64,000 nucleotides of DNA from an uncultured Candidatus Rokubacteria bacterium. Lineage in GTDB: Bacteria; Methylomirabilota; Methylomirabilia; Rokubacteriales; CSP1-6. Below are positions 1 through 64,000 of this stretch, one piece after another. Numbering within the stretch: position 1 is the stretch's first letter; each line of letters opens with the position of its first letter. The notes below the pieces were generated by a model. That model saw only the letters and a list, made by a program, of their open reading frames with translations. It was not told the origin of the DNA and searched no databases. The stretch is from positions 32,001 through 96,000 of the forward strand of contig CAVWFS010000020.1 of NCBI GenBank assembly GCA_963754315.1, read 5' to 3'. The position numbers and the translations under genes are program-made.

Positions 1-2
1 TC

Positions 3-329
3 TCAGGGATGCGGTCCCCACGGGGCCGCGGTCAGCAGCTTGACCTCCTGGGACGCGAGCAACGGACGGAATTTCACGGCAAAGCCCTCGACGAAATCCT
101 TGTTGGCGAATACCGACGCCCAGTGCGCGCGACGATCGGCATCGTCGTTGAACTTCCACAGATGGACGAGCTGATTGATCATCCCCGTGTCGGCCTGGAA
201 GTAGCCGATCAGCTTCTTGTCCTGGCCGCCCTTCTGGAGGGCCGGGTACCCGAACTCGGTATACAGCCTAACGGCTTCAGCCATCTTGCCGACATGAAGC
301 GTGTACGTCCGCATCTCGTAGACCGTCAT
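3..329 (-). CDS. NIPSNAP family protein
   Basis: 108 aa; YEMRTY N-terminus and INQLVHLWKF-DDA-RRAHW motif typical of NIPSNAP; GGAGG RBS upstream. Confidence 0.85.
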   Translation of the reverse strand: MTVYEMRTYTLHVGKMAEAVRLYTEFGYPALQKGGQDKKLIGYFQADTGMINQLVHLWKFNDDADRRAHWASVFANKDFVEGFAVKFRPLLASQEVKLLTAAPWGPHP

Positions 330-478
330 GGCGATCCTCCACTGACACGTATCGAGAGCGTAGGATAGTTCACTAAGGGAGACACAGGCGAGCTGGGCAT
401 GACCTACGGGTTGGATAAGCTCGCGAAGGGCGAACCGTTCGTCACCTCATGCATCAAGTCGACGTCGCGCATGCGGCC

Positions 479-766
479 TTACACGCCTTCGACCAGGACC
501 ACGCTGCCCCTCGCCGTCCGCAACCGGAGCGCCTTCAGCGGACGATATTCCTCCGAGTCGTACCAACGCCGGGCCTGCTCGATGCTTGGGAACTCGGTCA
601 CGACGATGCGCTTGGGCTTCCAGTCACCCTCCAGCGTTTGCATCTGTCCGCCTCGCACGAGGAACTTGCCGCCGTACTTCTCGACGGTGCCCGGTACCTG
701 CTTCCGGTACTCCTCGAACCCTGCTGGGTCGGTCACCTCGTTGTCGACGATGAAGTACGCTGGCAT
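479..766 (-). CDS. DUF1330 family protein
   Basis: 95 aa; YGGKFLVRGG...LEGDW...VVTEFPS...WYDSEEY signature; AGGAGG RBS. Confidence 0.9.
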   Translation of the reverse strand: MPAYFIVDNEVTDPAGFEEYRKQVPGTVEKYGGKFLVRGGQMQTLEGDWKPKRIVVTEFPSIEQARRWYDSEEYRPLKALRLRTARGSVVLVEGV

Positions 767-994
767 GCGCGGGCCTCCTGGGATCGTGTGGCCGATGTTA
801 GGCGAGGTTGATCTTCGCGTGGGCCGTTAGGTCGGTCGCGCACGCGCCCTCCGGACCGCTCCACGAGGTTCTCCTGATCCACCCGCATGCGACGGGCCTC
901 TCGTTCGGTCGTAGCGCTCCTCACGTTCCGCATCGTAAACTATCTTCCCGACCACTTTCTCGCGCGAAGACGTTGTGTGGAGGATTGTATAAGG

Positions 995-1755
995 ATGAGA
1001 CACCTCGCCGCGACTGTCGTGTCGCTTCTCTGCTCGCTTCGGCGTGCGCCCATGCGAGCCCGGGAGGACGCGTCTCTGGCTCCGACGCCTCCTCCGTCGC
1101 TTCGAGTACGCAAACGATCCGGGCGAGATCGGAGCCTGTTCCGCCAATACCACCGCTCAAGGATATCCGCATGGTCGCGCCGGCGCTCGAGAAGTACTCG
1201 CAAGACCGTCTTCTGGGCGAGGTATGGAAGCGGCCTGGTCTCACGCCCCGTGACCGCAGCATCGTGACGCTCGCGGCGCCTATTGCGCGCAGCCAGACGA
1301 TCGAGATGCCGTACTACCTGAACATCGCGCTCGACAACGGGCTCAAGCCGCGCGAGATCTCCGAGATCATCACCCATCTCGCCTTCTACTCCGGCTGGCC
1401 GAATGCCATGTCGGCGGTCGCGGCCGCGAAGGATCTCTTTGCCCAGCGCCAGATCGGCAGCGATGAGCTCCCACCGGCTTCGCCACAGCTGCTTCCCCTC
1501 GACGTGGCCGCCGAGGCGCAACGCGCCTCGCGTGTCGGAGAGCAGTTCGGCTCGGTGGCACCAGGAGTCGTGCAGTACACGACCGATGTGCAGGACATCC
1601 GGCCAGGCGACGTTGTATGGATCCCGCCGGGTCAGAAGCACTGGCATGGAGCGACGGCAACAATCGGCATGACGCATATCGCCATTCAGGAATATCTCAA
1701 CGGGGCGACCGTCGAGTGGATGGAAAAGGTCAGCGACGAGCAATACCGCAGGTAA
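995..1755 (+). pseudogene. Carboxymuconolactone decarboxylase-family N-half fused in frame to a cupin C-half; frameshift in the signal peptide near 1027
   Basis: GGAGG RBS then [20 protein letters not shown] signal; CMD motifs [19 protein letters not shown] and [13 protein letters not shown]; switch near 1590 to cupin motif [19 protein letters not shown]...MTHIAIQE. Confidence 0.65.
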
Positions 1756-2001
1756 TGATGCCTGCGGTAGCGACCCGCCACGGCCGAGTGAAGTCGGCCA
1801 GGCTCAGGGAGTACGGGGTGTCGTGGCTGAAGTCCTACCACGTGCTCTTCACCGGCGAAGGTCCGGCGAACGTGCAGAAGATCCTCATCGCCGGCGGAAA
1901 GCCTTAAAGCCCTAGGGCGATAGCCTCACGCCCATTTCACCACGGATCAATGACGCCTGAGCACTGAGCAGGTGGTACGTACCAAAAAGGAGGTCAGCGA
2001 G

Positions 2002-2781
2002 ATGTTACTCAAAGACAAAATCGCCATCGTCACTGGTGCCGGGGTTGGCATTGGGAAAGCCATCGCCCTGCGTTACGCCAAGGAGGGGGCACATGTGGTC
2101 GTGGCTGAGATCAATGCGACCACGGGACAGCAGACCGCGGCGGAAGTCGGCGCGCACGACCGACGTGGACTCTTTGTGAAGACAGATCTGAGCAACCTCA
2201 GCCATATCAACGCCATGGTCGCGAAAACTGTCGAGACGTTCGGCCGGATCGACATTCTGATGAACAATGCCGGCGTCAATAAGAAACTCGACTTCTTTGA
2301 AGTGATCGAGCGCGACTGGGATTGGATTCACTCGATTAATGCGAAGGGTCTCTTCTTCTGCATGCAGGCGGTGGCGCGGGAAATGGTCAAGAACAACTCT
2401 GGCAAGATCATCAACGCCGCCTCGATTGGCGGCAAAGGCTTTCGCGGCACCTCGAACATCGCGTATGCGGGCTCCAAGGGAGCAGTCATCGCCATGACTC
2501 GCATCGGCGCCTCTCAACTTGCCCCTTATAACGTCAATGTCAACGCTATCTGTCCTGGCGCTCCACGCTCGGAGATGTATGACACGATCGTGCGCCAGAT
2601 CGTCGAGCGCGACAAGATCACTGAAGCGGAGGCTATTTCTCGTCTGGATGCGTCAATTCCGTTGCGTCGCTCGAATACTGGGGCCGACGTCGCCAACATG
2701 GCGGCTTTTCTGGCCTCGGAAGAAGCACGGAATATCACCGGCCAATCGTTGAACGTCGATGGCGGATTGATGTGGGACTAA
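2002..2781 (+). CDS. Short-chain dehydrogenase/reductase (SDR)
   Basis: TGAGVGIG Rossmann motif, NNAG, catalytic YAGSK, ITGQSLNVDGG; AGGAGG RBS before ATG 2002. Confidence 0.93.
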   Translation: MLLKDKIAIVTGAGVGIGKAIALRYAKEGAHVVVAEINATTGQQTAAEVGAHDRRGLFVKTDLSNLSHINAMVAKTVETFGRIDILMNNAGVNKKLDFFEVIERDWDWIHSINAKGLFFCMQAVAREMVKNNSGKIINAASIGGKGFRGTSNIAYAGSKGAVIAMTRIGASQLAPYNVNVNAICPGAPRSEMYDTIVRQIVERDKITEAEAISRLDASIPLRRSNTGADVANMAAFLASEEARNITGQSLNVDGGLMWD

Positions 2782-2878
2782 GGCCTGAAGCCGCATTGAA
2801 TCGTGAAAGCGACCACCCCTTAGGTTCGAGCGGGATAGTCGTGAAGCGGGCCGGGAGGGGTTAGTGGCGAGGACGCCG

Positions 2879-3319
2879 TCAGGTGGTACGAAGCCGGCCG
2901 TCCCTCTCGCCGGCCGTTCTGGACGCATCCGGGCCGCCGTCCCCGTCGCCGCATCCATCTGCCTCACCGACGGCGGTGCTGATGGCATCGAGCAAGACTC
3001 GCTCGTCGAACGGTTTGCGTAGATAGGCGGTGACTCCCGATCGTGTAATGCGCTCGCGGACTGACGCATCGTCATAGGCCGTGATGAAAATGACAGGGAT
3101 GGCAGCCTGGTCCGCCACCAGCTGCTCCTGCAGATCAAATCCGCTCATATCCCCCAGGTGGATATCGAGGACTAGGCACGCGGTCCGGCCCCTCGGCGAT
3201 GAGCTGAGAAACTCGCGAGCCGACGTGAACGTCTCAACGCTATATCCGGCTGACTGGATCAGGCGACGGAGCGCCCGGCAGACGGAGAGGTCGTCGTCCA
3301 CGACGGAAATCAGCGGCAT
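2879..3319 (-). CDS. Stand-alone response regulator receiver (FixJ-like REC)
   Basis: VVDDD, CLVLDIHL (phospho-Asp), FIT and LRKPF motifs; no output domain. Confidence 0.88.
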   Translation of the reverse strand: MPLISVVDDDLSVCRALRRLIQSAGYSVETFTSAREFLSSSPRGRTACLVLDIHLGDMSGFDLQEQLVADQAAIPVIFITAYDDASVRERITRSGVTAYLRKPFDERVLLDAISTAVGEADGCGDGDGGPDASRTAGERDGRLRTT

Positions 3320-3521
3320 GGGGGGGCACTCGCGCCATCACACTTAGGGACGATATCGGGATCGCCACGTCCGCGATAGTGGACCTTGGTCTAAGTGGCA
3401 TCCCAACGGACCGGCTGGTGCCGAGCGACACCACTTGTTGTACTAAGTGCATAGGTCGTTCGTCTAACTGTGCCCGGGGCGAATGCGGGGGTAGGATTGC
3501 CCAATTTCGAGGAGGTGTCTC

Positions 3522-3881
3522 ATGCAGATTCAAACATCGTGGGTCAAACCAGCGGCTTGGGGCGTCGTCTGCGGGGCCGTCGCAACGATGATCGTTGGCT
3601 TTTCATGGGGGGGATGGACCACCGGCAGCACCACTGAGCGGATCGCTAGAGAACGCTCGAGCTCGACCCTGGTCGTCGCGCTCACCCCTTCCTGCGTCGC
3701 GAGCTTTCTGAAGCAGCCAGGCGGAACCGCGAAGCTCGCGGAGTTCAAGAAGATCGACTCCTCTTGGGACCAGCGGCAGTTGATCGAAAAAAGTGGCTGG
3801 GCCACTCCCGACGGGGAAAAGGAGCCCAACGCCGCACTCGCGACTTCCTGCGCCGAAGCGCTTGCGAAGGTCAAAGTTTGA
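3522..3881 (+). CDS. Hypothetical membrane-anchored/exported protein
   Basis: GAGGAGG RBS; N-terminal hydrophobic helix (WGVVCGAVATMIVGFSWGGW); two Cys in the soluble part. Confidence 0.75.
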   Translation: MQIQTSWVKPAAWGVVCGAVATMIVGFSWGGWTTGSTTERIARERSSSTLVVALTPSCVASFLKQPGGTAKLAEFKKIDSSWDQRQLIEKSGWATPDGEKEPNAALATSCAEALAKVKV

Positions 3882-3901
3882 CGCGGCAGTTGCCTTCGTG
3901 C

Positions 3902-3935
3902 GAATCGCTCACTACCTCACGGTGGTGAGCGATTC
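3902..3935 (+). terminator. Stem-loop downstream of the exported-protein gene
   Basis: gaatcgctcactacc-tcac-ggtggtgagcgattc, 15-bp stem with one G-U pair, short T tail. Confidence 0.55.
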
Positions 3936-4112
3936 TTGATGCGTTAACCAACGAGGATCACCCCGCCTCGCGCAGGCGAACGCGGCATAGCTACTCACGG
4001 TCGTCACGAATATCCGTCATTCAGTTCAGAATCGATCGAACTTGGGGCGCGGCAGCGCCCTGAACACTCGCCAAGTATCAGCAGGTGGAGTTTCTCTTCG
4101 GGCAACCGGCCC

Positions 4113-6069
4113 ATGGCGTATTCTGAACGAGTGGCAGACCTGCCGAAGGGACTATCCCGTAAAGCCTATCCATCTTTGACGAGGTGGACACGCTCCCAGT
4201 GGCGGGGCATCGGAGGAGGCATGTTGGCCATCGCCGGGGCCCTTCTCATCACGGGCTTCCTGCGGCAGCGGACGGGCCGGAAGCGCGCGGAGCTGTCGCT
4301 GGCCGAACGGGTACGTTTCGAGAGCTTGCTGTCTGAAATCTCCGCCCGCTTGATTCACGTTCCTCTGAGCGAGTGGGACGCCGAGATCGAGAGGGCCCTT
4401 CAGCGGGTCGCGGAGTTCCTCCGTATAGATCGGGCTAATCTCAACGACTTCATTGCCGGCGAGCCGCCGCTTTGCATCTCCTGGGCGGCGGCAGAGATCG
4501 AGGGACCGGCTGCACATCAGCGAGCGCGATCAGCTTCCCTGGACGGCCAGCCAGCTCGAGCGGGGACAGGTCGTCCGTTTCTCCCGGCTCGACGACCTCC
4601 CCGTGGAGGCGGCGGTCGATCGGCGGGGCTATCAGAGCATGGGCACGCGGTCATACCTGTCGCTCCCCCTGAGCGCCGGCGGGTCCATGCTGGGCGTACT
4701 GTCCTTCGACTCCGTTCGGCATGAACGAATCTGGCCCGAGGAGTTGGTACAGCGGCTCCAGCTCCTGAGCGAGATCTTCGCCCGCGCTCTGGAGCGGAAG
4801 CACGCCGAGCTGTCGCTCGCCGAGCGGCTTTGCTTCGAGACACTCCTCGCAGAGCAGTCGCTCGCGTTCAGCAGCTTGTCATCGGCCGACGTCGATCGCG
4901 AGATCGAGCGGGGGCTTCGCCAGATCGTCGACTTCCTCAAGGTTGATCGGGGCAGTCTCGCCGAGTTTTCCGCAGACAGCCGCACGGTCCACATCACACA
5001 CTCATGGGCGGTCGAGGGGGTGGAGCCGCTACCCTCCGCGATTCGACTCGGCCAGTTCCCGTGGGTCACGGCCCGGGTGCAGCGTGGGGAGGTGGTTCGC
5101 TTCTCGCAGAGCGAGGAGCTGCCGGAGCAGGAAGCGGCCGTGGACCGGCGAACGTATCTCACCTTGGGCATCACGTCGCACGTCGAAGTCCCCCTGATGG
5201 TCGAGGGGGCGGTGGTGGGGGCTCTAGCCTTTAGCACCTTGGGCGCCCAGCGCCCCTGGCGGGACGAGTTGGTGCAGCGGCTCCGCCTGCTGGGGGAGGT
5301 GTTCGCCAATATCCTGTCGCGCCGACGGTCGGAGCTGGAGGCGCAACGCCTCCGCCGGGATCTCGCCCACGTCAGTCGGGTGTCGACGCTAGGGGAGCTC
5401 ACCGCATCACTGGCGCATGAGCTCAACCAACCCCTGACGGCGATCCTCAGCAATGCCCAGGCCGCCCAGCGTATCCTCGAAGCCGACGCGGCGAACTTCG
5501 AGGAGGTGTCGGCAATCTTGAAGGACATCGTCGAGGACGACAAGCGAGCGGCCGCGGTGATCCACCGACTACGGGGTCTCCTCAAGAAGGGCGATCTCGA
5601 GCTCTCGATTCTCGACCTCAATGAATTGGTGAGCGAGGTGGCCCGCCTCGTGAGCAGCGATATGATTGTGCGCGACGTGTTGCTTCGCCTCGAGCTGACC
5701 CCAGGGCTTCCTCCAGTGTGGGGCGACCGGGTGCAACTCCAGCAGGTGATCCTGAACTTGATCCTCAACGGGTTGGACGCCCTGCAGGAATCGCGCATTG
5801 GTGATCGGGCCCTCGTCCTCCGGACGGACACGGATGGACCGGCGGCCCTCCGGGTAGCCGTCCGAGACTCGGGAGTCGGCATCGACGAGACTCACCTGGA
5901 GCAGATCTTTAACGCGTTCTACACGACTAAGGCGAACGGGCTGGGTATGGGTTTGGCCATTGCTCGCTCCATTGTCGAAGCGCACGGGGGGCGCCTGGGA
6001 GCCCGGAACAATGTGGATGGAGGAGCAACCTTCTCCTTCACGTTGCCCCTCAGCGACGAGGAACGATGA
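4113..6069 (+). CDS. Sensor histidine kinase with TM helix and tandem GAF domains (frameshift near 4508; start uncertain)
   Basis: Two ~170-aa GAF-like repeats; H-box LAHELNQPL, N-box QVILNLILNG, G1 DSGVG, F-box FYTTK, G2 GLGMGL; ORFs 4113-4724 and 4453-6069 join by one indel. Confidence 0.85.
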
Positions 6070-6695
6070 CAGCCACGGTGGCACCGCTGGTGCTCATTGT
6101 GGACGATGACCCGGCCGTGCGGAAGAGTCTGGCCCGGCTGGCCAGGACCGCCGGGTACGAGGTCGAGGCATTCGCCTCGGCTCCCGAGTTCCTGGCCCGT
6201 CCTCAGCAGGACCGCCCTTGCTGCCTCGTGCTTGACGTGCGGATGCCGGGCCTGACCGGGCTGGAACTGCAGGCGGCGCTAGCGAACGCAGGCCGCCGCG
6301 TGTCCATTGTCTTCATCACAGGCTACGGCGACGTCCGCGCGAGCGTCAAAGCCATGCAGGGCGGGGCAACCGATTTCCTCACCAAGCCGGTTAATGACCA
6401 GGAGTTCCTGGGCGCTATCGAGCGGGCGGTGACCATGGCCCGCCAGGCCCAACGGGAGCAGGCGGTCGCCGCCGAAATCCAGGCCCGCATCACGGCATTG
6501 ACGCCGCGGGAGGTGGAAGTATTCGCGCTGGTCGTCTCCGGGATGCTGAACAAGCAGATTGCCGCCGAGCTCGGAATCGGCGAAGGCACGGTCAAAGTCC
6601 ATCGGGGCCGGGTCATGGAGAAAATGCGTGCGGCCTCGATAGCGGAGCTCGTCCGGCTCGCCGGCCAGGCCGGCGTGACCACGGCGAGATTCTGA
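6066..6695 (+). CDS. FixJ/TodT/NodW-type response regulator (REC + LuxR HTH)
   Basis: VDDD, LDVRMP, FLTKP; LTPRE...NKQIAAELGIGEGTVKVHRGRVMEKM HTH; ATGA overlap with the kinase. Confidence 0.93.
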   Translation: MTATVAPLVLIVDDDPAVRKSLARLARTAGYEVEAFASAPEFLARPQQDRPCCLVLDVRMPGLTGLELQAALANAGRRVSIVFITGYGDVRASVKAMQGGATDFLTKPVNDQEFLGAIERAVTMARQAQREQAVAAEIQARITALTPREVEVFALVVSGMLNKQIAAELGIGEGTVKVHRGRVMEKMRAASIAELVRLAGQAGVTTARF

Positions 6696-6770
6696 TCGCT
6701 CCCCCGCAGGGAAGCGTCGCCACGTGTGGCGAGCGGCAGAGCTGTGCCTCGCCCGTACAGACGCGCCCCT

Positions 6771-7247
6771 CTACGGCTCGAACTCGAATCGGTTGTCGCC
6801 GCTCAGCGTGTACTGCAGGACAAGTAACCGTCCTGTCTCTTCGTCGAGCGGCTCGATGCGGATCGTGCCGGCCAGCCAGCCGGGGACCGGTGTGAGCTTG
6901 AAGAAGTGGTTGCGGCCAGCCTCGGCGGTGAACCGCAGCCTCGTCGGGACCGGGCCAGGCAGGTTGGCGCCAATGATGTGCTCGCCCGCGGGGATCGCGC
7001 CGTAGAGGTATGAGCGCTGCCCCACGAAGCCAAACTCACGGAAATCCAGGGTGACGGGCCACACGATTCCCCCCTCGAGCATGCTCCACATCCGCACCGC
7101 GTATACGTTAGCCTTCCCGGGTGGCGGCGCAAAGCTCCGGGCCTGCTCCGACAGCGCCGTGGATCCCGCCGGCACCGACGCGCAGCCCATCACGAACAGC
7201 GCGAGCAGGAGGACGGCCGCCATGCTCGACTGGAGCCGTTCTGTCAT
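6771..7247 (-). CDS. DUF2846-like lipoprotein
   Basis: Lipobox VMGC; ARSFAPPPGKANVYAVR, GEH, AEAGRNHFF motifs. Confidence 0.7.
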   Translation of the reverse strand: MTERLQSSMAAVLLLALFVMGCASVPAGSTALSEQARSFAPPPGKANVYAVRMWSMLEGGIVWPVTLDFREFGFVGQRSYLYGAIPAGEHIIGANLPGPVPTRLRFTAEAGRNHFFKLTPVPGWLAGTIRIEPLDEETGRLLVLQYTLSGDNRFEFEP

Positions 7248-7714
7248 CGGCTTCCCGAGGCCCGCCCACCGCGGGTCGCCTCCGGTGCGTCCTCGAACCG
7301 ATTGTCGCCGCTCGGAGTGTATCGCTGGATCAGATCGCGTCCCGTCTTGTCTGCCAGCCGCTCTACGTGCAAGGTGAGCAAGTCCGCCCCCACTGTGAAG
7401 AAGTAGTTGCGCCCGGCCTCGGCTCGAAACCTGGTCCGCCCCTGAACCTGTCCGTCGTGGAGCACGGCTACTACATGCTCCCCGGGGCGAACCCAGCCGT
7501 ACAAGTATGATTCACTTCCCACTGTTCCAAATCCGCGGAAATCCAGGTCAACAGTCCAGAGCGGCTGATCGGCAAGCCGCCGGGCGTGCCGGATCACGTA
7601 GACGCCCGCGTATCCCGGCGGCGGGCTGAGGCTCCTGGCCTGCTCTACGAGCCGATCCGACGCCACCGGCATCGACCCCGGAGCGCACGCGGTGATCAGC
7701 ATCGCCGCCAGCAT
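7244..7714 (-). CDS. DUF2846-like lipoprotein (paralogue; start uncertain)
   Basis: Lipobox ITAC; ARSLSPPPGYAGVYVIR, PGEH, AEAGRNYFF and YTPSGDNRFE shared with the neighbour; ATGA overlap. Confidence 0.68.
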   Translation of the reverse strand: MLAAMLITACAPGSMPVASDRLVEQARSLSPPPGYAGVYVIRHARRLADQPLWTVDLDFRGFGTVGSESYLYGWVRPGEHVVAVLHDGQVQGRTRFRAEAGRNYFFTVGADLLTLHVERLADKTGRDLIQRYTPSGDNRFEDAPEATRGGRASGSR

Positions 7715-7949
7715 CGCGAGGCTCGCGCCAGGGATCCAACCTAGTCTCCTTCCGCGAGGGAAACAGTAACAGCTCGCGCGCCCTAAGTCCGAGGGAGCGA
7801 TGGGCGCAAAGGACTGCAGGGCCGAGGAAGGGGCTGACGTCACACGATGCATGGTAGGCCACTTCGCCGCCTCGAGGCTAGTGCGAGGCTACCTCTCCCT
7901 GGACAAAACTCCGCCCAACTGTTGTGGCGAAGGACAGGGCGCGAGACGG

Positions 7950-10900
7950 CTATCGGTGCTGGCCGGCTCTCGGCAGATGGAGCCGGGTCCAGGCCGCGAG
8001 GAACTGGGCGACGTCGAGCGACACCACCGCGCCGGTGGCGTCGACCCGGCGGGCGGCGAGCAGTTGCGCTTGCAGCGCGAGCCGCGCGTCGGTCTCCGGC
8101 GAGGCGGGCCCCCCGAGGTCCCAGACGAGCAGCGCATCGCCGCCCGCCGTCACCAAGCGCCGGCCGTCGGGGCTGAAGACGCCGTGCCGCGCGCCGCCCG
8201 GGTGCGGAAGGAGGGGCGTCAGCGCCTGTCCGCTCTCCGCCTCCCAGACGCGCGCGCCGCCGTCGGAGGCGACGGTGACGACCCACCGGCCGTCACGGCT
8301 GAACCCCGCGTGAAACATCTGGGCGATGGCGTCGTGTGCCAGCGGCGGCGTCGCCGGAGCCCCTGTGCGGGCGTCGTAGAGGCGGGCGGATCCCTCGCTG
8401 AGGAGCAGTAGCGAGCGGCCGTCGGGCGCGAACGCGAGCTGCTTCGTCGCGTACTGATCGTTCCGGAGGCCGGAGACGATCGGCCGTCCGCTCGCCGCGT
8501 CGTGGATGGCGGCGCTGGCTCGTCCCGCGACGACGGCGAGCCGGGTCCCGTCGGGGCCGAAGACAGCGCGAGTGCGCTCGCTCTGGCGCAGCGACGGGAT
8601 CTCCCGCCGGGACTCCAGGTCCCACACGCGGACGACGCCCCCGAATTCCAGGGTGAGCAGGCGCTGCCCGTCGGGGCTGAATTCGGTGAACGTCACCGGC
8701 TCGCCGTGAGGGAGGGCGAACATCCGCTCGCCGTTGGCCAGGTTCCACAGCACGACGTCGTACTGACCGCCAGCCGCCCGGCCGGCGGTGGCGAGCCAGC
8801 GCCCGTCAGGACGGAAGCTCGCGTGGCTCAGCCGCCGCCCGTGGCCGAGCGAGAGCACCTCCGCGCCGGAGGCCGTGTCCCAGACCTTCGCCATCCCATC
8901 CATGGCGGTCGTGACGACGCGCCGGCCGTCGGGGCTGAAGGCCGCGTGAGAGATCTGGCCCGTTGTGCGGAGCGCGAGCGGCGCGCCGGTGGCGAGGTCC
9001 CACACCTGGACCAGGAAGTCGCTGACCGCCAGCAGCCGGCGGCCGTCGGGATGGAAGGCGGCGCGCGCCACGTCCTTGTGGGCGTAGCGGCCCGCCGCGG
9101 TCCCCAGCGTCCACACGCGTACCGTGCCGTTCGACGTCACCGTGGCCAGGCGCGCCTGGTCGGGCGCCAGCGAGAGGTTCGACACGGTGTCCTCGTGATA
9201 GAGCGGCGGCGTCAGCGGCGCGCCGGAGCTAGTGCTCCAGACGCGCGCCGTCCGGTCGGTGCTGGCCGTGGCGAAGCGCCGACCGTCGCGACTGAAGGCG
9301 GCGTGGAGCACGGCCCCGGCGTGCTTGACGGTGGTGACCTCGCGCGGCTCGTCGTCCAGGCTCCAGACGCTGGCCTCCCCGAAGTCGGTGGCCATGACCA
9401 GGCGCTTGCCGTCGGCGCTCAGCTCCACGTGGTTGACCCCGGGCCAGCTCTGCACCAAGTCGGGCTCGTCTCGCGTGACGTCCCATAGCCGCGCGGTGCG
9501 AACGCCGTCCAGCGTGAGCGCGCGCCGGCCATCGCCGGAGACGTCGACCGACTGCACCCCGTCTTTGTGGGCCAAGGTCACGCGGCGTCCGGCGCCGGGG
9601 CTCACCGGCCAGACGTGCGCGGAGCCGTCCTGGGTGAGAGTGAGCACTCGCTGGCGATCGCGCGTCGGCGCCGCGGCGACGACAGGGCTCTCGTGCGTGA
9701 AGGAGCCGAGCAGCTGGCCGGCTCGAGGATCCCACAACCGCGCGACGAGATCACCGCCGGCTGTGACCAGCGCGAGGCCGTCAGGGCTGAGCTCGGCTGC
9801 CGTGACCTCGTCGGGATGCGGCAGCCGTGCGTTCTCGCGGCCAAGTCGCCCATCCCACACGCGAACGACCCGATCGGGCCCGCAGGCAACGACGCGCACG
9901 CCCTCGGCGGTGGCGTCCACCGCGAGCAGGCGATGCTCCGGCGGAAGCTTGAGCGCGATCGGCGCTCCGGTCTCCGGATCCCAGACCTGCGAGGCGCTCG
10001 GCGCCGCGCCCAGGCCGTCCGGGCGCTCGAGCGCGTCGGTGACGGCGTAGCGGCCGTCGCGCCCGAACGTGACCCACCGCCTGAGCGCGCGCGGCCGCAC
10101 GGTCCACACCTGGGTCAACGCTGGGTGCTGGTCCAGTGTCGAGCGGAGGCGGAGGCGCTGGAGCTCCTGGCCGCGGGGACGCTCGGCCTCCAGGCGGAGC
10201 GCCTCGGCGAACCACAGCGCGGAGCCAGAGAGATCGCGCTCGTCGATCCGTCGCAGGCCGTTGGCCACCATCGCCTGGACCAGGCGCTGGCGGCTCGCCT
10301 CGCGCTGCTCCTCGGCCACGCGCTGCTGCCGCTCGGCTTCCTTGCGCTGCGTCTCTGCCGCTTCCCGCTGGCGATCGGCCTCCTCACGCTGACGCTCCGC
10401 CTCGACACGTTGCCGCTCGGCCTAGCCGCGCGCTGCCGCTCGGCAGCCGCGCGCTGCTCCTCGGCGACGCGGCTCTGCTGGCGCGCGATGTTGCGCTGCT
10501 GCACGGCCAGGCCGGCCGCCACCACCGCGCCGATCAGCAGCGCCGAGAGCGTCGCCACGGCCGCCCCGGCCAGGCGGCGGGTCCGCTGGTGCTGCCGGAT
10601 GTCCTCGCCGATCAGATCGTCGAGCGGCTGCCCGCGCAAGGTTGAGGACAGGCGCGCGACCGCGTCGAGGAACTCCGGACGCCGTGGCGAGAGATCCGTG
10701 CTGGAGCGCGCCCAGCGCAGGTCGAGATGGAGCGGCTCGGCCCGCAGGGCGCCGCGCAGCCGTGGTGGCAGGCAGGTGGTGCGGGCCCAGTCGAAGTCTC
10801 CCGTCGCACGGTCCCAGGACAGCGTGCCGTCCGTCCACACGATCAGGAGCCGGTCGGCGAACCCCATATCAAGCCACGCGTCCACTTCCTGCTCGACCCA

Positions 10901-11149
10901 CTGCGAGCGTGCGGCCTGCTCGGAAGCGAGCAGGACGAAGTACTCCGACGACGACAGCGCGGCGCGGATGGACTCCCACAGGTCGGGCGTGAGCCCAAGG
11001 CCGGTCGTGTCCCGGAACACGCGGATGGCCCGGCGCCGGTACCAGGGCTTGGCGAACGTCTGCAGACGGGCCTGGAGGATCTCGGCAAGCCGGCCGTCTG
11101 CGGCGTGGCTGTAGGACACGAACGCCGTGAACTGGAACCGGCTCGTCAC
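7950..11149 (-). CDS. TIR domain - TM helix - coiled coil - WD40 repeat protein (frameshift near 10423)
   Basis: AFVSYSHAAD, VFRD, VLLAS and SQWVEQEV TIR motifs; hydrophobic LAGAAVATLSALLIGAVVAAGLAV; E/Q/R heptads; many H...FSPDG...WD repeats. Confidence 0.85.
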
Positions 11150-11155
11150 TGGCGG

Positions 11156-11293
11156 CTACCCTCGCCGGCTCACGCGCCAGCCGCGCGAAGACCGGCTACG
11201 CCTCGCCGTCCTCGGACGACGGCTATCGAGCTCTGAGCTTGACGCTGTCGCTGACTGGGACCTGCGGTAGCTGATGTAGAGCTTCCCAGTCAT
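11156..11293 (-). pseudogene. Remnant of a second TIR-domain gene (N-terminus only)
   Basis: AGGA RBS then MTGKLYISYRR, matching the TIR beta-A motif; 45 codons ending 6 nt before the TIR-WD40 start. Confidence 0.45.
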
Positions 11294-11524
11294 CGCCAAT
11301 CCTGGACCGTTGCCCTCATTCGTCCGTTGCCGACTGACAGGGTGTCGGAACGAAACTCAGCTTGCGCCGTATTGAACCTGAGCGTGTCGGCGGTCCAAAA
11401 CCCTGTCGCGCGTCGAGCCCGCCACCGTGCCTAGCAGGATCGCGTTCCCAGGCAACCAACGTCAAGGGGCCCCGATGACTCGTGGGCGGCTCGACGATGA
11501 CACGCTGGTGCTATTATCCGGCCG

Positions 11525-12230
11525 ATGCCGGCGGCGAAGGGCGGCGTGGAATTCCTGAGGTCGTCACCGCTCCTCGCGGCCCTCCCCGCCAAGGAGCTAG
11601 CCGCCCTTGCCACCCTCGCCCGCGACGAGAACTACCGCGCGCGGGACTACATCTTCATGGAAGGGGATCCGGCCCTCTGGTTCTGCCTGGTCAAGTCGGG
11701 CCGCGTGCGAATCTTCCGGCAGTCGCGCGGCGGCAAGGACGGTGGTGCTGGAGCTGCTGGGCCCGGGAGAGCCCTTCGGCGGTGTGGCGGTGATCGAGAA
11801 GCGCCCCTACCCTGCCTCGGCCCAGGCCACGGAGCCAAGCGTCATCACCAAGCTCCCGCAGGATGCCGTCGTGGCCCTGGCCGAGCGCGATCCCTCGATC
11901 ATCAAAGAGATGGCGCTGATGATCGGCCGTCGACTGCGCGCGGCCCACGACTCCGTGAAGTCCCTGGCCGCAGATCCCGTGGAGGCCCGCTTGGCCGCCA
12001 CCCTGCTCCGCCTCGCCGAGCGGGAAGGCACACGCGGCCCACAGGGGTTAACCTTGCCTTTTCACCTCACGCGGCAGGGCCTGGCCGACATGACGGGCAC
12101 CACCGTGGAGACGACGATCCGCATCGTGAGCCGCTGGCTCAAGGACCGGCTGGTGCGCGAGGAGGCGAACCGGCTCGTCCTCGCCGACGTCGCGGCCCTG
12201 CGCGAGCTCGCGGAGGGCGAGAGCGACTGA
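11525..12230 (+). CDS. Crp/Fnr-family transcriptional regulator (DNR/NnrR-like, no FNR N-terminal Cys cluster; frameshift near 11741)
   Basis: IFMEGD...SGRVRI, LGPGEPFG, YPASAQA cNMP-binding fold; LTRQGLADMTGTTVETTIRIVS HTH. Confidence 0.9.
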
Positions 12231-12302
12231 CGTGTCGCTGGCCGTTGTGGGTGCCACGGCTCAATGCCGAGGCCCTCGACATCGGCGTGCCCTCACGACC
12301 CG

Positions 12303-12345
12303 TATGATATGGATCATAGTGGCCGCGTGCCACACCGCGTAGGCT
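12303..12345 (+). promoter_or_regulatory. FNR/DNR-like operator plus -10 element (class II promoter)
   Basis: Palindrome TATGAT-ATGG-ATCATA (12303-12318) and TAGGCT at 12340-12345; centre about 41.5 nt before the expected +1. Confidence 0.65.
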
Positions 12346-12366
12346 CGAAGCATGGAGGATCAGGCA

Positions 12367-12609
12367 ATGAGCCACGCATGCAGTTGCGCGACCCAGATCG
12401 AGCCCTCGGCGTCCACAACCCGCGCCACCGCCGAGCAGACGGTTGCCGAGGTGTCGAAACGTCCCGGCGCGCTGGAGGTCTTCCAGCAGCTGGGCGTGAA
12501 CCATTGCTGCGGAGCCCATCTCTCGCTTCGCGAGGCGGCCGCCGCCGCGGGAATCTCTCTCGACGAGTTAATGCGCGCTCTCGACGACCCTGTGGCCGCG
12601 GCGCCATGA
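12367..12609 (+). CDS. Stand-alone ScdA_N/DUF542 domain protein (RIC/YtfE N-terminal domain-like)
   Basis: TVAEV...ALEVFQQLGVNHCCGAHLSLREAA matches the DFCCGG-SL-EA motif; GGAGG RBS. Confidence 0.8.
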   Translation: MSHACSCATQIEPSASTTRATAEQTVAEVSKRPGALEVFQQLGVNHCCGAHLSLREAAAAAGISLDELMRALDDPVAAAP

Positions 12610-13397
12610 TCACGAGCACCACGACCGTCGCCCGGCTCCTCGAAGAGCACCCGCAGCTGGTGGATTTCCTGGCCGGCTACCACCCGCACTTCGAGAAGCT
12701 GCGCTTCGGGCTCCTGCGAAAGATCATGGCGCCGCGGGTGACGGTCGAGCAGGCAGCGCGTATGGCCGGGATCTCTGCCGATGATCTGCTGACGGCGATC
12801 CGCCGCCAGATCGGCGAGGTGGAGTCGCCGAGTGCGTCGGCGGAGAGCCCGCCCGATGCCGGCGCCCCGACAGCACGCCCGGCCCTGCTCGCGGCCCGCC
12901 GCCCCGTGCAGGTGGACGTGCGCGACGACATCCGGCGGGGCGCGGAGCCCTTCGCGCGCATCATGGCCGCCATCAAGGCGCTGAGCGACGAGGAAGTGCT
13001 CGTGCTCCGCGCGCCCTTCGAGCCCTTCCCGCTCTATGACGTCCTCGCCCGCCGGGGCCTCGCGCACTGGACGCAACGGCAGGCTGCCGACGACTGGTCG
13101 ATCTGGTTCTATCGAGAGCCGGCCGCCGAGGCCGCGGCATCGACCGCGAGCGCGCCGGGCACTGTCAGCGGCGCGTTCACCATGGACGTGCGGGGCCTCG
13201 AGCCACCGCTGCCCATGGTGCGCGTGCTCGAGCGTCTCGACACGCTCGCCGAGGGGGCGCAGCTGGAGGTGATCCACGACCGGCGACCGATGTTCCTCTA
13301 TCCCCTGCTCGACGAGCGCGGCTTCGGGCACGAGACCGACGCGGCCGAGCCAGGCATCGTCCGCATCCGCATCACGAAGCGTCCGCCGACCGAGTGA
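12606..13397 (+). CDS. DUF1858 + two DUF2249 domain protein
   Basis: TTVARLLEEHPQL...VTVEQAARMAG; DVRDDIRRGAEPFARIMAA...APFEPFPLY; DVRGLEPPLPMVRVLE...HDRRPMFLYPLL; ATGA overlap. Confidence 0.82.
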   Translation: MITSTTTVARLLEEHPQLVDFLAGYHPHFEKLRFGLLRKIMAPRVTVEQAARMAGISADDLLTAIRRQIGEVESPSASAESPPDAGAPTARPALLAARRPVQVDVRDDIRRGAEPFARIMAAIKALSDEEVLVLRAPFEPFPLYDVLARRGLAHWTQRQAADDWSIWFYREPAAEAAASTASAPGTVSGAFTMDVRGLEPPLPMVRVLERLDTLAEGAQLEVIHDRRPMFLYPLLDERGFGHETDAAEPGIVRIRITKRPPTE

Positions 13398-14725
13398 TGA
13401 TCCCGGCGCCAGGGCGTGGTCCGTCCGTCCTTCTACCGCTGCGGTATCTCGTAGCCGCCGCCGGCGCCTTCCTCCTCGCGGCGGCGAGCCTGCCGTGGTT
13501 GGCCGGGAGCTGGCCGGACATTACTACCAGCCGCGAATTCTCGCCCTCACGCACACCGTGACCCTCGGCTGGATCACCCTCACCATCATGGGCGCGAGCT
13601 ACCAGATCCTCCCCATCGTCCTGGAGCGCCCGATCTGGAGCGAGCGCCTCGGCCGGTGGCAGTTCGCGTTGCTGGCTGTCGGGATCGTCGGCATGGTGGG
13701 CCACTTCTTCATCGGCGAGTGGTCGGGACTGCTGTGGGGCGCCGGGTTCGTCGCGCTCGGGACCGTCGCGCACCTGACGAACGCGGTGATGAGCGTTCGC
13801 GGTCTCCGGCAGTGGACGTTCACGGCTCGCCTGGTGGCCCTGGCGCTCGCAGGCTTTGCTCTCACGCTCGTCTTCGGCCTCGCCCTGGCCGTCAACCGCC
13901 TGTGGCCGTTCCTTCCACCGGCGACGTTCCCCTGGTCCACGCCCACTTCCATCTGGCCCTCCTCGGTTGGGTGTTGCCCATGGTCATCGGCGTGGCCGCC
14001 CGCGTGTACCCGATGTTCCTGCTTGCTCACGAGCCCGGAGGATGGCCGGGGCGGGTCCAGCTTGCAGGCATGGCCTTCGGCGTGCCTGCGGTCGTCATCG
14101 GAATTCTTGCCTCGCGCTGGGTCCTGGCGGCGGGCGCGCTCGCCGTGAGCGCTGCGGTACTTGGCCACGGGCTCTGGATTCTCGGCATGGTGCGGACGGC
14201 CAGGCGGCCCCGCCTCGATTGGGGTCTACGCCTGGTGCTCGTCGGGGCGCTGTTTCTGGCTCCGACCGTCGTCCTGGGTCTCGGCCTCGCGCTCGAGGTG
14301 GTGTCCGGGCCCCGCCTCGGCCTCGCCTACGCGGTGCTGGCCCTGGGAGGCTGGGCCTCCCTCACCATCGCCGGGATGATGCTGAAGATCGTTCCATTCC
14401 TGGTGTGGTACCGCGCCTACAGCCCACACGTGGGGCGCGCGTCCGTACCGACCCTGGCCCAGCTCTCGTGGCCGGCCGGCGAGGCCGTCGCGTTCGCGCT
14501 GCTCTCCACCGGAATGGCCGGCCTTGCGCTGGCCGTGATAGCCAGCGAAGTCTGGGCCATCCGTGCGGCGGGAGCCATCGTCGCAGTCGGCGCCCTGGCC
14601 TTCGCGGCGACCCTCGCGCGCGTGCTCGGGCATCTGCGGTCGACCCCTCCCGCGCCGTTGTTAACCGCCGGAGACGACCGCCATGGCGCGTCCCGCCCCG
14701 ACTCACCAGGACCGCCGCGCCATGA
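13397..14725 (+). CDS. Polytopic membrane protein with His-bearing helices (haem-copper oxidase subunit I/NnrS-like); frameshifts near 13505, 13930 and probably near the 3' end
   Basis: About 12 hydrophobic segments across three frames; repeated THTVTLGW...MGASYQILP, HFHLALLGW...IGVAARVYP and LGGW...GMMLKIVPFLVW motifs. Confidence 0.65.
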
Positions 14726-15042
14726 CCGCGTTCGATGGCACCCCACCGGCGACGCCGGCCGTCACGCCAGCGCAGGTAACCCGGGCGCTGCGCGAGGTCT
14801 TCGATCCCGAACTCGGGATGTCCATCGTGGAGCTGGGCCTTGTCTACGGCATCGACGTTCGCGGCGGCGCCGTTACCGTGACGATGACCCTGACTGCGCC
14901 CGGCTGCCCCATCCACGACGTGATGTCGGCGTGGGTGAAGGAAACGATCATGGGAGTTCCGGGCGTGGAGCACGTCGACGTGACGATCACCTTCGATCCG
15001 CCCTGGACTCCTGATCGGATCGTACGCGCTTCGCCAGGGTGA
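14722..15042 (+). CDS. Metal-sulfur cluster assembly factor, DUF59 (SufT/PaaD-like)
   Basis: DPELGMSIVELGLVY, MTLTAPGCP, FDPPWTPD signatures. Confidence 0.92.
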   Translation: MTAFDGTPPATPAVTPAQVTRALREVFDPELGMSIVELGLVYGIDVRGGAVTVTMTLTAPGCPIHDVMSAWVKETIMGVPGVEHVDVTITFDPPWTPDRIVRASPG

Positions 15043-15067
15043 TCCTCGGCGGCGTGAGTCAGGTATC

Positions 15068-17089
15068 TCACGCCACGAGGAGTTTCCGGACGACCTCGAC
15101 GAGCACCCCCGGCAGAAGCTCCTGGCATCGCAGAAGCGCGTAGCCGCGCCCGAAGATTGACGGCATGTAAGCCGGCGCCTCGCGATCAACCGTCAGGCAG
15201 AACGGAACGAGCCCCTGCACCCGGGCTTCGGCGACGGCCTGGCGAGTGTCCTCGATGCCGTAGCGGCCGCTCGTACCGATCGACATCATTCGGCTTGCCG
15301 TCCGACAGGATGAGAAGAAGTCGATGGTGCGCGGACTGATCGGCCAGCCGAGCGCTGACGTGGCGAATCGCCGCGCCCGCCCGCGTGTAGCGATCGGGTT
15401 CCAGGGCGGCGACCCGGCGTCGGATCGCTACGCCGCCCGTCTCGCCGAAATCCTTGATCGTCAACACGCGCACGTGACCCGGTCCCTCGCCGGAGAACGC
15501 GAAGGCGGCATGCCGGTCGCCGAGGGCATCGAGCGCCTCGAGCAGGACGATGAGGGACTCCTTCTCAACGTCGATAATGCGCTGAGCGCCACCGACCCAG
15601 GCATCGGTTGAAGCGCTGACGTCGACCAGCAGCGCAATGGCGAGGTCGCGGCGCGCGGGTCGCGCCGCGGCGTAGAAGCGATCGTCGCTCGGATGGCCCG
15701 AGCGCCAGTCCGCGAAGGCCGAGACGTACGCGGAGAGATCGAGATCTGGCCCATCGGCCTGGCGGCCCACCCACGTGCGGCGGGAGCGCAGTCCGTCGAA
15801 GCGCCGTCTGACGTGGCGCACCAGCGCCCCATGACGGGTCATCACCTCCTCGACCCACGTCGTCGAGCCGAGGAAGGCGAGGCTCGGGCGGACGACCGCA
15901 CCCCGGGCGCGATAGGCACCGAGCCGGTAGTCCCACTCCGGGTACACGATCCCCGCGTCCATCGAGCCGCGGTCAGTATGATCAGGTGCCGTGACGGCAG
16001 CCGCAGTATCACTGTCGAGAACTTCCCGCGGTGTCCCCGGAGTCCGCACCATGCGGGCCTCGGGTAGCTCCGACACCGAATCGGCGAGATCCGCGACGTC
16101 GGCGTCCTCATCGCGGTCGGCGGGACGCTGCAGACCCATGGGATCCTCGGCGCCCTCCATCGGCTCGTCGGGGCGGATCATCCACGTTCCTGCTGTGTCG
16201 TCGTCCTCGTCGTCGGCTGCCTCCCGGACGCGAGGCCGGCGGCGGAGCGATGCGCTCCGGACCGGCCCTGCGGGCGGCGCCGCGTCCTGGCCTGCCGCGT
16301 TGGAAGTTTGCGCGCGGCAAGGCCGGAGACGTCATCACTTGTCCCCAGGTCTCGACGATCGCTGTACCGCGGTAGACGCCGGTCTTCGCGCCGCGAAGGC
16401 GCATGCCCGTCGCCCGCGCCCACCGCAGCGAGTGGTCGGGAGTCGGGCTGAGGGAATCGCCGCCGAGTGCCGCCGCGGGATCCGCAGCCAGAACCTCGCG
16501 GAACAGCTGTTCGACGGTCCGCTCGAGGGCGGTCAGCCGTTCGAGAGGAGGCCGCTCACGGAGCGCCGCTGCCCTCGCGGCGCGAAGACCGGCCACGAGG
16601 CCACTGAAGTCTCGAGCCAGCGCTCGATCCACCGCGACCGCCTCGACGAGCAGATAGAGGTCCCGCGCCAGTCGATCGGGGGGAACGCGGGTGGGCGTGC
16701 CACGGACCGCCCTCGCTGCCTGCTCGATCGCGAGGAGCCGATAGGTGGCAACGGTCGCCTCCTCCCTGCCTCGTCGGCGGCGGACTCCAGCACCCTCGGG
16801 AGCCAGATGGACGCCCCGTCAGTCGAGGCCGCAGCGGTGCGCCGGGACACATCGGGGGGACGCGCCTCATCGCGCGCGCGAGCCATGTCGCCGGCGGCGG
16901 CGGATCGGCGGGAAGGATCGGCCATGGATCGCCGTAGAGGGAGGCCACGACCAGTTCCAGACGCCGCTTCACGCGAACGAGCGGCAACTCGCGTCGGGCC
17001 TCAGGCGATCTCGTCCGCCACCACAGCTCGCGCGCGGCGACCGCGGCGCGCCGCGCGCCCTCGATGAGAAGGCCTTCGGGATCAGCCAC
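15068..17089 (-). CDS. norD: Nitric oxide reductase activation protein NorD (VWA); several frameshifts
   Basis: [49 protein letters not shown]; directly downstream of norQ. Confidence 0.85.
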
Positions 17090-17097
17090 GCTCGGTG

Positions 17098-17930
17098 TTA
17101 CACCACGGCGGCGATCACGTCGTGGACGGCGGCGAGGAGATCGGGGTCGTCGGTGAGCGGCCCCGCGACGGCCGCGCGGCACGCCTCCCGCATGGGAAAC
17201 GCCGCTCGCAATCAAGCGAGCGGCCGCCACGAGCAGCCGCGTACTCGGCACCTCGGAGAGGCCGCGGTCGCGCAGGCGGCGCAGACGGCCGCCGAGAGCC
17301 ACCAGGTCGGCGGCCGTGTGGGCCTCGACCCCACCCTCGTGGGTGACGATCCGGCTCTCGAGATCGGGCGGCGGGAAGTCGAAATCGAGCGCGACGAAGC
17401 GCTGCCGAGTGCTCGGCTTCAGATCCTTGAGGATGTGTTGGTAGCCGGGGTTGTAGGAGACGACCATCTGGAATCCGGGCGCCGCTTCCACCAGCTCACC
17501 GGTCTTGTCGATCGGCAGGACGCGCCGGTCGTCGGTCAGCGGATGGATCACCACCACGACGTCCTGCCGCGCCTCCACAACCTCATCCAGGTAGCAGAGC
17601 GCCCCGGCCCTCACCGCCCGCGTCAGCGGTCCATCCTGCCAGACGGTTTCCGTGGCCCGGACGAGGTAGCGGCCGACGAGATCGCTGGCAGCGAGGTCTT
17701 CGTGACAGGCGACCGTCACGAGCGGCCGTCGCAGACGCCAGGCCATGTGCTCGACGAACCGCGTCTTTCCGCACCCAGTCGGTCCCTTGAGCATCACGGG
17801 GAGATTCCGCCGGTGGCACGCCTCGAAGATGGAGATCTCATCGCGGACTGGAAGGTAGAAGGGCTCCTGGACCGGCGGCAGTCGGACGCCGTCGTGGTCG
17901 GTGCCGGGACTGTCGACGCCCCGCGTCAGC
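17098..17930 (-). CDS. norQ: NorQ/NirQ/CbbQ AAA+ ATPase (start uncertain; frameshift near 17195)
   Basis: EPFYLP...[40 protein letters not shown]...[16 protein letters not shown]. Confidence 0.92.
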
Positions 17931-17939
17931 GGTCGTGCC

Positions 17940-19313
17940 TCACACTGCCGGGGAGCGCGCCGGAGTCAGCTCTTCGCGCTCCGGCAGGGCGACCGGACGC
18001 CCAGCGAGGAAGAAGAAGTCCCAGAGGTACAGCGCGACACCGGCGGTGAAGAGCGCCCCGGTGGCGACGAGCATCAGAAAGTGCACCTGAAGCTTGAGCT
18101 GGGTCTCCAGATACCCGATGCTGAGGATCCGCTCCAGGTACGTCTGGGTGATCCCCGCGGCGGCGAAAGCCATCGTCATGCCGAACATACCAGCGAGTTG
18201 GAGCCAGAAGGCCCAGAACCCGGCCGTCGTCTCGCGTGAGTCCTCGCTCCGACCGGTGAGTCCAGGCATGGCATACGTGATCATGCCGAGCACGATCATC
18301 ACGTACGCCCCGAAGAAAGCCATGTGTCCGTGCATCGGCGTGATGAGCGTGCCATGGGTCCACTTGTTGACCGCCGGCCAGGTGTGCGCGAGGCCGAGGA
18401 GGCCAGCGCCGAGGGCCGAGAAGATCGCGCTCCCGATGGTCCAGTGCAGGGCCATGCCTGTTCGGATGGCTGAAACCCGAGCGGCGGATCGCGTAGTACG
18501 CGTACATCGCCATGCCCAGGAACACGAGCGGCTCCAGCGCGCTGAAGAAGCCGCCGATGGGCAGCCAGTAGCGCGGCACCCCGATCCAGTAGTAATGATG
18601 GGCCGTGCCGAGGATGCCGGAGATGAATGTGAGACCGACGATCACGTACAGCCACTTCTCGAGCACCTCGCGATCGACGCCCGAGAGCCGGATCAGCAGG
18701 TAGGCCAGCAGGGCGCCCTGGATCATCTCCCAGACGCCCTCCACCCAGAGGTGCACCGTCCACCACCGGTAGAACACGCTCACCGTGTAGTTGTCGAACT
18801 CGAAGAGCGCGGGGAGGTAGAGGAGCGCGGAGCAGGCGAGACCCGCGACAAGGACGCCCTCGGTGGTGGTCAGCCGCCCGCCGGCGCGGATGGTCATGCC
18901 GATGTTGTAGAGGAACATCAGCATCACCACCACGATGACGATCTTCAGCGGGAATGGCTGCTCGAGTAGCTTGTTGCCGGCGAGATCCAGCGGAAGACGT
19001 AGCCGACGACGGCGGTAACGCCCATCGCTGTCCAGATTCCGAGCTGGACGTAGGCGAGCCGGACGCTGTAGAGCTCGACGCGCGATTCCTCGGGCACGAG
19101 ATAGTAGGTCGCACCCATGAATCCCGTCAGGAGCCAGACCAAGAGCAAGTTCGTGTGGATGGCCTTGGTCACGTCGAAGGGAAGGACGTGGATCAGCGGG
19201 TCGGGGCCCAGGTACTTCACGGCGGCCGAGAGCCCAAAGACCATCTGGAGGCCGAAGAGGAGCAACGCGACCATGAAGTAGGGATAGGCGACGCGCTGGG
19301 ATCGATACCTCAT
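17940..19313 (-). CDS. norB: Cytochrome c-dependent nitric oxide reductase large subunit (frameshifts near 18985 and 18462)
   Basis: [42 protein letters not shown]...[10 protein letters not shown]: all six His ligands and the FeB Glu. Confidence 0.95.
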
Positions 19314-19326
19314 GACGAAAATCCTT

Positions 19327-20146
19327 TCACCGGAGAGTCAAGAGGTAGGCGACGATGTGATCCACTTGTTCCGGCTTCAGCGTCTGCCCGTAGTCCGGCG
19401 GCATCGGCGACCGGCCGCCGGCGGCATAGGTCGGGCCCGTGAGCACGTGGGCGTTCGGGTCGAGGATCGACTCGCGGATGTATCCGGCCGCGTCCTTGGC
19501 GGCGCCGCGGTAGTCGCGGGCTCGCGATGCGGGCCGTCGCGACGGCGGGAATCCCCGCCATGGTGGGGCCGACGATGTTGACCCCGGGCGCGATCGAGTG
19601 GCACGCGGCGCACCCGGGCGGCGTCGCGCTGAACGCGGCCCGGCCGAGCTCCACCGGGTCTTGCGAGGCGGCCTGGGGCGGCGGAGCGCTCCAGCACCGC
19701 GCCCGGCACCGCGCTGCCCCTGACAAGGATCGGCCGGGGCGGCCGAGCCCTGGGTGTTGATGCGGCTCACCCACGACAGGAAGGCGATCAGATGGTCGAT
19801 CTCTGGGTCGCTCAGGTTCGAGGTTCGGCATCAGCCGGCCGTCCCGCTCCTCGGAGTAGAACTTCGATGGATCCTTCAAGAACTCCCGCAGATACGGCGC
19901 GCCCCGCTGCTTGGTGATCTGCGTGAGATCCGGGGCGTAGTACGCGCCCTCGCCCAACAAGGTATGGCAGTTGATGCAGTTGCGCCGGTGCCAGACATTC
20001 TTACCCGCCACGACACTCTCGTCGATGGCAGACGCGTTCGTCAGCTTGGGGAACTGGCGGTGGCTGTCGATCGTGAGCACCGTGAAGATCAGCGCGCTGA
20101 GCAGCGTGCTGATGAAGAAAAAGAGCCGCGCGCCGCGCTTGGTCAC
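19327..20146 (-). CDS. norC: Nitric oxide reductase cytochrome c subunit with a second C-terminal cytochrome c domain (frameshifts near 19818, 19745, 19520)
   Basis: N-terminal TM; CINCHTLLGEGAYYAPDL...MPNL; then CAACH...GPTMAG...YIRESILDPNAH...MP...IVAYLLTL. Confidence 0.88.
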
Positions 20147-20352
20147 CGGCGGCGCGGGCCAGCCGGGAGTTGCCTCGCCCGCCGGACCGTGGACACCCCG
20201 GCCGTGGGAGGACGGCCAAGAGGCCGAAGATGGCAGCGCTGACCGCGAGGAGAATCGGCGGCGAGCGGAAACTGCAGGTGCGCCAGCAAGAGGGCGAGAC
20301 TCGCGCTGAGCGCCCCGAGGGAGAGGAGCACGAGGAGGGGTGCCGAGATCAC
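20143..20352 (-). CDS. Small membrane protein upstream of norC (probable internal frameshifts)
   Basis: GTGA overlaps at both ends; hydrophobic LLVLLSLGALSASLALLLAHL, second helix ILLAVSAAIFGLLAVL in the shifted frame. Confidence 0.45.
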   Translation of the reverse strand: MISAPLLVLLSLGALSASLALLLAHLQFPLAADSPRGQRCHLRPLGRPPTAGVSTVRRARQLPAGPRRR

Positions 20353-20513
20353 ACGCCGATCCGGTTGAAGTTGACGATGGCGATCCACGCGGAGTAAAGG
20401 GTGGCGGACGCCATCAGCGCAAGGACGATCCACGCCAGCAGCCTGGTCAGCGCTGAAGAGCTCTCGCGCTCGCCCCTCACCGGCATCTCTTTGGCCCTCA
20501 CCGGCATCTGCAT
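20349..20513 (-). CDS. Small single-TM protein, probable first gene of the nor operon
   Basis: TRLLAWIVLALMASATLYSAWIAIVNFNRIGV; stop overlaps the next GTG; N-terminal 21-nt-period duplication (MPVR twice). Confidence 0.55.
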   Translation of the reverse strand: MQMPVRAKEMPVRGERESSSALTRLLAWIVLALMASATLYSAWIAIVNFNRIGV

Positions 20514-20991
20514 TTGGTGGTGCGGCCAACGATGGCACCCGGCGACCGGCCGTGCCGTCAATGCCCATGGCCGCGCGTAGTGTCGCGTCTCGCACCCGGC
20601 CCTGTCAATGTCCCCGGCGCCCCACGAGGGTAGCTACGCGTTGCAAGCGGCGTGACAGATTGCCTCGCGATCTGGTGTCCGCAAACCTTCGTGGCCGCCG
20701 CCAGTTGCTCGGCCGTCTGAGCCACCGGCCAGGGTTCTGTGGAGCAATCGCCCCAGACTGAGGCACCAACACCTCACCGCTCACGAGTCATTTAGGCGCA
20801 CGCTGGCGGGCAACCCCGGTGGCCGCGGCAGAATCTTCCCATGCCCGCGCGAGGCCGACTCGACGGCGAGATGCGCTCGCTGGGCGTCCGGTTTCTGCTC
20901 CGCGCCTTTCCTGGGATCGTGCTCGTCCATCCTGCGCGCCTGAGCGCTCGTCGCCAGGATCCCGGGACTCGTCAGATATGATGGAGATCCG

Positions 20992-21009
20992 GCATCCACC
21001 GGTGGATGC
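20992..21009. repeat. Perfect 18-bp palindrome inside a larger imperfect hairpin
   Basis: gcatccacc/ggtggatgc, with outer arms cgtcagat (20970-20977) and atctgacg (21016-21023). Confidence 0.7.
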
Positions 21010-21285
21010 TGTCGAATCTGACGGGGTGGAGGCGAGAGAGAGGCGTTGCAGTGCAAATTCTAGTCCGGCGGTTTGACAGCCACGCAATCACGATCACGAG
21101 TACCAACTTGGCGGCGAGTTCCATTGACCCCGCCCTCGGGAGAGAAATCGCGATGCGTGACTGGGCAGTGGCGGATTACATGGCAAGTATTTCGAGCGAC
21201 CAGGATGCGGCAAGCACACGGCGGGCTCGCCGTGCTAGCGCTCAAATTGCTGAAGGTATCGACCTCAGCCGAAGAGCGATTGGCC

Positions 21286-22266
21286 ATGAGACGGCGCAAG
21301 TTCATTGCACTTCTAGGCAGCTCCGCCGTCGCCCGGCCGTGTCTGGCGCGCGCGCAACAGGCTCGGATGCCGGTGATCGGTATCCTCAACAGTCAGACCC
21401 GGGATACAGAGAGCGAACGACTCTCGGCCCTGCACCAGGGGTTGAGAGAAACCGGCCTCGCCGAGGGCCGAAACGTGGCGATCGAGTACCGCTTTGCCGA
21501 CGGTCATAACGACCGCCTGCCGGCGCTCGCGGCCGAGTTGGTCCGGCGTCAGGTCGCTGTCATCGTGGCGAATACAACTCCTCCGGCGCTCGCGGCGCAG
21601 GCTGCGACCGCGACCATCCCGATCGTCTTCGTCACCGGCGCCGACCCGGTCGCGGTGGGACTGGTCGCCAGCCTCAGTCGGCCGGGCGCCAACGTCACTG
21701 GCGTGACCTTCCTGGTACAACAATTGGTAGCGAAGCGGCTGGAGTTGTTGTGCGACCTGGTGCCGAGAACCGCGCCGATCGGCATGCTGGCGGATCAGCA
21801 CAACCCGAATGCGGAGAGCGACGTCAAAAACGCGCTGGCGGCGGCAGCCGCGCTCGGGCGGATCTTGCATGTCGTAAAGGTCGCGGCTCCGGGCGACATC
21901 GACTCCGCCTTCGCCACCCTGGTCCAACAGCGGGTCGCAGCGGTGTTCCTCGCACCACACGCGAATTTCCGCATTTGGCGCCAGCAGCTCCTCGGCCTGG
22001 CGGCGCGCCATGCCATGCCAACGAGCTTCTCGAGCAGCGATTTCGTTGCCGCAGGCGCTCTGATGAGCTACGGGCCCGATCAGCTGGACTCCTATCGCGA
22101 GGCCGGCATCTATACGGGGCGGATTCTCAACGGCGAAAAGCCGGCGGGGCTGCCGGTCATGCAGTCGACCAAGTTCGAATTCGTGATCAACCTCAAGACC
22201 GCAAAAGCACTTGGCCTCACGATCCCGCCGAAAATGCTCTTGGCCGCCACCAAGCTGATTGAATGA
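21286..22266 (+). CDS. ABC-type substrate-binding protein (ABC_sub_bind family), orphan
   Basis: MRRRKFIALLG signal; EGRNVAIEYR, TIPIVF...DPV...GLVASLSRPGANVTG, GALMSYGP, FEFVINLKTAKALGLTIP. Confidence 0.9.
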   Translation: MRRRKFIALLGSSAVARPCLARAQQARMPVIGILNSQTRDTESERLSALHQGLRETGLAEGRNVAIEYRFADGHNDRLPALAAELVRRQVAVIVANTTPPALAAQAATATIPIVFVTGADPVAVGLVASLSRPGANVTGVTFLVQQLVAKRLELLCDLVPRTAPIGMLADQHNPNAESDVKNALAAAAALGRILHVVKVAAPGDIDSAFATLVQQRVAAVFLAPHANFRIWRQQLLGLAARHAMPTSFSSSDFVAAGALMSYGPDQLDSYREAGIYTGRILNGEKPAGLPVMQSTKFEFVINLKTAKALGLTIPPKMLLAATKLIE

Positions 22267-22297
22267 AGGGGATACATTCGGACTTGTTCCACCTGCG

Positions 22298-23271
22298 TCA
22301 CGTATGCACGCGAGCGCGCTGCGCGCGGTAGCTTGCGAAGCTCGCCTCGAGCCCGGCCTGCCAAGCGGCCAGCCGCGCCTCCGGTGCCGCGACCAGCGAC
22401 CCCGTCTCGAGACCACTCGACAGCGCGCCGACAAGCCCTCGCGAGGCGAGCGGATCGTAGCTCACCGCCGCGTCGCCGATCGCGATCCAGCCCGGGCCGA
22501 AGCAGCGCTCGAGGATCGTCGAATCCGCGGGGCGCACCACCGGCGCGCGCTCGACGCGGTACCCTTCGACGAGCCGGCCCAGGTGGCGGGTCGCGCGCAG
22601 CCGCGACTCCCAGGCGTGCACGTCGAGCCCGGACACGGTGACGAAGCCTGCGACGCGGCGCCGTTCCGGCAAGCGGCAGCCGTACCACCAGCCCAATGAC
22701 GTCGTCTCGACGGTCAGCGTCGCGTCGACGTCGTCCGCGCGATCGGTCACGAGCCAGCCGACGAGGGCGACCTGTCGGTCGAAGCGCAGGCGCTTGACGC
22801 CGAGGAGGCGCGCGACCGCGCCGCGCCGGCCGGTGGCGTCGACCAGCCAGTCGCAGGTCTCCTCGCCGTCGGAGAGCCGGAGGCGCCAGCCATGCGGCAC
22901 CGTACTCTCACGAGCGAGGCCGGTCAGCCGTGCCGGCACGCGCAAGAGCGCTCCGGCGGCGACGGCCGCCTGGCGCAACGTCTCCCCAAAGCGCGCGCGG
23001 TCGAGTAGCCAGCCGTGGCCGAACGGATGCGAGAGGAAGTCCTGATCCTGCAGCTCGACCGAGTGCCACGCCGCGCGTACGCCGACGCAGTCAAGTTGCC
23101 CCGGCAAGCGCTTCAGGCCGAGTCGCGAGAGAAGCGGGCGCGCCGCGGGGGGAGCTGCTCGCCGACGCCATCGAGCCCGTCGCCGACGAGGACGACATCC
23201 CGGCCGGCGCGACAGAGCGCGATCGCCGCCGCGCATCCGGCGGGCCCGGAGCCGACCACCGCGACACGCAT
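22298..23271 (-). CDS. LodB/GoxB-like FAD-dependent flavoprotein for CTQ maturation (frameshift near 23148)
   Basis: VVGSGPAG, GEQLPP, GWLLDRARF, VDATGR, GWWY, IGDAAVSYDPLASRG; TGATG overlap with the LodA-like gene. Confidence 0.85.
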
Positions 23272-25176
23272 CACGTGGGAAATTCGTTGTCCGTTTCGAC
23301 CTTGAAGAGCGGCGGGAAAGCCGGGTCGCCCGGTCCAGGCTGCTCGGTGACGACGCCGAGCCGGTACCAGTTGTCGACCATCTGCTGGAGGGTGTCCGTC
23401 GTATCCGGGCGGTCGATGTTGCGGAAGAACTGCGCCCGGCCGAAGAACGCCTCGCGCCGCTCTTCGAGCGAACGGGACGTGTCGAGCACGAGTTCGTAGC
23501 GCTGCTCGGGCATCACGTGGTTGGGCACGCGCGCCGCCCAGAAGGTCGGCAGATACGGATCCACGGGGGTGTCGCCGTACTGGTAGCCGGAGCGGCAACT
23601 CGCGGTGTCGGTCTGCCACGGCACCGCCATCCAGCGCGTGACGCCGCCGGGGACCGAGCCGGCGAGCGGCCCGTCGGCGGACAGCGCGATGGCCGGGGTC
23701 AAGACCTCGCCGTGGTTGGGCTCAGACCCCTGGCGGTGGAGGAGCCGGAACGGCGAGGCGTACATGGAGGCGACGCGCATCGGCCAGGTCGCCTCGCAGC
23801 CCGGATGGAAGGCGTCGCCGAGGCAGGCCTCGAGCGCGGCGCGATCGAGCGCCGCCGGCTGAATCTCGATCGGCAGATCCTCGACCTGCGACGAGATCGG
23901 TCCGGCCACGCCGGGAACGAAGTCGCCCGCCGCCCAGCTCTGGAGCGCCGCATACTGGAACGGCTGGACAGCGAGGTAGCTCCGCGGGCTGACCGGCGGG
24001 AGGGTGATCGCGTCGCCATAGAGCGGCGGCAACAGGTCGACCGCGCTCTCGAGCGTCGCGTAGTCGGGGTTGCGGAACCTGGCGAACAGCGCCTGGCGGA
24101 AGGCCGCGTTGGCCGGCGACGGATCGGCAAGCCGGAGCAGGTACTCCGGCGACAGGAACTGTTCGGGCGAATCCCAGCCGTAGCGGTTCAGGACACCTTG
24201 ATTGACCCACTGCAGATCGGCCAGGCGCTCGAAGAGCGGAAAAATGTCGGCGAGGAAGCTCACCTCGGCCGGCGGCGTGACCCAGCCGAGGTCGAGCATG
24301 GTCTGATAGATCACGGTGTAGAGCGTGCCGAAGTCGGTCGCGAGCGCCGGCGCGTAGTTCGGCGGCGCGACCACCACCCAGGCCGGATCGACCGGCAGCG
24401 AGACGCCGCCGAGACGGACGCGCGCGGTCACCGGGCCGTCGGACGTGTCGTCGGTCCAGCCGTCGTTGTTGGCGAAGGTCGTGAGCGACGAGCGTTGCGG
24501 GAGAGAACGAGCGGCCCCGGCCGCCGAGGACGAGCAGGCGCCCTTGCTCGTCGGTGCGGAGCTCGCCCAGGTACACGGACTCGCCCAGGAAGGCGCCGGT
24601 GTCGAAGGGCACGGCGCTGCGATGGCGTCCCGACACTCGCCGGGGCCCGGGGTCGATCATCAGCGCGTTGCGGTCCGCACCCTGGTAGGCGGCGTTCCGC
24701 CGCGAGGTGGGCTCGGCCTCGGGGATGTCGAGCGCGGTCTCGAACTCGTACCAGGCCGCCTTCTGGTTGGCGAGGTGCACGGTCCACTGAATGGTCGCGT
24801 CGTGCGCGGTGAGCTCGCGCACGACCCGCCCGTTAGTGTCGAGTCCGAAGATGCGGAAGCGCGCCGCTTGACGTTTCATCGCTCCGCTCGCGTCCTTGTA
24901 GCCGCCGGGCGCAATCGGCAGTCCGCCCGGAATCTCGGGTCCGAAGTAGTACTCGTCGGGACTGTTGCCCACACGCGCGATGCCGATCGCCGGATGGATC
25001 GCGGCGCGGACGATGCGGCCGCGGGAGCCGCGAGACGGGCGGCCTGCGCTCTCGCCCCAGGCCCGATCGGAGCTGAGCATCGCCAGCAGCGCCGAGCTCG
25101 CGCCCGCTTTCAGCAGATCGCGGCGCGACAGCAGCCGGTCGAGGGTCGAGGACCGCCGGTCAACTACGTCGCCCAT
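23271..25176 (-). CDS. LodA/GoxA-family CTQ-dependent amino acid oxidase with Tat signal (frameshift near 24497)
   Basis: SRRDLLK; IHPAIGIARVGNS, KRQAARFRI, WTVHLANQKAAWY, LGELRTD-GRLLVLGG-G, NNDGWTDDTSDGPV, CLGDAFHPGCE, MAVPWQTDTASC, FWAARVPNHV. Confidence 0.92.
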
Positions 25177-25441
25177 TACCCACCTCCGACCTGGATAGAT
25201 ATCCGGCATCGGCGCACAAACGAGCACGGCCCGGTGCCCCGCCCGCGGCCCATCCGCAGATACAACCTCCCGACGCCGCCGTCAAGTGCCATAGCCCGGC
25301 TAACAACAGTGCGATAGCCCGGCGTACGCATCGAGCGTCGTCTCACATTCCATCTGGTCACCGCTCGATGGACATCCGGCGAGGGAGAGAATCCCTGCGC
25401 CAGCAATAATGACGACGATGCTCGCAGAGCGGCGAGAGAAA

Positions 25442-26758
25442 TCAGTCAGTCGCGTCGACGCTTCCGAGCCGGGCTCGCGGTCCACCGAGCACGGATGGCC
25501 CAGCGATGGTGGCCGAACGCTGGCCATAGATCCCACGCAGGGTCGGGGCGCACAGCGTGAGAACGGTCACCGCGATGAACGCGAGACCCGGCAGCGCGAG
25601 CATCGGCCCGGCGCCAAACCCGTCGGCCAGACGTCCGGTGGCGAGGTTGCTGACGCCCATCACCCCGCTGCCGGACCCCCAGTACACACCCATTACCCGA
25701 CCGCGGAGGTGATCAGGGGTGGCCATCTGGAGCAACGTCGTCGCCAGCGCGATGAACATCGACTGCGTCAGACCGACGGCCGCCGCCGCCGCCAACACAC
25801 CGGGCCAGGAGCCGGCGTAGCCCATGGGCACCAGCGTCAGCCCGCTGAGGATGCTCGTCGCGAAGAACAGATACCCGCAGTGGACCCGTCGCGCGAAGCC
25901 GGCGAGCAGGAAGGCACCGATGAGCGAGCCGCCACCGATCGCCATCATGAGCAGGCTATAGGCCGTGCCGGACGCACCGAACACATCAGACGCACGTTGT
26001 GGCAGGGCCGCGTCGTACCCCATCGTGAAGGCGCAGTGAAGAAAGACGAGCGCGATCACCGGGAACACGACCGGGGCACGCAAAACGTAACGTACACCCT
26101 GTGCGAGCTGCGCGAGCGGGTTGTGGTCGGAGCCGCTGCGCTGGTGCGAGACCTCGCCGAGTCCCCAGATCTGCCAGAAGGCCATGGCGGAGAGCGCGGC
26201 CGCGACCAGGAAGGCGCCGGCGCCACCGCCGACGTGGAGCAACGGCGCGGCGAGCAGCGGCCCCAGCAGCCGTGCGCCGTTCTGGTTGGCCTGGAGAAGG
26301 GAGACGGCGTTGAGCACATCGCGTTCAGGGACGAGGTTCCCCAGCATCGCCTGCTCGATCGGCGTGCTGGACGAGCGAGACGCGCCGAGGATGAAGGAGA
26401 CGAGGACGAGCGGCCAGGCGTTCTGGCCTCCCCTCCATGCCAACCAGGCGAGCCCGAGGGCCGCGAGCAGACCGACCGCATTCATGGCCAGCAACATCGT
26501 CCGCCGATCGTAGCGGTCGGCGAACACACCGGCGAAGGGGGTGATGATGAGCGATGCCAGGAAGGCAGCGAACACGACGACGCCGACGGTGCTCGAGTGG
26601 TGGTGCAGCTCGAACGCCATCCAGCCGCACGCCGTGAGCGCGGTCATGTAGGCGACGCCCGACAGGATCGACGCCGTCCACAGCGGCCGAAAGCGCTTGT
26701 ACCGAACGGCTGAGAAAATGCCCGCCCGATCTCCGCCCTCAACGATGTTGGTCGGCAT
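25442..26758 (-). CDS. MFS transporter
   Basis: About 12 TM helices; GVFADRYDRR motif A; TPDHLRGRV. Confidence 0.9.
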   Translation of the reverse strand: MPTNIVEGGDRAGIFSAVRYKRFRPLWTASILSGVAYMTALTACGWMAFELHHHSSTVGVVVFAAFLASLIITPFAGVFADRYDRRTMLLAMNAVGLLAALGLAWLAWRGGQNAWPLVLVSFILGASRSSSTPIEQAMLGNLVPERDVLNAVSLLQANQNGARLLGPLLAAPLLHVGGGAGAFLVAAALSAMAFWQIWGLGEVSHQRSGSDHNPLAQLAQGVRYVLRAPVVFPVIALVFLHCAFTMGYDAALPQRASDVFGASGTAYSLLMMAIGGGSLIGAFLLAGFARRVHCGYLFFATSILSGLTLVPMGYAGSWPGVLAAAAAVGLTQSMFIALATTLLQMATPDHLRGRVMGVYWGSGSGVMGVSNLATGRLADGFGAGPMLALPGLAFIAVTVLTLCAPTLRGIYGQRSATIAGPSVLGGPRARLGSVDATD

Positions 26759-26934
26759 CCGCTCAAGGCTGCGCCCGCTTGCCCCAGGGCGTCAAGGTGC
26801 GCATCCAGTCGGGTGTCGATTGACAGCGGCCGGCTGGCCATCGTATACGACGGGCGTGCCCGACGGAGATCCCAGGACCGTGTGTAGCCCCCAACACCAT
26901 CCGCGCACCGATCGAGGTGCCCGAGGAGACTGCC

Positions 26935-27681
26935 GTGCCATTCCATGAAAAAGGCAACGTCCGCATTCGCTACGAGGAGGCTGGCTCCGGCTTTCCGCTG
27001 CTTGTCACCCCCGGCGGCGGCTTGAACTCCCGCGTGAGCAACTGGCCGACCGCGGTGTTCAACGCGATGGAGGCCTTCAAGAACGACTTCCGCTGCATCA
27101 CGATGGATCAGCGCAACGCGAATGGCGGCGAGTCGACGGGCCCCATTCCGGCCAGCGATCCGTGGGGCGCCTTCGCCGACGATCAGCTGGGGCTGATGGA
27201 CCACCTCGGCATCCAGAAGTTCTTCTACATGGGCTACTGCATCGGTGGGTGTTTTGGCCTCAAGCTCATCGAGCGGGCCCCCGATCGCGTCGTTGCCGCG
27301 GTGCTGTGCCAGCCGGTCGGGCACCGTCCGGAGAATCCCGACGTCATGTACAACTCCGGCCGCGACGTCTGGGCCCCCGAGCTACGCGGGCGGCGTCCTG
27401 AGATCACCATGGAGAGCATCGAGGCCTACCTGCACAACCTCTACCGAGTTCGGCCCGACTTCGTGTACAGCGTTTCGCGCGACTTCGTGCGCTCCTGCCA
27501 GACGCCGATGCTCGTGATGCCGGACGACACGCCGGCGCATCCGTATCAGACGTCCGTGGACATCGCCGAGCTCGCGCCGAAGGCCCAGTCGACGGTGTTT
27601 CCCTGGAGAGAGCCGAAGGACCTGCTCGAGAAGACGATCGACCAGGTGCGCGGCTTCCTTCGATCGCATCAGCCAAGATGA
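26935..27681 (+). CDS. Alpha/beta hydrolase with Cys nucleophile elbow
   Basis: IRYEEAGSGFPLL, MDQRNA, GYCIGG; GAGGAG RBS before GTG 26935. Confidence 0.85.
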   Translation: MPFHEKGNVRIRYEEAGSGFPLLVTPGGGLNSRVSNWPTAVFNAMEAFKNDFRCITMDQRNANGGESTGPIPASDPWGAFADDQLGLMDHLGIQKFFYMGYCIGGCFGLKLIERAPDRVVAAVLCQPVGHRPENPDVMYNSGRDVWAPELRGRRPEITMESIEAYLHNLYRVRPDFVYSVSRDFVRSCQTPMLVMPDDTPAHPYQTSVDIAELAPKAQSTVFPWREPKDLLEKTIDQVRGFLRSHQPR

Positions 27682-27801
27682 TGGCCGGCCGCTGAGACGC
27701 CGCGCGCTTTCGCCCCTCGCGCGACCCCAATCGAGGGGCCTCGCGATCGCCGGGGGCCCACCCGCACCTCGGCCGCCGACGGCGCGAGGTTGGCCGGGGC
27801 G

Positions 27802-28965
27802 TTATTCGCGACCGCGGGGCCCGGCGTGCGTGGCGAGGAATGCCCGATCGCGGACGAACCGCCCGGGAGCGAAGGCCTCGAGTGCGACCCGCGTGTCACG
27901 ACCGAGGATGAGATCGGCGATCGAGCGTCCCATGGCGGGACCGTAGAGGATGCCCTTGCGGGCGCCGCCGGTCGCCACGTAGACGTGCTCGAGCCCGGGC
28001 ACCCGGCCGAGCACGAGCAGTCCGTCCGATGCCACGGGGCGCAAGCAGGCGGTCTGGTGCGCGATCTGGGCGTCGGCCATCGCGGGCAGCATCTTCACAA
28101 GCGCGGCCCCGATCTCGTCGCGGGCCGCGGCCGTCGAGTCCTCGTCGAAGCCCGCCTCCTCTTCGGTCGTCCCCGCCCAGAGGAGGCCGTCGGTCTTGGT
28201 CGTGGCGTAGTTATGGCCCCAGCCGACCGAGCAGTCGATCGGCGGACCGGGAGCCTGCAGGCGGAGGATCTGGCCCTTGAGAGGACGGACGTCGATCGGC
28301 ACGCCGATCCAGTCCGACACCTCGGCGCTCCACGGGCCAAGCGCGAGCACCACCGTGGAGCAGGCGACCACGTCCCGCTCGAGAACTACGCCGGTGACGC
28401 GCCCGCCGTCGCGCAGCAGGCTGATCGCTCGCCCGTGCCGGACCCTCACTCCCAGGCCTTCGGCGGCCCGGGTCAGGGCCAGCACCAGACGATAGGGCTC
28501 GACGCCGGCGGTGCCTTCGATCAGCGTCGCCCCCAGCGTCTCGTCCGAGACGCGCGGCTCCACGCGGCGAGCCTCCGAAGCGTCTAGCCAGCGCGCCGCG
28601 TAGCCCGGCTGCCGCTGCTGCCAGGGCAGCGCGGCCTGGAGTCGCTGGACGTCCGCCTCGCTGAAGGCCAGCGCGAGCGAGCAGCGGACGCGGAAGTCGA
28701 CGTCAATCCCGGTTTCCTCGACGACGCTCTCGCGCAGTTCGCGATGCAACCGCATCCCGTCCTGGGCGATCTCGGCCAGGGGCCCTGGGATGCCGAAACC
28801 ACTCAGCGGGCTGAGCCCCCCGTACGCGAAGCCGGAGGCGTGGCTGCCGATCGCGTCGCGCTCGACGACAACGCTCGGTACGCCAGCCTTCGCCAGGTAG
28901 TAGGCGGTGGTCAGGCCAGCAATGCCGCCGCCCACGATCACGACGTCGGATGAATTCTCGGTCAT
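27802..28965 (-). CDS. FAD-dependent oxidoreductase, glycine oxidase/D-amino acid oxidase family
   Basis: IVGGGIAG, ASGFAYGGL, VLALGPWS, PLKGQIL, CLRP, ATGGARKGILYGP. Confidence 0.88.
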   Translation of the reverse strand: MTENSSDVVIVGGGIAGLTTAYYLAKAGVPSVVVERDAIGSHASGFAYGGLSPLSGFGIPGPLAEIAQDGMRLHRELRESVVEETGIDVDFRVRCSLALAFSEADVQRLQAALPWQQRQPGYAARWLDASEARRVEPRVSDETLGATLIEGTAGVEPYRLVLALTRAAEGLGVRVRHGRAISLLRDGGRVTGVVLERDVVACSTVVLALGPWSAEVSDWIGVPIDVRPLKGQILRLQAPGPPIDCSVGWGHNYATTKTDGLLWAGTTEEEAGFDEDSTAAARDEIGAALVKMLPAMADAQIAHQTACLRPVASDGLLVLGRVPGLEHVYVATGGARKGILYGPAMGRSIADLILGRDTRVALEAFAPGRFVRDRAFLATHAGPRGRE

Positions 28966-29056
28966 CGTCCGCCGATCCTGTCAAAGAACGCGAGAACGGT
29001 CAAACCGCCCGGAGCAGCGCGCTATTCGCGACGCACACGAGCGCCCAGCGAGAGCA

Positions 29057-29869
29057 TCAGCCGCGGGAACGACGCCCCGTAAAGCGCGGCGGCCGCTTCT
29101 CGCGGAACGCGGCGACACCTTCCGCACGGTCCGGCGTGCGGCCGGCGATCGCCTGGTTCCGCGCCTCCATGCTGAGGACGTCCTCGAGCGACATGCCCAG
29201 TCCTTGGTAGAGCCCCGTCTTGGCCAGCCCGTACGCCACGGTCGGCCCTTGGGCCAGCCGCTCGGCGAGCTTCAGCGTCTCGTTCTCGAGCTGCTCCGCG
29301 GGGACCACGCTGTTCACGAGACCGATCCGCAACGCCTCGTGGGCGTCGATGATGTCGGCGAGCAGGATCATCTCCATGGCCTTGGCCGTGCCGATGAGGC
29401 GTGGGAGGAAGTACGTTCCCCCGCCGTCGGGCACGAGACCCACGCGCGCGAAGACCTCACCGAAACGGGCCGTGTCGGCCGCGATGCGCAGGTCGGTGGC
29501 CAGCGCGATGTTCAACCCGGCTCCCGCCGCCACGCCGTTGATGCTGCCGACGATCGGTTTCTCGAGGCGCTGCATGCGGAGGATACAGCGGTTCAAGCGC
29601 TCGATGAGGGCGCCCCCGAGATCGCCGTCGAAGAACGACGGCTGGACCTCGCCGGCGCGATCGCGCTTCTGATCGCCGCCCGATGAGAACGCGCGCCCGG
29701 CGCCCGTCAGGATCACCACTCGTACCGTGGCGTCGGCCTCGAGCTCGATGAGGATCCGCTCGAGCTCGCCCATCATGGGCTCGTGCATGGCGTTGAGCGT
29801 CTCGGGCCGGTTCAGGGTCAGGGTCACGATGCTGTCGTGACGGTCATACAGAACAGATCCGTTCGTCAT
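29057..29869 (-). CDS. Enoyl-CoA hydratase/isomerase (PaaG-like)
   Basis: TLNRPETLNA, LTGAGRAFSSGGD, NGVAAGAG, GLVPDGGG, EGVAAFREKRPP. Confidence 0.92.
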   Translation of the reverse strand: MTNGSVLYDRHDSIVTLTLNRPETLNAMHEPMMGELERILIELEADATVRVVILTGAGRAFSSGGDQKRDRAGEVQPSFFDGDLGGALIERLNRCILRMQRLEKPIVGSINGVAAGAGLNIALATDLRIAADTARFGEVFARVGLVPDGGGTYFLPRLIGTAKAMEMILLADIIDAHEALRIGLVNSVVPAEQLENETLKLAERLAQGPTVAYGLAKTGLYQGLGMSLEDVLSMEARNQAIAGRTPDRAEGVAAFREKRPPRFTGRRSRG

Positions 29870-29908
29870 TCGTGCACTCCTTGTGACATCGAGCAGCTCC
29901 CTGCCAAC

Positions 29909-30751
29909 CTAGCCATTCTTCGGCGACCAGCCATAGGCCTTGGCGCAGGCACCGCCCATCAGCATCGCCCGTTCACTGTCGCTCAGACGGTCGGTCCGGC
30001 GGAAGGGTTCGACGGCCTGTTCGTAGTTGACGACCGCGAAGGCGCGGGTCCAGTCGGTGCCCCACAGGCAGCGGTCGAAACCCCAGGCGTCGAACACGCG
30101 GGCGAGCGGGTCCCAGATGTCCGGGAAGGGATACGGTTCCCGGGACAGCGTGCAGGCGCCGCTGACCTTGATCACCGCGTTCCGGCGCTTGGCGAGGTCC
30201 AGCACCTTCGGCAGGTCGGCCCAGGGCTGCGGCGGGGCGGGCGGCGTGCGGGGCTGCATGATGGCCAGATGGTCGATGATGAATCGCGTGTCGGGGTGGC
30301 GGTCGATCAGCGCCGTGCCCGCGTCCACGTTGCCCCAGCACAGCATGTTGACCGGAAAGTCGTGCCGAACGGCTTCGCGCAGGATCCGGTCGAGGCCCGG
30401 GTCGTTCGGCTCGCGCTTCGCCTCCTTCGTCATCATGATGCGGATGCCGACCGTGCCCGGCGTCTTCTTCCAGTCGGCGATGACATCGGCTACCGCCGGA
30501 TCATCCGGGTCGACCGGCTTGACGAGGGCGAACCGGCCGGGATGGGCCCGTTGCACTTCCACCGCATAGCTGGCGTCGTACCGGTACATGGAAAAGGCGG
30601 AGATGAAGATCGCGCCGTCGACGCCGACCCTGTCCATCGCCGCCACCATCTCGTCACCCGTGACGTGATCGGGCCAATTCGGCACAGTGTGCCAGGGCCG
30701 TTTCGGCGTGTTCGCCTCATAGACGTGGACCTGGGAATCGATGATCGCCAT
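29909..30751 (-). CDS. Amidohydrolase_2 family protein
   Basis: IIDSQVH, FIIDHL, IKVSG, CLWGTDW. Confidence 0.88.
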   Translation of the reverse strand: MAIIDSQVHVYEANTPKRPWHTVPNWPDHVTGDEMVAAMDRVGVDGAIFISAFSMYRYDASYAVEVQRAHPGRFALVKPVDPDDPAVADVIADWKKTPGTVGIRIMMTKEAKREPNDPGLDRILREAVRHDFPVNMLCWGNVDAGTALIDRHPDTRFIIDHLAIMQPRTPPAPPQPWADLPKVLDLAKRRNAVIKVSGACTLSREPYPFPDIWDPLARVFDAWGFDRCLWGTDWTRAFAVVNYEQAVEPFRRTDRLSDSERAMLMGGACAKAYGWSPKNG

Positions 30752-30815
30752 CGGGGAAGCTCCTCTCTGTTAGAGCAGTTTCATGGAGGGGATCCGAGTT
30801 GCGCGTGGCAGGCCC

Positions 30816-31860
30816 TCATGAGCGCGCCGAGGGACTCCGTGCCGGTCCGAGCGGAGCTTCGCCGCCACCGAGGACGCTCGACTCGGTCATTGTCGCTGCC
30901 GCGATCTCGTACGAGCGCAGGCGCGCTGACTGATCGTAGATGTGCGATACCACCATCAGCTCGTCGGCCTGGGTGCGTTCCACGAAATCGCGCATCTGCG
31001 CTGACACGGTGCCCGGCGAGCCGACGAAAGACACGCGCGAGCGCCGAAGCGGATCGGCGGGATCGGACAGGTCGCGCTCCCACTCCTTCGACGGCGGCGG
31101 CAACTGGATCGGGTGGCCGGATCGCAGGCTGGCGAACGACTGGCGTCCAGACGACGCCAGGAATCGGGCCTCGTCGTCGGTGGCCGCGGCCACCACATTG
31201 ACCCCCAGCATCACGTACGGGGCAGGAAGCTGAGCTGATGGCGTGAAGCGCTCCCGATAGATGCCGATCGCGTCGAAGAGCATGGCGGGCGCGAAGTGCG
31301 AGGCGAACGCGAACGGCAGGCCCAGCGCCGCGGCCACCTGCGCGCCAAACGTGCTGGAGCCGAGAATCCAGATGGGCACCCGCAGGCCGGCGCCGGGCAC
31401 CGCCTGCACGGGCTGACCGGGTCGAGGGTCGGCCAGGAACTCCATCACCTCGAGCACGTCGTTGGGGAAAGTTGTCGGGATCGACGTTCAAGGTGCGCCG
31501 AAGGGCAATCGAGGCGGACCGGTCAGTGCCCGGGGCGCGACCCAGGCCGAGATCGATGCGGCCGGGGAACAGCGACTCCAGCGTGCCAAACTGCTCGGCC
31601 ACCTGCAGGGGCGCGTGGTTCGGCAGCATGATCCCCCCGGACCCAATCCGGATGCGAGATGTACCAGCCCCCACGTGACCAATCAGCACGGCCGTGGCCG
31701 CGCTGCCGATGCCGGGCATGTTGTGGTGCTCGGCCAGCCAGAACCGCGCGTAGCCCAGCCGCTCCGCGTGCTGCGCCAGCTCCAGCGTGCGGCGGAAGGC
31801 CAGTGCCGGCGTGCCGCCTTGGACGATGGGAGAGAGATCCAGGACCGAGAGCGGAATCAT
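30816..31860 (-). CDS. Luciferase-like (LLM) flavin-dependent oxidoreductase, YhbW-like (frameshift near 31465)
   Basis: [50 protein letters not shown]. Confidence 0.92.
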
Positions 31861-32047
31861 CTCCTCCAGGATACACGCTCGAGTGAGCGTTGGCGGGCGG
31901 GCTTTACCCCCTACCCCACACTTCTTGTTAGCGGCGCAGCCCCGATCGTGCCCCCGCGGTCGGTACGGCCGTTTGACTTGGGTTGCGCCGAAGCATACGC
32001 TTTTGCGCAGCATCGAGGTCTCACGACGCCATGCCGGGAGGAACCAG

Positions 32048-33517
32048 ATGAGCGCGCACCACCATACGCCCGAAGACATCCGCAAGAATCTCGACCACCC
32101 CGTCATCGACGGCGACGGGCATTGGGTCGAGTACACCCCGGTCTTTGCCGAGAAAATCCGCAAGGTCACGGGCGATGTCGGCGCCAACGGGTTCTTGCAG
32201 TCGCAGCGCCGCATACCGGATTCGCTCAGCCTGACCCTCGCGCAGCGCACCGAACGTGGCGTCGCGATGGAGGGGTTTTGGGGCCGGCAATCGACCAACA
32301 CGCGCGACCGCGCGACGGCGATGATGCCCAAGATGCTATACGACCGGCTCGAGGAGCTCGGCATCGATTTCGGCATCGTCTACCCGACCGCCGGGCTCGG
32401 CATCCCGCGCATCGCCGACGACGCGACCCGGCGCGCGGTGATCCGCGGCTTCAATATCGTCACCCATGACTACTTCAAGGACCTCACCGACAAGCTGACC
32501 CCGGTCGCGGTGATCCCGGTGCACACGCCGGATGAGGCGCTCGAGGAATTGGAGTTCGTCACCACTCAGCTGGGCTCAAAGGTCTGCATGTTCGGCAGCG
32601 GCGTGCGCCGGCCGATCCCGCACGCCAAGGGGGCCCCCGCCGACCTCGCCCGCTATGCCCAGAGCTTCGATCAACTCGGCCTCGACAGCGACTACGATTA
32701 CGATCCGCTGTGGGAGAAATGCCGCGAGCTCGGCATTGCGCCGACCTTCCATACTGGCGGCCGCTCGTATGGCGAGCGCAACAGTCCGTCCAACTTCACC
32801 TTCAACCATATCGGTCATTTCGCCGCGGCCGGCCACAACGTCGCCAAGGCTTTGTTCCTCGGCGGTGTGACCCGGCGCTTCCCCGATCTGCGTTTCGCGT
32901 TCCTCGAAGGCGGCGTCGGCTGGGGCTGCCAGCTGTTCTGTGATCTGGTCGAGCATTGGGAGCGGCGCGGTGCCAAGGGTCTGCAGAACATGGACCCGAC
33001 CAAGCTCAATCGTCCGCTGCTGCGCGAGCTGGTTGACAAATACGGCTACGCCGAGATTGCCGCCGAGCTCGACAAGCGCGACGGCTGGCCGCTCGAAGAG
33101 GATTTCCTCACCGGTGGTATGCCACCCGACGACTACATCCACTGCAACATCACCCAGAAGCAGGACTGGATCGACCTCTACGCGACACCGTTCTATTTCG
33201 GCTGCGAGGCCGACGACCGGATGAACGCGGTGGCGTTCGGCAAGGCGATGCCGCTGGGGGCGCGGATCAACGCGATCTACAGCTCCGATATCAGCCATTT
33301 CGACGTCGTCGACATGCGCGACCCGCTGCCCGAAGCCTTCGAGCTGGTCGAGGGCGGCCATATCACCGAAGATGATTTCCGCGACTTCGTCTTCGCGAAT
33401 GCGGTGCGGCTGTGGGGTACGCAGAACCCGCGCTTCTTTGAGGGCACGGCGGTGGCCCGGGAAGCCGCGGCGTTGTTGAAGAGCGGCGCCTCGACCCTGC
33501 GCGACCCGGCGAAATAA
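32048..33517 (+). CDS. Amidohydrolase family protein
   Basis: [41 protein letters not shown]. Confidence 0.88.
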
Positions 33518-33551
33518 CCGGAACGCGGGCGTTTCGCGCGCTCTTCAACGC

Positions 33552-33578
33552 TCATGGCCGGGTCACGCCCGGCCATGA
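33552..33578 (+). terminator. GC-rich hairpin (terminator or REP-like)
   Basis: tcatggccggg-tcacg-cccggccatga, 11-bp stem followed by cgctttt. Confidence 0.55.
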
Positions 33579-33600
33579 CGCTTTTGCTCGGGGAGCTGAC

Positions 33601-36600
33601 ATGAGGTGTCCCGCCTGCCAGCACGACAATCCTCCAGAGTCGACGATCTGCCTCGGTTGCGGCGAGCGCCTCACCCAGGGCTGTCCGGGATGCGGGGCCC
33701 TTCCGCCGGCCGACTCGCGGTTCTGCCACCGGTGCGGGACGCCCCTGCACCCGCTCCAGGGGCCTCGGCACCACGGCGGCGAGAGGATCTTCACCGCCGA
33801 GAGCTCGCGGGAAGGCGAGCGCAAGCACATCACGGTGCTCTTCGCGGACCTCAAGGGGTCGCTGGACCTGCTCGCCGACGTTGATCCCGAGGACGCGCGG
33901 AGGATCCTGGACCCGGTCCTCGAGCGGATGATGGACGCCGTGCATCGCTACGAGGGCACCGTGAACCAGGTGATGGGGGATGGCATCATGGCGCTCTTCG
34001 GGGCGCCGGTCGCTCACGAGGACCATGCGATCCGGGCATGTCATGCGGCGCTGCGAATGCAGGAGGCCTTGACACGGCACAGCGACGAAGTGCGGCGTGC
34101 TCACGATGTGCCCCTCCTGATCCGGGTCGGCCTGCACTCGGGCGAGGTTGTGGTCAGGTCGATCGAAAGCGACCTTCATATGGACTACACCGCCGTCGGG
34201 CAGACGACGCACATCGCCGCGCGGATGGAGCAACTGGCGCGGCCGGGTTCGGTGCTGATGACGGGCGAGACGCTCAAGCTCGCGGAAGGCTACGTGCAGG
34301 TGAAGCCGGTCGGGCAGGTGCCCGTCAAGGGGCTCCAGACGCCCATCAGCGTGTACGAGCTGACCGGCATCGACATGCCGCGATCCCGGCTGGAGGCGGT
34401 CGCCGCACGAGGTCTCACCCGCTTCGTCGGCCGCAGTGCGGAGCTCGAGCTGCTTCGGAACGCTCGGGACCGGGTCGCCGCGGGCCACGGCCAGGGCGTC
34501 GGGGTGGTGGGCGAGGCCGGCGTCGGAAAAACGCGACTCTGCTACGAGTTCATGCGCCAGTCCTCGACGGAAGGCTGGCTCGTTCTCGCGGCGAGCGCGA
34601 CATCGTACGGCAAGAGCACTCCATACCTGCCCGTCACCGATCTCCTGCGCACGTACTTCAACATCGACGACCGGGACGAGGTGGGCCGCATCCGCGAGAA
34701 GGTGACGGCCAAAGTCGTCGCGCTCGACGCGGAGCTCGAACCCCTGTTGCCCGCGTTCCTGACACTCCTCGACGTGCCGGTGGCCGGCCCCGATCCTGCC
34801 TGGACGCGGCTCGACCCTTCCCACCGTCGCGGGTGGATCCTCGGGGCCCTGAGACGCCTCTTCTTCAGCGAGGCGCGGGAACGACCGGTCTGTCTGGTCA
34901 TGGAGAACCTGCACTGGATGGATCTGGAGACGCTCGCCCTTCTCGAAAGCCTCGTGGAGGCGGTACCTGGCCATCGCCTTCTCCTGCTCGTCAACTACCG
35001 CCCGGAGTATCGCCACCCGTGGGGGTCGGTGGCCCATTTCATGGACCTGAGGATCGATCCGCTGCCGCCCGTGCTCGCCGCCGAGTTACTCCAGGCGCTC
35101 GTCGGGGCCGACCCGACTCTCCGACCACTCACGCAACTCCTCGTCGACCGGACGGACGGCAACCCGTTCTTCCTCGAGGAGATGGTGCGCAGCCTCGTCG
35201 AGACGGAAGCGCTCGTGGGCGCGCCGGGCGCGTACCGCCTCGTTCGGTCCGTGAGCACCGGTCAGGTGCCGGAGACCGTCAAGGCGGTCCTCGCGTCGCG
35301 CATCGACCGGCTGCCGCTCGAAGAGGAGCGGCTCTTGCAATGCGCTGCCGTGATCGGACGACGTGTCGACGCCGGCCTTCTGGGAGCGATCGCCGACCTC
35401 CCCGGTGACCAGCTTCGTGACGGGCTCGCGCACCTGCAGGCGGCCTCCTTCCTGTACGAGTCGTGCCGCTTCCCCGAGCAGGAATACGCCTTCAAGCATT
35501 CGCTCACCCACGACGTCGCGTATGGCAGCCTCCTGCACGCCCGGCAGCGCGCCCTGCACGCCCGGATCGTCGCCGCCATCGAGGCGCTCTACCCGGATCG
35601 GCTGGCCGAGCAGACGACGCGGCTGGCCCACCATGCCTTCCGCGGCGAGCTGTGGGACAAGTCCGTCCAGTACCTCCTGCGCGCCGGGCGGCGAGCCCTC
35701 TTCACGTCGGCCACCCGCGAGGCCGTCGAGAGCTTCGACCGGGCCCTGCTCGCGCTCCGTCGCGTGCCGCAGACTCCAGACACGCTCCGCATCGCCCTCG
35801 CCCTTCGCCTGAACCTCCGCGACGCTCTGTGGTCTCTCGGCGAGGTCGACAAGATCCGCGACGAGCTCGTCGAGGCGGAGGCGATCGCGCACCAGCTCGA
35901 TGACGTGCACGCCCTGGCGACGGTGGCCTGCTATCGGTGCCATTATCTGTGGGTCGTCGGAGAGCTGGACGCGGCCCTCGACGCGAGTGAACGGGCGCTG
36001 GCAATGGCCATCACGGTAGGCAACGCGGTGCTTCTGGCGGAGACGAAGCTGTACCGGGGCGTGGTGTTCCTCGCGCAGGGCGACAGCCAGCGCGCCGCCG
36101 ACCTCTTGTCGGACACGCTCCCGGAGCTGGATCGCCCCCCGGAAGGAAGACGGAGCACGGCCAACCGCGCCATCGCCATCCGCCTGCTCGTGCTCTCCTT
36201 CCTCGCCCGTTCGCTGGCCGAGCTCGGGCGCTTCGAGGAGGGCATTGCGTATGGCGAGCAGGCGCTACGCATCGCCGAGCCGAGCACGGCCTTTGGCCTG
36301 GCCACCGCCCTGGCGGGGCTGGGCGCGCTCCATGTGCGGAAGGCCGACGCGCCCGCGGCGATCCCCCTCCTCGAACGCGGCCTCGAGGTGTGCCGGACTT
36401 ACAACGTCAACAACTGGTTTCCCACCATCGCGGCATTGCTCGGGGCCGCCTATGCGCTCACCGGGCGCATCGAGGAGAGCGTGGCGCTGCTGGAGCAGGC
36501 TGTCGACCACGCTCGTGGCATGGGGATCGTGGCCACGCAGTCGCTATGGCGCACGTATCTCGCCGACGCCCACGCCAGGGCCGGGCGCTTCGTGGAGGCG

Positions 36601-36921
36601 CTCGCCGAAGCTCGTCGAGCACTGAGTGAGACTCGGACGCGGCTGGAGCACGGCAACGAGGCGTGGGCGCTGCACGCGTTGGCCGGGATCCTGGCCGGCA
36701 TCGAGTCGCCAGATTTGCGCCAGGCGCAGAATCACTTCCTCGAGGCCCTCCAGCTCGCCGAGCAGCGTGGGATGCGACCGCTCGTCGTCCGGTGCTGCCT
36801 CGGCCTCGCCCGGCTCCACGAGCGTACCGGCGACGCGACCGCGGCATTGGGCTACCGCGAGCGCGCCGGTCGTCTGGCCGACGAGCTCGGGATGTCCCTC
36901 GCCTCGCTCGAGCCCGCGTGA
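33601..36921 (+). CDS. Double zinc ribbon - class III nucleotidyl cyclase - STAND AAA ATPase - TPR protein
   Basis: Four CxxC; LFADLKGS, MGDGIMALFGAP, RVGLHSG; Walker A GEAGVGKT, MENLHW, GNPFFLEE, YAFKHSL; helical repeats. Confidence 0.93.
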   Translation: MRCPACQHDNPPESTICLGCGERLTQGCPGCGALPPADSRFCHRCGTPLHPLQGPRHHGGERIFTAESSREGERKHITVLFADLKGSLDLLADVDPEDARRILDPVLERMMDAVHRYEGTVNQVMGDGIMALFGAPVAHEDHAIRACHAALRMQEALTRHSDEVRRAHDVPLLIRVGLHSGEVVVRSIESDLHMDYTAVGQTTHIAARMEQLARPGSVLMTGETLKLAEGYVQVKPVGQVPVKGLQTPISVYELTGIDMPRSRLEAVAARGLTRFVGRSAELELLRNARDRVAAGHGQGVGVVGEAGVGKTRLCYEFMRQSSTEGWLVLAASATSYGKSTPYLPVTDLLRTYFNIDDRDEVGRIREKVTAKVVALDAELEPLLPAFLTLLDVPVAGPDPAWTRLDPSHRRGWILGALRRLFFSEARERPVCLVMENLHWMDLETLALLESLVEAVPGHRLLLLVNYRPEYRHPWGSVAHFMDLRIDPLPPVLAAELLQALVGADPTLRPLTQLLVDRTDGNPFFLEEMVRSLVETEALVGAPGAYRLVRSVSTGQVPETVKAVLASRIDRLPLEEERLLQCAAVIGRRVDAGLLGAIADLPGDQLRDGLAHLQAASFLYESCRFPEQEYAFKHSLTHDVAYGSLLHARQRALHARIVAAIEALYPDRLAEQTTRLAHHAFRGELWDKSVQYLLRAGRRALFTSATREAVESFDRALLALRRVPQTPDTLRIALALRLNLRDALWSLGEVDKIRDELVEAEAIAHQLDDVHALATVACYRCHYLWVVGELDAALDASERALAMAITVGNAVLLAETKLYRGVVFLAQGDSQRAADLLSDTLPELDRPPEGRRSTANRAIAIRLLVLSFLARSLAELGRFEEGIAYGEQALRIAEPSTAFGLATALAGLGALHVRKADAPAAIPLLERGLEVCRTYNVNNWFPTIAALLGAAYALTGRIEESVALLEQAVDHARGMGIVATQSLWRTYLADAHARAGRFVEALAEARRALSETRTRLEHGNEAWALHALAGILAGIESPDLRQAQNHFLEALQLAEQRGMRPLVVRCCLGLARLHERTGDATAALGYRERAGRLADELGMSLASLEPA

Positions 36922-37464
36922 CACGACCGCGTCGCTCGCTCCTGTCCGTCGCCACATCTGAAGCGCTGCGTCGTCAAGGGTGGCCTCCATCGCCGTCGTC
37001 GGGGGATTTGGAGGCGCCTCGTGTGTTCAGCCTCGGAGACGTGTCAGCATCGGCATTGAATCCGATAGTTGCACGACACTGACGGTCCTTTTCGCCTAAA
37101 AGACCGAGACAATAGCGGCCGGCCTCGTGCACATCGAACGGCATCCTGCGCACGTCGTACGACCTGCAGTCGGGGCCCGGTTATGGCTAAGGACATGTGA
37201 CCTTTGCCCGCGTCTCCGTATGAAAGTCTTGGCGAGAAGCGTGATATCGTCAGAGCGCCTTCCATCAGGCTGTATGGTTGACGCGATGCGGCGTCCAGCC
37301 TCCTGGCATCTGGCCTGCCTCCCCCAAGAGCGACACCAGGGAGACCTCAGGATGCCAGACGCAGCCATCATCTGCGCAAAAGCCCGCGCGGCGATCCAAG
37401 TGGGAAAGTGTGCAGCCCGCCAACCCGATCGCGCTGAGGCACTACCCAAAAAGGAGCTCGGGCG

Positions 37465-38463
37465 ATGATCGGCCGGCGCGCGTTCGTGCACGGGTCGGCG
37501 GCCGTCGGCATGACACGGCTGCTCGGCGTGAGCTCGACCGAAGCCGAGCCGCCGCTCGAGACGACGACGCTCCGGATCGGCGATAGCTCGAGCCTCTGCG
37601 CGGCCCCGCAGTTCGTGGCAGAGGACCTGCTACGAGGTGAGGGGTTCACGAATGTGAAGTACGTCAAGTCGGCCGATATGGGAGCCGCGATGTGGCATGA
37701 CCTGGCTACCGGCCAGATCCACTTCACCACGGCGTTCAGTGGGCCGCTTCTCCTGCGCATCGACGCGCAGGATCCCATCGTCCTCCTGGCGGGAATCCAC
37801 GTAGGCTGCTTCGAGTTGTTCGGGACCCAGCGCATCCGCGCGGTCCGGGACCTCAAGGGCAAGACCGTCGCGATCTCGGCGTTGCAGAGCGCCGGCCACA
37901 TCTTCGTCTCGGCGATGGCGGCCCACGTCGGTCTCGACCCCCGGCGGGACATCGCGTGGGCCGTCCATTCCCCGGAGGACGGCAAACGCCTCCTGGCGGA
38001 GGGGAAGGTGGATGCCTACATCGCCTTTCCCCCCGACCCCCAGGAGCTTCGCTCGGCCGGGATCGGCCATGTTGTTGTCAATAGCGCGATGGACAAGCCC
38101 TGGTCGCAGTACTTCTGCTGCACGATGGTTGGCAACCGTGAGTTCGTCCGGAAGCACCCAGTCGCGACGAAGCGCGTCCTGCGGGCCTTCCTCAAGGCGA
38201 CGGACCTCTGTGCGAGTGAGCCCGAGCGGGTGGCGCGACTCCTCGTCGACAAGGGGTACGCGAAGCGGCACGACTACGCGCTCCAGGCCCTGCGCGACGT
38301 GCCGTGGAACCGGTGGCGTGACTACGACCCCGAGGACACCGTTCGCTTCTACGCCCTGCGGCTCCACGAGGCCGAGATGATCAAGTCGAGTCCGCAGAAG
38401 ATCATCGCGCAGGGCACGGACTGGCGCTTCCTCAACGAGCTGAAGAAAGAGTTGAAGGGATGA
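37465..38463 (+). CDS. NMT1/TauA-like substrate-binding protein, array copy 1
   Basis: Tat-like GRRAF; DLKGKTVA, GLDP, WSQYFCC, QGTDWRFLNELKKELKG. Confidence 0.9.
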   Translation: MIGRRAFVHGSAAVGMTRLLGVSSTEAEPPLETTTLRIGDSSSLCAAPQFVAEDLLRGEGFTNVKYVKSADMGAAMWHDLATGQIHFTTAFSGPLLLRIDAQDPIVLLAGIHVGCFELFGTQRIRAVRDLKGKTVAISALQSAGHIFVSAMAAHVGLDPRRDIAWAVHSPEDGKRLLAEGKVDAYIAFPPDPQELRSAGIGHVVVNSAMDKPWSQYFCCTMVGNREFVRKHPVATKRVLRAFLKATDLCASEPERVARLLVDKGYAKRHDYALQALRDVPWNRWRDYDPEDTVRFYALRLHEAEMIKSSPQKIIAQGTDWRFLNELKKELKG

Positions 38464-39552
38464 TCACCAGGCGCGACCTCCTGCGCGGTGTCACGGGAAC
38501 GGTAGGGCTGCTGGGATGGCCACCCGGACACGCCGCTGGGGAGCCGCCGCCGGAGACGACAAGGATCCGCGTGGTACGGAGCCCCGCGATTTGTATCTCC
38601 CCAGCTCTACGTAGCGGAAGAGCTGTTCCGGCTCGAGGGGTTCACCGACGTCGAGTACGTTGAGTTCAAGACGGGCAACCTCTTCACGCAGGCAGTCGGG
38701 CCGGCCAGGTGGACCTGGCTCTGAACTTCATCGGGCCCCTCGTGGTCAGTGTGGACGAGCGCGCGCCCGTCGTGATCCTGGCCGGGGTCCACGCCGGCTG
38801 CTTCGAGCTGTTTGGATCTGAGCGCGTCCGCGCGATCCGGGACCTGAAGGGGAAGACGGTCGCCATTCCAGGGAAGGGGGAGCCACAACACGTCTTCCTG
38901 GCCAGCATGCTCTCCTACGTGGGCATCGATCCTCGCGCGGACATCACCTGGGTCACTCACCCCTTCGCGGAGTCGGCGCGTCTCCTTGCGGAGGGCAAGA
39001 TCGATGGGTATCTTGGCATCGCCCCCGAACCCCAGGAGCTGCGAGCACGGAAGATCGGCCGGGTAGTCGTCGACAGTGCATCGGACCGGCCTTGGTCTCA
39101 GTACTTTTGCTGCATGGCATACGCGAACCGCGACTTCGTCCGCCGGTACCCCGCGGCGACGAGGCGGGCCCTGCGCGCCGTCCTCAAGGCCGCCGACCTC
39201 TGCGCGGCAGACCCCGCGGTAGCGGCGCAGAAGGTCGTGACCAAGGGCTACACGCGTGAGTACGACTATGCGTTCGAGCTGATCAAGAAGCTTCCGTACA
39301 ACCTGTGGCGGGCCCAGAACCCTGAGGATTCGCTGCGCTTCTACGCCCTCCGACTCCACGAGGCCGGGATGGTCAAGAGCAGCCCGCAGAAGATCATCGC
39401 GCAGGGCACGGACTGGCGCTTCCTCAACGAGCTGAAGAAGGAGTTGAAGGGATGATCACCAGGCGCGACCTCCTGCGCGGTGTCACGGGAACGGTAGGGT
39501 TGCTCGGATGGTCACCCGGACACGTCTCTGGGGAGCCGCCACCGGAGACGAC
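38392..39552 (+). repeat. 169-bp direct repeat at gene junctions (38392-38560 and 39384-39552)
   Basis: 7 mismatches in 169 nt by manual alignment; spans the C-terminus of one SBP and the signal peptide of the next. Confidence 0.9.
38460..39455 (+). CDS. NMT1/TauA-like substrate-binding protein, array copy 2 (compensating frameshifts near 38603 and 38700)
   Basis: TRRDLL signal; same motifs; intervening frame reads YVAEELFRLEGFTDVEY. Confidence 0.85.
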
Positions 39553-40444
39553 GAGACTGAGGCTCTATCAGTCGCCGAGCCTCTGCCCGGCGCCCCAGTA
39601 CATCGTCAGGGAACTCCTGAAGGCCGAGGGCTTCAGCGACATTCAGTACGTCAAGACGCCCGTCGCGGGTATCTCGAAGATTCTGGCATCAGGGGAGGTC
39701 GATGTCTCCCTGCACTTCGTCGCGCCGCTAGTCATCCGGCTGGATGCCGGCGACCCGATCACGATCTTGGGCGGTGTCCACCCTGGCTGTTTCGAGCTGT
39801 TCGCGACGGACCGGGTTCGCGTGATCCGGGATCTCAAGGGGAAGACGATCGCGATCACCGAGCTGGGTCAACCCGCGCACGTCTTCCTCACCAGCATGCT
39901 AGCCCACGTCGGGCTGGATCCTAGCAAGGACGTCACCCTCGTCGAGCATCCCGCCGCGGAGTGCAAGCGCCTGCTCGCGGAGGGGAAGGTTGACGCCTAC
40001 CTCGCCTTTCCGCCGGACACGCAGGAGCTCCGCGCTAGGAAGGTCGGACACGTCGTCGTCAACAGCGCGGTCGACCGGCCGTGGTCGCAGTACTTTTGCT
40101 GCATGGCGACGGGTCATCGGGAGTTCGTTCGCAAACATCCGATCGCGACCAAGCGGGCGCTGCGGGCGATCTTGAAGGCTACCGACGTCTGCGCCCTCGA
40201 GCCTGAGCGGGCCGCGCGGGCTCTCGTCGACGGCGGCTTCACGCCACGCTACGACTATGCGCTCCAAACCATGAAGGAAGTCCCGTACAACAAGTGGCGC
40301 GTCTACGATCCGGAAGACTCGGTCCGCTTCTATACCCTCCGCCTCCGCGAGGCCGGCATGATCAAATCGGCGCCGCAGCGCCTCATCGCGCAGGGTACCG
40401 ACTGGCGCTTCCTGAACGAGTTGAAGAAAGAGCTCAAGGGATGA
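39452..40444 (+). CDS. NMT1/TauA-like substrate-binding protein, array copy 3
   Basis: TRRDLL signal, HPGCFELF, WSQYFCC, identical C-terminus; ATGA overlap. Confidence 0.9.
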   Translation: MITRRDLLRGVTGTVGLLGWSPGHVSGEPPPETTRLRLYQSPSLCPAPQYIVRELLKAEGFSDIQYVKTPVAGISKILASGEVDVSLHFVAPLVIRLDAGDPITILGGVHPGCFELFATDRVRVIRDLKGKTIAITELGQPAHVFLTSMLAHVGLDPSKDVTLVEHPAAECKRLLAEGKVDAYLAFPPDTQELRARKVGHVVVNSAVDRPWSQYFCCMATGHREFVRKHPIATKRALRAILKATDVCALEPERAARALVDGGFTPRYDYALQTMKEVPYNKWRVYDPEDSVRFYTLRLREAGMIKSAPQRLIAQGTDWRFLNELKKELKG

Positions 40445-40539
40445 GACGACGCGAGCTGCCGCGGAGTGCGGGGGCGGCCGCCGCGGCGGCGGCGCTGACC
40501 GGGAGGTCCAGGGAGCTGAAGAAGGAGTTGAAGCGATGA
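40441..40539 (+). pseudogene. Collapsed SBP copy (signal peptide joined to C-terminal tail)
   Basis: 32 aa MRRRELPRSAGAAAAAAALTGRSRELKKELKR; ATGA overlaps at both ends. Confidence 0.8.
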
Positions 40540-41528
40540 TCACCCGGCGCAAGTTCCTGACCGGCCTCACCGCAGCGGGAGGGTTCCCGGTGTCGACGCC
40601 GCGCTCGGCGGCCTCCCAGCCGTCCCCCGAGACGGGCACGATACGGGTGAGCAGCTCCATCGCCATCTGCACGGCCCCTCAGCTCGTGTCCGAAGATCTC
40701 CTGCGGGCCGAGGGCTTCACGGTCGTCCAGCACGGAGCACAGGCGACGATTGGCACGCTGGATGAGGTGGGGGCCGGCAAGGTCGACATCGGGATCAGTT
40801 TCATCGGGCCCACGATCGTCCAGATCGATGGCGGCCAGTCGATCACCGTCCTGGCCGGGGTCCATCCGGGGTGCTTCGAGCTGTTCGGCACCGATCGCGT
40901 GCGCTCGCTCAAGGACCTGAAGGGCAAGAGGATCGCCGTGGTCAGCCTCGGATCGAGCCCGCACATCTTCCTTTCCACCATGCTCGCCCACGTGGGGCTC
41001 GATCCCCGCAACGACGTCGAGTGGATCACCAAGCCGCGGCCGGAGTCGATCGAGCTCCTCCGGGAGGGCAAGGTTGACGCCTACATGGGGTTCCCGCCCG
41101 AGCCCCAGGAGCTGCGCGCCAGGAAGATCGGTCACTCGGTGGTGAACAGCGCGGCTGACCGGCCGTGGTCGCAGTATTTCTGCTGCATGGTCGCGGCCAA
41201 CCGCGACTTCGTGCGGAAGAACCCGGTCGCCACCAAGCGCGCCTTGCGCGCCTTCCTGAAGGCCACGGACATCTGTGCTCTCGAGCCCGAGCGCATCGCC
41301 AGGAGCCTCGTGGAGAAGAAGTTCACCCCGCGGGAGGACTACGCGCTGGCCACCCTCCGCGAGCTCCCCTATGCTCGCTGGCGCGAGTACAACCCCGAGG
41401 ACAGCGTCCGGTTCTACTCGCTCCGCCTGCGCGAGGCGGGCATGATCAAGTCGAGCCCGCAGAAGATCATCAGCCAGGGCACGGACTGGCGGTTCCTGAA
41501 CGAGCTGAAGAAGGAGCTGAAGGGATGA
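40536..41528 (+). CDS. NMT1/TauA-like substrate-binding protein, array copy 4
   Basis: TRRKFL signal, HPGCFELF, WSQYFCC, identical C-terminus. Confidence 0.9.
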   Translation: MITRRKFLTGLTAAGGFPVSTPRSAASQPSPETGTIRVSSSIAICTAPQLVSEDLLRAEGFTVVQHGAQATIGTLDEVGAGKVDIGISFIGPTIVQIDGGQSITVLAGVHPGCFELFGTDRVRSLKDLKGKRIAVVSLGSSPHIFLSTMLAHVGLDPRNDVEWITKPRPESIELLREGKVDAYMGFPPEPQELRARKIGHSVVNSAADRPWSQYFCCMVAANRDFVRKNPVATKRALRAFLKATDICALEPERIARSLVEKKFTPREDYALATLRELPYARWREYNPEDSVRFYSLRLREAGMIKSSPQKIISQGTDWRFLNELKKELKG

Positions 41529-42532
41529 TCGGGCGCCGGCACTTCCTCACGGGATCCGCCGCCGTCGTGACAACGATCGCCGCAGACCGCGGCGGTCTGG
41601 CTGTCGCGGCCGAGCCGCCGCCGGAGACGACACGCGTCAGGTTGGGTGCCGTGCCAAGCATTTGCCTCTCGCCGCAGTATGTCGCCGAGGACCTGCTGCG
41701 TGCCGAGGGGTTCACCGATATCCGGTATCCGCCGGTCAGCGGAGGCGTATCCGGGGCGAAGGAAATGGGCAGCGGCAGCGGGGACGCGGACATCGCCATG
41801 AACTTCGCCGCGCCCCTCGTCGTCGCACTGGACGGGGGCACGCCGATCGTCGTGCTGGCCGGCGTGCACATCGGGTGTTTCGAGCTGATCGCCACGGACC
41901 GCGTCCGGACGATCAAGGACTTGAAGGGAAAGACCGTCGCCGTGTTCGGTCTGGGGTCCGCCCAGCACGTGTTCCTGGCGAGCATGGCATCGCTGGTGGG
42001 TCTTGATCCGCGCAAGGACATCAGCTGGGTGACCCATCCGTCGGCCGAGGCCAAGAGACTCCTCGCCGAGGGCAAGATCGATGCGTTCCTCGGGTTTCCT
42101 CCGGATCCCCAGGACTTGCGCGCCCGGGGGATCGGCCACGTCGTGGTGAATAGTGCCTCCGACCGGCCGTGGTCCCAGTACTTCTGCTGCATGGTGGTGG
42201 CGAACCGGGAATTCGTCGCGCGGCATCCGGTCGCCACCAAGCGCGCCCTGCGCGCGATCCTGAAGGGGGATGAGGTGTGCGCCGTCGATCCGGCTCGCGC
42301 GGCGCGGGCGTACCACGACCGTGGCTTCGACGTGCCCGAGCCCCTCGTCCTACAGGCCTTGAAGGAAGTGCCCTTCGGCCGGTGGCGCGCGTACGACCCG
42401 GCGGATACGCTCCGCTTCTACGCCCTGCGTCTCCGCGAGGCGGGAATGATCAACGGCAGCCCGCAGAGGATCCTGGCGCAGGGCACCGACTGGCGGTTCC
42501 TCAATGAGCTGAAGAAGGAGCTGAAGGGCTGA
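41525..42532 (+). CDS. NMT1/TauA-like substrate-binding protein, array copy 5
   Basis: GRRHFL signal, HIGCFEL, WSQYFCC, identical C-terminus; ATGA overlap fixes the start at 41525. Confidence 0.9.
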   Translation: MIGRRHFLTGSAAVVTTIAADRGGLAVAAEPPPETTRVRLGAVPSICLSPQYVAEDLLRAEGFTDIRYPPVSGGVSGAKEMGSGSGDADIAMNFAAPLVVALDGGTPIVVLAGVHIGCFELIATDRVRTIKDLKGKTVAVFGLGSAQHVFLASMASLVGLDPRKDISWVTHPSAEAKRLLAEGKIDAFLGFPPDPQDLRARGIGHVVVNSASDRPWSQYFCCMVVANREFVARHPVATKRALRAILKGDEVCAVDPARAARAYHDRGFDVPEPLVLQALKEVPFGRWRAYDPADTLRFYALRLREAGMINGSPQRILAQGTDWRFLNELKKELKG

Positions 42533-42552
42533 CACGCTTCGGGCCGCGGGCC

Positions 42553-43135
42553 GTGGCGGGACTCGCCGTCGCCTTCATCCTCTCGGTGGCGATGCCAGAC
42601 TCTCGCGCACCAGCCGGGCCGTGACGCGCGGCTGCCCACGATCGGGGCGGCGCCCACGTTTTCGCTGACGACTGCCGACGGCGGGCGGCTCGCTCTGGCC
42701 GATATGCGCGGCAAGGTCGTTGCGATCACCTTCATCTATGCGACGTGCACCGACACCTGTCCCCTGCTCACGGCGAAGCTGGCCGGGCTCGGCCAGCGGA
42801 TGGGGAAGGATTTCGGCGCGAAGGTGGCGTTTGTCGCCATCACCGTCGATCCCGAGCGCGACACTGCAGACGTCTTGCGGAGCTACGCGCAGGCGCACGG
42901 CGCGAGGGGGGCGGGCTGGGCGTTCCTCACCGGGACACCGGCGGAGATCAAGGACGTAGCCCAGCGCTACGGCGTGTTTGCGCGGAAGACAGATCGCGGC
43001 GACGTCGACCACACGTTCCTCACCTCGCTCGTGGACCGTGCGGGCGCGCTGCGAGTCCAGTACATGGGCGTCCGGTTCAATCCTGACGAGATGCTGCGCG
43101 ATCTCCGCTCGCTCCTCCGCGAAGGCGGCGGGTGA
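42553..43135 (+). CDS. SCO1/SenC family copper-binding protein (frameshift near 42598 after the signal peptide)
   Basis: APTFSLT...GKVVAITFIYATCTDTCP (CxxxC), ITVDPERDT, WAFLTG, VDHT (His ligand); signal MAGLAVAFILSVAMP in the adjacent frame. Confidence 0.88.
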
Positions 43136-44649
43136 TGCGCGCGCTCCTGCGCGCCCTCCCGCGCCTCGTGGCGAGGATCCCGGCCGCGGTGCACACCAAG
43201 CTCCTGGTCGCGTTCCTCACCATCGTCGGCCTGCTGATCGCGCTCGGCGCGGTCGGTCTCGAGGTTCTCGGCGAGGTGAATCGCCGGGCGGAAGACCTCG
43301 TGAAGCTGCAGCGCAAGATCGCCGCCTACCGCCAGCTGCAACACGACACGACCGGCCAGCTCTACAGTGTCGCCGCGGCGCTGCTCGTCCCCGAGGATCG
43401 GAGCCTCGACGCCATCCTCCGCCAGCTCAACCAGTTCGGCTACGACCTGGACCGCCTGCAGTTCGTCGCCCGGGACGAGGTCGAGCTGCTCGGCCGCCTG
43501 CGGGCCGACTACGACGAGTTCATCCGGGTCGTCACGCGGGTCGTGGAGCTGATCCGGACGGGCCGGGCCGACGAAGGGCGGGAGCTGCAGCTGGCGCAGG
43601 CGAACCCACTGGCTGACCGGCTGGAGCGGCTCACGAACCAGCTCGTCAACCAGGCGGAAGCCGACATGGTGGCCAGCGTGGACACGAGCCACGACGCGTT
43701 CGTGCGCGCGCGGTGGATCGTCATCGGGTTCGCGGTAGGGGCGATCGGCCTGGCCCTCGTGCTCGGGTTCGCAATCTCGTGGTCGCTGGTCGGAGCCGTC
43801 AAGGCAATGGACGTGGGCCTCGCACAGATTGCCTCCGGGGACTTCTCCCGACGCGTCGACATTCCGAATCGCGACGAGCTCGGCGCGCTCGCGGCCAACC
43901 TGAACCGGATGAACGACGAGCTGGGGCGGCTGTACCGCGAGCTGGAGGCGGCCAGCCGCCACAAGTCGGAGTTCCTCGCCAACATGTCGCACGAGCTGCG
44001 GACGCCGCTCAACGCGATCATCGGCTTCTCGGAGGCTCTGGACGACCGCATGTTCGGGGAGCTGAACGAGAAGCAGGCCGAGTACATCCGCGTCGTCCTG
44101 AGCTCCGGACGCCACCTGCTCTCACTGATCAACGATATCCTGGACCTCTCCAAGGTCGAGGCGGGACGGATGGAGCTGGAGCTCGGGACGTTCAATCTCC
44201 GCATGGCCCTCGAGAACGCGCTCACCTTGATGCGTGAACGCGCCATGCGCCACGGGCTCGCGTTCGAGCTGACGGTCGACGAGACGCTCGAGGACGTCGT
44301 CGCCGACGAGCGAAAGCTCAAGCAGGTGCTCCTGAATCTGCTGTCCAACGCCGTGAAGTTCACGCCCGAGGGCGGCCGGATCGACGTGCGTGCGCTGCCC
44401 GCGAACGGCACCGTCGAGGTGTCCGTCACCGACACCGGGGTCGGGATCGCCCTCGAGGACCAGGCGGCGATCTTCGAGGAGTTCCGCCAGGTGGGCCACG
44501 CCGCGCGCAAGCGCGAGGGCACCGGTCTCGGCCTCGCGCTGGCGCGAAAGTTCGTCGAGCTGCATGGCGGCCGCCTGTGGGTGAAGAGCGAGCTGGGTCG
44601 CGGATCGACGTTCACGTTCACGCTTCCCGCGAGCCCCCATGCCGGGTGA
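43132..44649 (+). CDS. Membrane sensor histidine kinase (2 TM, helical periplasmic domain, HAMP, HisKA, HATPase)
   Basis: IASGDF...NRDELGALA HAMP; FLANMSHELRTPLN; NLLSNAVKFT, DTGVGI, FEEF, GTGLGL; GTGA overlap with SCO. Confidence 0.95.
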   Translation: MMRALLRALPRLVARIPAAVHTKLLVAFLTIVGLLIALGAVGLEVLGEVNRRAEDLVKLQRKIAAYRQLQHDTTGQLYSVAAALLVPEDRSLDAILRQLNQFGYDLDRLQFVARDEVELLGRLRADYDEFIRVVTRVVELIRTGRADEGRELQLAQANPLADRLERLTNQLVNQAEADMVASVDTSHDAFVRARWIVIGFAVGAIGLALVLGFAISWSLVGAVKAMDVGLAQIASGDFSRRVDIPNRDELGALAANLNRMNDELGRLYRELEAASRHKSEFLANMSHELRTPLNAIIGFSEALDDRMFGELNEKQAEYIRVVLSSGRHLLSLINDILDLSKVEAGRMELELGTFNLRMALENALTLMRERAMRHGLAFELTVDETLEDVVADERKLKQVLLNLLSNAVKFTPEGGRIDVRALPANGTVEVSVTDTGVGIALEDQAAIFEEFRQVGHAARKREGTGLGLALARKFVELHGGRLWVKSELGRGSTFTFTLPASPHAG

Positions 44650-45010
44650 GCTGATCCTTCTCGTCGAGGACAACGACCCCAGCCGGATGCTCGTCCGCGA
44701 CGTGCTCCGGGCGAGCGGCTACAGCGTCGTCGAAGCGGAGAACGCGGAGGACGGTCTGCTCATGGCCGCGGAGCAGCGGCCGGCCCTGATCCTCATGGAC
44801 ATCCAGCTCCCGGGTATGAACGGGATCGAGGCCCTGCAGCGGCTGCGCGCCGATCCCGCCACTCGCGCGATCCCGGTCATCGCCGTGACGGCCTCCGCGA
44901 TGACGCTGGACCGCCGCCAGATCATGGCCGCCGGCTTCGACGGCTACCAGGCGAAGCCGATCAGCTTGAAGGGTTTCCTCCAGGCCGTGCGGGAGATGCT
45001 GCCGTCGTGA
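44639..45010 (+). CDS. Single-domain response regulator (DivK/CheY-like)
   Basis: LVEDN, LMDIQLPGMNG, AVTA, AKPI; overlaps the kinase. Confidence 0.93.
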   Translation: MPGELILLVEDNDPSRMLVRDVLRASGYSVVEAENAEDGLLMAAEQRPALILMDIQLPGMNGIEALQRLRADPATRAIPVIAVTASAMTLDRRQIMAAGFDGYQAKPISLKGFLQAVREMLPS

Positions 45011-45076
45011 GCGGTCCGCGGCTTTGGTTAACGAGGCCAGACCGGAAAGGGTCGCCTGGCTAGCGCCTGTCCGGGT

Positions 45077-45928
45077 CTACCTGCGCAACCCAGCGAACAG
45101 GTCGCTCTCCAGACCCGAGGCGCCCGACTGTCCTCGCGCGAGCTGAAAGCTCTCCCGGCCAAAGATTCGGTAGAAGAGCGCCGGTGGCATCTTCGCGAAG
45201 AAGACCTCCGGTCCCATCTGGCTGGCGTGCGCCATGAGCGCCTGGCGCTTGCGCTCGACCTGCGGGGAGACGTCGACCTCCGTGGTGATCAGCTCGTCGG
45301 GCGTGCCGATATCCGGTTCGCGCGCCTCGCCGCCCTCGAACGGCGCCTCGATTCCCGCCTCGCGCAGGAGTCGGGCGAAATTCTTGATCTTGGAGCGGGC
45401 CACCGCGGTGTAGTACAGCTTTGCCGGCCGCCAGGGCTCACCCGCCTCGGGCCAGCGCGCCGGATCGCTGGCCGCCTCGTACGCGGACACGGTAATCTGG
45501 TGCGCCTTGATGTGGTCCGGGTGACCGTAGAAGCCGTTTTCGTCGTAGGTCACCAGCACCTGGGGCCGCTCCCGCCGGACGAGGGCCACCAATCTGGCCG
45601 TCGCCTCGTCCAATGAAGCCTGGCAGAAGCTCGCCGGGTGCTCGTTGTCGGGTGTTCCCATCATCCCTGAATCGCGATAGCCCAGCAGGTGGAGCCTCCC
45701 GACGCGCAGGATGTCGCAGGCCTGCCGTAGCTCCCTCCGCCGAACTTCGACCAGCGTTTCGGGCGTCGCCAGTCCCGGATCCGCTATCTCGCCGACCTCG
45801 CCGCCGGTGCAGGTGACCAGCACCGTCCGGAGGCCCTCCTCCGCGTAGCGGGCCAACACGCCGCCAGTGCTGATTGACTCATCGTCCGGGTGCGCATGGA
45901 CTGCCATCAACGTCAGGGCTTCCGTCAT
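45077..45928 (-). CDS. PIG-L family deacetylase (MshB/Mca-like)
   Basis: HAHPDDE, TGGEVG, YRDSGM, GFYGHPDH, AHASQ. Confidence 0.9.
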   Translation of the reverse strand: MTEALTLMAVHAHPDDESISTGGVLARYAEEGLRTVLVTCTGGEVGEIADPGLATPETLVEVRRRELRQACDILRVGRLHLLGYRDSGMMGTPDNEHPASFCQASLDEATARLVALVRRERPQVLVTYDENGFYGHPDHIKAHQITVSAYEAASDPARWPEAGEPWRPAKLYYTAVARSKIKNFARLLREAGIEAPFEGGEAREPDIGTPDELITTEVDVSPQVERKRQALMAHASQMGPEVFFAKMPPALFYRIFGRESFQLARGQSGASGLESDLFAGLRR

Positions 45929-46127
45929 TTCGCCTCCAGGCTGCCGATCGCCGCCGCCCCCACGATCCTAGCCCGATACCGTTTGTGCCGCCTACGAGTG
46001 AGTGGTTTGGTGTAAATCGGACCCGCGAAGCACAGGCCAGCGCGACTACCCCGGCGATTGTTTCGCGGCTGTCCGCCGTGCGGCCAAGCAGCGACACTTC
46101 GCCGCGAGGTCGATTGTGCCGCCGACG

Positions 46128-46156
46128 TTGATTCGTCACGCGGTCTCCGCTAGGCT
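46128..46156 (+). promoter_or_regulatory. Sigma70-type promoter for the molybdoenzyme gene
   Basis: TTGATT-17 nt-TAGGCT, ending 14 nt before ATG 46171. Confidence 0.45.
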
Positions 46157-46170
46157 CGCTCCGACAGCCG

Positions 46171-48489
46171 ATGGAACGCGCATTCGGTCAGCCCATGCGA
46201 CGCAAGGAGGATGCACGCCTTCTCACCGGACGCGGGGCCTATGCAGCGGACTTTCGCCTGCCCGGGATGCTCCAGGCCGCCGTCCTGCGATCGCCTCACG
46301 CCCACGCGCGCCTGGGGGAGATTGGGGCCAAGGCGGCGCTGGCGCTTCCCGGAGTGGTAGCCGTGGTGACCAGCGACGATCTCGGCCCCGTCGGCCGCAT
46401 CCCCACGCGCCTGGGACACCGCACCGGCGCCGTCGAGTGCCTGCAGTTTCCCCTGGCGCGAGAGCGGGTGCGCTACGTGGGCGAGCCAGTGGCCATGGTG
46501 ATCGCCGAGAGCCGGTACCTGGCAGAGGACGCGCTCGACCTGATGGAGGTCGGCTACGAGCCGCTGGAGACCATCACCAACGCGCGGCACTCGCTCGAGC
46601 CGGACGCACCCGTGCTGCATCCGGTGGTCGGCGTCAACCTCGTGGACCTCCTGGAGACCCGCAAGGGCGACGCGCCGGCCGCCCTGGCGCGCGCCCGATA
46701 CCGCGTGCGGGAGCACTTCGCCGTGCAGCGCCACACGGGCGTGCCCATCGAGACCCGGGGACTGACTGCGGCCTACGATCCCGGCACCCGCATGCTGCGG
46801 CTGTGGGGCGTGGCCAAGGTGCCGCACTTCAACCGCCGCGTGCTCGCCGACCTCCTCGGCCATCCCGAGCACCTCATCCAGTTCGTTGAGCTGGAGGTAG
46901 GAGGCGGCTTCGGTGTGCGGGGCGAGTTCTATCCGGAAGACCTCATGGTGCCCTGGGCGGCCATGCGGCTCGGCCGGCCCGTACAGTGGATCGAGGATCG
47001 GCGCGAGCACCTCATGGCCACCAACCACTCGCGGCAGCAGGACCACGATATCGAGATCGGATTCGACGCCGACTATCGGATCGTGGCCCTCGTCGACCGA
47101 TTCACCGTGGACCTGGGCGCCTACATCCGTACGCACGGCGTCGTGGTCCCCGAGCTGACGGCGGCCCTGATGCCCGGGCCGTACCGCATCCCGAACTATC
47201 TGTCCGAGGCGCGCTGTGTCCTCACCAACAAGACACCGACGGGAACCTATCGGGGTCCTGGCCGATTCGAGTGCACGTTTGTCCGCGAGCGCCTGCTCGA
47301 CATCGCCGCGGATCGACTGGGGATCGATCCCCTCGAGCTGCGGCGCCGCAACTTCATCGAGCCCTCGGAGATGCCGTACGACGTCGGGGGCGCCTCGCTC
47401 GCTCAACGGACGGTCTATGACTGCGGCGACTACCGATCCGCCCTCGACCAGGCGGTCGACGCGGTCGACTACGTGGCGGTGCGGCGCGAGCAGGCCGCCG
47501 CGCGGGACCAGGGGCGCTACCTGGGGATCGGGGTCGGCTGCGTGCTGGAGAAGGCCGGGCTCGGGCCGTGGGAGTACGCGCGGGTGGAGGTCGACGCGAC
47601 CGGCCACGTCGTCGTCTACTCCGGGGTCGCGGCGGTCGGGCAAGGGATCGAGACTACGCTGGCCCAGGTCGTGGCCGATGAGCTGGCCGTCCCCGCGGAA
47701 GCGATCACCGTCGTTCATGGCGACAGCTCGCGGGTGCCGTTTGGGGTCGGCGGCTTCGCCAGCCGGGGGGCGTCGGTGGCCCTGCCGGCTGCGCTGGAGG
47801 CCGCGCGTAAAGTGCACGCCAAGATCGTCCGCGTTGCCGCCGGGCTCCTCGAGGCCGACCCCGGGGATCTCGTGGTGGAGGGCGGCGTCGTCCACGTGCG
47901 CGGCGTTCCAGATCGCCAGCTGACCTTTCGCCAGCTTGCGCGCGCCGCCATTCCCGGACCGCCGGGGATGGAGCCCGGGCTCTATGCCGAGCACTTCTTC
48001 GAAGCTCCGAAGATGACCTATCCGTACGGGACGCACATCGCAGTCGTCGAGGTCGACATCGAGACGGGAGCGGTGGCGCTCCGCAAGTACGTCATCACCT
48101 ACGACGTCGGGCGCGCGGTCAACCCGATGATCGTCGACGGCCAGCTCGTGGGGGCGCTGGGCCAGGGGCTGGGGGGCGCGCTCTTCGAGGAACTGGTGTA
48201 CGACGAGCAAGGCCAGCTTCTGACCACGACGCTCATGGACTATCTGTTGCCGACGGCTATGGAGATGCCGGCGGTCACGGTCGCGCGCATCCTCGAGGAG
48301 ACGCCGACCCCACTGAACCCGCTCGGCGTCAAGGGCGTCGGCGAGGGCGGCAGCTCGGGGTGCGGAGCGGCCATCGCCAACGCGGTAGCCGACGCTCTGG
48401 TCCCCCTGGGAATCGGCATCACCGCGCTACCGCTCAGCCCCGACCGCCTCCGCGCGCTGGTCCGCAAGGCCCAAGCGGCCCGGACCTGA
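46171..48489 (+). CDS. Xanthine dehydrogenase-family molybdopterin-binding large subunit (CoxL/CutL-like)
   Basis: RKEDARLLTG, RSPHAHA, VGGGFG, YRGPGR, GQG-ET, FASRG, NPLGVKGVGEG. Confidence 0.93.
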   Translation: MERAFGQPMRRKEDARLLTGRGAYAADFRLPGMLQAAVLRSPHAHARLGEIGAKAALALPGVVAVVTSDDLGPVGRIPTRLGHRTGAVECLQFPLARERVRYVGEPVAMVIAESRYLAEDALDLMEVGYEPLETITNARHSLEPDAPVLHPVVGVNLVDLLETRKGDAPAALARARYRVREHFAVQRHTGVPIETRGLTAAYDPGTRMLRLWGVAKVPHFNRRVLADLLGHPEHLIQFVELEVGGGFGVRGEFYPEDLMVPWAAMRLGRPVQWIEDRREHLMATNHSRQQDHDIEIGFDADYRIVALVDRFTVDLGAYIRTHGVVVPELTAALMPGPYRIPNYLSEARCVLTNKTPTGTYRGPGRFECTFVRERLLDIAADRLGIDPLELRRRNFIEPSEMPYDVGGASLAQRTVYDCGDYRSALDQAVDAVDYVAVRREQAAARDQGRYLGIGVGCVLEKAGLGPWEYARVEVDATGHVVVYSGVAAVGQGIETTLAQVVADELAVPAEAITVVHGDSSRVPFGVGGFASRGASVALPAALEAARKVHAKIVRVAAGLLEADPGDLVVEGGVVHVRGVPDRQLTFRQLARAAIPGPPGMEPGLYAEHFFEAPKMTYPYGTHIAVVEVDIETGAVALRKYVITYDVGRAVNPMIVDGQLVGALGQGLGGALFEELVYDEQGQLLTTTLMDYLLPTAMEMPAVTVARILEETPTPLNPLGVKGVGEGGSSGCGAAIANAVADALVPLGIGITALPLSPDRLRALVRKAQAART

Positions 48490-48526
48490 CGTTCGGACGC
48501 AGCTGAAGCCCAGCTGCGTCCGAACG
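48490..48526. terminator. Hairpin between convergent genes (likely bidirectional terminator)
   Basis: cgttcggacgcagctg-aagcc-cagctgcgtccgaacg, perfect 16-bp stem. Confidence 0.75.
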
Positions 48527-48540
48527 CCCTTCCGCCGATA

Positions 48541-50799
<2,259 letters not shown>

Positions 50800-50899
50800 C
50801 TATAGCAGAGCCCGCCGCGGTCGGGTGAGGCGCAGGCCGCGGGCCCGCAGGGCATCGCTCGGCGGGCCGGCGACGGCGCGTGAGGGGACCCGAAGCTTT

Positions 50900-50916
50900 T
50901 TAGGAATCATTCTCAA
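50900..50916. promoter_or_regulatory. Fur/PerR-like operator upstream of katG
   Basis: AT-rich imperfect 8-1-8 inverted repeat TTAGGAAT-C-ATTCTCAA in a GC-rich background. Confidence 0.5.
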
Positions 50917-51243
50917 GATTCTCTCCGCCGATCCTACCCCCCCGGAAGACGGCGGTCAAGCGCTCGCTCCGCATCGAGGGAACCTGGCAGAGCCGCTTGA
51001 CTGGGGGCAGGACCGCTCAAGGCTCCTGCCGCGCCTCGCGATTCCTCGCATCCCGCTGCTCTCCCGGCGTGGTGTACCCGTCCTGGGATCCCAGCGCCGC
51101 GTTGGGCTAACGCGTCGACGACCCCCCTCATCGCTTCGCGGAGGCTTCCCGTGAAGCACCTTGATCAGTCAGCGACGCGCTGGCGGTGCTTGGTCCAGTC
51201 CCGGATGGGCTACTGGCGAAGGACAGGCCGCGTCAGGCATCGC

Positions 51244-54200
51244 TCACCACGGATCGATGTACGGGTACTTCTTTCCGATCCGCGCTGGCACCGGCGGCAG
51301 GCGTTTCAGGCCGCTGGCGATCCAGGCGCGCGTGTCCGCAGGGTCGATCACGTCGTCGATCCCGCCTCCGGCCGCGGCATTCACCGCCTTGGCTCGGTCG
51401 TAGGCCATCGCGGTCCGGCGCTGGAACTCGGCGAGCCTCGCTTCGGGATCCTCGATCGCGATGAGCTCCTTGCGGTAGCCGAGCTTGACCGCGCCCTCGA
51501 TGTTCATGCCGGCGAACTCGGCGGTGGGCCAGGCCACGGCGAAGAAACCGACCAGGGTGCCCGCGCCGCACATGGCCTGGGCCCCCAGACCGTAAGCTTT
51601 ACGAACGATGACCGTGAACAACGGCGCGGTCATGTTAGCCCCCACGTTGAACAGGCGTGTGCAATGGCGGACCAGCGCCGTCCGTTCCACCTCCGGACCG
51701 ACCATGATGCCGGGGCAATCGACCAGGCTCAGCACGGGAATGTCGAAGGCGTCGCAGAGCTGCATGAACCGTGCGCCCTTGTCGGCCCCGTCCGAGTCGA
51801 TCGCGCCCGCCAGGTGATGGGGATTGTTGGCGATGACCCCCATTGGCCTTCCCTCGACCCGGATGAAGGTGGTGATGATCCCGATGCCGAACTTCTCGCG
51901 AATCTCCAGGACGGAGCCCGTGTCGGCGATGGTGTCGATGATCGCCCGCATGTCGTACAGTCGCAGCCGGTTCTCCGGCACGGCATGACGCAAGCGGCGC
52001 TGGTCGGGCGCGTCCCCGGCGGACACCGTCCCCTGGAAGTAGGAGAGGTATTTCTTCGCGACATCGACGGCCTCGTCCTCGTCCGCTACCAGAATATCGA
52101 CGACGCCGTTCGGGACCTGGACGGACATCGGCCCGACTTCCTCGGGCGTGTAGATGCCGAGTCCTCCGCCCTCGATCATCGCCGGCCCGCCCATGCCGAG
52201 CGTCGAGCCCTCGGTCGCGATGATCACGTCGCTGCACGCGACCAGCGCGGTGTTGCCGGCGAAGGTGCGGCCGTTCACGATCGCGACCAGCGGCACCAGC
52301 CCGCTCAGCTGCGAGAAGGTCGTGAAGGTGTGCGTATCGACCGCGACGCGGGGGCCGATGTCGTCCTCCCCCGGCCGGCCGCCGCCGCCCTCGCCGAACA
52401 GGACCAGCGGCAGCTTGAAGCGCTGCGCCAGCTCGAAGATCCGGTCCTGCTTGTAGTGATTGCGGTGCCCCTGCGTGCCCGCCAGCACGGTGTAGTCGTA
52501 GTGGACAACGACGGCGCGGGACCGCGTTTCGCCGAACAGCGTGCCATTGATGGAACACATGCCCGCGACGACGCCGTCGCCCGGCGTGTTCTTGCGTAAC
52601 GCCTCGATGGTGTTCCGCTGGTGCTGCCGCGCGACGACGAGTGGCCAGTATTCCTTGAAGGACCCGGGATCGACGAGACGGTCGATGTTCTCGCGCGGCA
52701 TGCGGTAGCCCAGCTTCCGGCGCCGGGCAACCGCGTCCGGCCGGTTCTCGTCCAGGCCGAAGGCGTGGCGATCGTAGCTCTCGCGCAGGTCGTCGCGGAT
52801 ATGATCCGGGTCCGGCCCCGCCACGGCGGCGACGGCGCCGCCCACGACCTCGGCTTCCTGGATGAAGACGATGGGATAGCCCTCGCGAACCACGTCGCCC
52901 GGCGCCATCGTGACGCTGCGCACGATGCCGCCATGGGGGGCGGTGATCACGTGCTCCATCTTCATCGCCTCGACGACGGCGAGCTGCTGGCCCTGGCGCA
53001 CCTCGTCACCGATGGCGACGTCGATGGCGACGATGGTGCCCTGGATCGGGGAGGCGACCCCGGCCGAACCGTCGGGTCCGGTCAGTGTCGGAGCCTCGTC
53101 CTCCACGTCCGCCGTCGCCTGCTCCGCTTTCACCTGGCTGTCGTAGGCGAACAGCGCGAGGGGATCGCGACTCTTGACCCGAGCACCGGCGAACCCCCCA
53201 TCGTTCGCCGCGGGCCGCGCCGTCTCCACGAAGCGGCGCCGCTGATCCAGACCTTCGACGACCAGCGCGGCCATGTTCTCGTCGACCCAGCGGGTATGGA
53301 CGCGTCCGGCGGCGAAGTCAGCATGCGCCAGGATGCTGCGGAGGAACGCGATGTTGGTGGCGACGCCTTCCAGCCGGAACTCGCTGAGGGCCCGCGCGGA
53401 ACGCGCCACGGCCCCCGCGAAGTCCGGCGCGTGGACGATGACCTTGGCCAGCAATGAGTCGAACGCGACGCCGGTGCGGTAGCCCGCATATCCGAACCCA
53501 TCCGTCCGCACGCCCAGTCCGTTCGGGGCCTCGTAGACCGTCACGGTGCCGCCGCCCGGGCGTACCGAGCCGTCCGGCCCGATGGTTTCCATGTTCACCC
53601 GCGCCTGGATCGCATAGCCACGTGGTCGGGCGATCCCCGGTACGTCCAGTCCCAGGTCTTTCAATGTCGCACCCTGAGCCAGCCGGATCTGGGCTTGCAC
53701 GAGATCGACGCCGGTCACCGCCTCGGTGACCGTATGCTCGACCTGCAGTCTCGCGTTCGCCTCGATGAAGACAAAGGGCTGTGCGCCCGGGCGACCGGAG
53801 ACATCCACCAGGAACTCGAACGTGCCGAGATTGGTGTATCCGACATGTTTTGCGAACCGCACGGCGGCGTCGATGATGTGACGGCGAAGCCCATCGTCCA
53901 GCGCTGGTGCGGGAGCGATCTCCACGGTCTTCTGGAAGCGGCGCTGGATGCTGCATTCGCGCTCCCCCAAATGCGCGATGCCGCCTTCACGATCGCCGAG
54001 GATCTGCACCTCGACGTGCCGGGCGCGGGGGATGAATTCTTCCACGTAGACCTCGGCACGGCCGAACGCGGCGCCGGCCTCGGACCGGCAGCGGTGGAAG
54101 GCAGCGTCCAGCTCATCGGCTGACAGCACCGCCCGTGTGCCGCGACCGCCGCCACCGGCCAGTGCCTTGATGATCATCCCGCTGCCCGAGGGGAGGGAGG

Positions 54201-54642
54201 CGAAGAAGGCGCGAGCTTCATCGAGCGTGACGGCGTGGTCGAGACCGTGGATCACCGGTACGGACGCCGCGGCGGCCGCGACCCGGGCGCGCGCCTTGTC
54301 GCCAAACAGCTCCAGATGCTCCACGTCCGGCCCGACGAAGGTAAGGCCAGCCTCGGCGCACATCCGCGCAAAATCCCCGTGCTCGGCGAGGAACCCGTAG
54401 CCAGGGTGGAGGGCGTCGCAGCCGGACACTCTCGCCGCCGCGATCACGGCCCCGGCATCGAGATAGGCGGCCGCGCCCTGACCCGGCAAAGCCCGGACGT
54501 CGTCGGCCACGCGGAGGTGCAGGCTGTGGGAGTCGTCTTCCGAATACACGGCAACGGTGGGCAAACCCATGTCGGCCGCAGCGCGGGCGATGCGGATGGC
54601 GATCTCGCCCCGGTTGGCGATCAGCAGTCTCGTCACGCTCAT
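51244..54642 (-). CDS. Single-chain biotin-dependent acyl-CoA carboxylase (BC-BCCP-CT)
   Basis: ANRGEIA, HPGYGFLAE, RECSIQRR; biotinyl EAMKME; CT motifs DYTVLAGTQG, EGGGGR, VDCPG. Confidence 0.93.
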   Translation of the reverse strand: MSVTRLLIANRGEIAIRIARAAADMGLPTVAVYSEDDSHSLHLRVADDVRALPGQGAAAYLDAGAVIAAARVSGCDALHPGYGFLAEHGDFARMCAEAGLTFVGPDVEHLELFGDKARARVAAAAASVPVIHGLDHAVTLDEARAFFASLPSGSGMIIKALAGGGGRGTRAVLSADELDAAFHRCRSEAGAAFGRAEVYVEEFIPRARHVEVQILGDREGGIAHLGERECSIQRRFQKTVEIAPAPALDDGLRRHIIDAAVRFAKHVGYTNLGTFEFLVDVSGRPGAQPFVFIEANARLQVEHTVTEAVTGVDLVQAQIRLAQGATLKDLGLDVPGIARPRGYAIQARVNMETIGPDGSVRPGGGTVTVYEAPNGLGVRTDGFGYAGYRTGVAFDSLLAKVIVHAPDFAGAVARSARALSEFRLEGVATNIAFLRSILAHADFAAGRVHTRWVDENMAALVVEGLDQRRRFVETARPAANDGGFAGARVKSRDPLALFAYDSQVKAEQATADVEDEAPTLTGPDGSAGVASPIQGTIVAIDVAIGDEVRQGQQLAVVEAMKMEHVITAPHGGIVRSVTMAPGDVVREGYPIVFIQEAEVVGGAVAAVAGPDPDHIRDDLRESYDRHAFGLDENRPDAVARRRKLGYRMPRENIDRLVDPGSFKEYWPLVVARQHQRNTIEALRKNTPGDGVVAGMCSINGTLFGETRSRAVVVHYDYTVLAGTQGHRNHYKQDRIFELAQRFKLPLVLFGEGGGGRPGEDDIGPRVAVDTHTFTTFSQLSGLVPLVAIVNGRTFAGNTALVACSDVIIATEGSTLGMGGPAMIEGGGLGIYTPEEVGPMSVQVPNGVVDILVADEDEAVDVAKKYLSYFQGTVSAGDAPDQRRLRHAVPENRLRLYDMRAIIDTIADTGSVLEIREKFGIGIITTFIRVEGRPMGVIANNPHHLAGAIDSDGADKGARFMQLCDAFDIPVLSLVDCPGIMVGPEVERTALVRHCTRLFNVGANMTAPLFTVIVRKAYGLGAQAMCGAGTLVGFFAVAWPTAEFAGMNIEGAVKLGYRKELIAIEDPEARLAEFQRRTAMAYDRAKAVNAAAGGGIDDVIDPADTRAWIASGLKRLPPVPARIGKKYPYIDPW

Positions 54643-54672
54643 GGTGTCTTTCGCTTCATCCGTGAAGGGCGT

Positions 54673-55881
54673 TCACCGCGTCGATGGTCCCCCGATGACG
54701 CCCTGGTCTCGCAAGGCGGCCACGGTCTCCGGACTCATGGCGAGTAGCTCGCGCAGTACCTCCGCCGTGTGTTCGCCCAGCATCGGGGACGGTGTCCGCA
54801 CCGAGCCCGGTGTCTCGGAGAGGCGCACCGGGGCACCTACCATCTTCACCGTGCCCGCGCGTGGATGCTGCATCTCCACGAGGGTGCCGCGAGCCTTGAC
54901 CTGGGGATGCGCGACGACCTGCGCGATGTTGTTGATGGCGCCGAAGGGGATGCCCTCGGGCAGGAAGATGGCCTCCCACTCCTCGTAGGTCTTCGTCAAC
55001 AAGACCTCCTGAAGCAGCGGGATGAGCGTGGCACGGTTCTTCGCGCGGTCGGCGTTCCGGCGGTAGCGCGGGTCGTTCGCCAACTCCGGTCGGCCGATCG
55101 CGGGACAGAAGATCTGCCAGAGCTTCTCGCTGCCGACCGCGAGGGCGAGGTCCCGGGTCTTGGTCCGGAACGTCTGATAGGGGAGCAAAGCCTTGTAGGC
55201 GGTGCCCATGGGTGCGGGCAGCTCCCCGTCGGCGAGGAAGCCTCCGATCATGGTGCCGAGGAGCGACATCTGCCCCTCGAGCATGGACACGTCGATGGCC
55301 TGGCCGCGCCCGGTCCGCTCCTTCACGCGTAGCGCCAGCATGATCCCGAAGGCCGCGTACATACCCGCCGTCATGTCCGCGATCGAGGTCCCCGCGCGCA
55401 CGCCCCGGCCACCTTCCTCGCCGGTCACCGAGATCATGCCGCTCTCGGCCTGGAGGATGAGGTCGAGCGCGGCGCGATCGCGATAGGGGCCGTCCTGGCC
55501 GAAGCCGGACACCGAGCAGTAGATGATGCCGAGGTTTCGCTTGCGCGCCTCCGCATAGGCCAGGCCCAGGCGCTCAAGCGCACCCGTGCGGTAGTTCTCG
55601 AGGACGACGTCGGCGCGCTCGACGAGCTCGAAGAAGAGCTCCTTGCCCCGCGGATGCTTGAGATCCACCTCGATGCCCTGCTTGTTGCGGTGCAGGCTCA
55701 CGAAGTACGCGGTCTCGCCGCCCGGCAGCGGCGTGCCCCACGCGCGCGCGATGTCGCCCGCACCCTTGGGCTCGAGCTTGATCACCCGCGCGCCGAAGTC
55801 GGCGAGCATGGTGGAGCAGAAGGGGCCGGCGAGGGCGTGGCTCAGATCGATGACGGTGACGTCTTCGAGCGGCAGGCGCAT
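54673..55881 (-). CDS. Family III CoA-transferase (CaiB/BaiF)
   Basis: VIDLSHALAGP, LADFGARVIKLE, RNK, SGFGQDGPY, IADMTAG, PMLGEHT; GAGGAG RBS before 55881. Confidence 0.93.
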   Translation of the reverse strand: MRLPLEDVTVIDLSHALAGPFCSTMLADFGARVIKLEPKGAGDIARAWGTPLPGGETAYFVSLHRNKQGIEVDLKHPRGKELFFELVERADVVLENYRTGALERLGLAYAEARKRNLGIIYCSVSGFGQDGPYRDRAALDLILQAESGMISVTGEEGGRGVRAGTSIADMTAGMYAAFGIMLALRVKERTGRGQAIDVSMLEGQMSLLGTMIGGFLADGELPAPMGTAYKALLPYQTFRTKTRDLALAVGSEKLWQIFCPAIGRPELANDPRYRRNADRAKNRATLIPLLQEVLLTKTYEEWEAIFLPEGIPFGAINNIAQVVAHPQVKARGTLVEMQHPRAGTVKMVGAPVRLSETPGSVRTPSPMLGEHTAEVLRELLAMSPETVAALRDQGVIGGPSTR

Positions 55882-56106
55882 GTGGTTCGTCTCCTCGCGG
55901 CCCATAGTAGCCCAGCGGCCGCGGGAGGTGGCCGCCCAGCTCCTCCGGTATCACGGCCCGGGCGAAGCGCTGGGCAGCATGGTACTGGGCGAGCTCTCTT
56001 CATCCCTCGGCAGAGGACTTGGGACGAGGCTATGATCGGTATGTTCGGGAGCCGATGCGCGTGAGCTCCCGAGTCCGCCCTGTGACCTCGAGAGAGGAGA
56101 GGCGAC

Positions 56107-56943
56107 ATGACCGAGCCCATCTGGAACGCGTTTCTCACCGACCGTGACAAGGCCGTGTTCAAGGCATCCGGGTACGGCGCCCGGGGGGGATTCGGGCAAC
56201 GCCCGGCCCTGCTCGTGGTCGACGTGAACTACGCCTTCTGCGACGAGCGTCCCCTGCCCATCCTCGAATCGATCAAGCGGTGGCGCAACTCGTGCGGCGA
56301 GGATGCCTGGATCGCCATGCCCTACCTCAAGTCGCTAATCGAAAAAGCGCACGCCAAGGGAATCCCAGTCATCTACACCACGGGCGTACGGCGGGCCGAC
56401 AACTGGGATAGCGGCAGCTGGAGTTGGAAGAACGGTCGCTCGGGTGAGGACGAAACCGTCAGGCCCCGCACCTACGTCGACGGCAACGACATCGTAGCTG
56501 CCATCGCGCCCGGCCCGCGCGACATCGTGGTCTTCAAGCAGAAGCCGTCAGGCTTCTTCGGCACCAACATGGCGAGCTATCTCACCCTGTTGGGCTGCGA
56601 CAGCGTCATCGTCACCGGCACGACCACCTCCGGCTGTGTGCGCGCGACGGTCCTCGACGCCTTCAGTCTGAACTATCGCATCGCTGTCGCGGAGGAAGCC
56701 TGCTTCGATCGCAGCCAGGCAAGCCACGCCATCAATCTATGCGACATGAACGCCAAGTACGCCGACGTGGTGAAGACGGCGGAGGTTCTGGAGTTCTTCG
56801 ACAACCTGCCCGTGAACATGTTCGATCTGCCTAAGGGGGCATCCGTCGAGACGCCAGACCTAACCCCGAAGCACGTGGTGAATTTCTGCAACTCCGTCGG
56901 GGCCCGAGCTCCGCAGCGAGCTTCACCCCCAGCCTCGCGGTAG
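56107..56943 (+). CDS. Isochorismatase-family cysteine hydrolase (maleamate/N-carbamoylsarcosine amidase-like)
   Basis: ALLVVDV, KQKPSGFFGT, GTTTSGCVRATVLDA (Asp-Lys-Cys triad); last ~30 aa run into integrase-derived DNA. Confidence 0.9.
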   Translation: MTEPIWNAFLTDRDKAVFKASGYGARGGFGQRPALLVVDVNYAFCDERPLPILESIKRWRNSCGEDAWIAMPYLKSLIEKAHAKGIPVIYTTGVRRADNWDSGSWSWKNGRSGEDETVRPRTYVDGNDIVAAIAPGPRDIVVFKQKPSGFFGTNMASYLTLLGCDSVIVTGTTTSGCVRATVLDAFSLNYRIAVAEEACFDRSQASHAINLCDMNAKYADVVKTAEVLEFFDNLPVNMFDLPKGASVETPDLTPKHVVNFCNSVGARAPQRASPPASR

Positions 56944-57088
56944 TCGCTATTCGTCGCCTCCGCGGTCGCGATGCGATCTACGGGGACTCCGTCCGCCAAC
57001 ATCTGAAGGGCTTGCAGATCCAAGAGGTCCTCCCGGCCGCCCAAAGTCCGTGGCAGATCCGTTCGCCGAGCGCGTCATCGGCTCGCTT
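56869..57088 (+). mobile_element. Decayed integrase-core (rve/IS481-like) transposase fragment
   Basis: Reads RGRDAIYGDSVRQHLKGLQIQEVLPAAQSPWQ/NPFAERVIGSL, matching the DRD-IYG...SPWQN-AER-IGS pattern. Confidence 0.65.
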
Positions 57089-57209
57089 GACGTTCTCGGA
57101 ACCAATCCGAAACGCCTCGCCTGCGCGGATCGCCTTTTCGACCGGGACAGGGTGATTCTCAGCGCTGATCGCGACCAATCCCAGCTCGATGATTACCCTC
57201 CCCTTCGAC

Positions 57210-58080
57210 CTACCGCTGACCCCACGCGGGAGTCGGGAACCGGGGCTTCGAGGTGGCGAATCGATCGGGCCAGAGCACCACCTTCACGCCGTCTTGCCAC
57301 TGCACCAGGAGACCCTTGTTGGCGATCTGATATCCGCGCTCGTCGACGGCGTAATCGCCGAAGATCGTCGTGGTCTTGAGCTTCAGCAGCCGGTCGCGAA
57401 CCTGGTCAGAGTCCACGCTGCCTGCCCGTCGTGCGGCCTCCGTGAACAGCTGGCAACCAGCGTAGGCGCCGGCGGCGTGCAAGCTCGGAGGCTTGTGGAA
57501 CTCCTTCTGATAGGCATCGACGAATTCCTTAACCCCGGGGTACGGGACGCTCGGTTCCCAGGGGGACGCACCATACGCGAACTCGGCCGCCCTGCCGAGC
57601 GCCTGCTGGAACTCGACGACCGCTGTCGTGGTCCCGAACATCTTAACGTTGACATCGCGCTCCTTCATCTGACGTGCGAAGACGATGAAGTCGGTGAGGT
57701 TCGCGCTCGCGATACCCAACACGTCGGGGTTGGCCGCCTTGACCTTCGCCAGGATCGCGGAGAAGTCCTGGTTGCCCTTCGCGTACTCCTCGTGGAGGAC
57801 GACATCCAGGCCGTTCTTCCTGGCGAGATCGATGGTGCCCTTGGCGGCGGATCTGGGGAAGATCGTGTTCTCGCTGACGAGGCCGACAGTCTTGAGCCCG
57901 TGGCGCGCCGCGAGGTCGATCAGCCCCGCCAGGAAGAGTTCCGAGGGGCCAAGTTGCATGACGATGTAGCGCCGCCCCTTCTCCCATATGGAGGACGTCG
58001 CGGCCAGCGGCGCGAGCATGACCTTGCGGTGCTTCTCGACGACGGGCGCCACTGCCTCGGTGAGCGGCGAACCGTAGAGC
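57210..58080 (-). pseudogene. 5'-truncated branched-chain amino acid (LivJ/K-type) substrate-binding protein
   Basis: Homology starts at LYGSPLTEAVAPV; DFSAILAKVKAANPD, TIFG-Y-VDERG, VQWQDG...LWP; no signal peptide or first ~100 aa. Confidence 0.75.
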
Positions 58081-58297
58081 TCATTCGCCGCGTGCCCCCG
58101 CTGCCCCGGCCGAACGGAGGGAAGTGACGGTCGTCCCCAGGGTGGACGCCCCGGCCCTCAGGAGAGCCGCATGAGCCGGCCGGCCGCGCCGACAGCCTGG
58201 CACATTGGACGAAAAGACTCGCCACATCGTTGGCGGCTCAACTGTCCAAGGAACCGGGTGCGATACACTGGGGCGGGTCCCCCTTCGGAGGCTAGGC

Positions 58298-58627
58298 ATG
58301 GAGATGCATGGCATCCCGTTCGGCACCACCGACTGGTCCACCATCGAGCGGACCGAGCATCCCGGGGAACATGGCAAGGCGTACTGGCGCACGCGCGAGT
58401 TCGCCGGGATCCGCGTGCGGATGGTGGAGTACACGCCCGGCTACCTCGCCAACCACTGGTGCGAGAAGGGGCACATCCTGCTCTGTCTCGAAGGCGAGCT
58501 GCAGACGGAGCTGAAGGACGGCCGCAAGGTCACGCTGACGCCGGGCACGAGCTACCAGGTGGCGGACGGCGGGGAAGCGCACCGATCCTACACGCCCACC
58601 GGCGCCAGGCTGTTTATCGTTGACTGA
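58298..58627 (+). CDS. DHCW-motif cupin fold protein
   Basis: PFGTTDW, RVRMVEYTPGYLANHWCEKGH, SYQVAD...H...GARLFIVD; GGAGG RBS. Confidence 0.9.
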   Translation: MEMHGIPFGTTDWSTIERTEHPGEHGKAYWRTREFAGIRVRMVEYTPGYLANHWCEKGHILLCLEGELQTELKDGRKVTLTPGTSYQVADGGEAHRSYTPTGARLFIVD

Positions 58628-58686
58628 GGCTCGACGACCTGGGGTCCCGTCGATGTACGAACCACGGTGAACGGTTCTACGTCAGC

Positions 58687-60525
58687 TCAAATCGCATCGC
58701 CCGCTGGCCAGTCGGTGATGCCGTTCTTGATCGTCCACCCGAGATTGTCGATCGCCGTTCGCATTGCGTCCAACTGGGCGTCGTTGCGGGTGTTCGCCAG
58801 GATCGCCCAGCAGAACCCGTCGGCAGTCCGGACCAGTTCGCTTATGGTCCCGGCGAAGTCCCCGAGATGCCACCAGTTGCCCGCAGGGTTCACGGCCCAA
58901 CCCTTGGCGTAGTTGGCGGGAGCGCCGCCCGGACGTGGCGCCGTGGTGGCAGTCGTCATGGTGGCGATGGTGTTGGACTGGAGCAGGTCCGGCCTTGATG
59001 GGAATCCGTCGAACCGGAGCGCGATGCGCAGCAGGTCGGTCGGGTTGGCGATCCACCCGCCATGAGCATCCATGCGGGCCACTGGCAGGGCGTACGGGTT
59101 GAACATTCCCTGCTGGGTATAGGTGACCTCGTTCGGGCGGCGCTGGGCCAGAGTGTCTCCGGCGATGTGCATGTCCGTTACACCGCAAGGCGCGAGCACC
59201 TGCTGTCGCACGAAGGCGGGGTAGGTCAACCCGGACACCTGCTCCAGGACGCGGCCGAGCACACAGTAGCCGAAGTTCAGATAGTCGAAGATCGCACCCG
59301 GGTTGTTTGCAAGAGTGAGGCCGAGCATCTGGCCGATCAGATCCGCATGAGTGGCGTTGGGTTGGCCAAACATCGGGTCCTGCGCACCGCTCCAGCCGCT
59401 CGTGTGCTCCAGCAGATGCTGCACCGTGATTTGCGTAACCCGCTGGTCCGGATAGGGCGGCGTTCCGAACTGGTTGCCGAGGATGCCGCCTTGCCCGAAG
59501 ACCCGATCGGTGAGCGCAAGCAATCCGGCTTCGATCGCCCGGAAGACCGCGATAGCGGTGATCGGCTTGGAAACGCTGGCGATGCGAAAGAGGTGGCTTG
59601 GCGCGACCGGCGTTCCCGCGCCGTCGGCGGTGCCGAAGCCGCGGGCGAACATCAGGCTGCCGTTGCGGGTCATGGCGATGGAGACGCCCGGCACGTTGTG
59701 AGCGTTCATGAAGTTCTGCACCGCTTGGCGGATGGTCGTCTCGTCGCGATCGGACAGGAAGGGCTTGTGCCAGATCGAGGCGTAATGAACCGTGCCGCCC
59801 TCGGGGTATCCGTTCACTTTGACCAGCCGGTACCCGCGATCCACCAAGCCATTGAATTCCGCCTGATGTTGCGCGGCATCGAGCCCGTGCCGGCCCTGCC
59901 AGGTCAGGGCCGGTCCACGGCTCCAGAGGGCAGCGTAGCGGGTTTGTCCGCCGTCCAGATATCCGCTCACCCGCCGCAGGAAGAAACCATGGGCGGCCCA
60001 ATGATCGAACTGCTGCTGGTATTCTCCAGCCGCCATGCCGTGGCGTGCAACCCATTCCGGCGTCGCTTCCCGCTCCCAGATGGAGGCGAAGCGCACCTGG
60101 CCGGCTTCGGTGTAGCCACACAAGTCCACCGGGCGGAAGCCTTCGTTCGGAAGCGTGTCCACCTGCTCCTGCCACTGCGCCGGGGTGAGACCGTGCCGCG
60201 CCCTCACTTCCGGTCCTTGTATGGCCTGCCAGATGGAACTGAAGCGAATCCCGCCTGGCGTGTCATGGCCGCTTACCGCGATCGGGCGGAACCCTTGCGC
60301 AGGCAGGGTCGCGAACAGCTGCTGGTGCGCGGCTCCGGTGATGCCGTGGCGTACTTCGGTTGCGGGTCCCGGCGACTGCTCCCAGACTCCGGAAAACCGT
60401 TCGACGCCGTTTGCGCTGGCGCCGTTCACGTCGATCGGGCGGAAGCCCTGAGTCTTCAGAAGATCGAACGCACTCTGAAAATCCGCGCCGGAGAGGTTGT
60501 GACGAGCCTGCCATGCCGCGACCAT
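58687..60525 (-). CDS. Serine hydrolase (class C beta-lactamase fold) with five N-terminal ~51-aa tandem repeats (BTRD1/polyglycine hydrolase-like)
   Basis: 5x W-ARHG...GFRP...G...RF--IW; FRIASVSK (SxxK), LLEHTSG, YLNFGY, WHLG; AGGAGG RBS before 60525. Confidence 0.9.
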   Translation of the reverse strand: MVAAWQARHNLSGADFQSAFDLLKTQGFRPIDVNGASANGVERFSGVWEQSPGPATEVRHGITGAAHQQLFATLPAQGFRPIAVSGHDTPGGIRFSSIWQAIQGPEVRARHGLTPAQWQEQVDTLPNEGFRPVDLCGYTEAGQVRFASIWEREATPEWVARHGMAAGEYQQQFDHWAAHGFFLRRVSGYLDGGQTRYAALWSRGPALTWQGRHGLDAAQHQAEFNGLVDRGYRLVKVNGYPEGGTVHYASIWHKPFLSDRDETTIRQAVQNFMNAHNVPGVSIAMTRNGSLMFARGFGTADGAGTPVAPSHLFRIASVSKPITAIAVFRAIEAGLLALTDRVFGQGGILGNQFGTPPYPDQRVTQITVQHLLEHTSGWSGAQDPMFGQPNATHADLIGQMLGLTLANNPGAIFDYLNFGYCVLGRVLEQVSGLTYPAFVRQQVLAPCGVTDMHIAGDTLAQRRPNEVTYTQQGMFNPYALPVARMDAHGGWIANPTDLLRIALRFDGFPSRPDLLQSNTIATMTTATTAPRPGGAPANYAKGWAVNPAGNWWHLGDFAGTISELVRTADGFCWAILANTRNDAQLDAMRTAIDNLGWTIKNGITDWPAGDAI

Positions 60526-60577
60526 CTGTGCCCTCCTGCTTGCTGATGCTGCAATGGGCGAGAATGAGGACACCTCC

Positions 60578-61654
60578 CTAGGTGAATGCGGGGATGACGT
60601 GACGGCCAAACAAGTCGATCGAGCGCATGATCCGTGTATGGGCCAGGTTACCCATCTGCATGAAGCAGAGGATCTGGTCCACGCCGGCCTCCTGGTACTT
60701 CTGGAGGACCTTGATGACGCTGGCCGGGTTGCCCATGGCGAAGGCGCCCGACTGCATATGGTCCGCAAAGGTCTTGCCCGTGCGCTCTTGCTGAATCGCG
60801 GACACGGCGAATTTGTAAGAATCGGGCACGTGGCGTCCTTGCCAGGGTGCGTAGAGCTTCTCCGCCATCTTGACGAACCATACGCCTTCCGGGCCGGCGA
60901 ATTCGTGCGCCTCTTCGTCGGTGTCGGCACAGTTGGTGACGCACAGCGCCGCGATCTGGTTGTTGATGAAGCTCCCCACGGGTTTGGCGTGTGTGATGCC
61001 CTGGCGATACAGAGCGACCCGCTCGGCCATTTGCGCGTACCCGCCCAGGTTGAAGCAGAGGGCGCCCAGGCCCATTTCCCCGGCAGCCCGGAAGCTGTCG
61101 GGCTGGCTGCAGGCGACCCACAGAGGGGGATGAGGTTTCTGCACAGGCTTGGGAATGACCGAGCGCGGCGGGATCCGATAGAAGCGCCCCTCGTGGGTGA
61201 AGGGGTCCTCCGTCCACATGCGGGGAATCATGGCGACGGCTTCTTCCCACTGGGCTCTGGTCTCCTCGGGGTCGACCTGGAAGCCGTCCATTTCGATGAG
61301 CGTGGTGGACCGCCCGGTCCCTAGATCCATGCGGCCATCGCTGACGATATCGAGCACGGCCGCCCGTTCGGCCACCCGGACAGGGTGATTGTACTGGCCC
61401 GGTAGCAGGGCGACGGCGTGGCCAATGCGAATCCGCTTGGTGCGCTGCGAGAGGGCCCCGTAGAGGACTTCCGGCGCCGAACAATGGGAAAACTCCCGCA
61501 AGAAATGGTGCTCCACCGTCCAGAAGTACTGGAAGCCGACCTCATCCGCCAGCTCGACCTGGGCCATGACCTGTTTGTAGCGCTCCTGCTCGATGCCGTC
61601 ATAGTGGGGTTCCGGTATCTGAATTTCATACATGAGCCCGAATTTCATGGTCAT
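60578..61654 (-). CDS. Luciferase-like (LLM) flavin-dependent oxidoreductase
   Basis: MKFGL, WTVEHHF, RIRIGH, HPVRVAE...LDIVSDGR-DLGTGR, PKPVQKPHPPLW. Confidence 0.92.
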   Translation of the reverse strand: MTMKFGLMYEIQIPEPHYDGIEQERYKQVMAQVELADEVGFQYFWTVEHHFLREFSHCSAPEVLYGALSQRTKRIRIGHAVALLPGQYNHPVRVAERAAVLDIVSDGRMDLGTGRSTTLIEMDGFQVDPEETRAQWEEAVAMIPRMWTEDPFTHEGRFYRIPPRSVIPKPVQKPHPPLWVACSQPDSFRAAGEMGLGALCFNLGGYAQMAERVALYRQGITHAKPVGSFINNQIAALCVTNCADTDEEAHEFAGPEGVWFVKMAEKLYAPWQGRHVPDSYKFAVSAIQQERTGKTFADHMQSGAFAMGNPASVIKVLQKYQEAGVDQILCFMQMGNLAHTRIMRSIDLFGRHVIPAFT

Positions 61655-61821
61655 GTCCTTCCCCCAGTTTGGGTGGACGTCAACGAGGAGTCGTGCCCTT
61701 CGCCGCCGTCCGGCCGTGGAACGTGCGCCCTCGGCGTATCCGGACTTTCGGTGGCACGGCCGCTCGAGGTCCCTGCTCTCGGCCGTGCCTCCCGATGACA
61801 GCGGCTGGCAGAACTCCGTGC

Positions 61822-62694
61822 TTACCCGAGGTGCTGATGTATGAACGTGGTCATCTGCTCGAGCGCCTGCTGGGCGACTGACGAGGAGGGATTGCGCAGC
61901 AGGCCTTCACCCTCGCCTTCGAAAATCGTCACCTCGATCTGGCCTCCAGCCTTCCGATACTGTCGGACGAACTCGTCGAGGTCCGGGCGTGGATGCGCCT
62001 CCTCGTACGTGCGCGCGAGGCACAATACGGGCGGCGTTGCCGTCCGCTCCCCACGGGCCAAGATGCGCGCGGGTGCCCCCTCGGCCATGGCCTCTTCCGT
62101 CCGCCAGTACTGGTCATGCATGGGCACCACGCGGTCGGCCAGTCCGGCGGGTGGAGTGCAATCCTGTCGCAGGCCCTTGGCATAGTGATAGCGCCCGAGC
62201 GGATCGATCACGGGAGAAACCATGATCACGCAGCCCAGGGTGCCATCCACCGTCGTGGCACCCGCCGGCAGGGATAGCGCGGCGTAGCGTGGATCGCGCG
62301 GGCGCATGCCGAGCAGCATGGCCTGGTGCGCGCCGCTGGATGTTCCCATCGCACCGATCCGGTCCGGGCGACCGTTCCACCCCAGGGCCTGGGTCTTGCA
62401 CCAGCGAATCCCATAGTGAATGTCGGCCAGAGAGGCCGGATACGGTTCCCCTGGAGGCACGCGAAAATCCAGCGCTGCTACGATCACACCATTCCTGGCG
62501 AGGGTCTCGTTCGCCGCGTTACCGTTCAGACGATCGCCCCGGACCCAGGCCCCACCGTGCAACTCGACCATGATCGGGAACGGGCCGCTGCCGCGCGGCG
62601 TGAAGAGACGCGCCAGCAGCGGTTTGTCCCCATGCCGGAGATATTCCACGTCCGCCACATCGATGTCATACGTGGTCTGCGTGCCTGATGCCAT
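61822..62694 (-). CDS. Alpha/beta hydrolase, HSL/acetyl-esterase family
   Basis: LHGGAW, LDFRVPP-YPASLAD, MGTSSGAH. Confidence 0.88.
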   Translation of the reverse strand: MASGTQTTYDIDVADVEYLRHGDKPLLARLFTPRGSGPFPIMVELHGGAWVRGDRLNGNAANETLARNGVIVAALDFRVPPGEPYPASLADIHYGIRWCKTQALGWNGRPDRIGAMGTSSGAHQAMLLGMRPRDPRYAALSLPAGATTVDGTLGCVIMVSPVIDPLGRYHYAKGLRQDCTPPAGLADRVVPMHDQYWRTEEAMAEGAPARILARGERTATPPVLCLARTYEEAHPRPDLDEFVRQYRKAGGQIEVTIFEGEGEGLLRNPSSSVAQQALEQMTTFIHQHLG

Positions 62695-62934
62695 GCGCGC
62701 CTCCCTTTCCTGGTGGGCCCAAGGATGTGTGTGTGTGTCTGGTCAACATTAACGCTTTCCGCCCCGCGCTTGGCTCCCGTCTTCCCGACGTCACCCCGGC
62801 CCGCTCCTGGGGCGCCAGGTACGGCCCGCATGTGCGGGCCTGCTCGCGGGTCGAGAGAGCCAGCCTGGGTGAGCGGCATGCTATGTGAGACACGCCGCCG
62901 GCGTCAACCGGGCCCGGACCGTCGATGGTGCAGT

Positions 62935-63020
62935 GGCGGTCGAGCGCCGTGAGCGCCTCCACTCGAGTGGACGGGTACCGAAAGCCGATGTGGCCATCGG
63001 GCGGATCATGATCACGCCGG
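62935..63020 (-). pseudogene. C-terminal scrap of an FAD-dependent aromatic monooxygenase
   Basis: GVIMIRP/DGHIGFR...ALTALDRH across one indel, matching the L-RPDG-VGFR tail motif. Confidence 0.4.
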
Positions 63021-63119
63021 CGGGCGGGGTCGACGCTCGAGTGGATCGGAGCCGCGTCGGTCGAGCTGCGGAGACCGGCGGAGCGCAGGGGGCGGTGGCC
63101 ATCGCCCCCTCGCTGCCCG

Positions 63120-64000
63120 TCACCGGATCGCGATCGGTGTGACCGTCGAGCCCGTTCCGCCCTGGATCTTCAGCGGCTGCATCACGAAGGCGAACTCCTG
63201 CACCTTCTTTGCGGCCAGCTCTTCCAGCCGCATGTTCTCCAGCATGAGGATGCCGTTGACGACGAGCAGGATCTGGTGGACGGGCGCCGAGATTTCCTTG
63301 TCGGGGTTCGGAAAGACCTCCAGCGGCCAGTTGTCCGCGCCGACCAGCATCGGATCCTGCTTGGCGAGCCACTCGGCCGCCGTCACGCCGATCCCCGGAC
63401 AGCTCTTTCCGTACCGGGCGTTGTCCTTGCCCCACAGCTTGCCCCAGCCCGTGTGGATGACCACCGCGTCGCCGGGCTGCAGTTTCAGGTTCTGACGCTG
63501 GAGCGCCTGCTCGAGATCCTGGACGGTGATCTCGTAGGTGTCCGGCAGCATGTCCACGCCCTTCAGCCCGGCCACGTCGATCAGCACGCCGCGCGTGATG
63601 AGCGCGCCGATCTTGTCGACGCCGAACTTGGTGAATCCTCCGCGGCTCGAGATGTCGTCGACTTTGGCGCAGTTGTAAATCTTGTCCTCGATCGTCTGGT
63701 GGGGGAAGACATCGAGCTGGGTGCCTACCTGACCGAGCTCGGTGACCACCAACTCTTCGTTGCTCGCCCGCCGGTTCGATACCTGGTTCATGAACGTGCG
63801 CTTGGTGTGGACGTCGAAGCGCCGGGTGCCGACGAGCGGGATCGAGGAATTGAGGACATGGCCGAGCTCGATCACTTCGCCCGTCTTGATGAGCCGGGTC
63901 GCCCGCAGCACCGACTCGGGTTTCATGTGGTTCGCCGACCCGCGCTCGTCGCTGGCGCCCCACTTCGAGGGACAGCGCTGGCTCTCGGTGGGCGGGCGCC
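63120..64000 (-). CDS. Cyclase family (kynurenine formamidase-like) metal hydrolase; 5' end beyond the window
   Basis: SKWGASDERGSANH, QVGTQLD--PH, TRGVLIDVA, GDAVVIHTGW, GADNW, HQILL...LEN, GGTGS. Confidence 0.9.
   Translation of the reverse strand, partial: RPPTESQRCPSKWGASDERGSANHMKPESVLRATRLIKTGEVIELGHVLNSSIPLVGTRRFDVHTKRTFMNQVSNRRASNEELVVTELGQVGTQLDVFPHQTIEDKIYNCAKVDDISSRGGFTKFGVDKIGALITRGVLIDVAGLKGVDMLPDTYEITVQDLEQALQRQNLKLQPGDAVVIHTGWGKLWGKDNARYGKSCPGIGVTAAEWLAKQDPMLVGADNWPLEVFPNPDKEISAPVHQILLVVNGILMLENMRLEELAAKKVQEFAFVMQPLKIQGGTGSTVTPIAIR

Follow-up and report, generated by a model that had tools for sequence, protein, structure and literature searches.

Five paralogous binding proteins encoded by an uncultured Candidatus Rokubacteria bacterium are probably interchangeable co-receptors for a single histidine kinase, not transporter subunits. 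The best explanation we can offer for the observed layout, conservation, and co-occurrence, and for the predicted folds and complex, is that the five exported proteins each dock by a conserved surface on the four-helix bundle of the kinase; that ligand held in a variable cleft would alter the lobes and so shift the bundle and HAMP domain; that this shift would change phosphorylation of the receiver, with a cyclic nucleotide as the likely output; that residues C45, H110, C113, C216, and C217 would probably make up a site on the cleft floor for a soft metal or for disulfides; and that the co-encoded SCO protein would load this site with copper or maintain it in the right redox state.

The array occupies positions 37465-45010 of the window, by which we mean the whole 64,000-nucleotide (64-kb) stretch of DNA that was analyzed, and begins with five NMT1-fold paralogues (60-64% identity) all transcribed, like the SCO, kinase, and receiver genes that follow, from the + strand. 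Residue numbering for the family follows binding protein 3.

37465..38463, + strand: binding protein 1 (NMT1 fold, 332 aa), with a conserved Cys/His core and a twin-arginine-like signal; an orthologue from another genome is 91% identical
38460..39455, + strand: binding protein 2; one-base indels at 38603 and 38697 that compensate each other
39452..40444, + strand: binding protein 3, 330 aa; the member folded and modeled with the sensor
40445..40535, + strand: spacer of 91 nt, ending in a remnant of a binding-protein 3′ end
40536..41528, + strand: binding protein 4, 330 aa; orthologue 94% identical
41525..42532, + strand: binding protein 5, 335 aa; orthologue 91% identical
42529..43135, + strand: SCO1/SenC; hydrophobic N-terminal signal for export, CxxxC, and distal His; start codon either CTG 42529 or GTG 42553
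43132..44649, + strand: histidine kinase; TM helix, four-helix bundle, TM helix, HAMP, HisKA, HATPase
44639..45010, + strand: single-domain receiver, 123 aa; Response_reg, without output domain

Coordinates and Pfam thus confirm the gene content and common strand proposed in the first-pass annotation. NMT1 or NMT1_2 is matched above the Pfam cut-off in all five binding proteins, Phosphonate-bd falls below cut-off, and no Peripla_BP domain was matched in any of them; the kinase matches HAMP, HisKA, and HATPase_c (4HB_MCP_1 is below cut-off), encodes its periplasmic four-helix bundle at 43261-43701, and has H, N, G1, and G2 boxes, so that the pair combines a periplasmic sensor, HAMP, an intact kinase core, and a receiver. 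The same annotation had described every join as an overlap or a gap of ~20 nt, and this is true of all joins (overlaps of 4-11 nt, or a 20-nt gap if SCO starts at GTG 42553) except that between genes 3 and 4, where the 91-nt spacer and its gene remnant intervene. A 78-nt junction repeat (38437..38514, + strand) spans the end of one gene and the start of the next, is 96% identical to 39429-39506 and 78% identical to 40513-40590, and probably reflects recombination that enlarged or shuffled the array.

The conserved partner of these binding proteins is the kinase sensor domain, and the earlier suggestion of many binding proteins sharing one kinase is sustained to this extent by both the neighbor tally and genome co-occurrence. 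Specifically, in counts that include kin and hence are not independent observations, i) among 151 genomes of the phylum, 25 have the sensor, 28 the binding protein, 23 both, and 121 neither; ii) in one rhizobial order, binding protein and sensor are both found in the same 2 of 201 genomes; iii) the 73 loci fetched by binding protein include 48 with the sensor, 49 with SCO, and 46 with both, and when at least 3 kb is available on both sides the sensor is present in 33 of 40, the other 7 having none within 10 kb; and iv) among loci fetched by sensor, SCO lies directly upstream of the sensor in 67 of the 72 with room for it, and 50 of the 52 whose upstream sequence reaches 1.1 kb or more have a binding protein on the contig. 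Exceptions are 5 of the 28 genomes with a binding protein, which gave no sensor match and are fragmented and 82-95% complete; two metagenome sensor loci (L086 and L114, with 2.6 and 6.1 kb upstream) that have neither SCO nor binding protein; and two loci (L010 and L020) with binding proteins and sensor but no SCO. This is the conserved genetic tie between binding protein and sensor that characterizes a binding-protein-dependent kinase. The cassette was found in Rokubacteria, Binatia, rhizobia, and betaproteobacteria, and is carried by cultured Mesorhizobium, Rhizobium, Sinorhizobium, and Microvirga; in some arrays the called copies or fragments number twelve or more, a twin-arginine motif is present in 114 of 117 full-length binding-protein family members, and the family is large (8000 or more scoring clusters at 90% identity; 973 representatives at E <=1e-30). 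Because a receiver-cyclase gene lies within the cassette at 23 fetched loci, a cyclic-nucleotide output is likely; the Rokubacteria genome has four receiver-cyclase genes elsewhere.

Could these instead be NitT/TauT binding proteins that serve distant permeases, with the two-component pair unrelated or merely regulatory? The fold and Pfam family match NrtA, SsuA, and TauA, database names are those of transporter subunits, and the genome has both other permease-less binding proteins and six TauC-type permeases that could serve the array in trans. Each of the six, however, lies within ~5 kb of NMT1 genes of its own; the receiver lacks a DNA-binding domain; the occurrence of the family tracks the sensor domain; the predicted complex described below passed its controls; and scores against NCBIfam SsuA and TauA are far under the cut-offs (at best 87 vs. 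163.5 bits among the four proteins scanned). As the first-pass annotation had stated, the 64-kb window yielded neither a PF00528-type permease nor an ABC ATPase, the nearest on the contig being ~50 kb from the array, and the subset of window ORFs scanned with Pfam included no TRAP or TTT membrane subunits. The outcome that would have told most against a receptor array, homologues mostly flanked by TauBC/SsuBC-type genes, did not materialize: TauC-type permeases number 0 in the 73 loci fetched by binding protein, 0 in the 80 fetched by sensor, and 0 in another 20 regions, which surround stray copies or cassettes that are cut; the profile used recovered all 6 TauC genes withheld from it as well as 3 NrtB-type genes, and no same-strand permease lies within 3 kb in any of the 73. 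The permeases near L005/L171 and L173 were considered and set aside as parts of sugar, dipeptide, and branched-chain transporters with their own binding proteins. We therefore give very little credence to transport in trans. The window does hold two further permease-less binding proteins, both from other families, so that a permease-less binding protein is not by itself unusual in this genome; what is unusual about the array is the conserved link with the sensor rather than the absence of a permease.

Structure prediction is consistent with binding proteins acting as co-receptors. Binding protein 3 modeled with a sensor dimer scored 0.74, compared with 0.00 for the best of three controls. In the calibration, 116 of 157 solved complexes attained the mark used, as did 2 of 215 mismatched pairs; our job, with custom alignments and three chains, was unlike the calibration set. 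Agreement between runs is 90% of contacts or better, partner pLDDT is 87 or more, and the predicted docking site on the kinase is formed by the periplasmic four-helix bundles of both chains, facing R292, F293, L296, D289, P308, D208-P210, Q213, and G154 of binding protein 3. Predicted interface columns are more conserved than the remainder (0.78 vs. 0.68 and 0.88 vs. 0.75), but because an alignment-based model may favor conserved patches this is not independent of the complex score. The single docking surface originally envisaged for all the binding proteins is thus supported by a predicted complex on a surface common to the paralogues, the model itself covering protein 3 of the five.

The cleft behaves differently from the interface. 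Paralogues at the same locus are 58% identical overall, 68% at the interface, and 24% in the cleft loops, whereas orthologues are 87%, 90%, and 81% identical, respectively; the 81% compares with 67% expected under a constant rate, bearing in mind that the cleft positions were chosen after variability was seen and include hard-to-align loops. By these alignments, cleft loops differ among paralogue types and are kept within a type. The idea of an expandable receptor repertoire accordingly stands insofar as cleft loops are paralogue-specific, sensor linkage is conserved, and a common docking surface is predicted; the corresponding diversity of ligands is what such loops would suggest.

The residues proposed for the cleft floor are conserved. 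In the family alignment C113 is present in 203 of 203 rows, C216 and C217 each in 202 of 203, and C45 in all 177 rows with a residue there; among representatives at 50% identity the counts, again for rows with a residue, are 94 of 102 for C45, 118 of 127 for C113, 133 of 140 for C216, and 136 of 140 for C217. These four near-invariant cysteines and H110 align at or beside pocket residues of NrtA and CmpA, C217 aligning with NrtA K269 and CmpA E271 (named as such in PMC8786288 and PMC13249358), which is the position of the CmpA metal; in CmpA the anion is bound via a metal held in the cleft (same sources). H143 and C113 are one residue off known pocket residues in the alignment, and an equivalence of H143 with CmpA Q198 was rejected for this reason. 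Incidentally, the Gln155 given for CmpA in a review fits NrtA numbering, as judged from the chain sequences.

The SCO protein matches SCO1/SenC in Pfam and has the hallmark CxxxC and distal His. Both of these cysteines and the His, which are named copper ligands (PMC7558416), are invariant in 28 rows. As for a membrane anchor made of one N-terminal helix, the N-termini of many members look by eye like cleavable signals with a His after them. It is plausible that the binding proteins have a metal or disulfide site served by SCO, the maturation idea deriving from gene order and conserved cysteines. No other strong SCO is encoded in the genome, so the array SCO may have respiratory oxidases as additional or alternative clients. 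We entertain, tentatively, a widespread bacterial receptor repertoire: an array of exported metalloreceptors that grows and shuffles, each with a copper or other soft-metal site loaded by SCO at the bottom of a variable cleft, that would all dock on a single, highly conserved kinase sensor and drive a cyclic-nucleotide output. Alternatively, the docked proteins might report the state of the Cys/His site itself (copper load, thiol oxidation, or a thiol-reactive compound), with SCO setting or resetting the site and the paralogues tuning range or access rather than the choice of organic ligand. The persistence of four cysteines and a histidine even at the 50%-identity level and the retention of copper ligands by SCO (PMC7558416) both speak for such a metal or redox sensor, as does the precedent of AioX-AioS, where an inorganic species is sensed for a kinase (PMC8050422). 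We nonetheless consider it unlikely, as cleft loops diverge sharply across paralogue types while remaining stable within a type, and arrays of up to a dozen or more copies or fragments exceed any apparent need for tuning.

Nor do we favor the notion, which strikes us as quite improbable, that these are periplasmic enzymes like THI5, DszB, or MqnA/D, reacting through a cysteine, with the kinase reading enzyme state or product. THI5 is the best PDB sequence match and its cysteine run aligns with C216-C217, and DszB, which has a reactive Cys27 (PMC12168087), shares the fold (Z 18.3, rmsd 4.0, 282 aligned); yet identity to THI5 is 15-18%, fold scores are higher for transport proteins, and members recurrently show export signals and lack biosynthetic neighbors. 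Sequence mapping gave no alignment of C45 with DszB Cys27.

Returning to binding proteins as kinase co-receptors, the array would work like XylFII-LytS, TorT-TorS, or AioX-AioS, yet is none of them; by Pfam, its binding proteins lie outside the Peripla_BP_4, Peripla_BP_1, and Phosphonate-bd families of XylFII, TorT, and AioX. In XylFII-LytS of Clostridium beijerinckii (PDB 5XSJ/5XSD), as is predicted for the array, a dedicated binding protein serves a kinase with a single four-helix-bundle sensor, docking sideways on the sensor helices (PMC9769921 and PMC8050422). The array sensor model superimposes on LytS with Z 12.9 and rmsd 2.1 over 119 aligned residues, a level common among helical bundles; identity is 8%, the best match of the sensor to solved structures by sequence has E 0.09, and in XylFII-LytS each kinase has one binding protein, a sugar binder of the Peripla_BP_4 family, with no SCO, cysteine core, or array. 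TorT-TorS, LuxP-LuxQ, and ChvE-VirA, also binding-protein-dependent histidine kinases (table in PMC8050422), differ in having other binding-protein families and HBM-like or dCache-like sensor folds; NCBIfam TorS and LuxQ matches to the array kinase are far under cut-off and confined to the kinase core. AioX is likewise dedicated to signaling and senses an inorganic species (PMC8050422). The AioX fold is related to that of the array proteins (Z 15.6), but AioX-AioS is distinguished by a Phosphonate-bd family protein, an sCache-like sensor, a single copy, and an arsenite oxidase regulon. AioX senses using a cysteine.

E. coli Trg resembles the array in that GBP, RBP, and PotD feed one four-helix-bundle receptor, but Trg is a chemoreceptor, and the proteins it uses are subunits of transporters encoded in other operons, whereas here paralogues and kinase are encoded together without a transporter. 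NrtA, CmpA, SsuA, and TauA (cluster F) are close in fold (NrtA: Z 28.6, rmsd 3.1, 300 aligned) but only 12-20% identical, are co-encoded with permease and ATPase, and lack the Cys/His core. PrrC/SenC also adjoins a two-component pair, PrrBA/RegBA, without binding proteins; PrrC is reportedly a copper protein that may act as a thiol-disulfide oxidoreductase, RegB spans the membrane with several helices but lacks a periplasmic bundle, and the RegB family is absent from the best 25 NCBIfam matches listed for the array kinase. We found no literature on the cassette, though reports naming the rhizobial proteins by locus tag would escape such a search, and the main text of PMC8050422 mentions neither NMT1, Sco, nor copper.

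We wish to point out that thousands of proteins of this family carry the names of nitrate, sulfonate, or taurine transporter components, an annotation that is probably incorrect across a large family. To our knowledge, binding-protein kinases known so far have one partner each; if a co-encoded array shared a single docking site, the sensing range of a kinase could be widened in modular fashion, SCO maturation of receptors would be a new role, and, were the metalloreceptor repertoire real, soil bacteria and rhizobia could acquire new senses by adding a single gene.

Base composition lends no support to a recent foreign island (67.3% G+C, compared with 67.5% and 67.9% on the flanks). A promoter scan returned 0 sites, and most terminator-like matches lie within a conserved coding motif, with one just 3′ of the receiver gene. 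RNA runs contained just 5-10% of the sequence words. Besides the mutually compensating indels in gene 2, the assembly carries a one-base indel in SCO at 42597. Short-read contigs of near-identical strains lack the indels at 38603 in 2 of 4 runs, at 38697 in 3 of 4, and at 42597 in 3 of 4, the remaining runs having zero depth at these positions, and the extra base at 42597 does not occur in four related SCO genes; all three indels are therefore likely assembly errors. A pseudogene array is rejected in view of the absence of these indels from contigs of near-identical strains and of 89-94% identical orthologues of 4 paralogues elsewhere.

The five binding-protein genes that the first-pass annotation placed with SCO, kinase, and receiver genes on one strand are borne out by gene calls and family matches:

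37465 to 45010, + strand: five NMT1-family genes, then SCO, histidine kinase, and lone receiver
39452 to 40444, + strand: the third binding protein (protein 3, 330 residues, whose numbering we use)
43132 to 44649, + strand: the kinase, with a periplasmic four-helix-bundle sensor and HAMP domain

The other four binding proteins are 60 to 64% identical to protein 3, and a genome-wide search found no further copies of the family elsewhere in the same 6.5-Mb, 95.6% complete genome. One-base indels are present in gene 2 and in SCO, and since short-read contigs of near-identical strains lack these, we treat both genes as intact. A 78-nt junction repeat (96% identity) and mixed arrays on the binding-protein tree (137 rows, quick method) suggest that arrays gain and shuffle copies by recombination. 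We consider the cassette most likely to be a binding-protein-dependent kinase system with multiple co-receptors. Such kinases are already a known kind (PMC8050422), the main text of that review makes no mention of NMT1, Sco, or copper, and our literature search found no paper on an NMT1/SCO/kinase cassette.

The absence of transporter genes reported for the window also stood, neither a PF00528 permease nor an ABC ATPase being found there, and the prediction that homologues would lack the TauC-type permease (the PF00528 membrane subunit that usually partners NitT/TauT-type binding proteins) held as well. Specifically, i) a binding-protein scan of genome contigs gave 459 related stretches, the best 80 of which yielded 73 loci spanning Rokubacteria, Binatia, Mesorhizobium, Rhizobium, Sinorhizobium, Microvirga, betaproteobacteria, and others, with a TauC-type permease in none, and another permease in 7 but never on the same strand within 3 kb; ii) the sensor domain is found in 48 of these loci, SCO in 49, and both in 46, many of the 25 loci without sensor being short contigs, and where at least 3 kb is available on both sides the sensor is present in 33 of 40 and absent from 7; iii) in the reverse test, the 80 best of 537 metagenome loci fetched by the sensor have SCO directly upstream in 67 of the 72 with room and a binding protein in 50 of the 52 with more room, while two carry neither; iv) 20 regions surrounding stray copies or cut cassettes contain no TauC gene; and v) of 151 genomes from the phylum, 25 gave the sensor (one weakly) and 28 the binding protein, with 23 having both and 121 neither, and among 201 genomes of a rhizobial order both occur in the same two, one of them the search centre, although in all these counts relatives are not independent and the searches scored only some of each genome's candidates. 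The model of the binding protein (pLDDT 96) shares its fold with NrtA, SsuA, and TauA, yet identity to these is 12 to 20%, and the binding proteins score far below family cut-offs; that they are orphan transport proteins strikes us as the least probable reading. Of 117 full-length members, 114 carry a twin-arginine motif, and distant members look lipoprotein-like by eye.

Docking of the binding protein on the sensor is predicted by a complex of protein 3 with two sensor chains, which scored 0.74 against 0.00 for the best of three controls; in the calibration, 116 of 157 solved complexes attained the mark, as did 2 of 215 mismatched pairs, counts that carry over only roughly because we supplied our own alignments and modelled three chains. 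The runs have 90% or more of their contacts in common, with a partner pLDDT of 87 or higher, and the predicted contact involves the two sensor chains together with residues in each half of the binding protein; no like complex was found by sequence among known ones. Contact columns are more conserved than the remaining columns (partly circular as support), the core contact residues are common to the window's four intact paralogues, and gene 2's open frame retains the motifs. The sensor is predicted to be a four-helix bundle resembling the bundles of chemoreceptors and LytS, and is 56 to 95% identical among loci despite a variable downstream region with 0 to 2 GAF domains and extra receivers. 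A receiver-cyclase gene occurs in 23 of the 73 loci, and four, 61 to 74% identical, lie elsewhere in the window's genome.

Several co-receptors could differ in ligand. Cleft loops of same-locus paralogues are 24% identical versus 58% overall, and those of orthologues 81% versus 87%, where a constant rate, which control loops fit, would give 67%; this pattern lends modest support to type-specific ligands, modest because the loops were picked after their variability was seen. Across the 203 members with 270 residues or more, C45, H110, C113, C216, and C217 are near-invariant, and six members lack C247 alone. A profile alignment to NrtA-like proteins (probability 98%), carried on to solved chains with inferred numbering offsets, places C217 at the pocket residues NrtA K269 and CmpA E271 (PMC8786288, PMC13249358), C45 in the first cleft loop, and C113 one residue before NrtA Q155. 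Because these positions lie at or near the pocket, the cysteines probably gather at the floor of the cleft, the place of the calcium ion that CmpA requires for ligand binding (PMC8786288, PMC13249358), and may form a metal site or disulfides. The cassette SCO, the only strong one in the window's genome, retains CxxxC and the distal His, the copper ligands of SCO proteins (PMC7558416); a close form occurs in 21 genomes of the phylum sample, always beside the sensor, which ties it to the cassette though to no target, and a few cassettes have no SCO nearby. A metal or redox sensor with the same wiring is a minority reading that we hold to be unlikely, and enzymes whose state or product the kinase reads a more improbable one still; we continue to favor co-receptors.

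Other binding proteins occur nearby. Two (ABC_sub_bind, 21367 to 22266, +; Peripla_BP_6, 57210 to 58052, −) have no permease in the window; in Binatia and Rokubacteria, ABC_sub_bind (PF04392) genes, often more than one, adjoin the cassette together with a second kinase, of dCache-GAF type (loci L010, L018, L020, L023, L037, L043, L051, L055, L062, and L066), and one protein, P0098, fuses NMT1 and ABC_sub_bind domains. ABC_sub_bind genes beside the cassette may constitute a second family of co-receptors. In six loci (L012, at 1223 to 2605, L013, L016, L033, L036, and L040), a gene for a secreted double-PAP2 (haloperoxidase-like) protein is situated close to the binding-protein genes or in between them.

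Upstream of the array by 544 nt, on the same strand, is a zinc-ribbon/class III cyclase/AAA/TPR gene (33601 to 36921, +), and a few loci (e.g. L013) have similar genes in the vicinity of the cassette; an MshB/Mca-like deacetylase (45077 to 45928, −), convergent with the receiver gene, was not seen to recur as a cassette neighbor. The window also contains a nitric-oxide-reductase-like cluster (13495 to 20146: COX1-like fragment, VWA protein, NorQ-type AAA ATPase, and cytochrome c); a LodA C-terminal domain gene adjoining a tryptophan-halogenase-like flavoprotein gene (22298 to 24431, −), which we take to resemble LodA/GoxA-type oxidase pairs; and a TIR-domain gene with the gene for a long WD40 protein next after it (7950 to 11149, −), possibly a defence or signalling pair.
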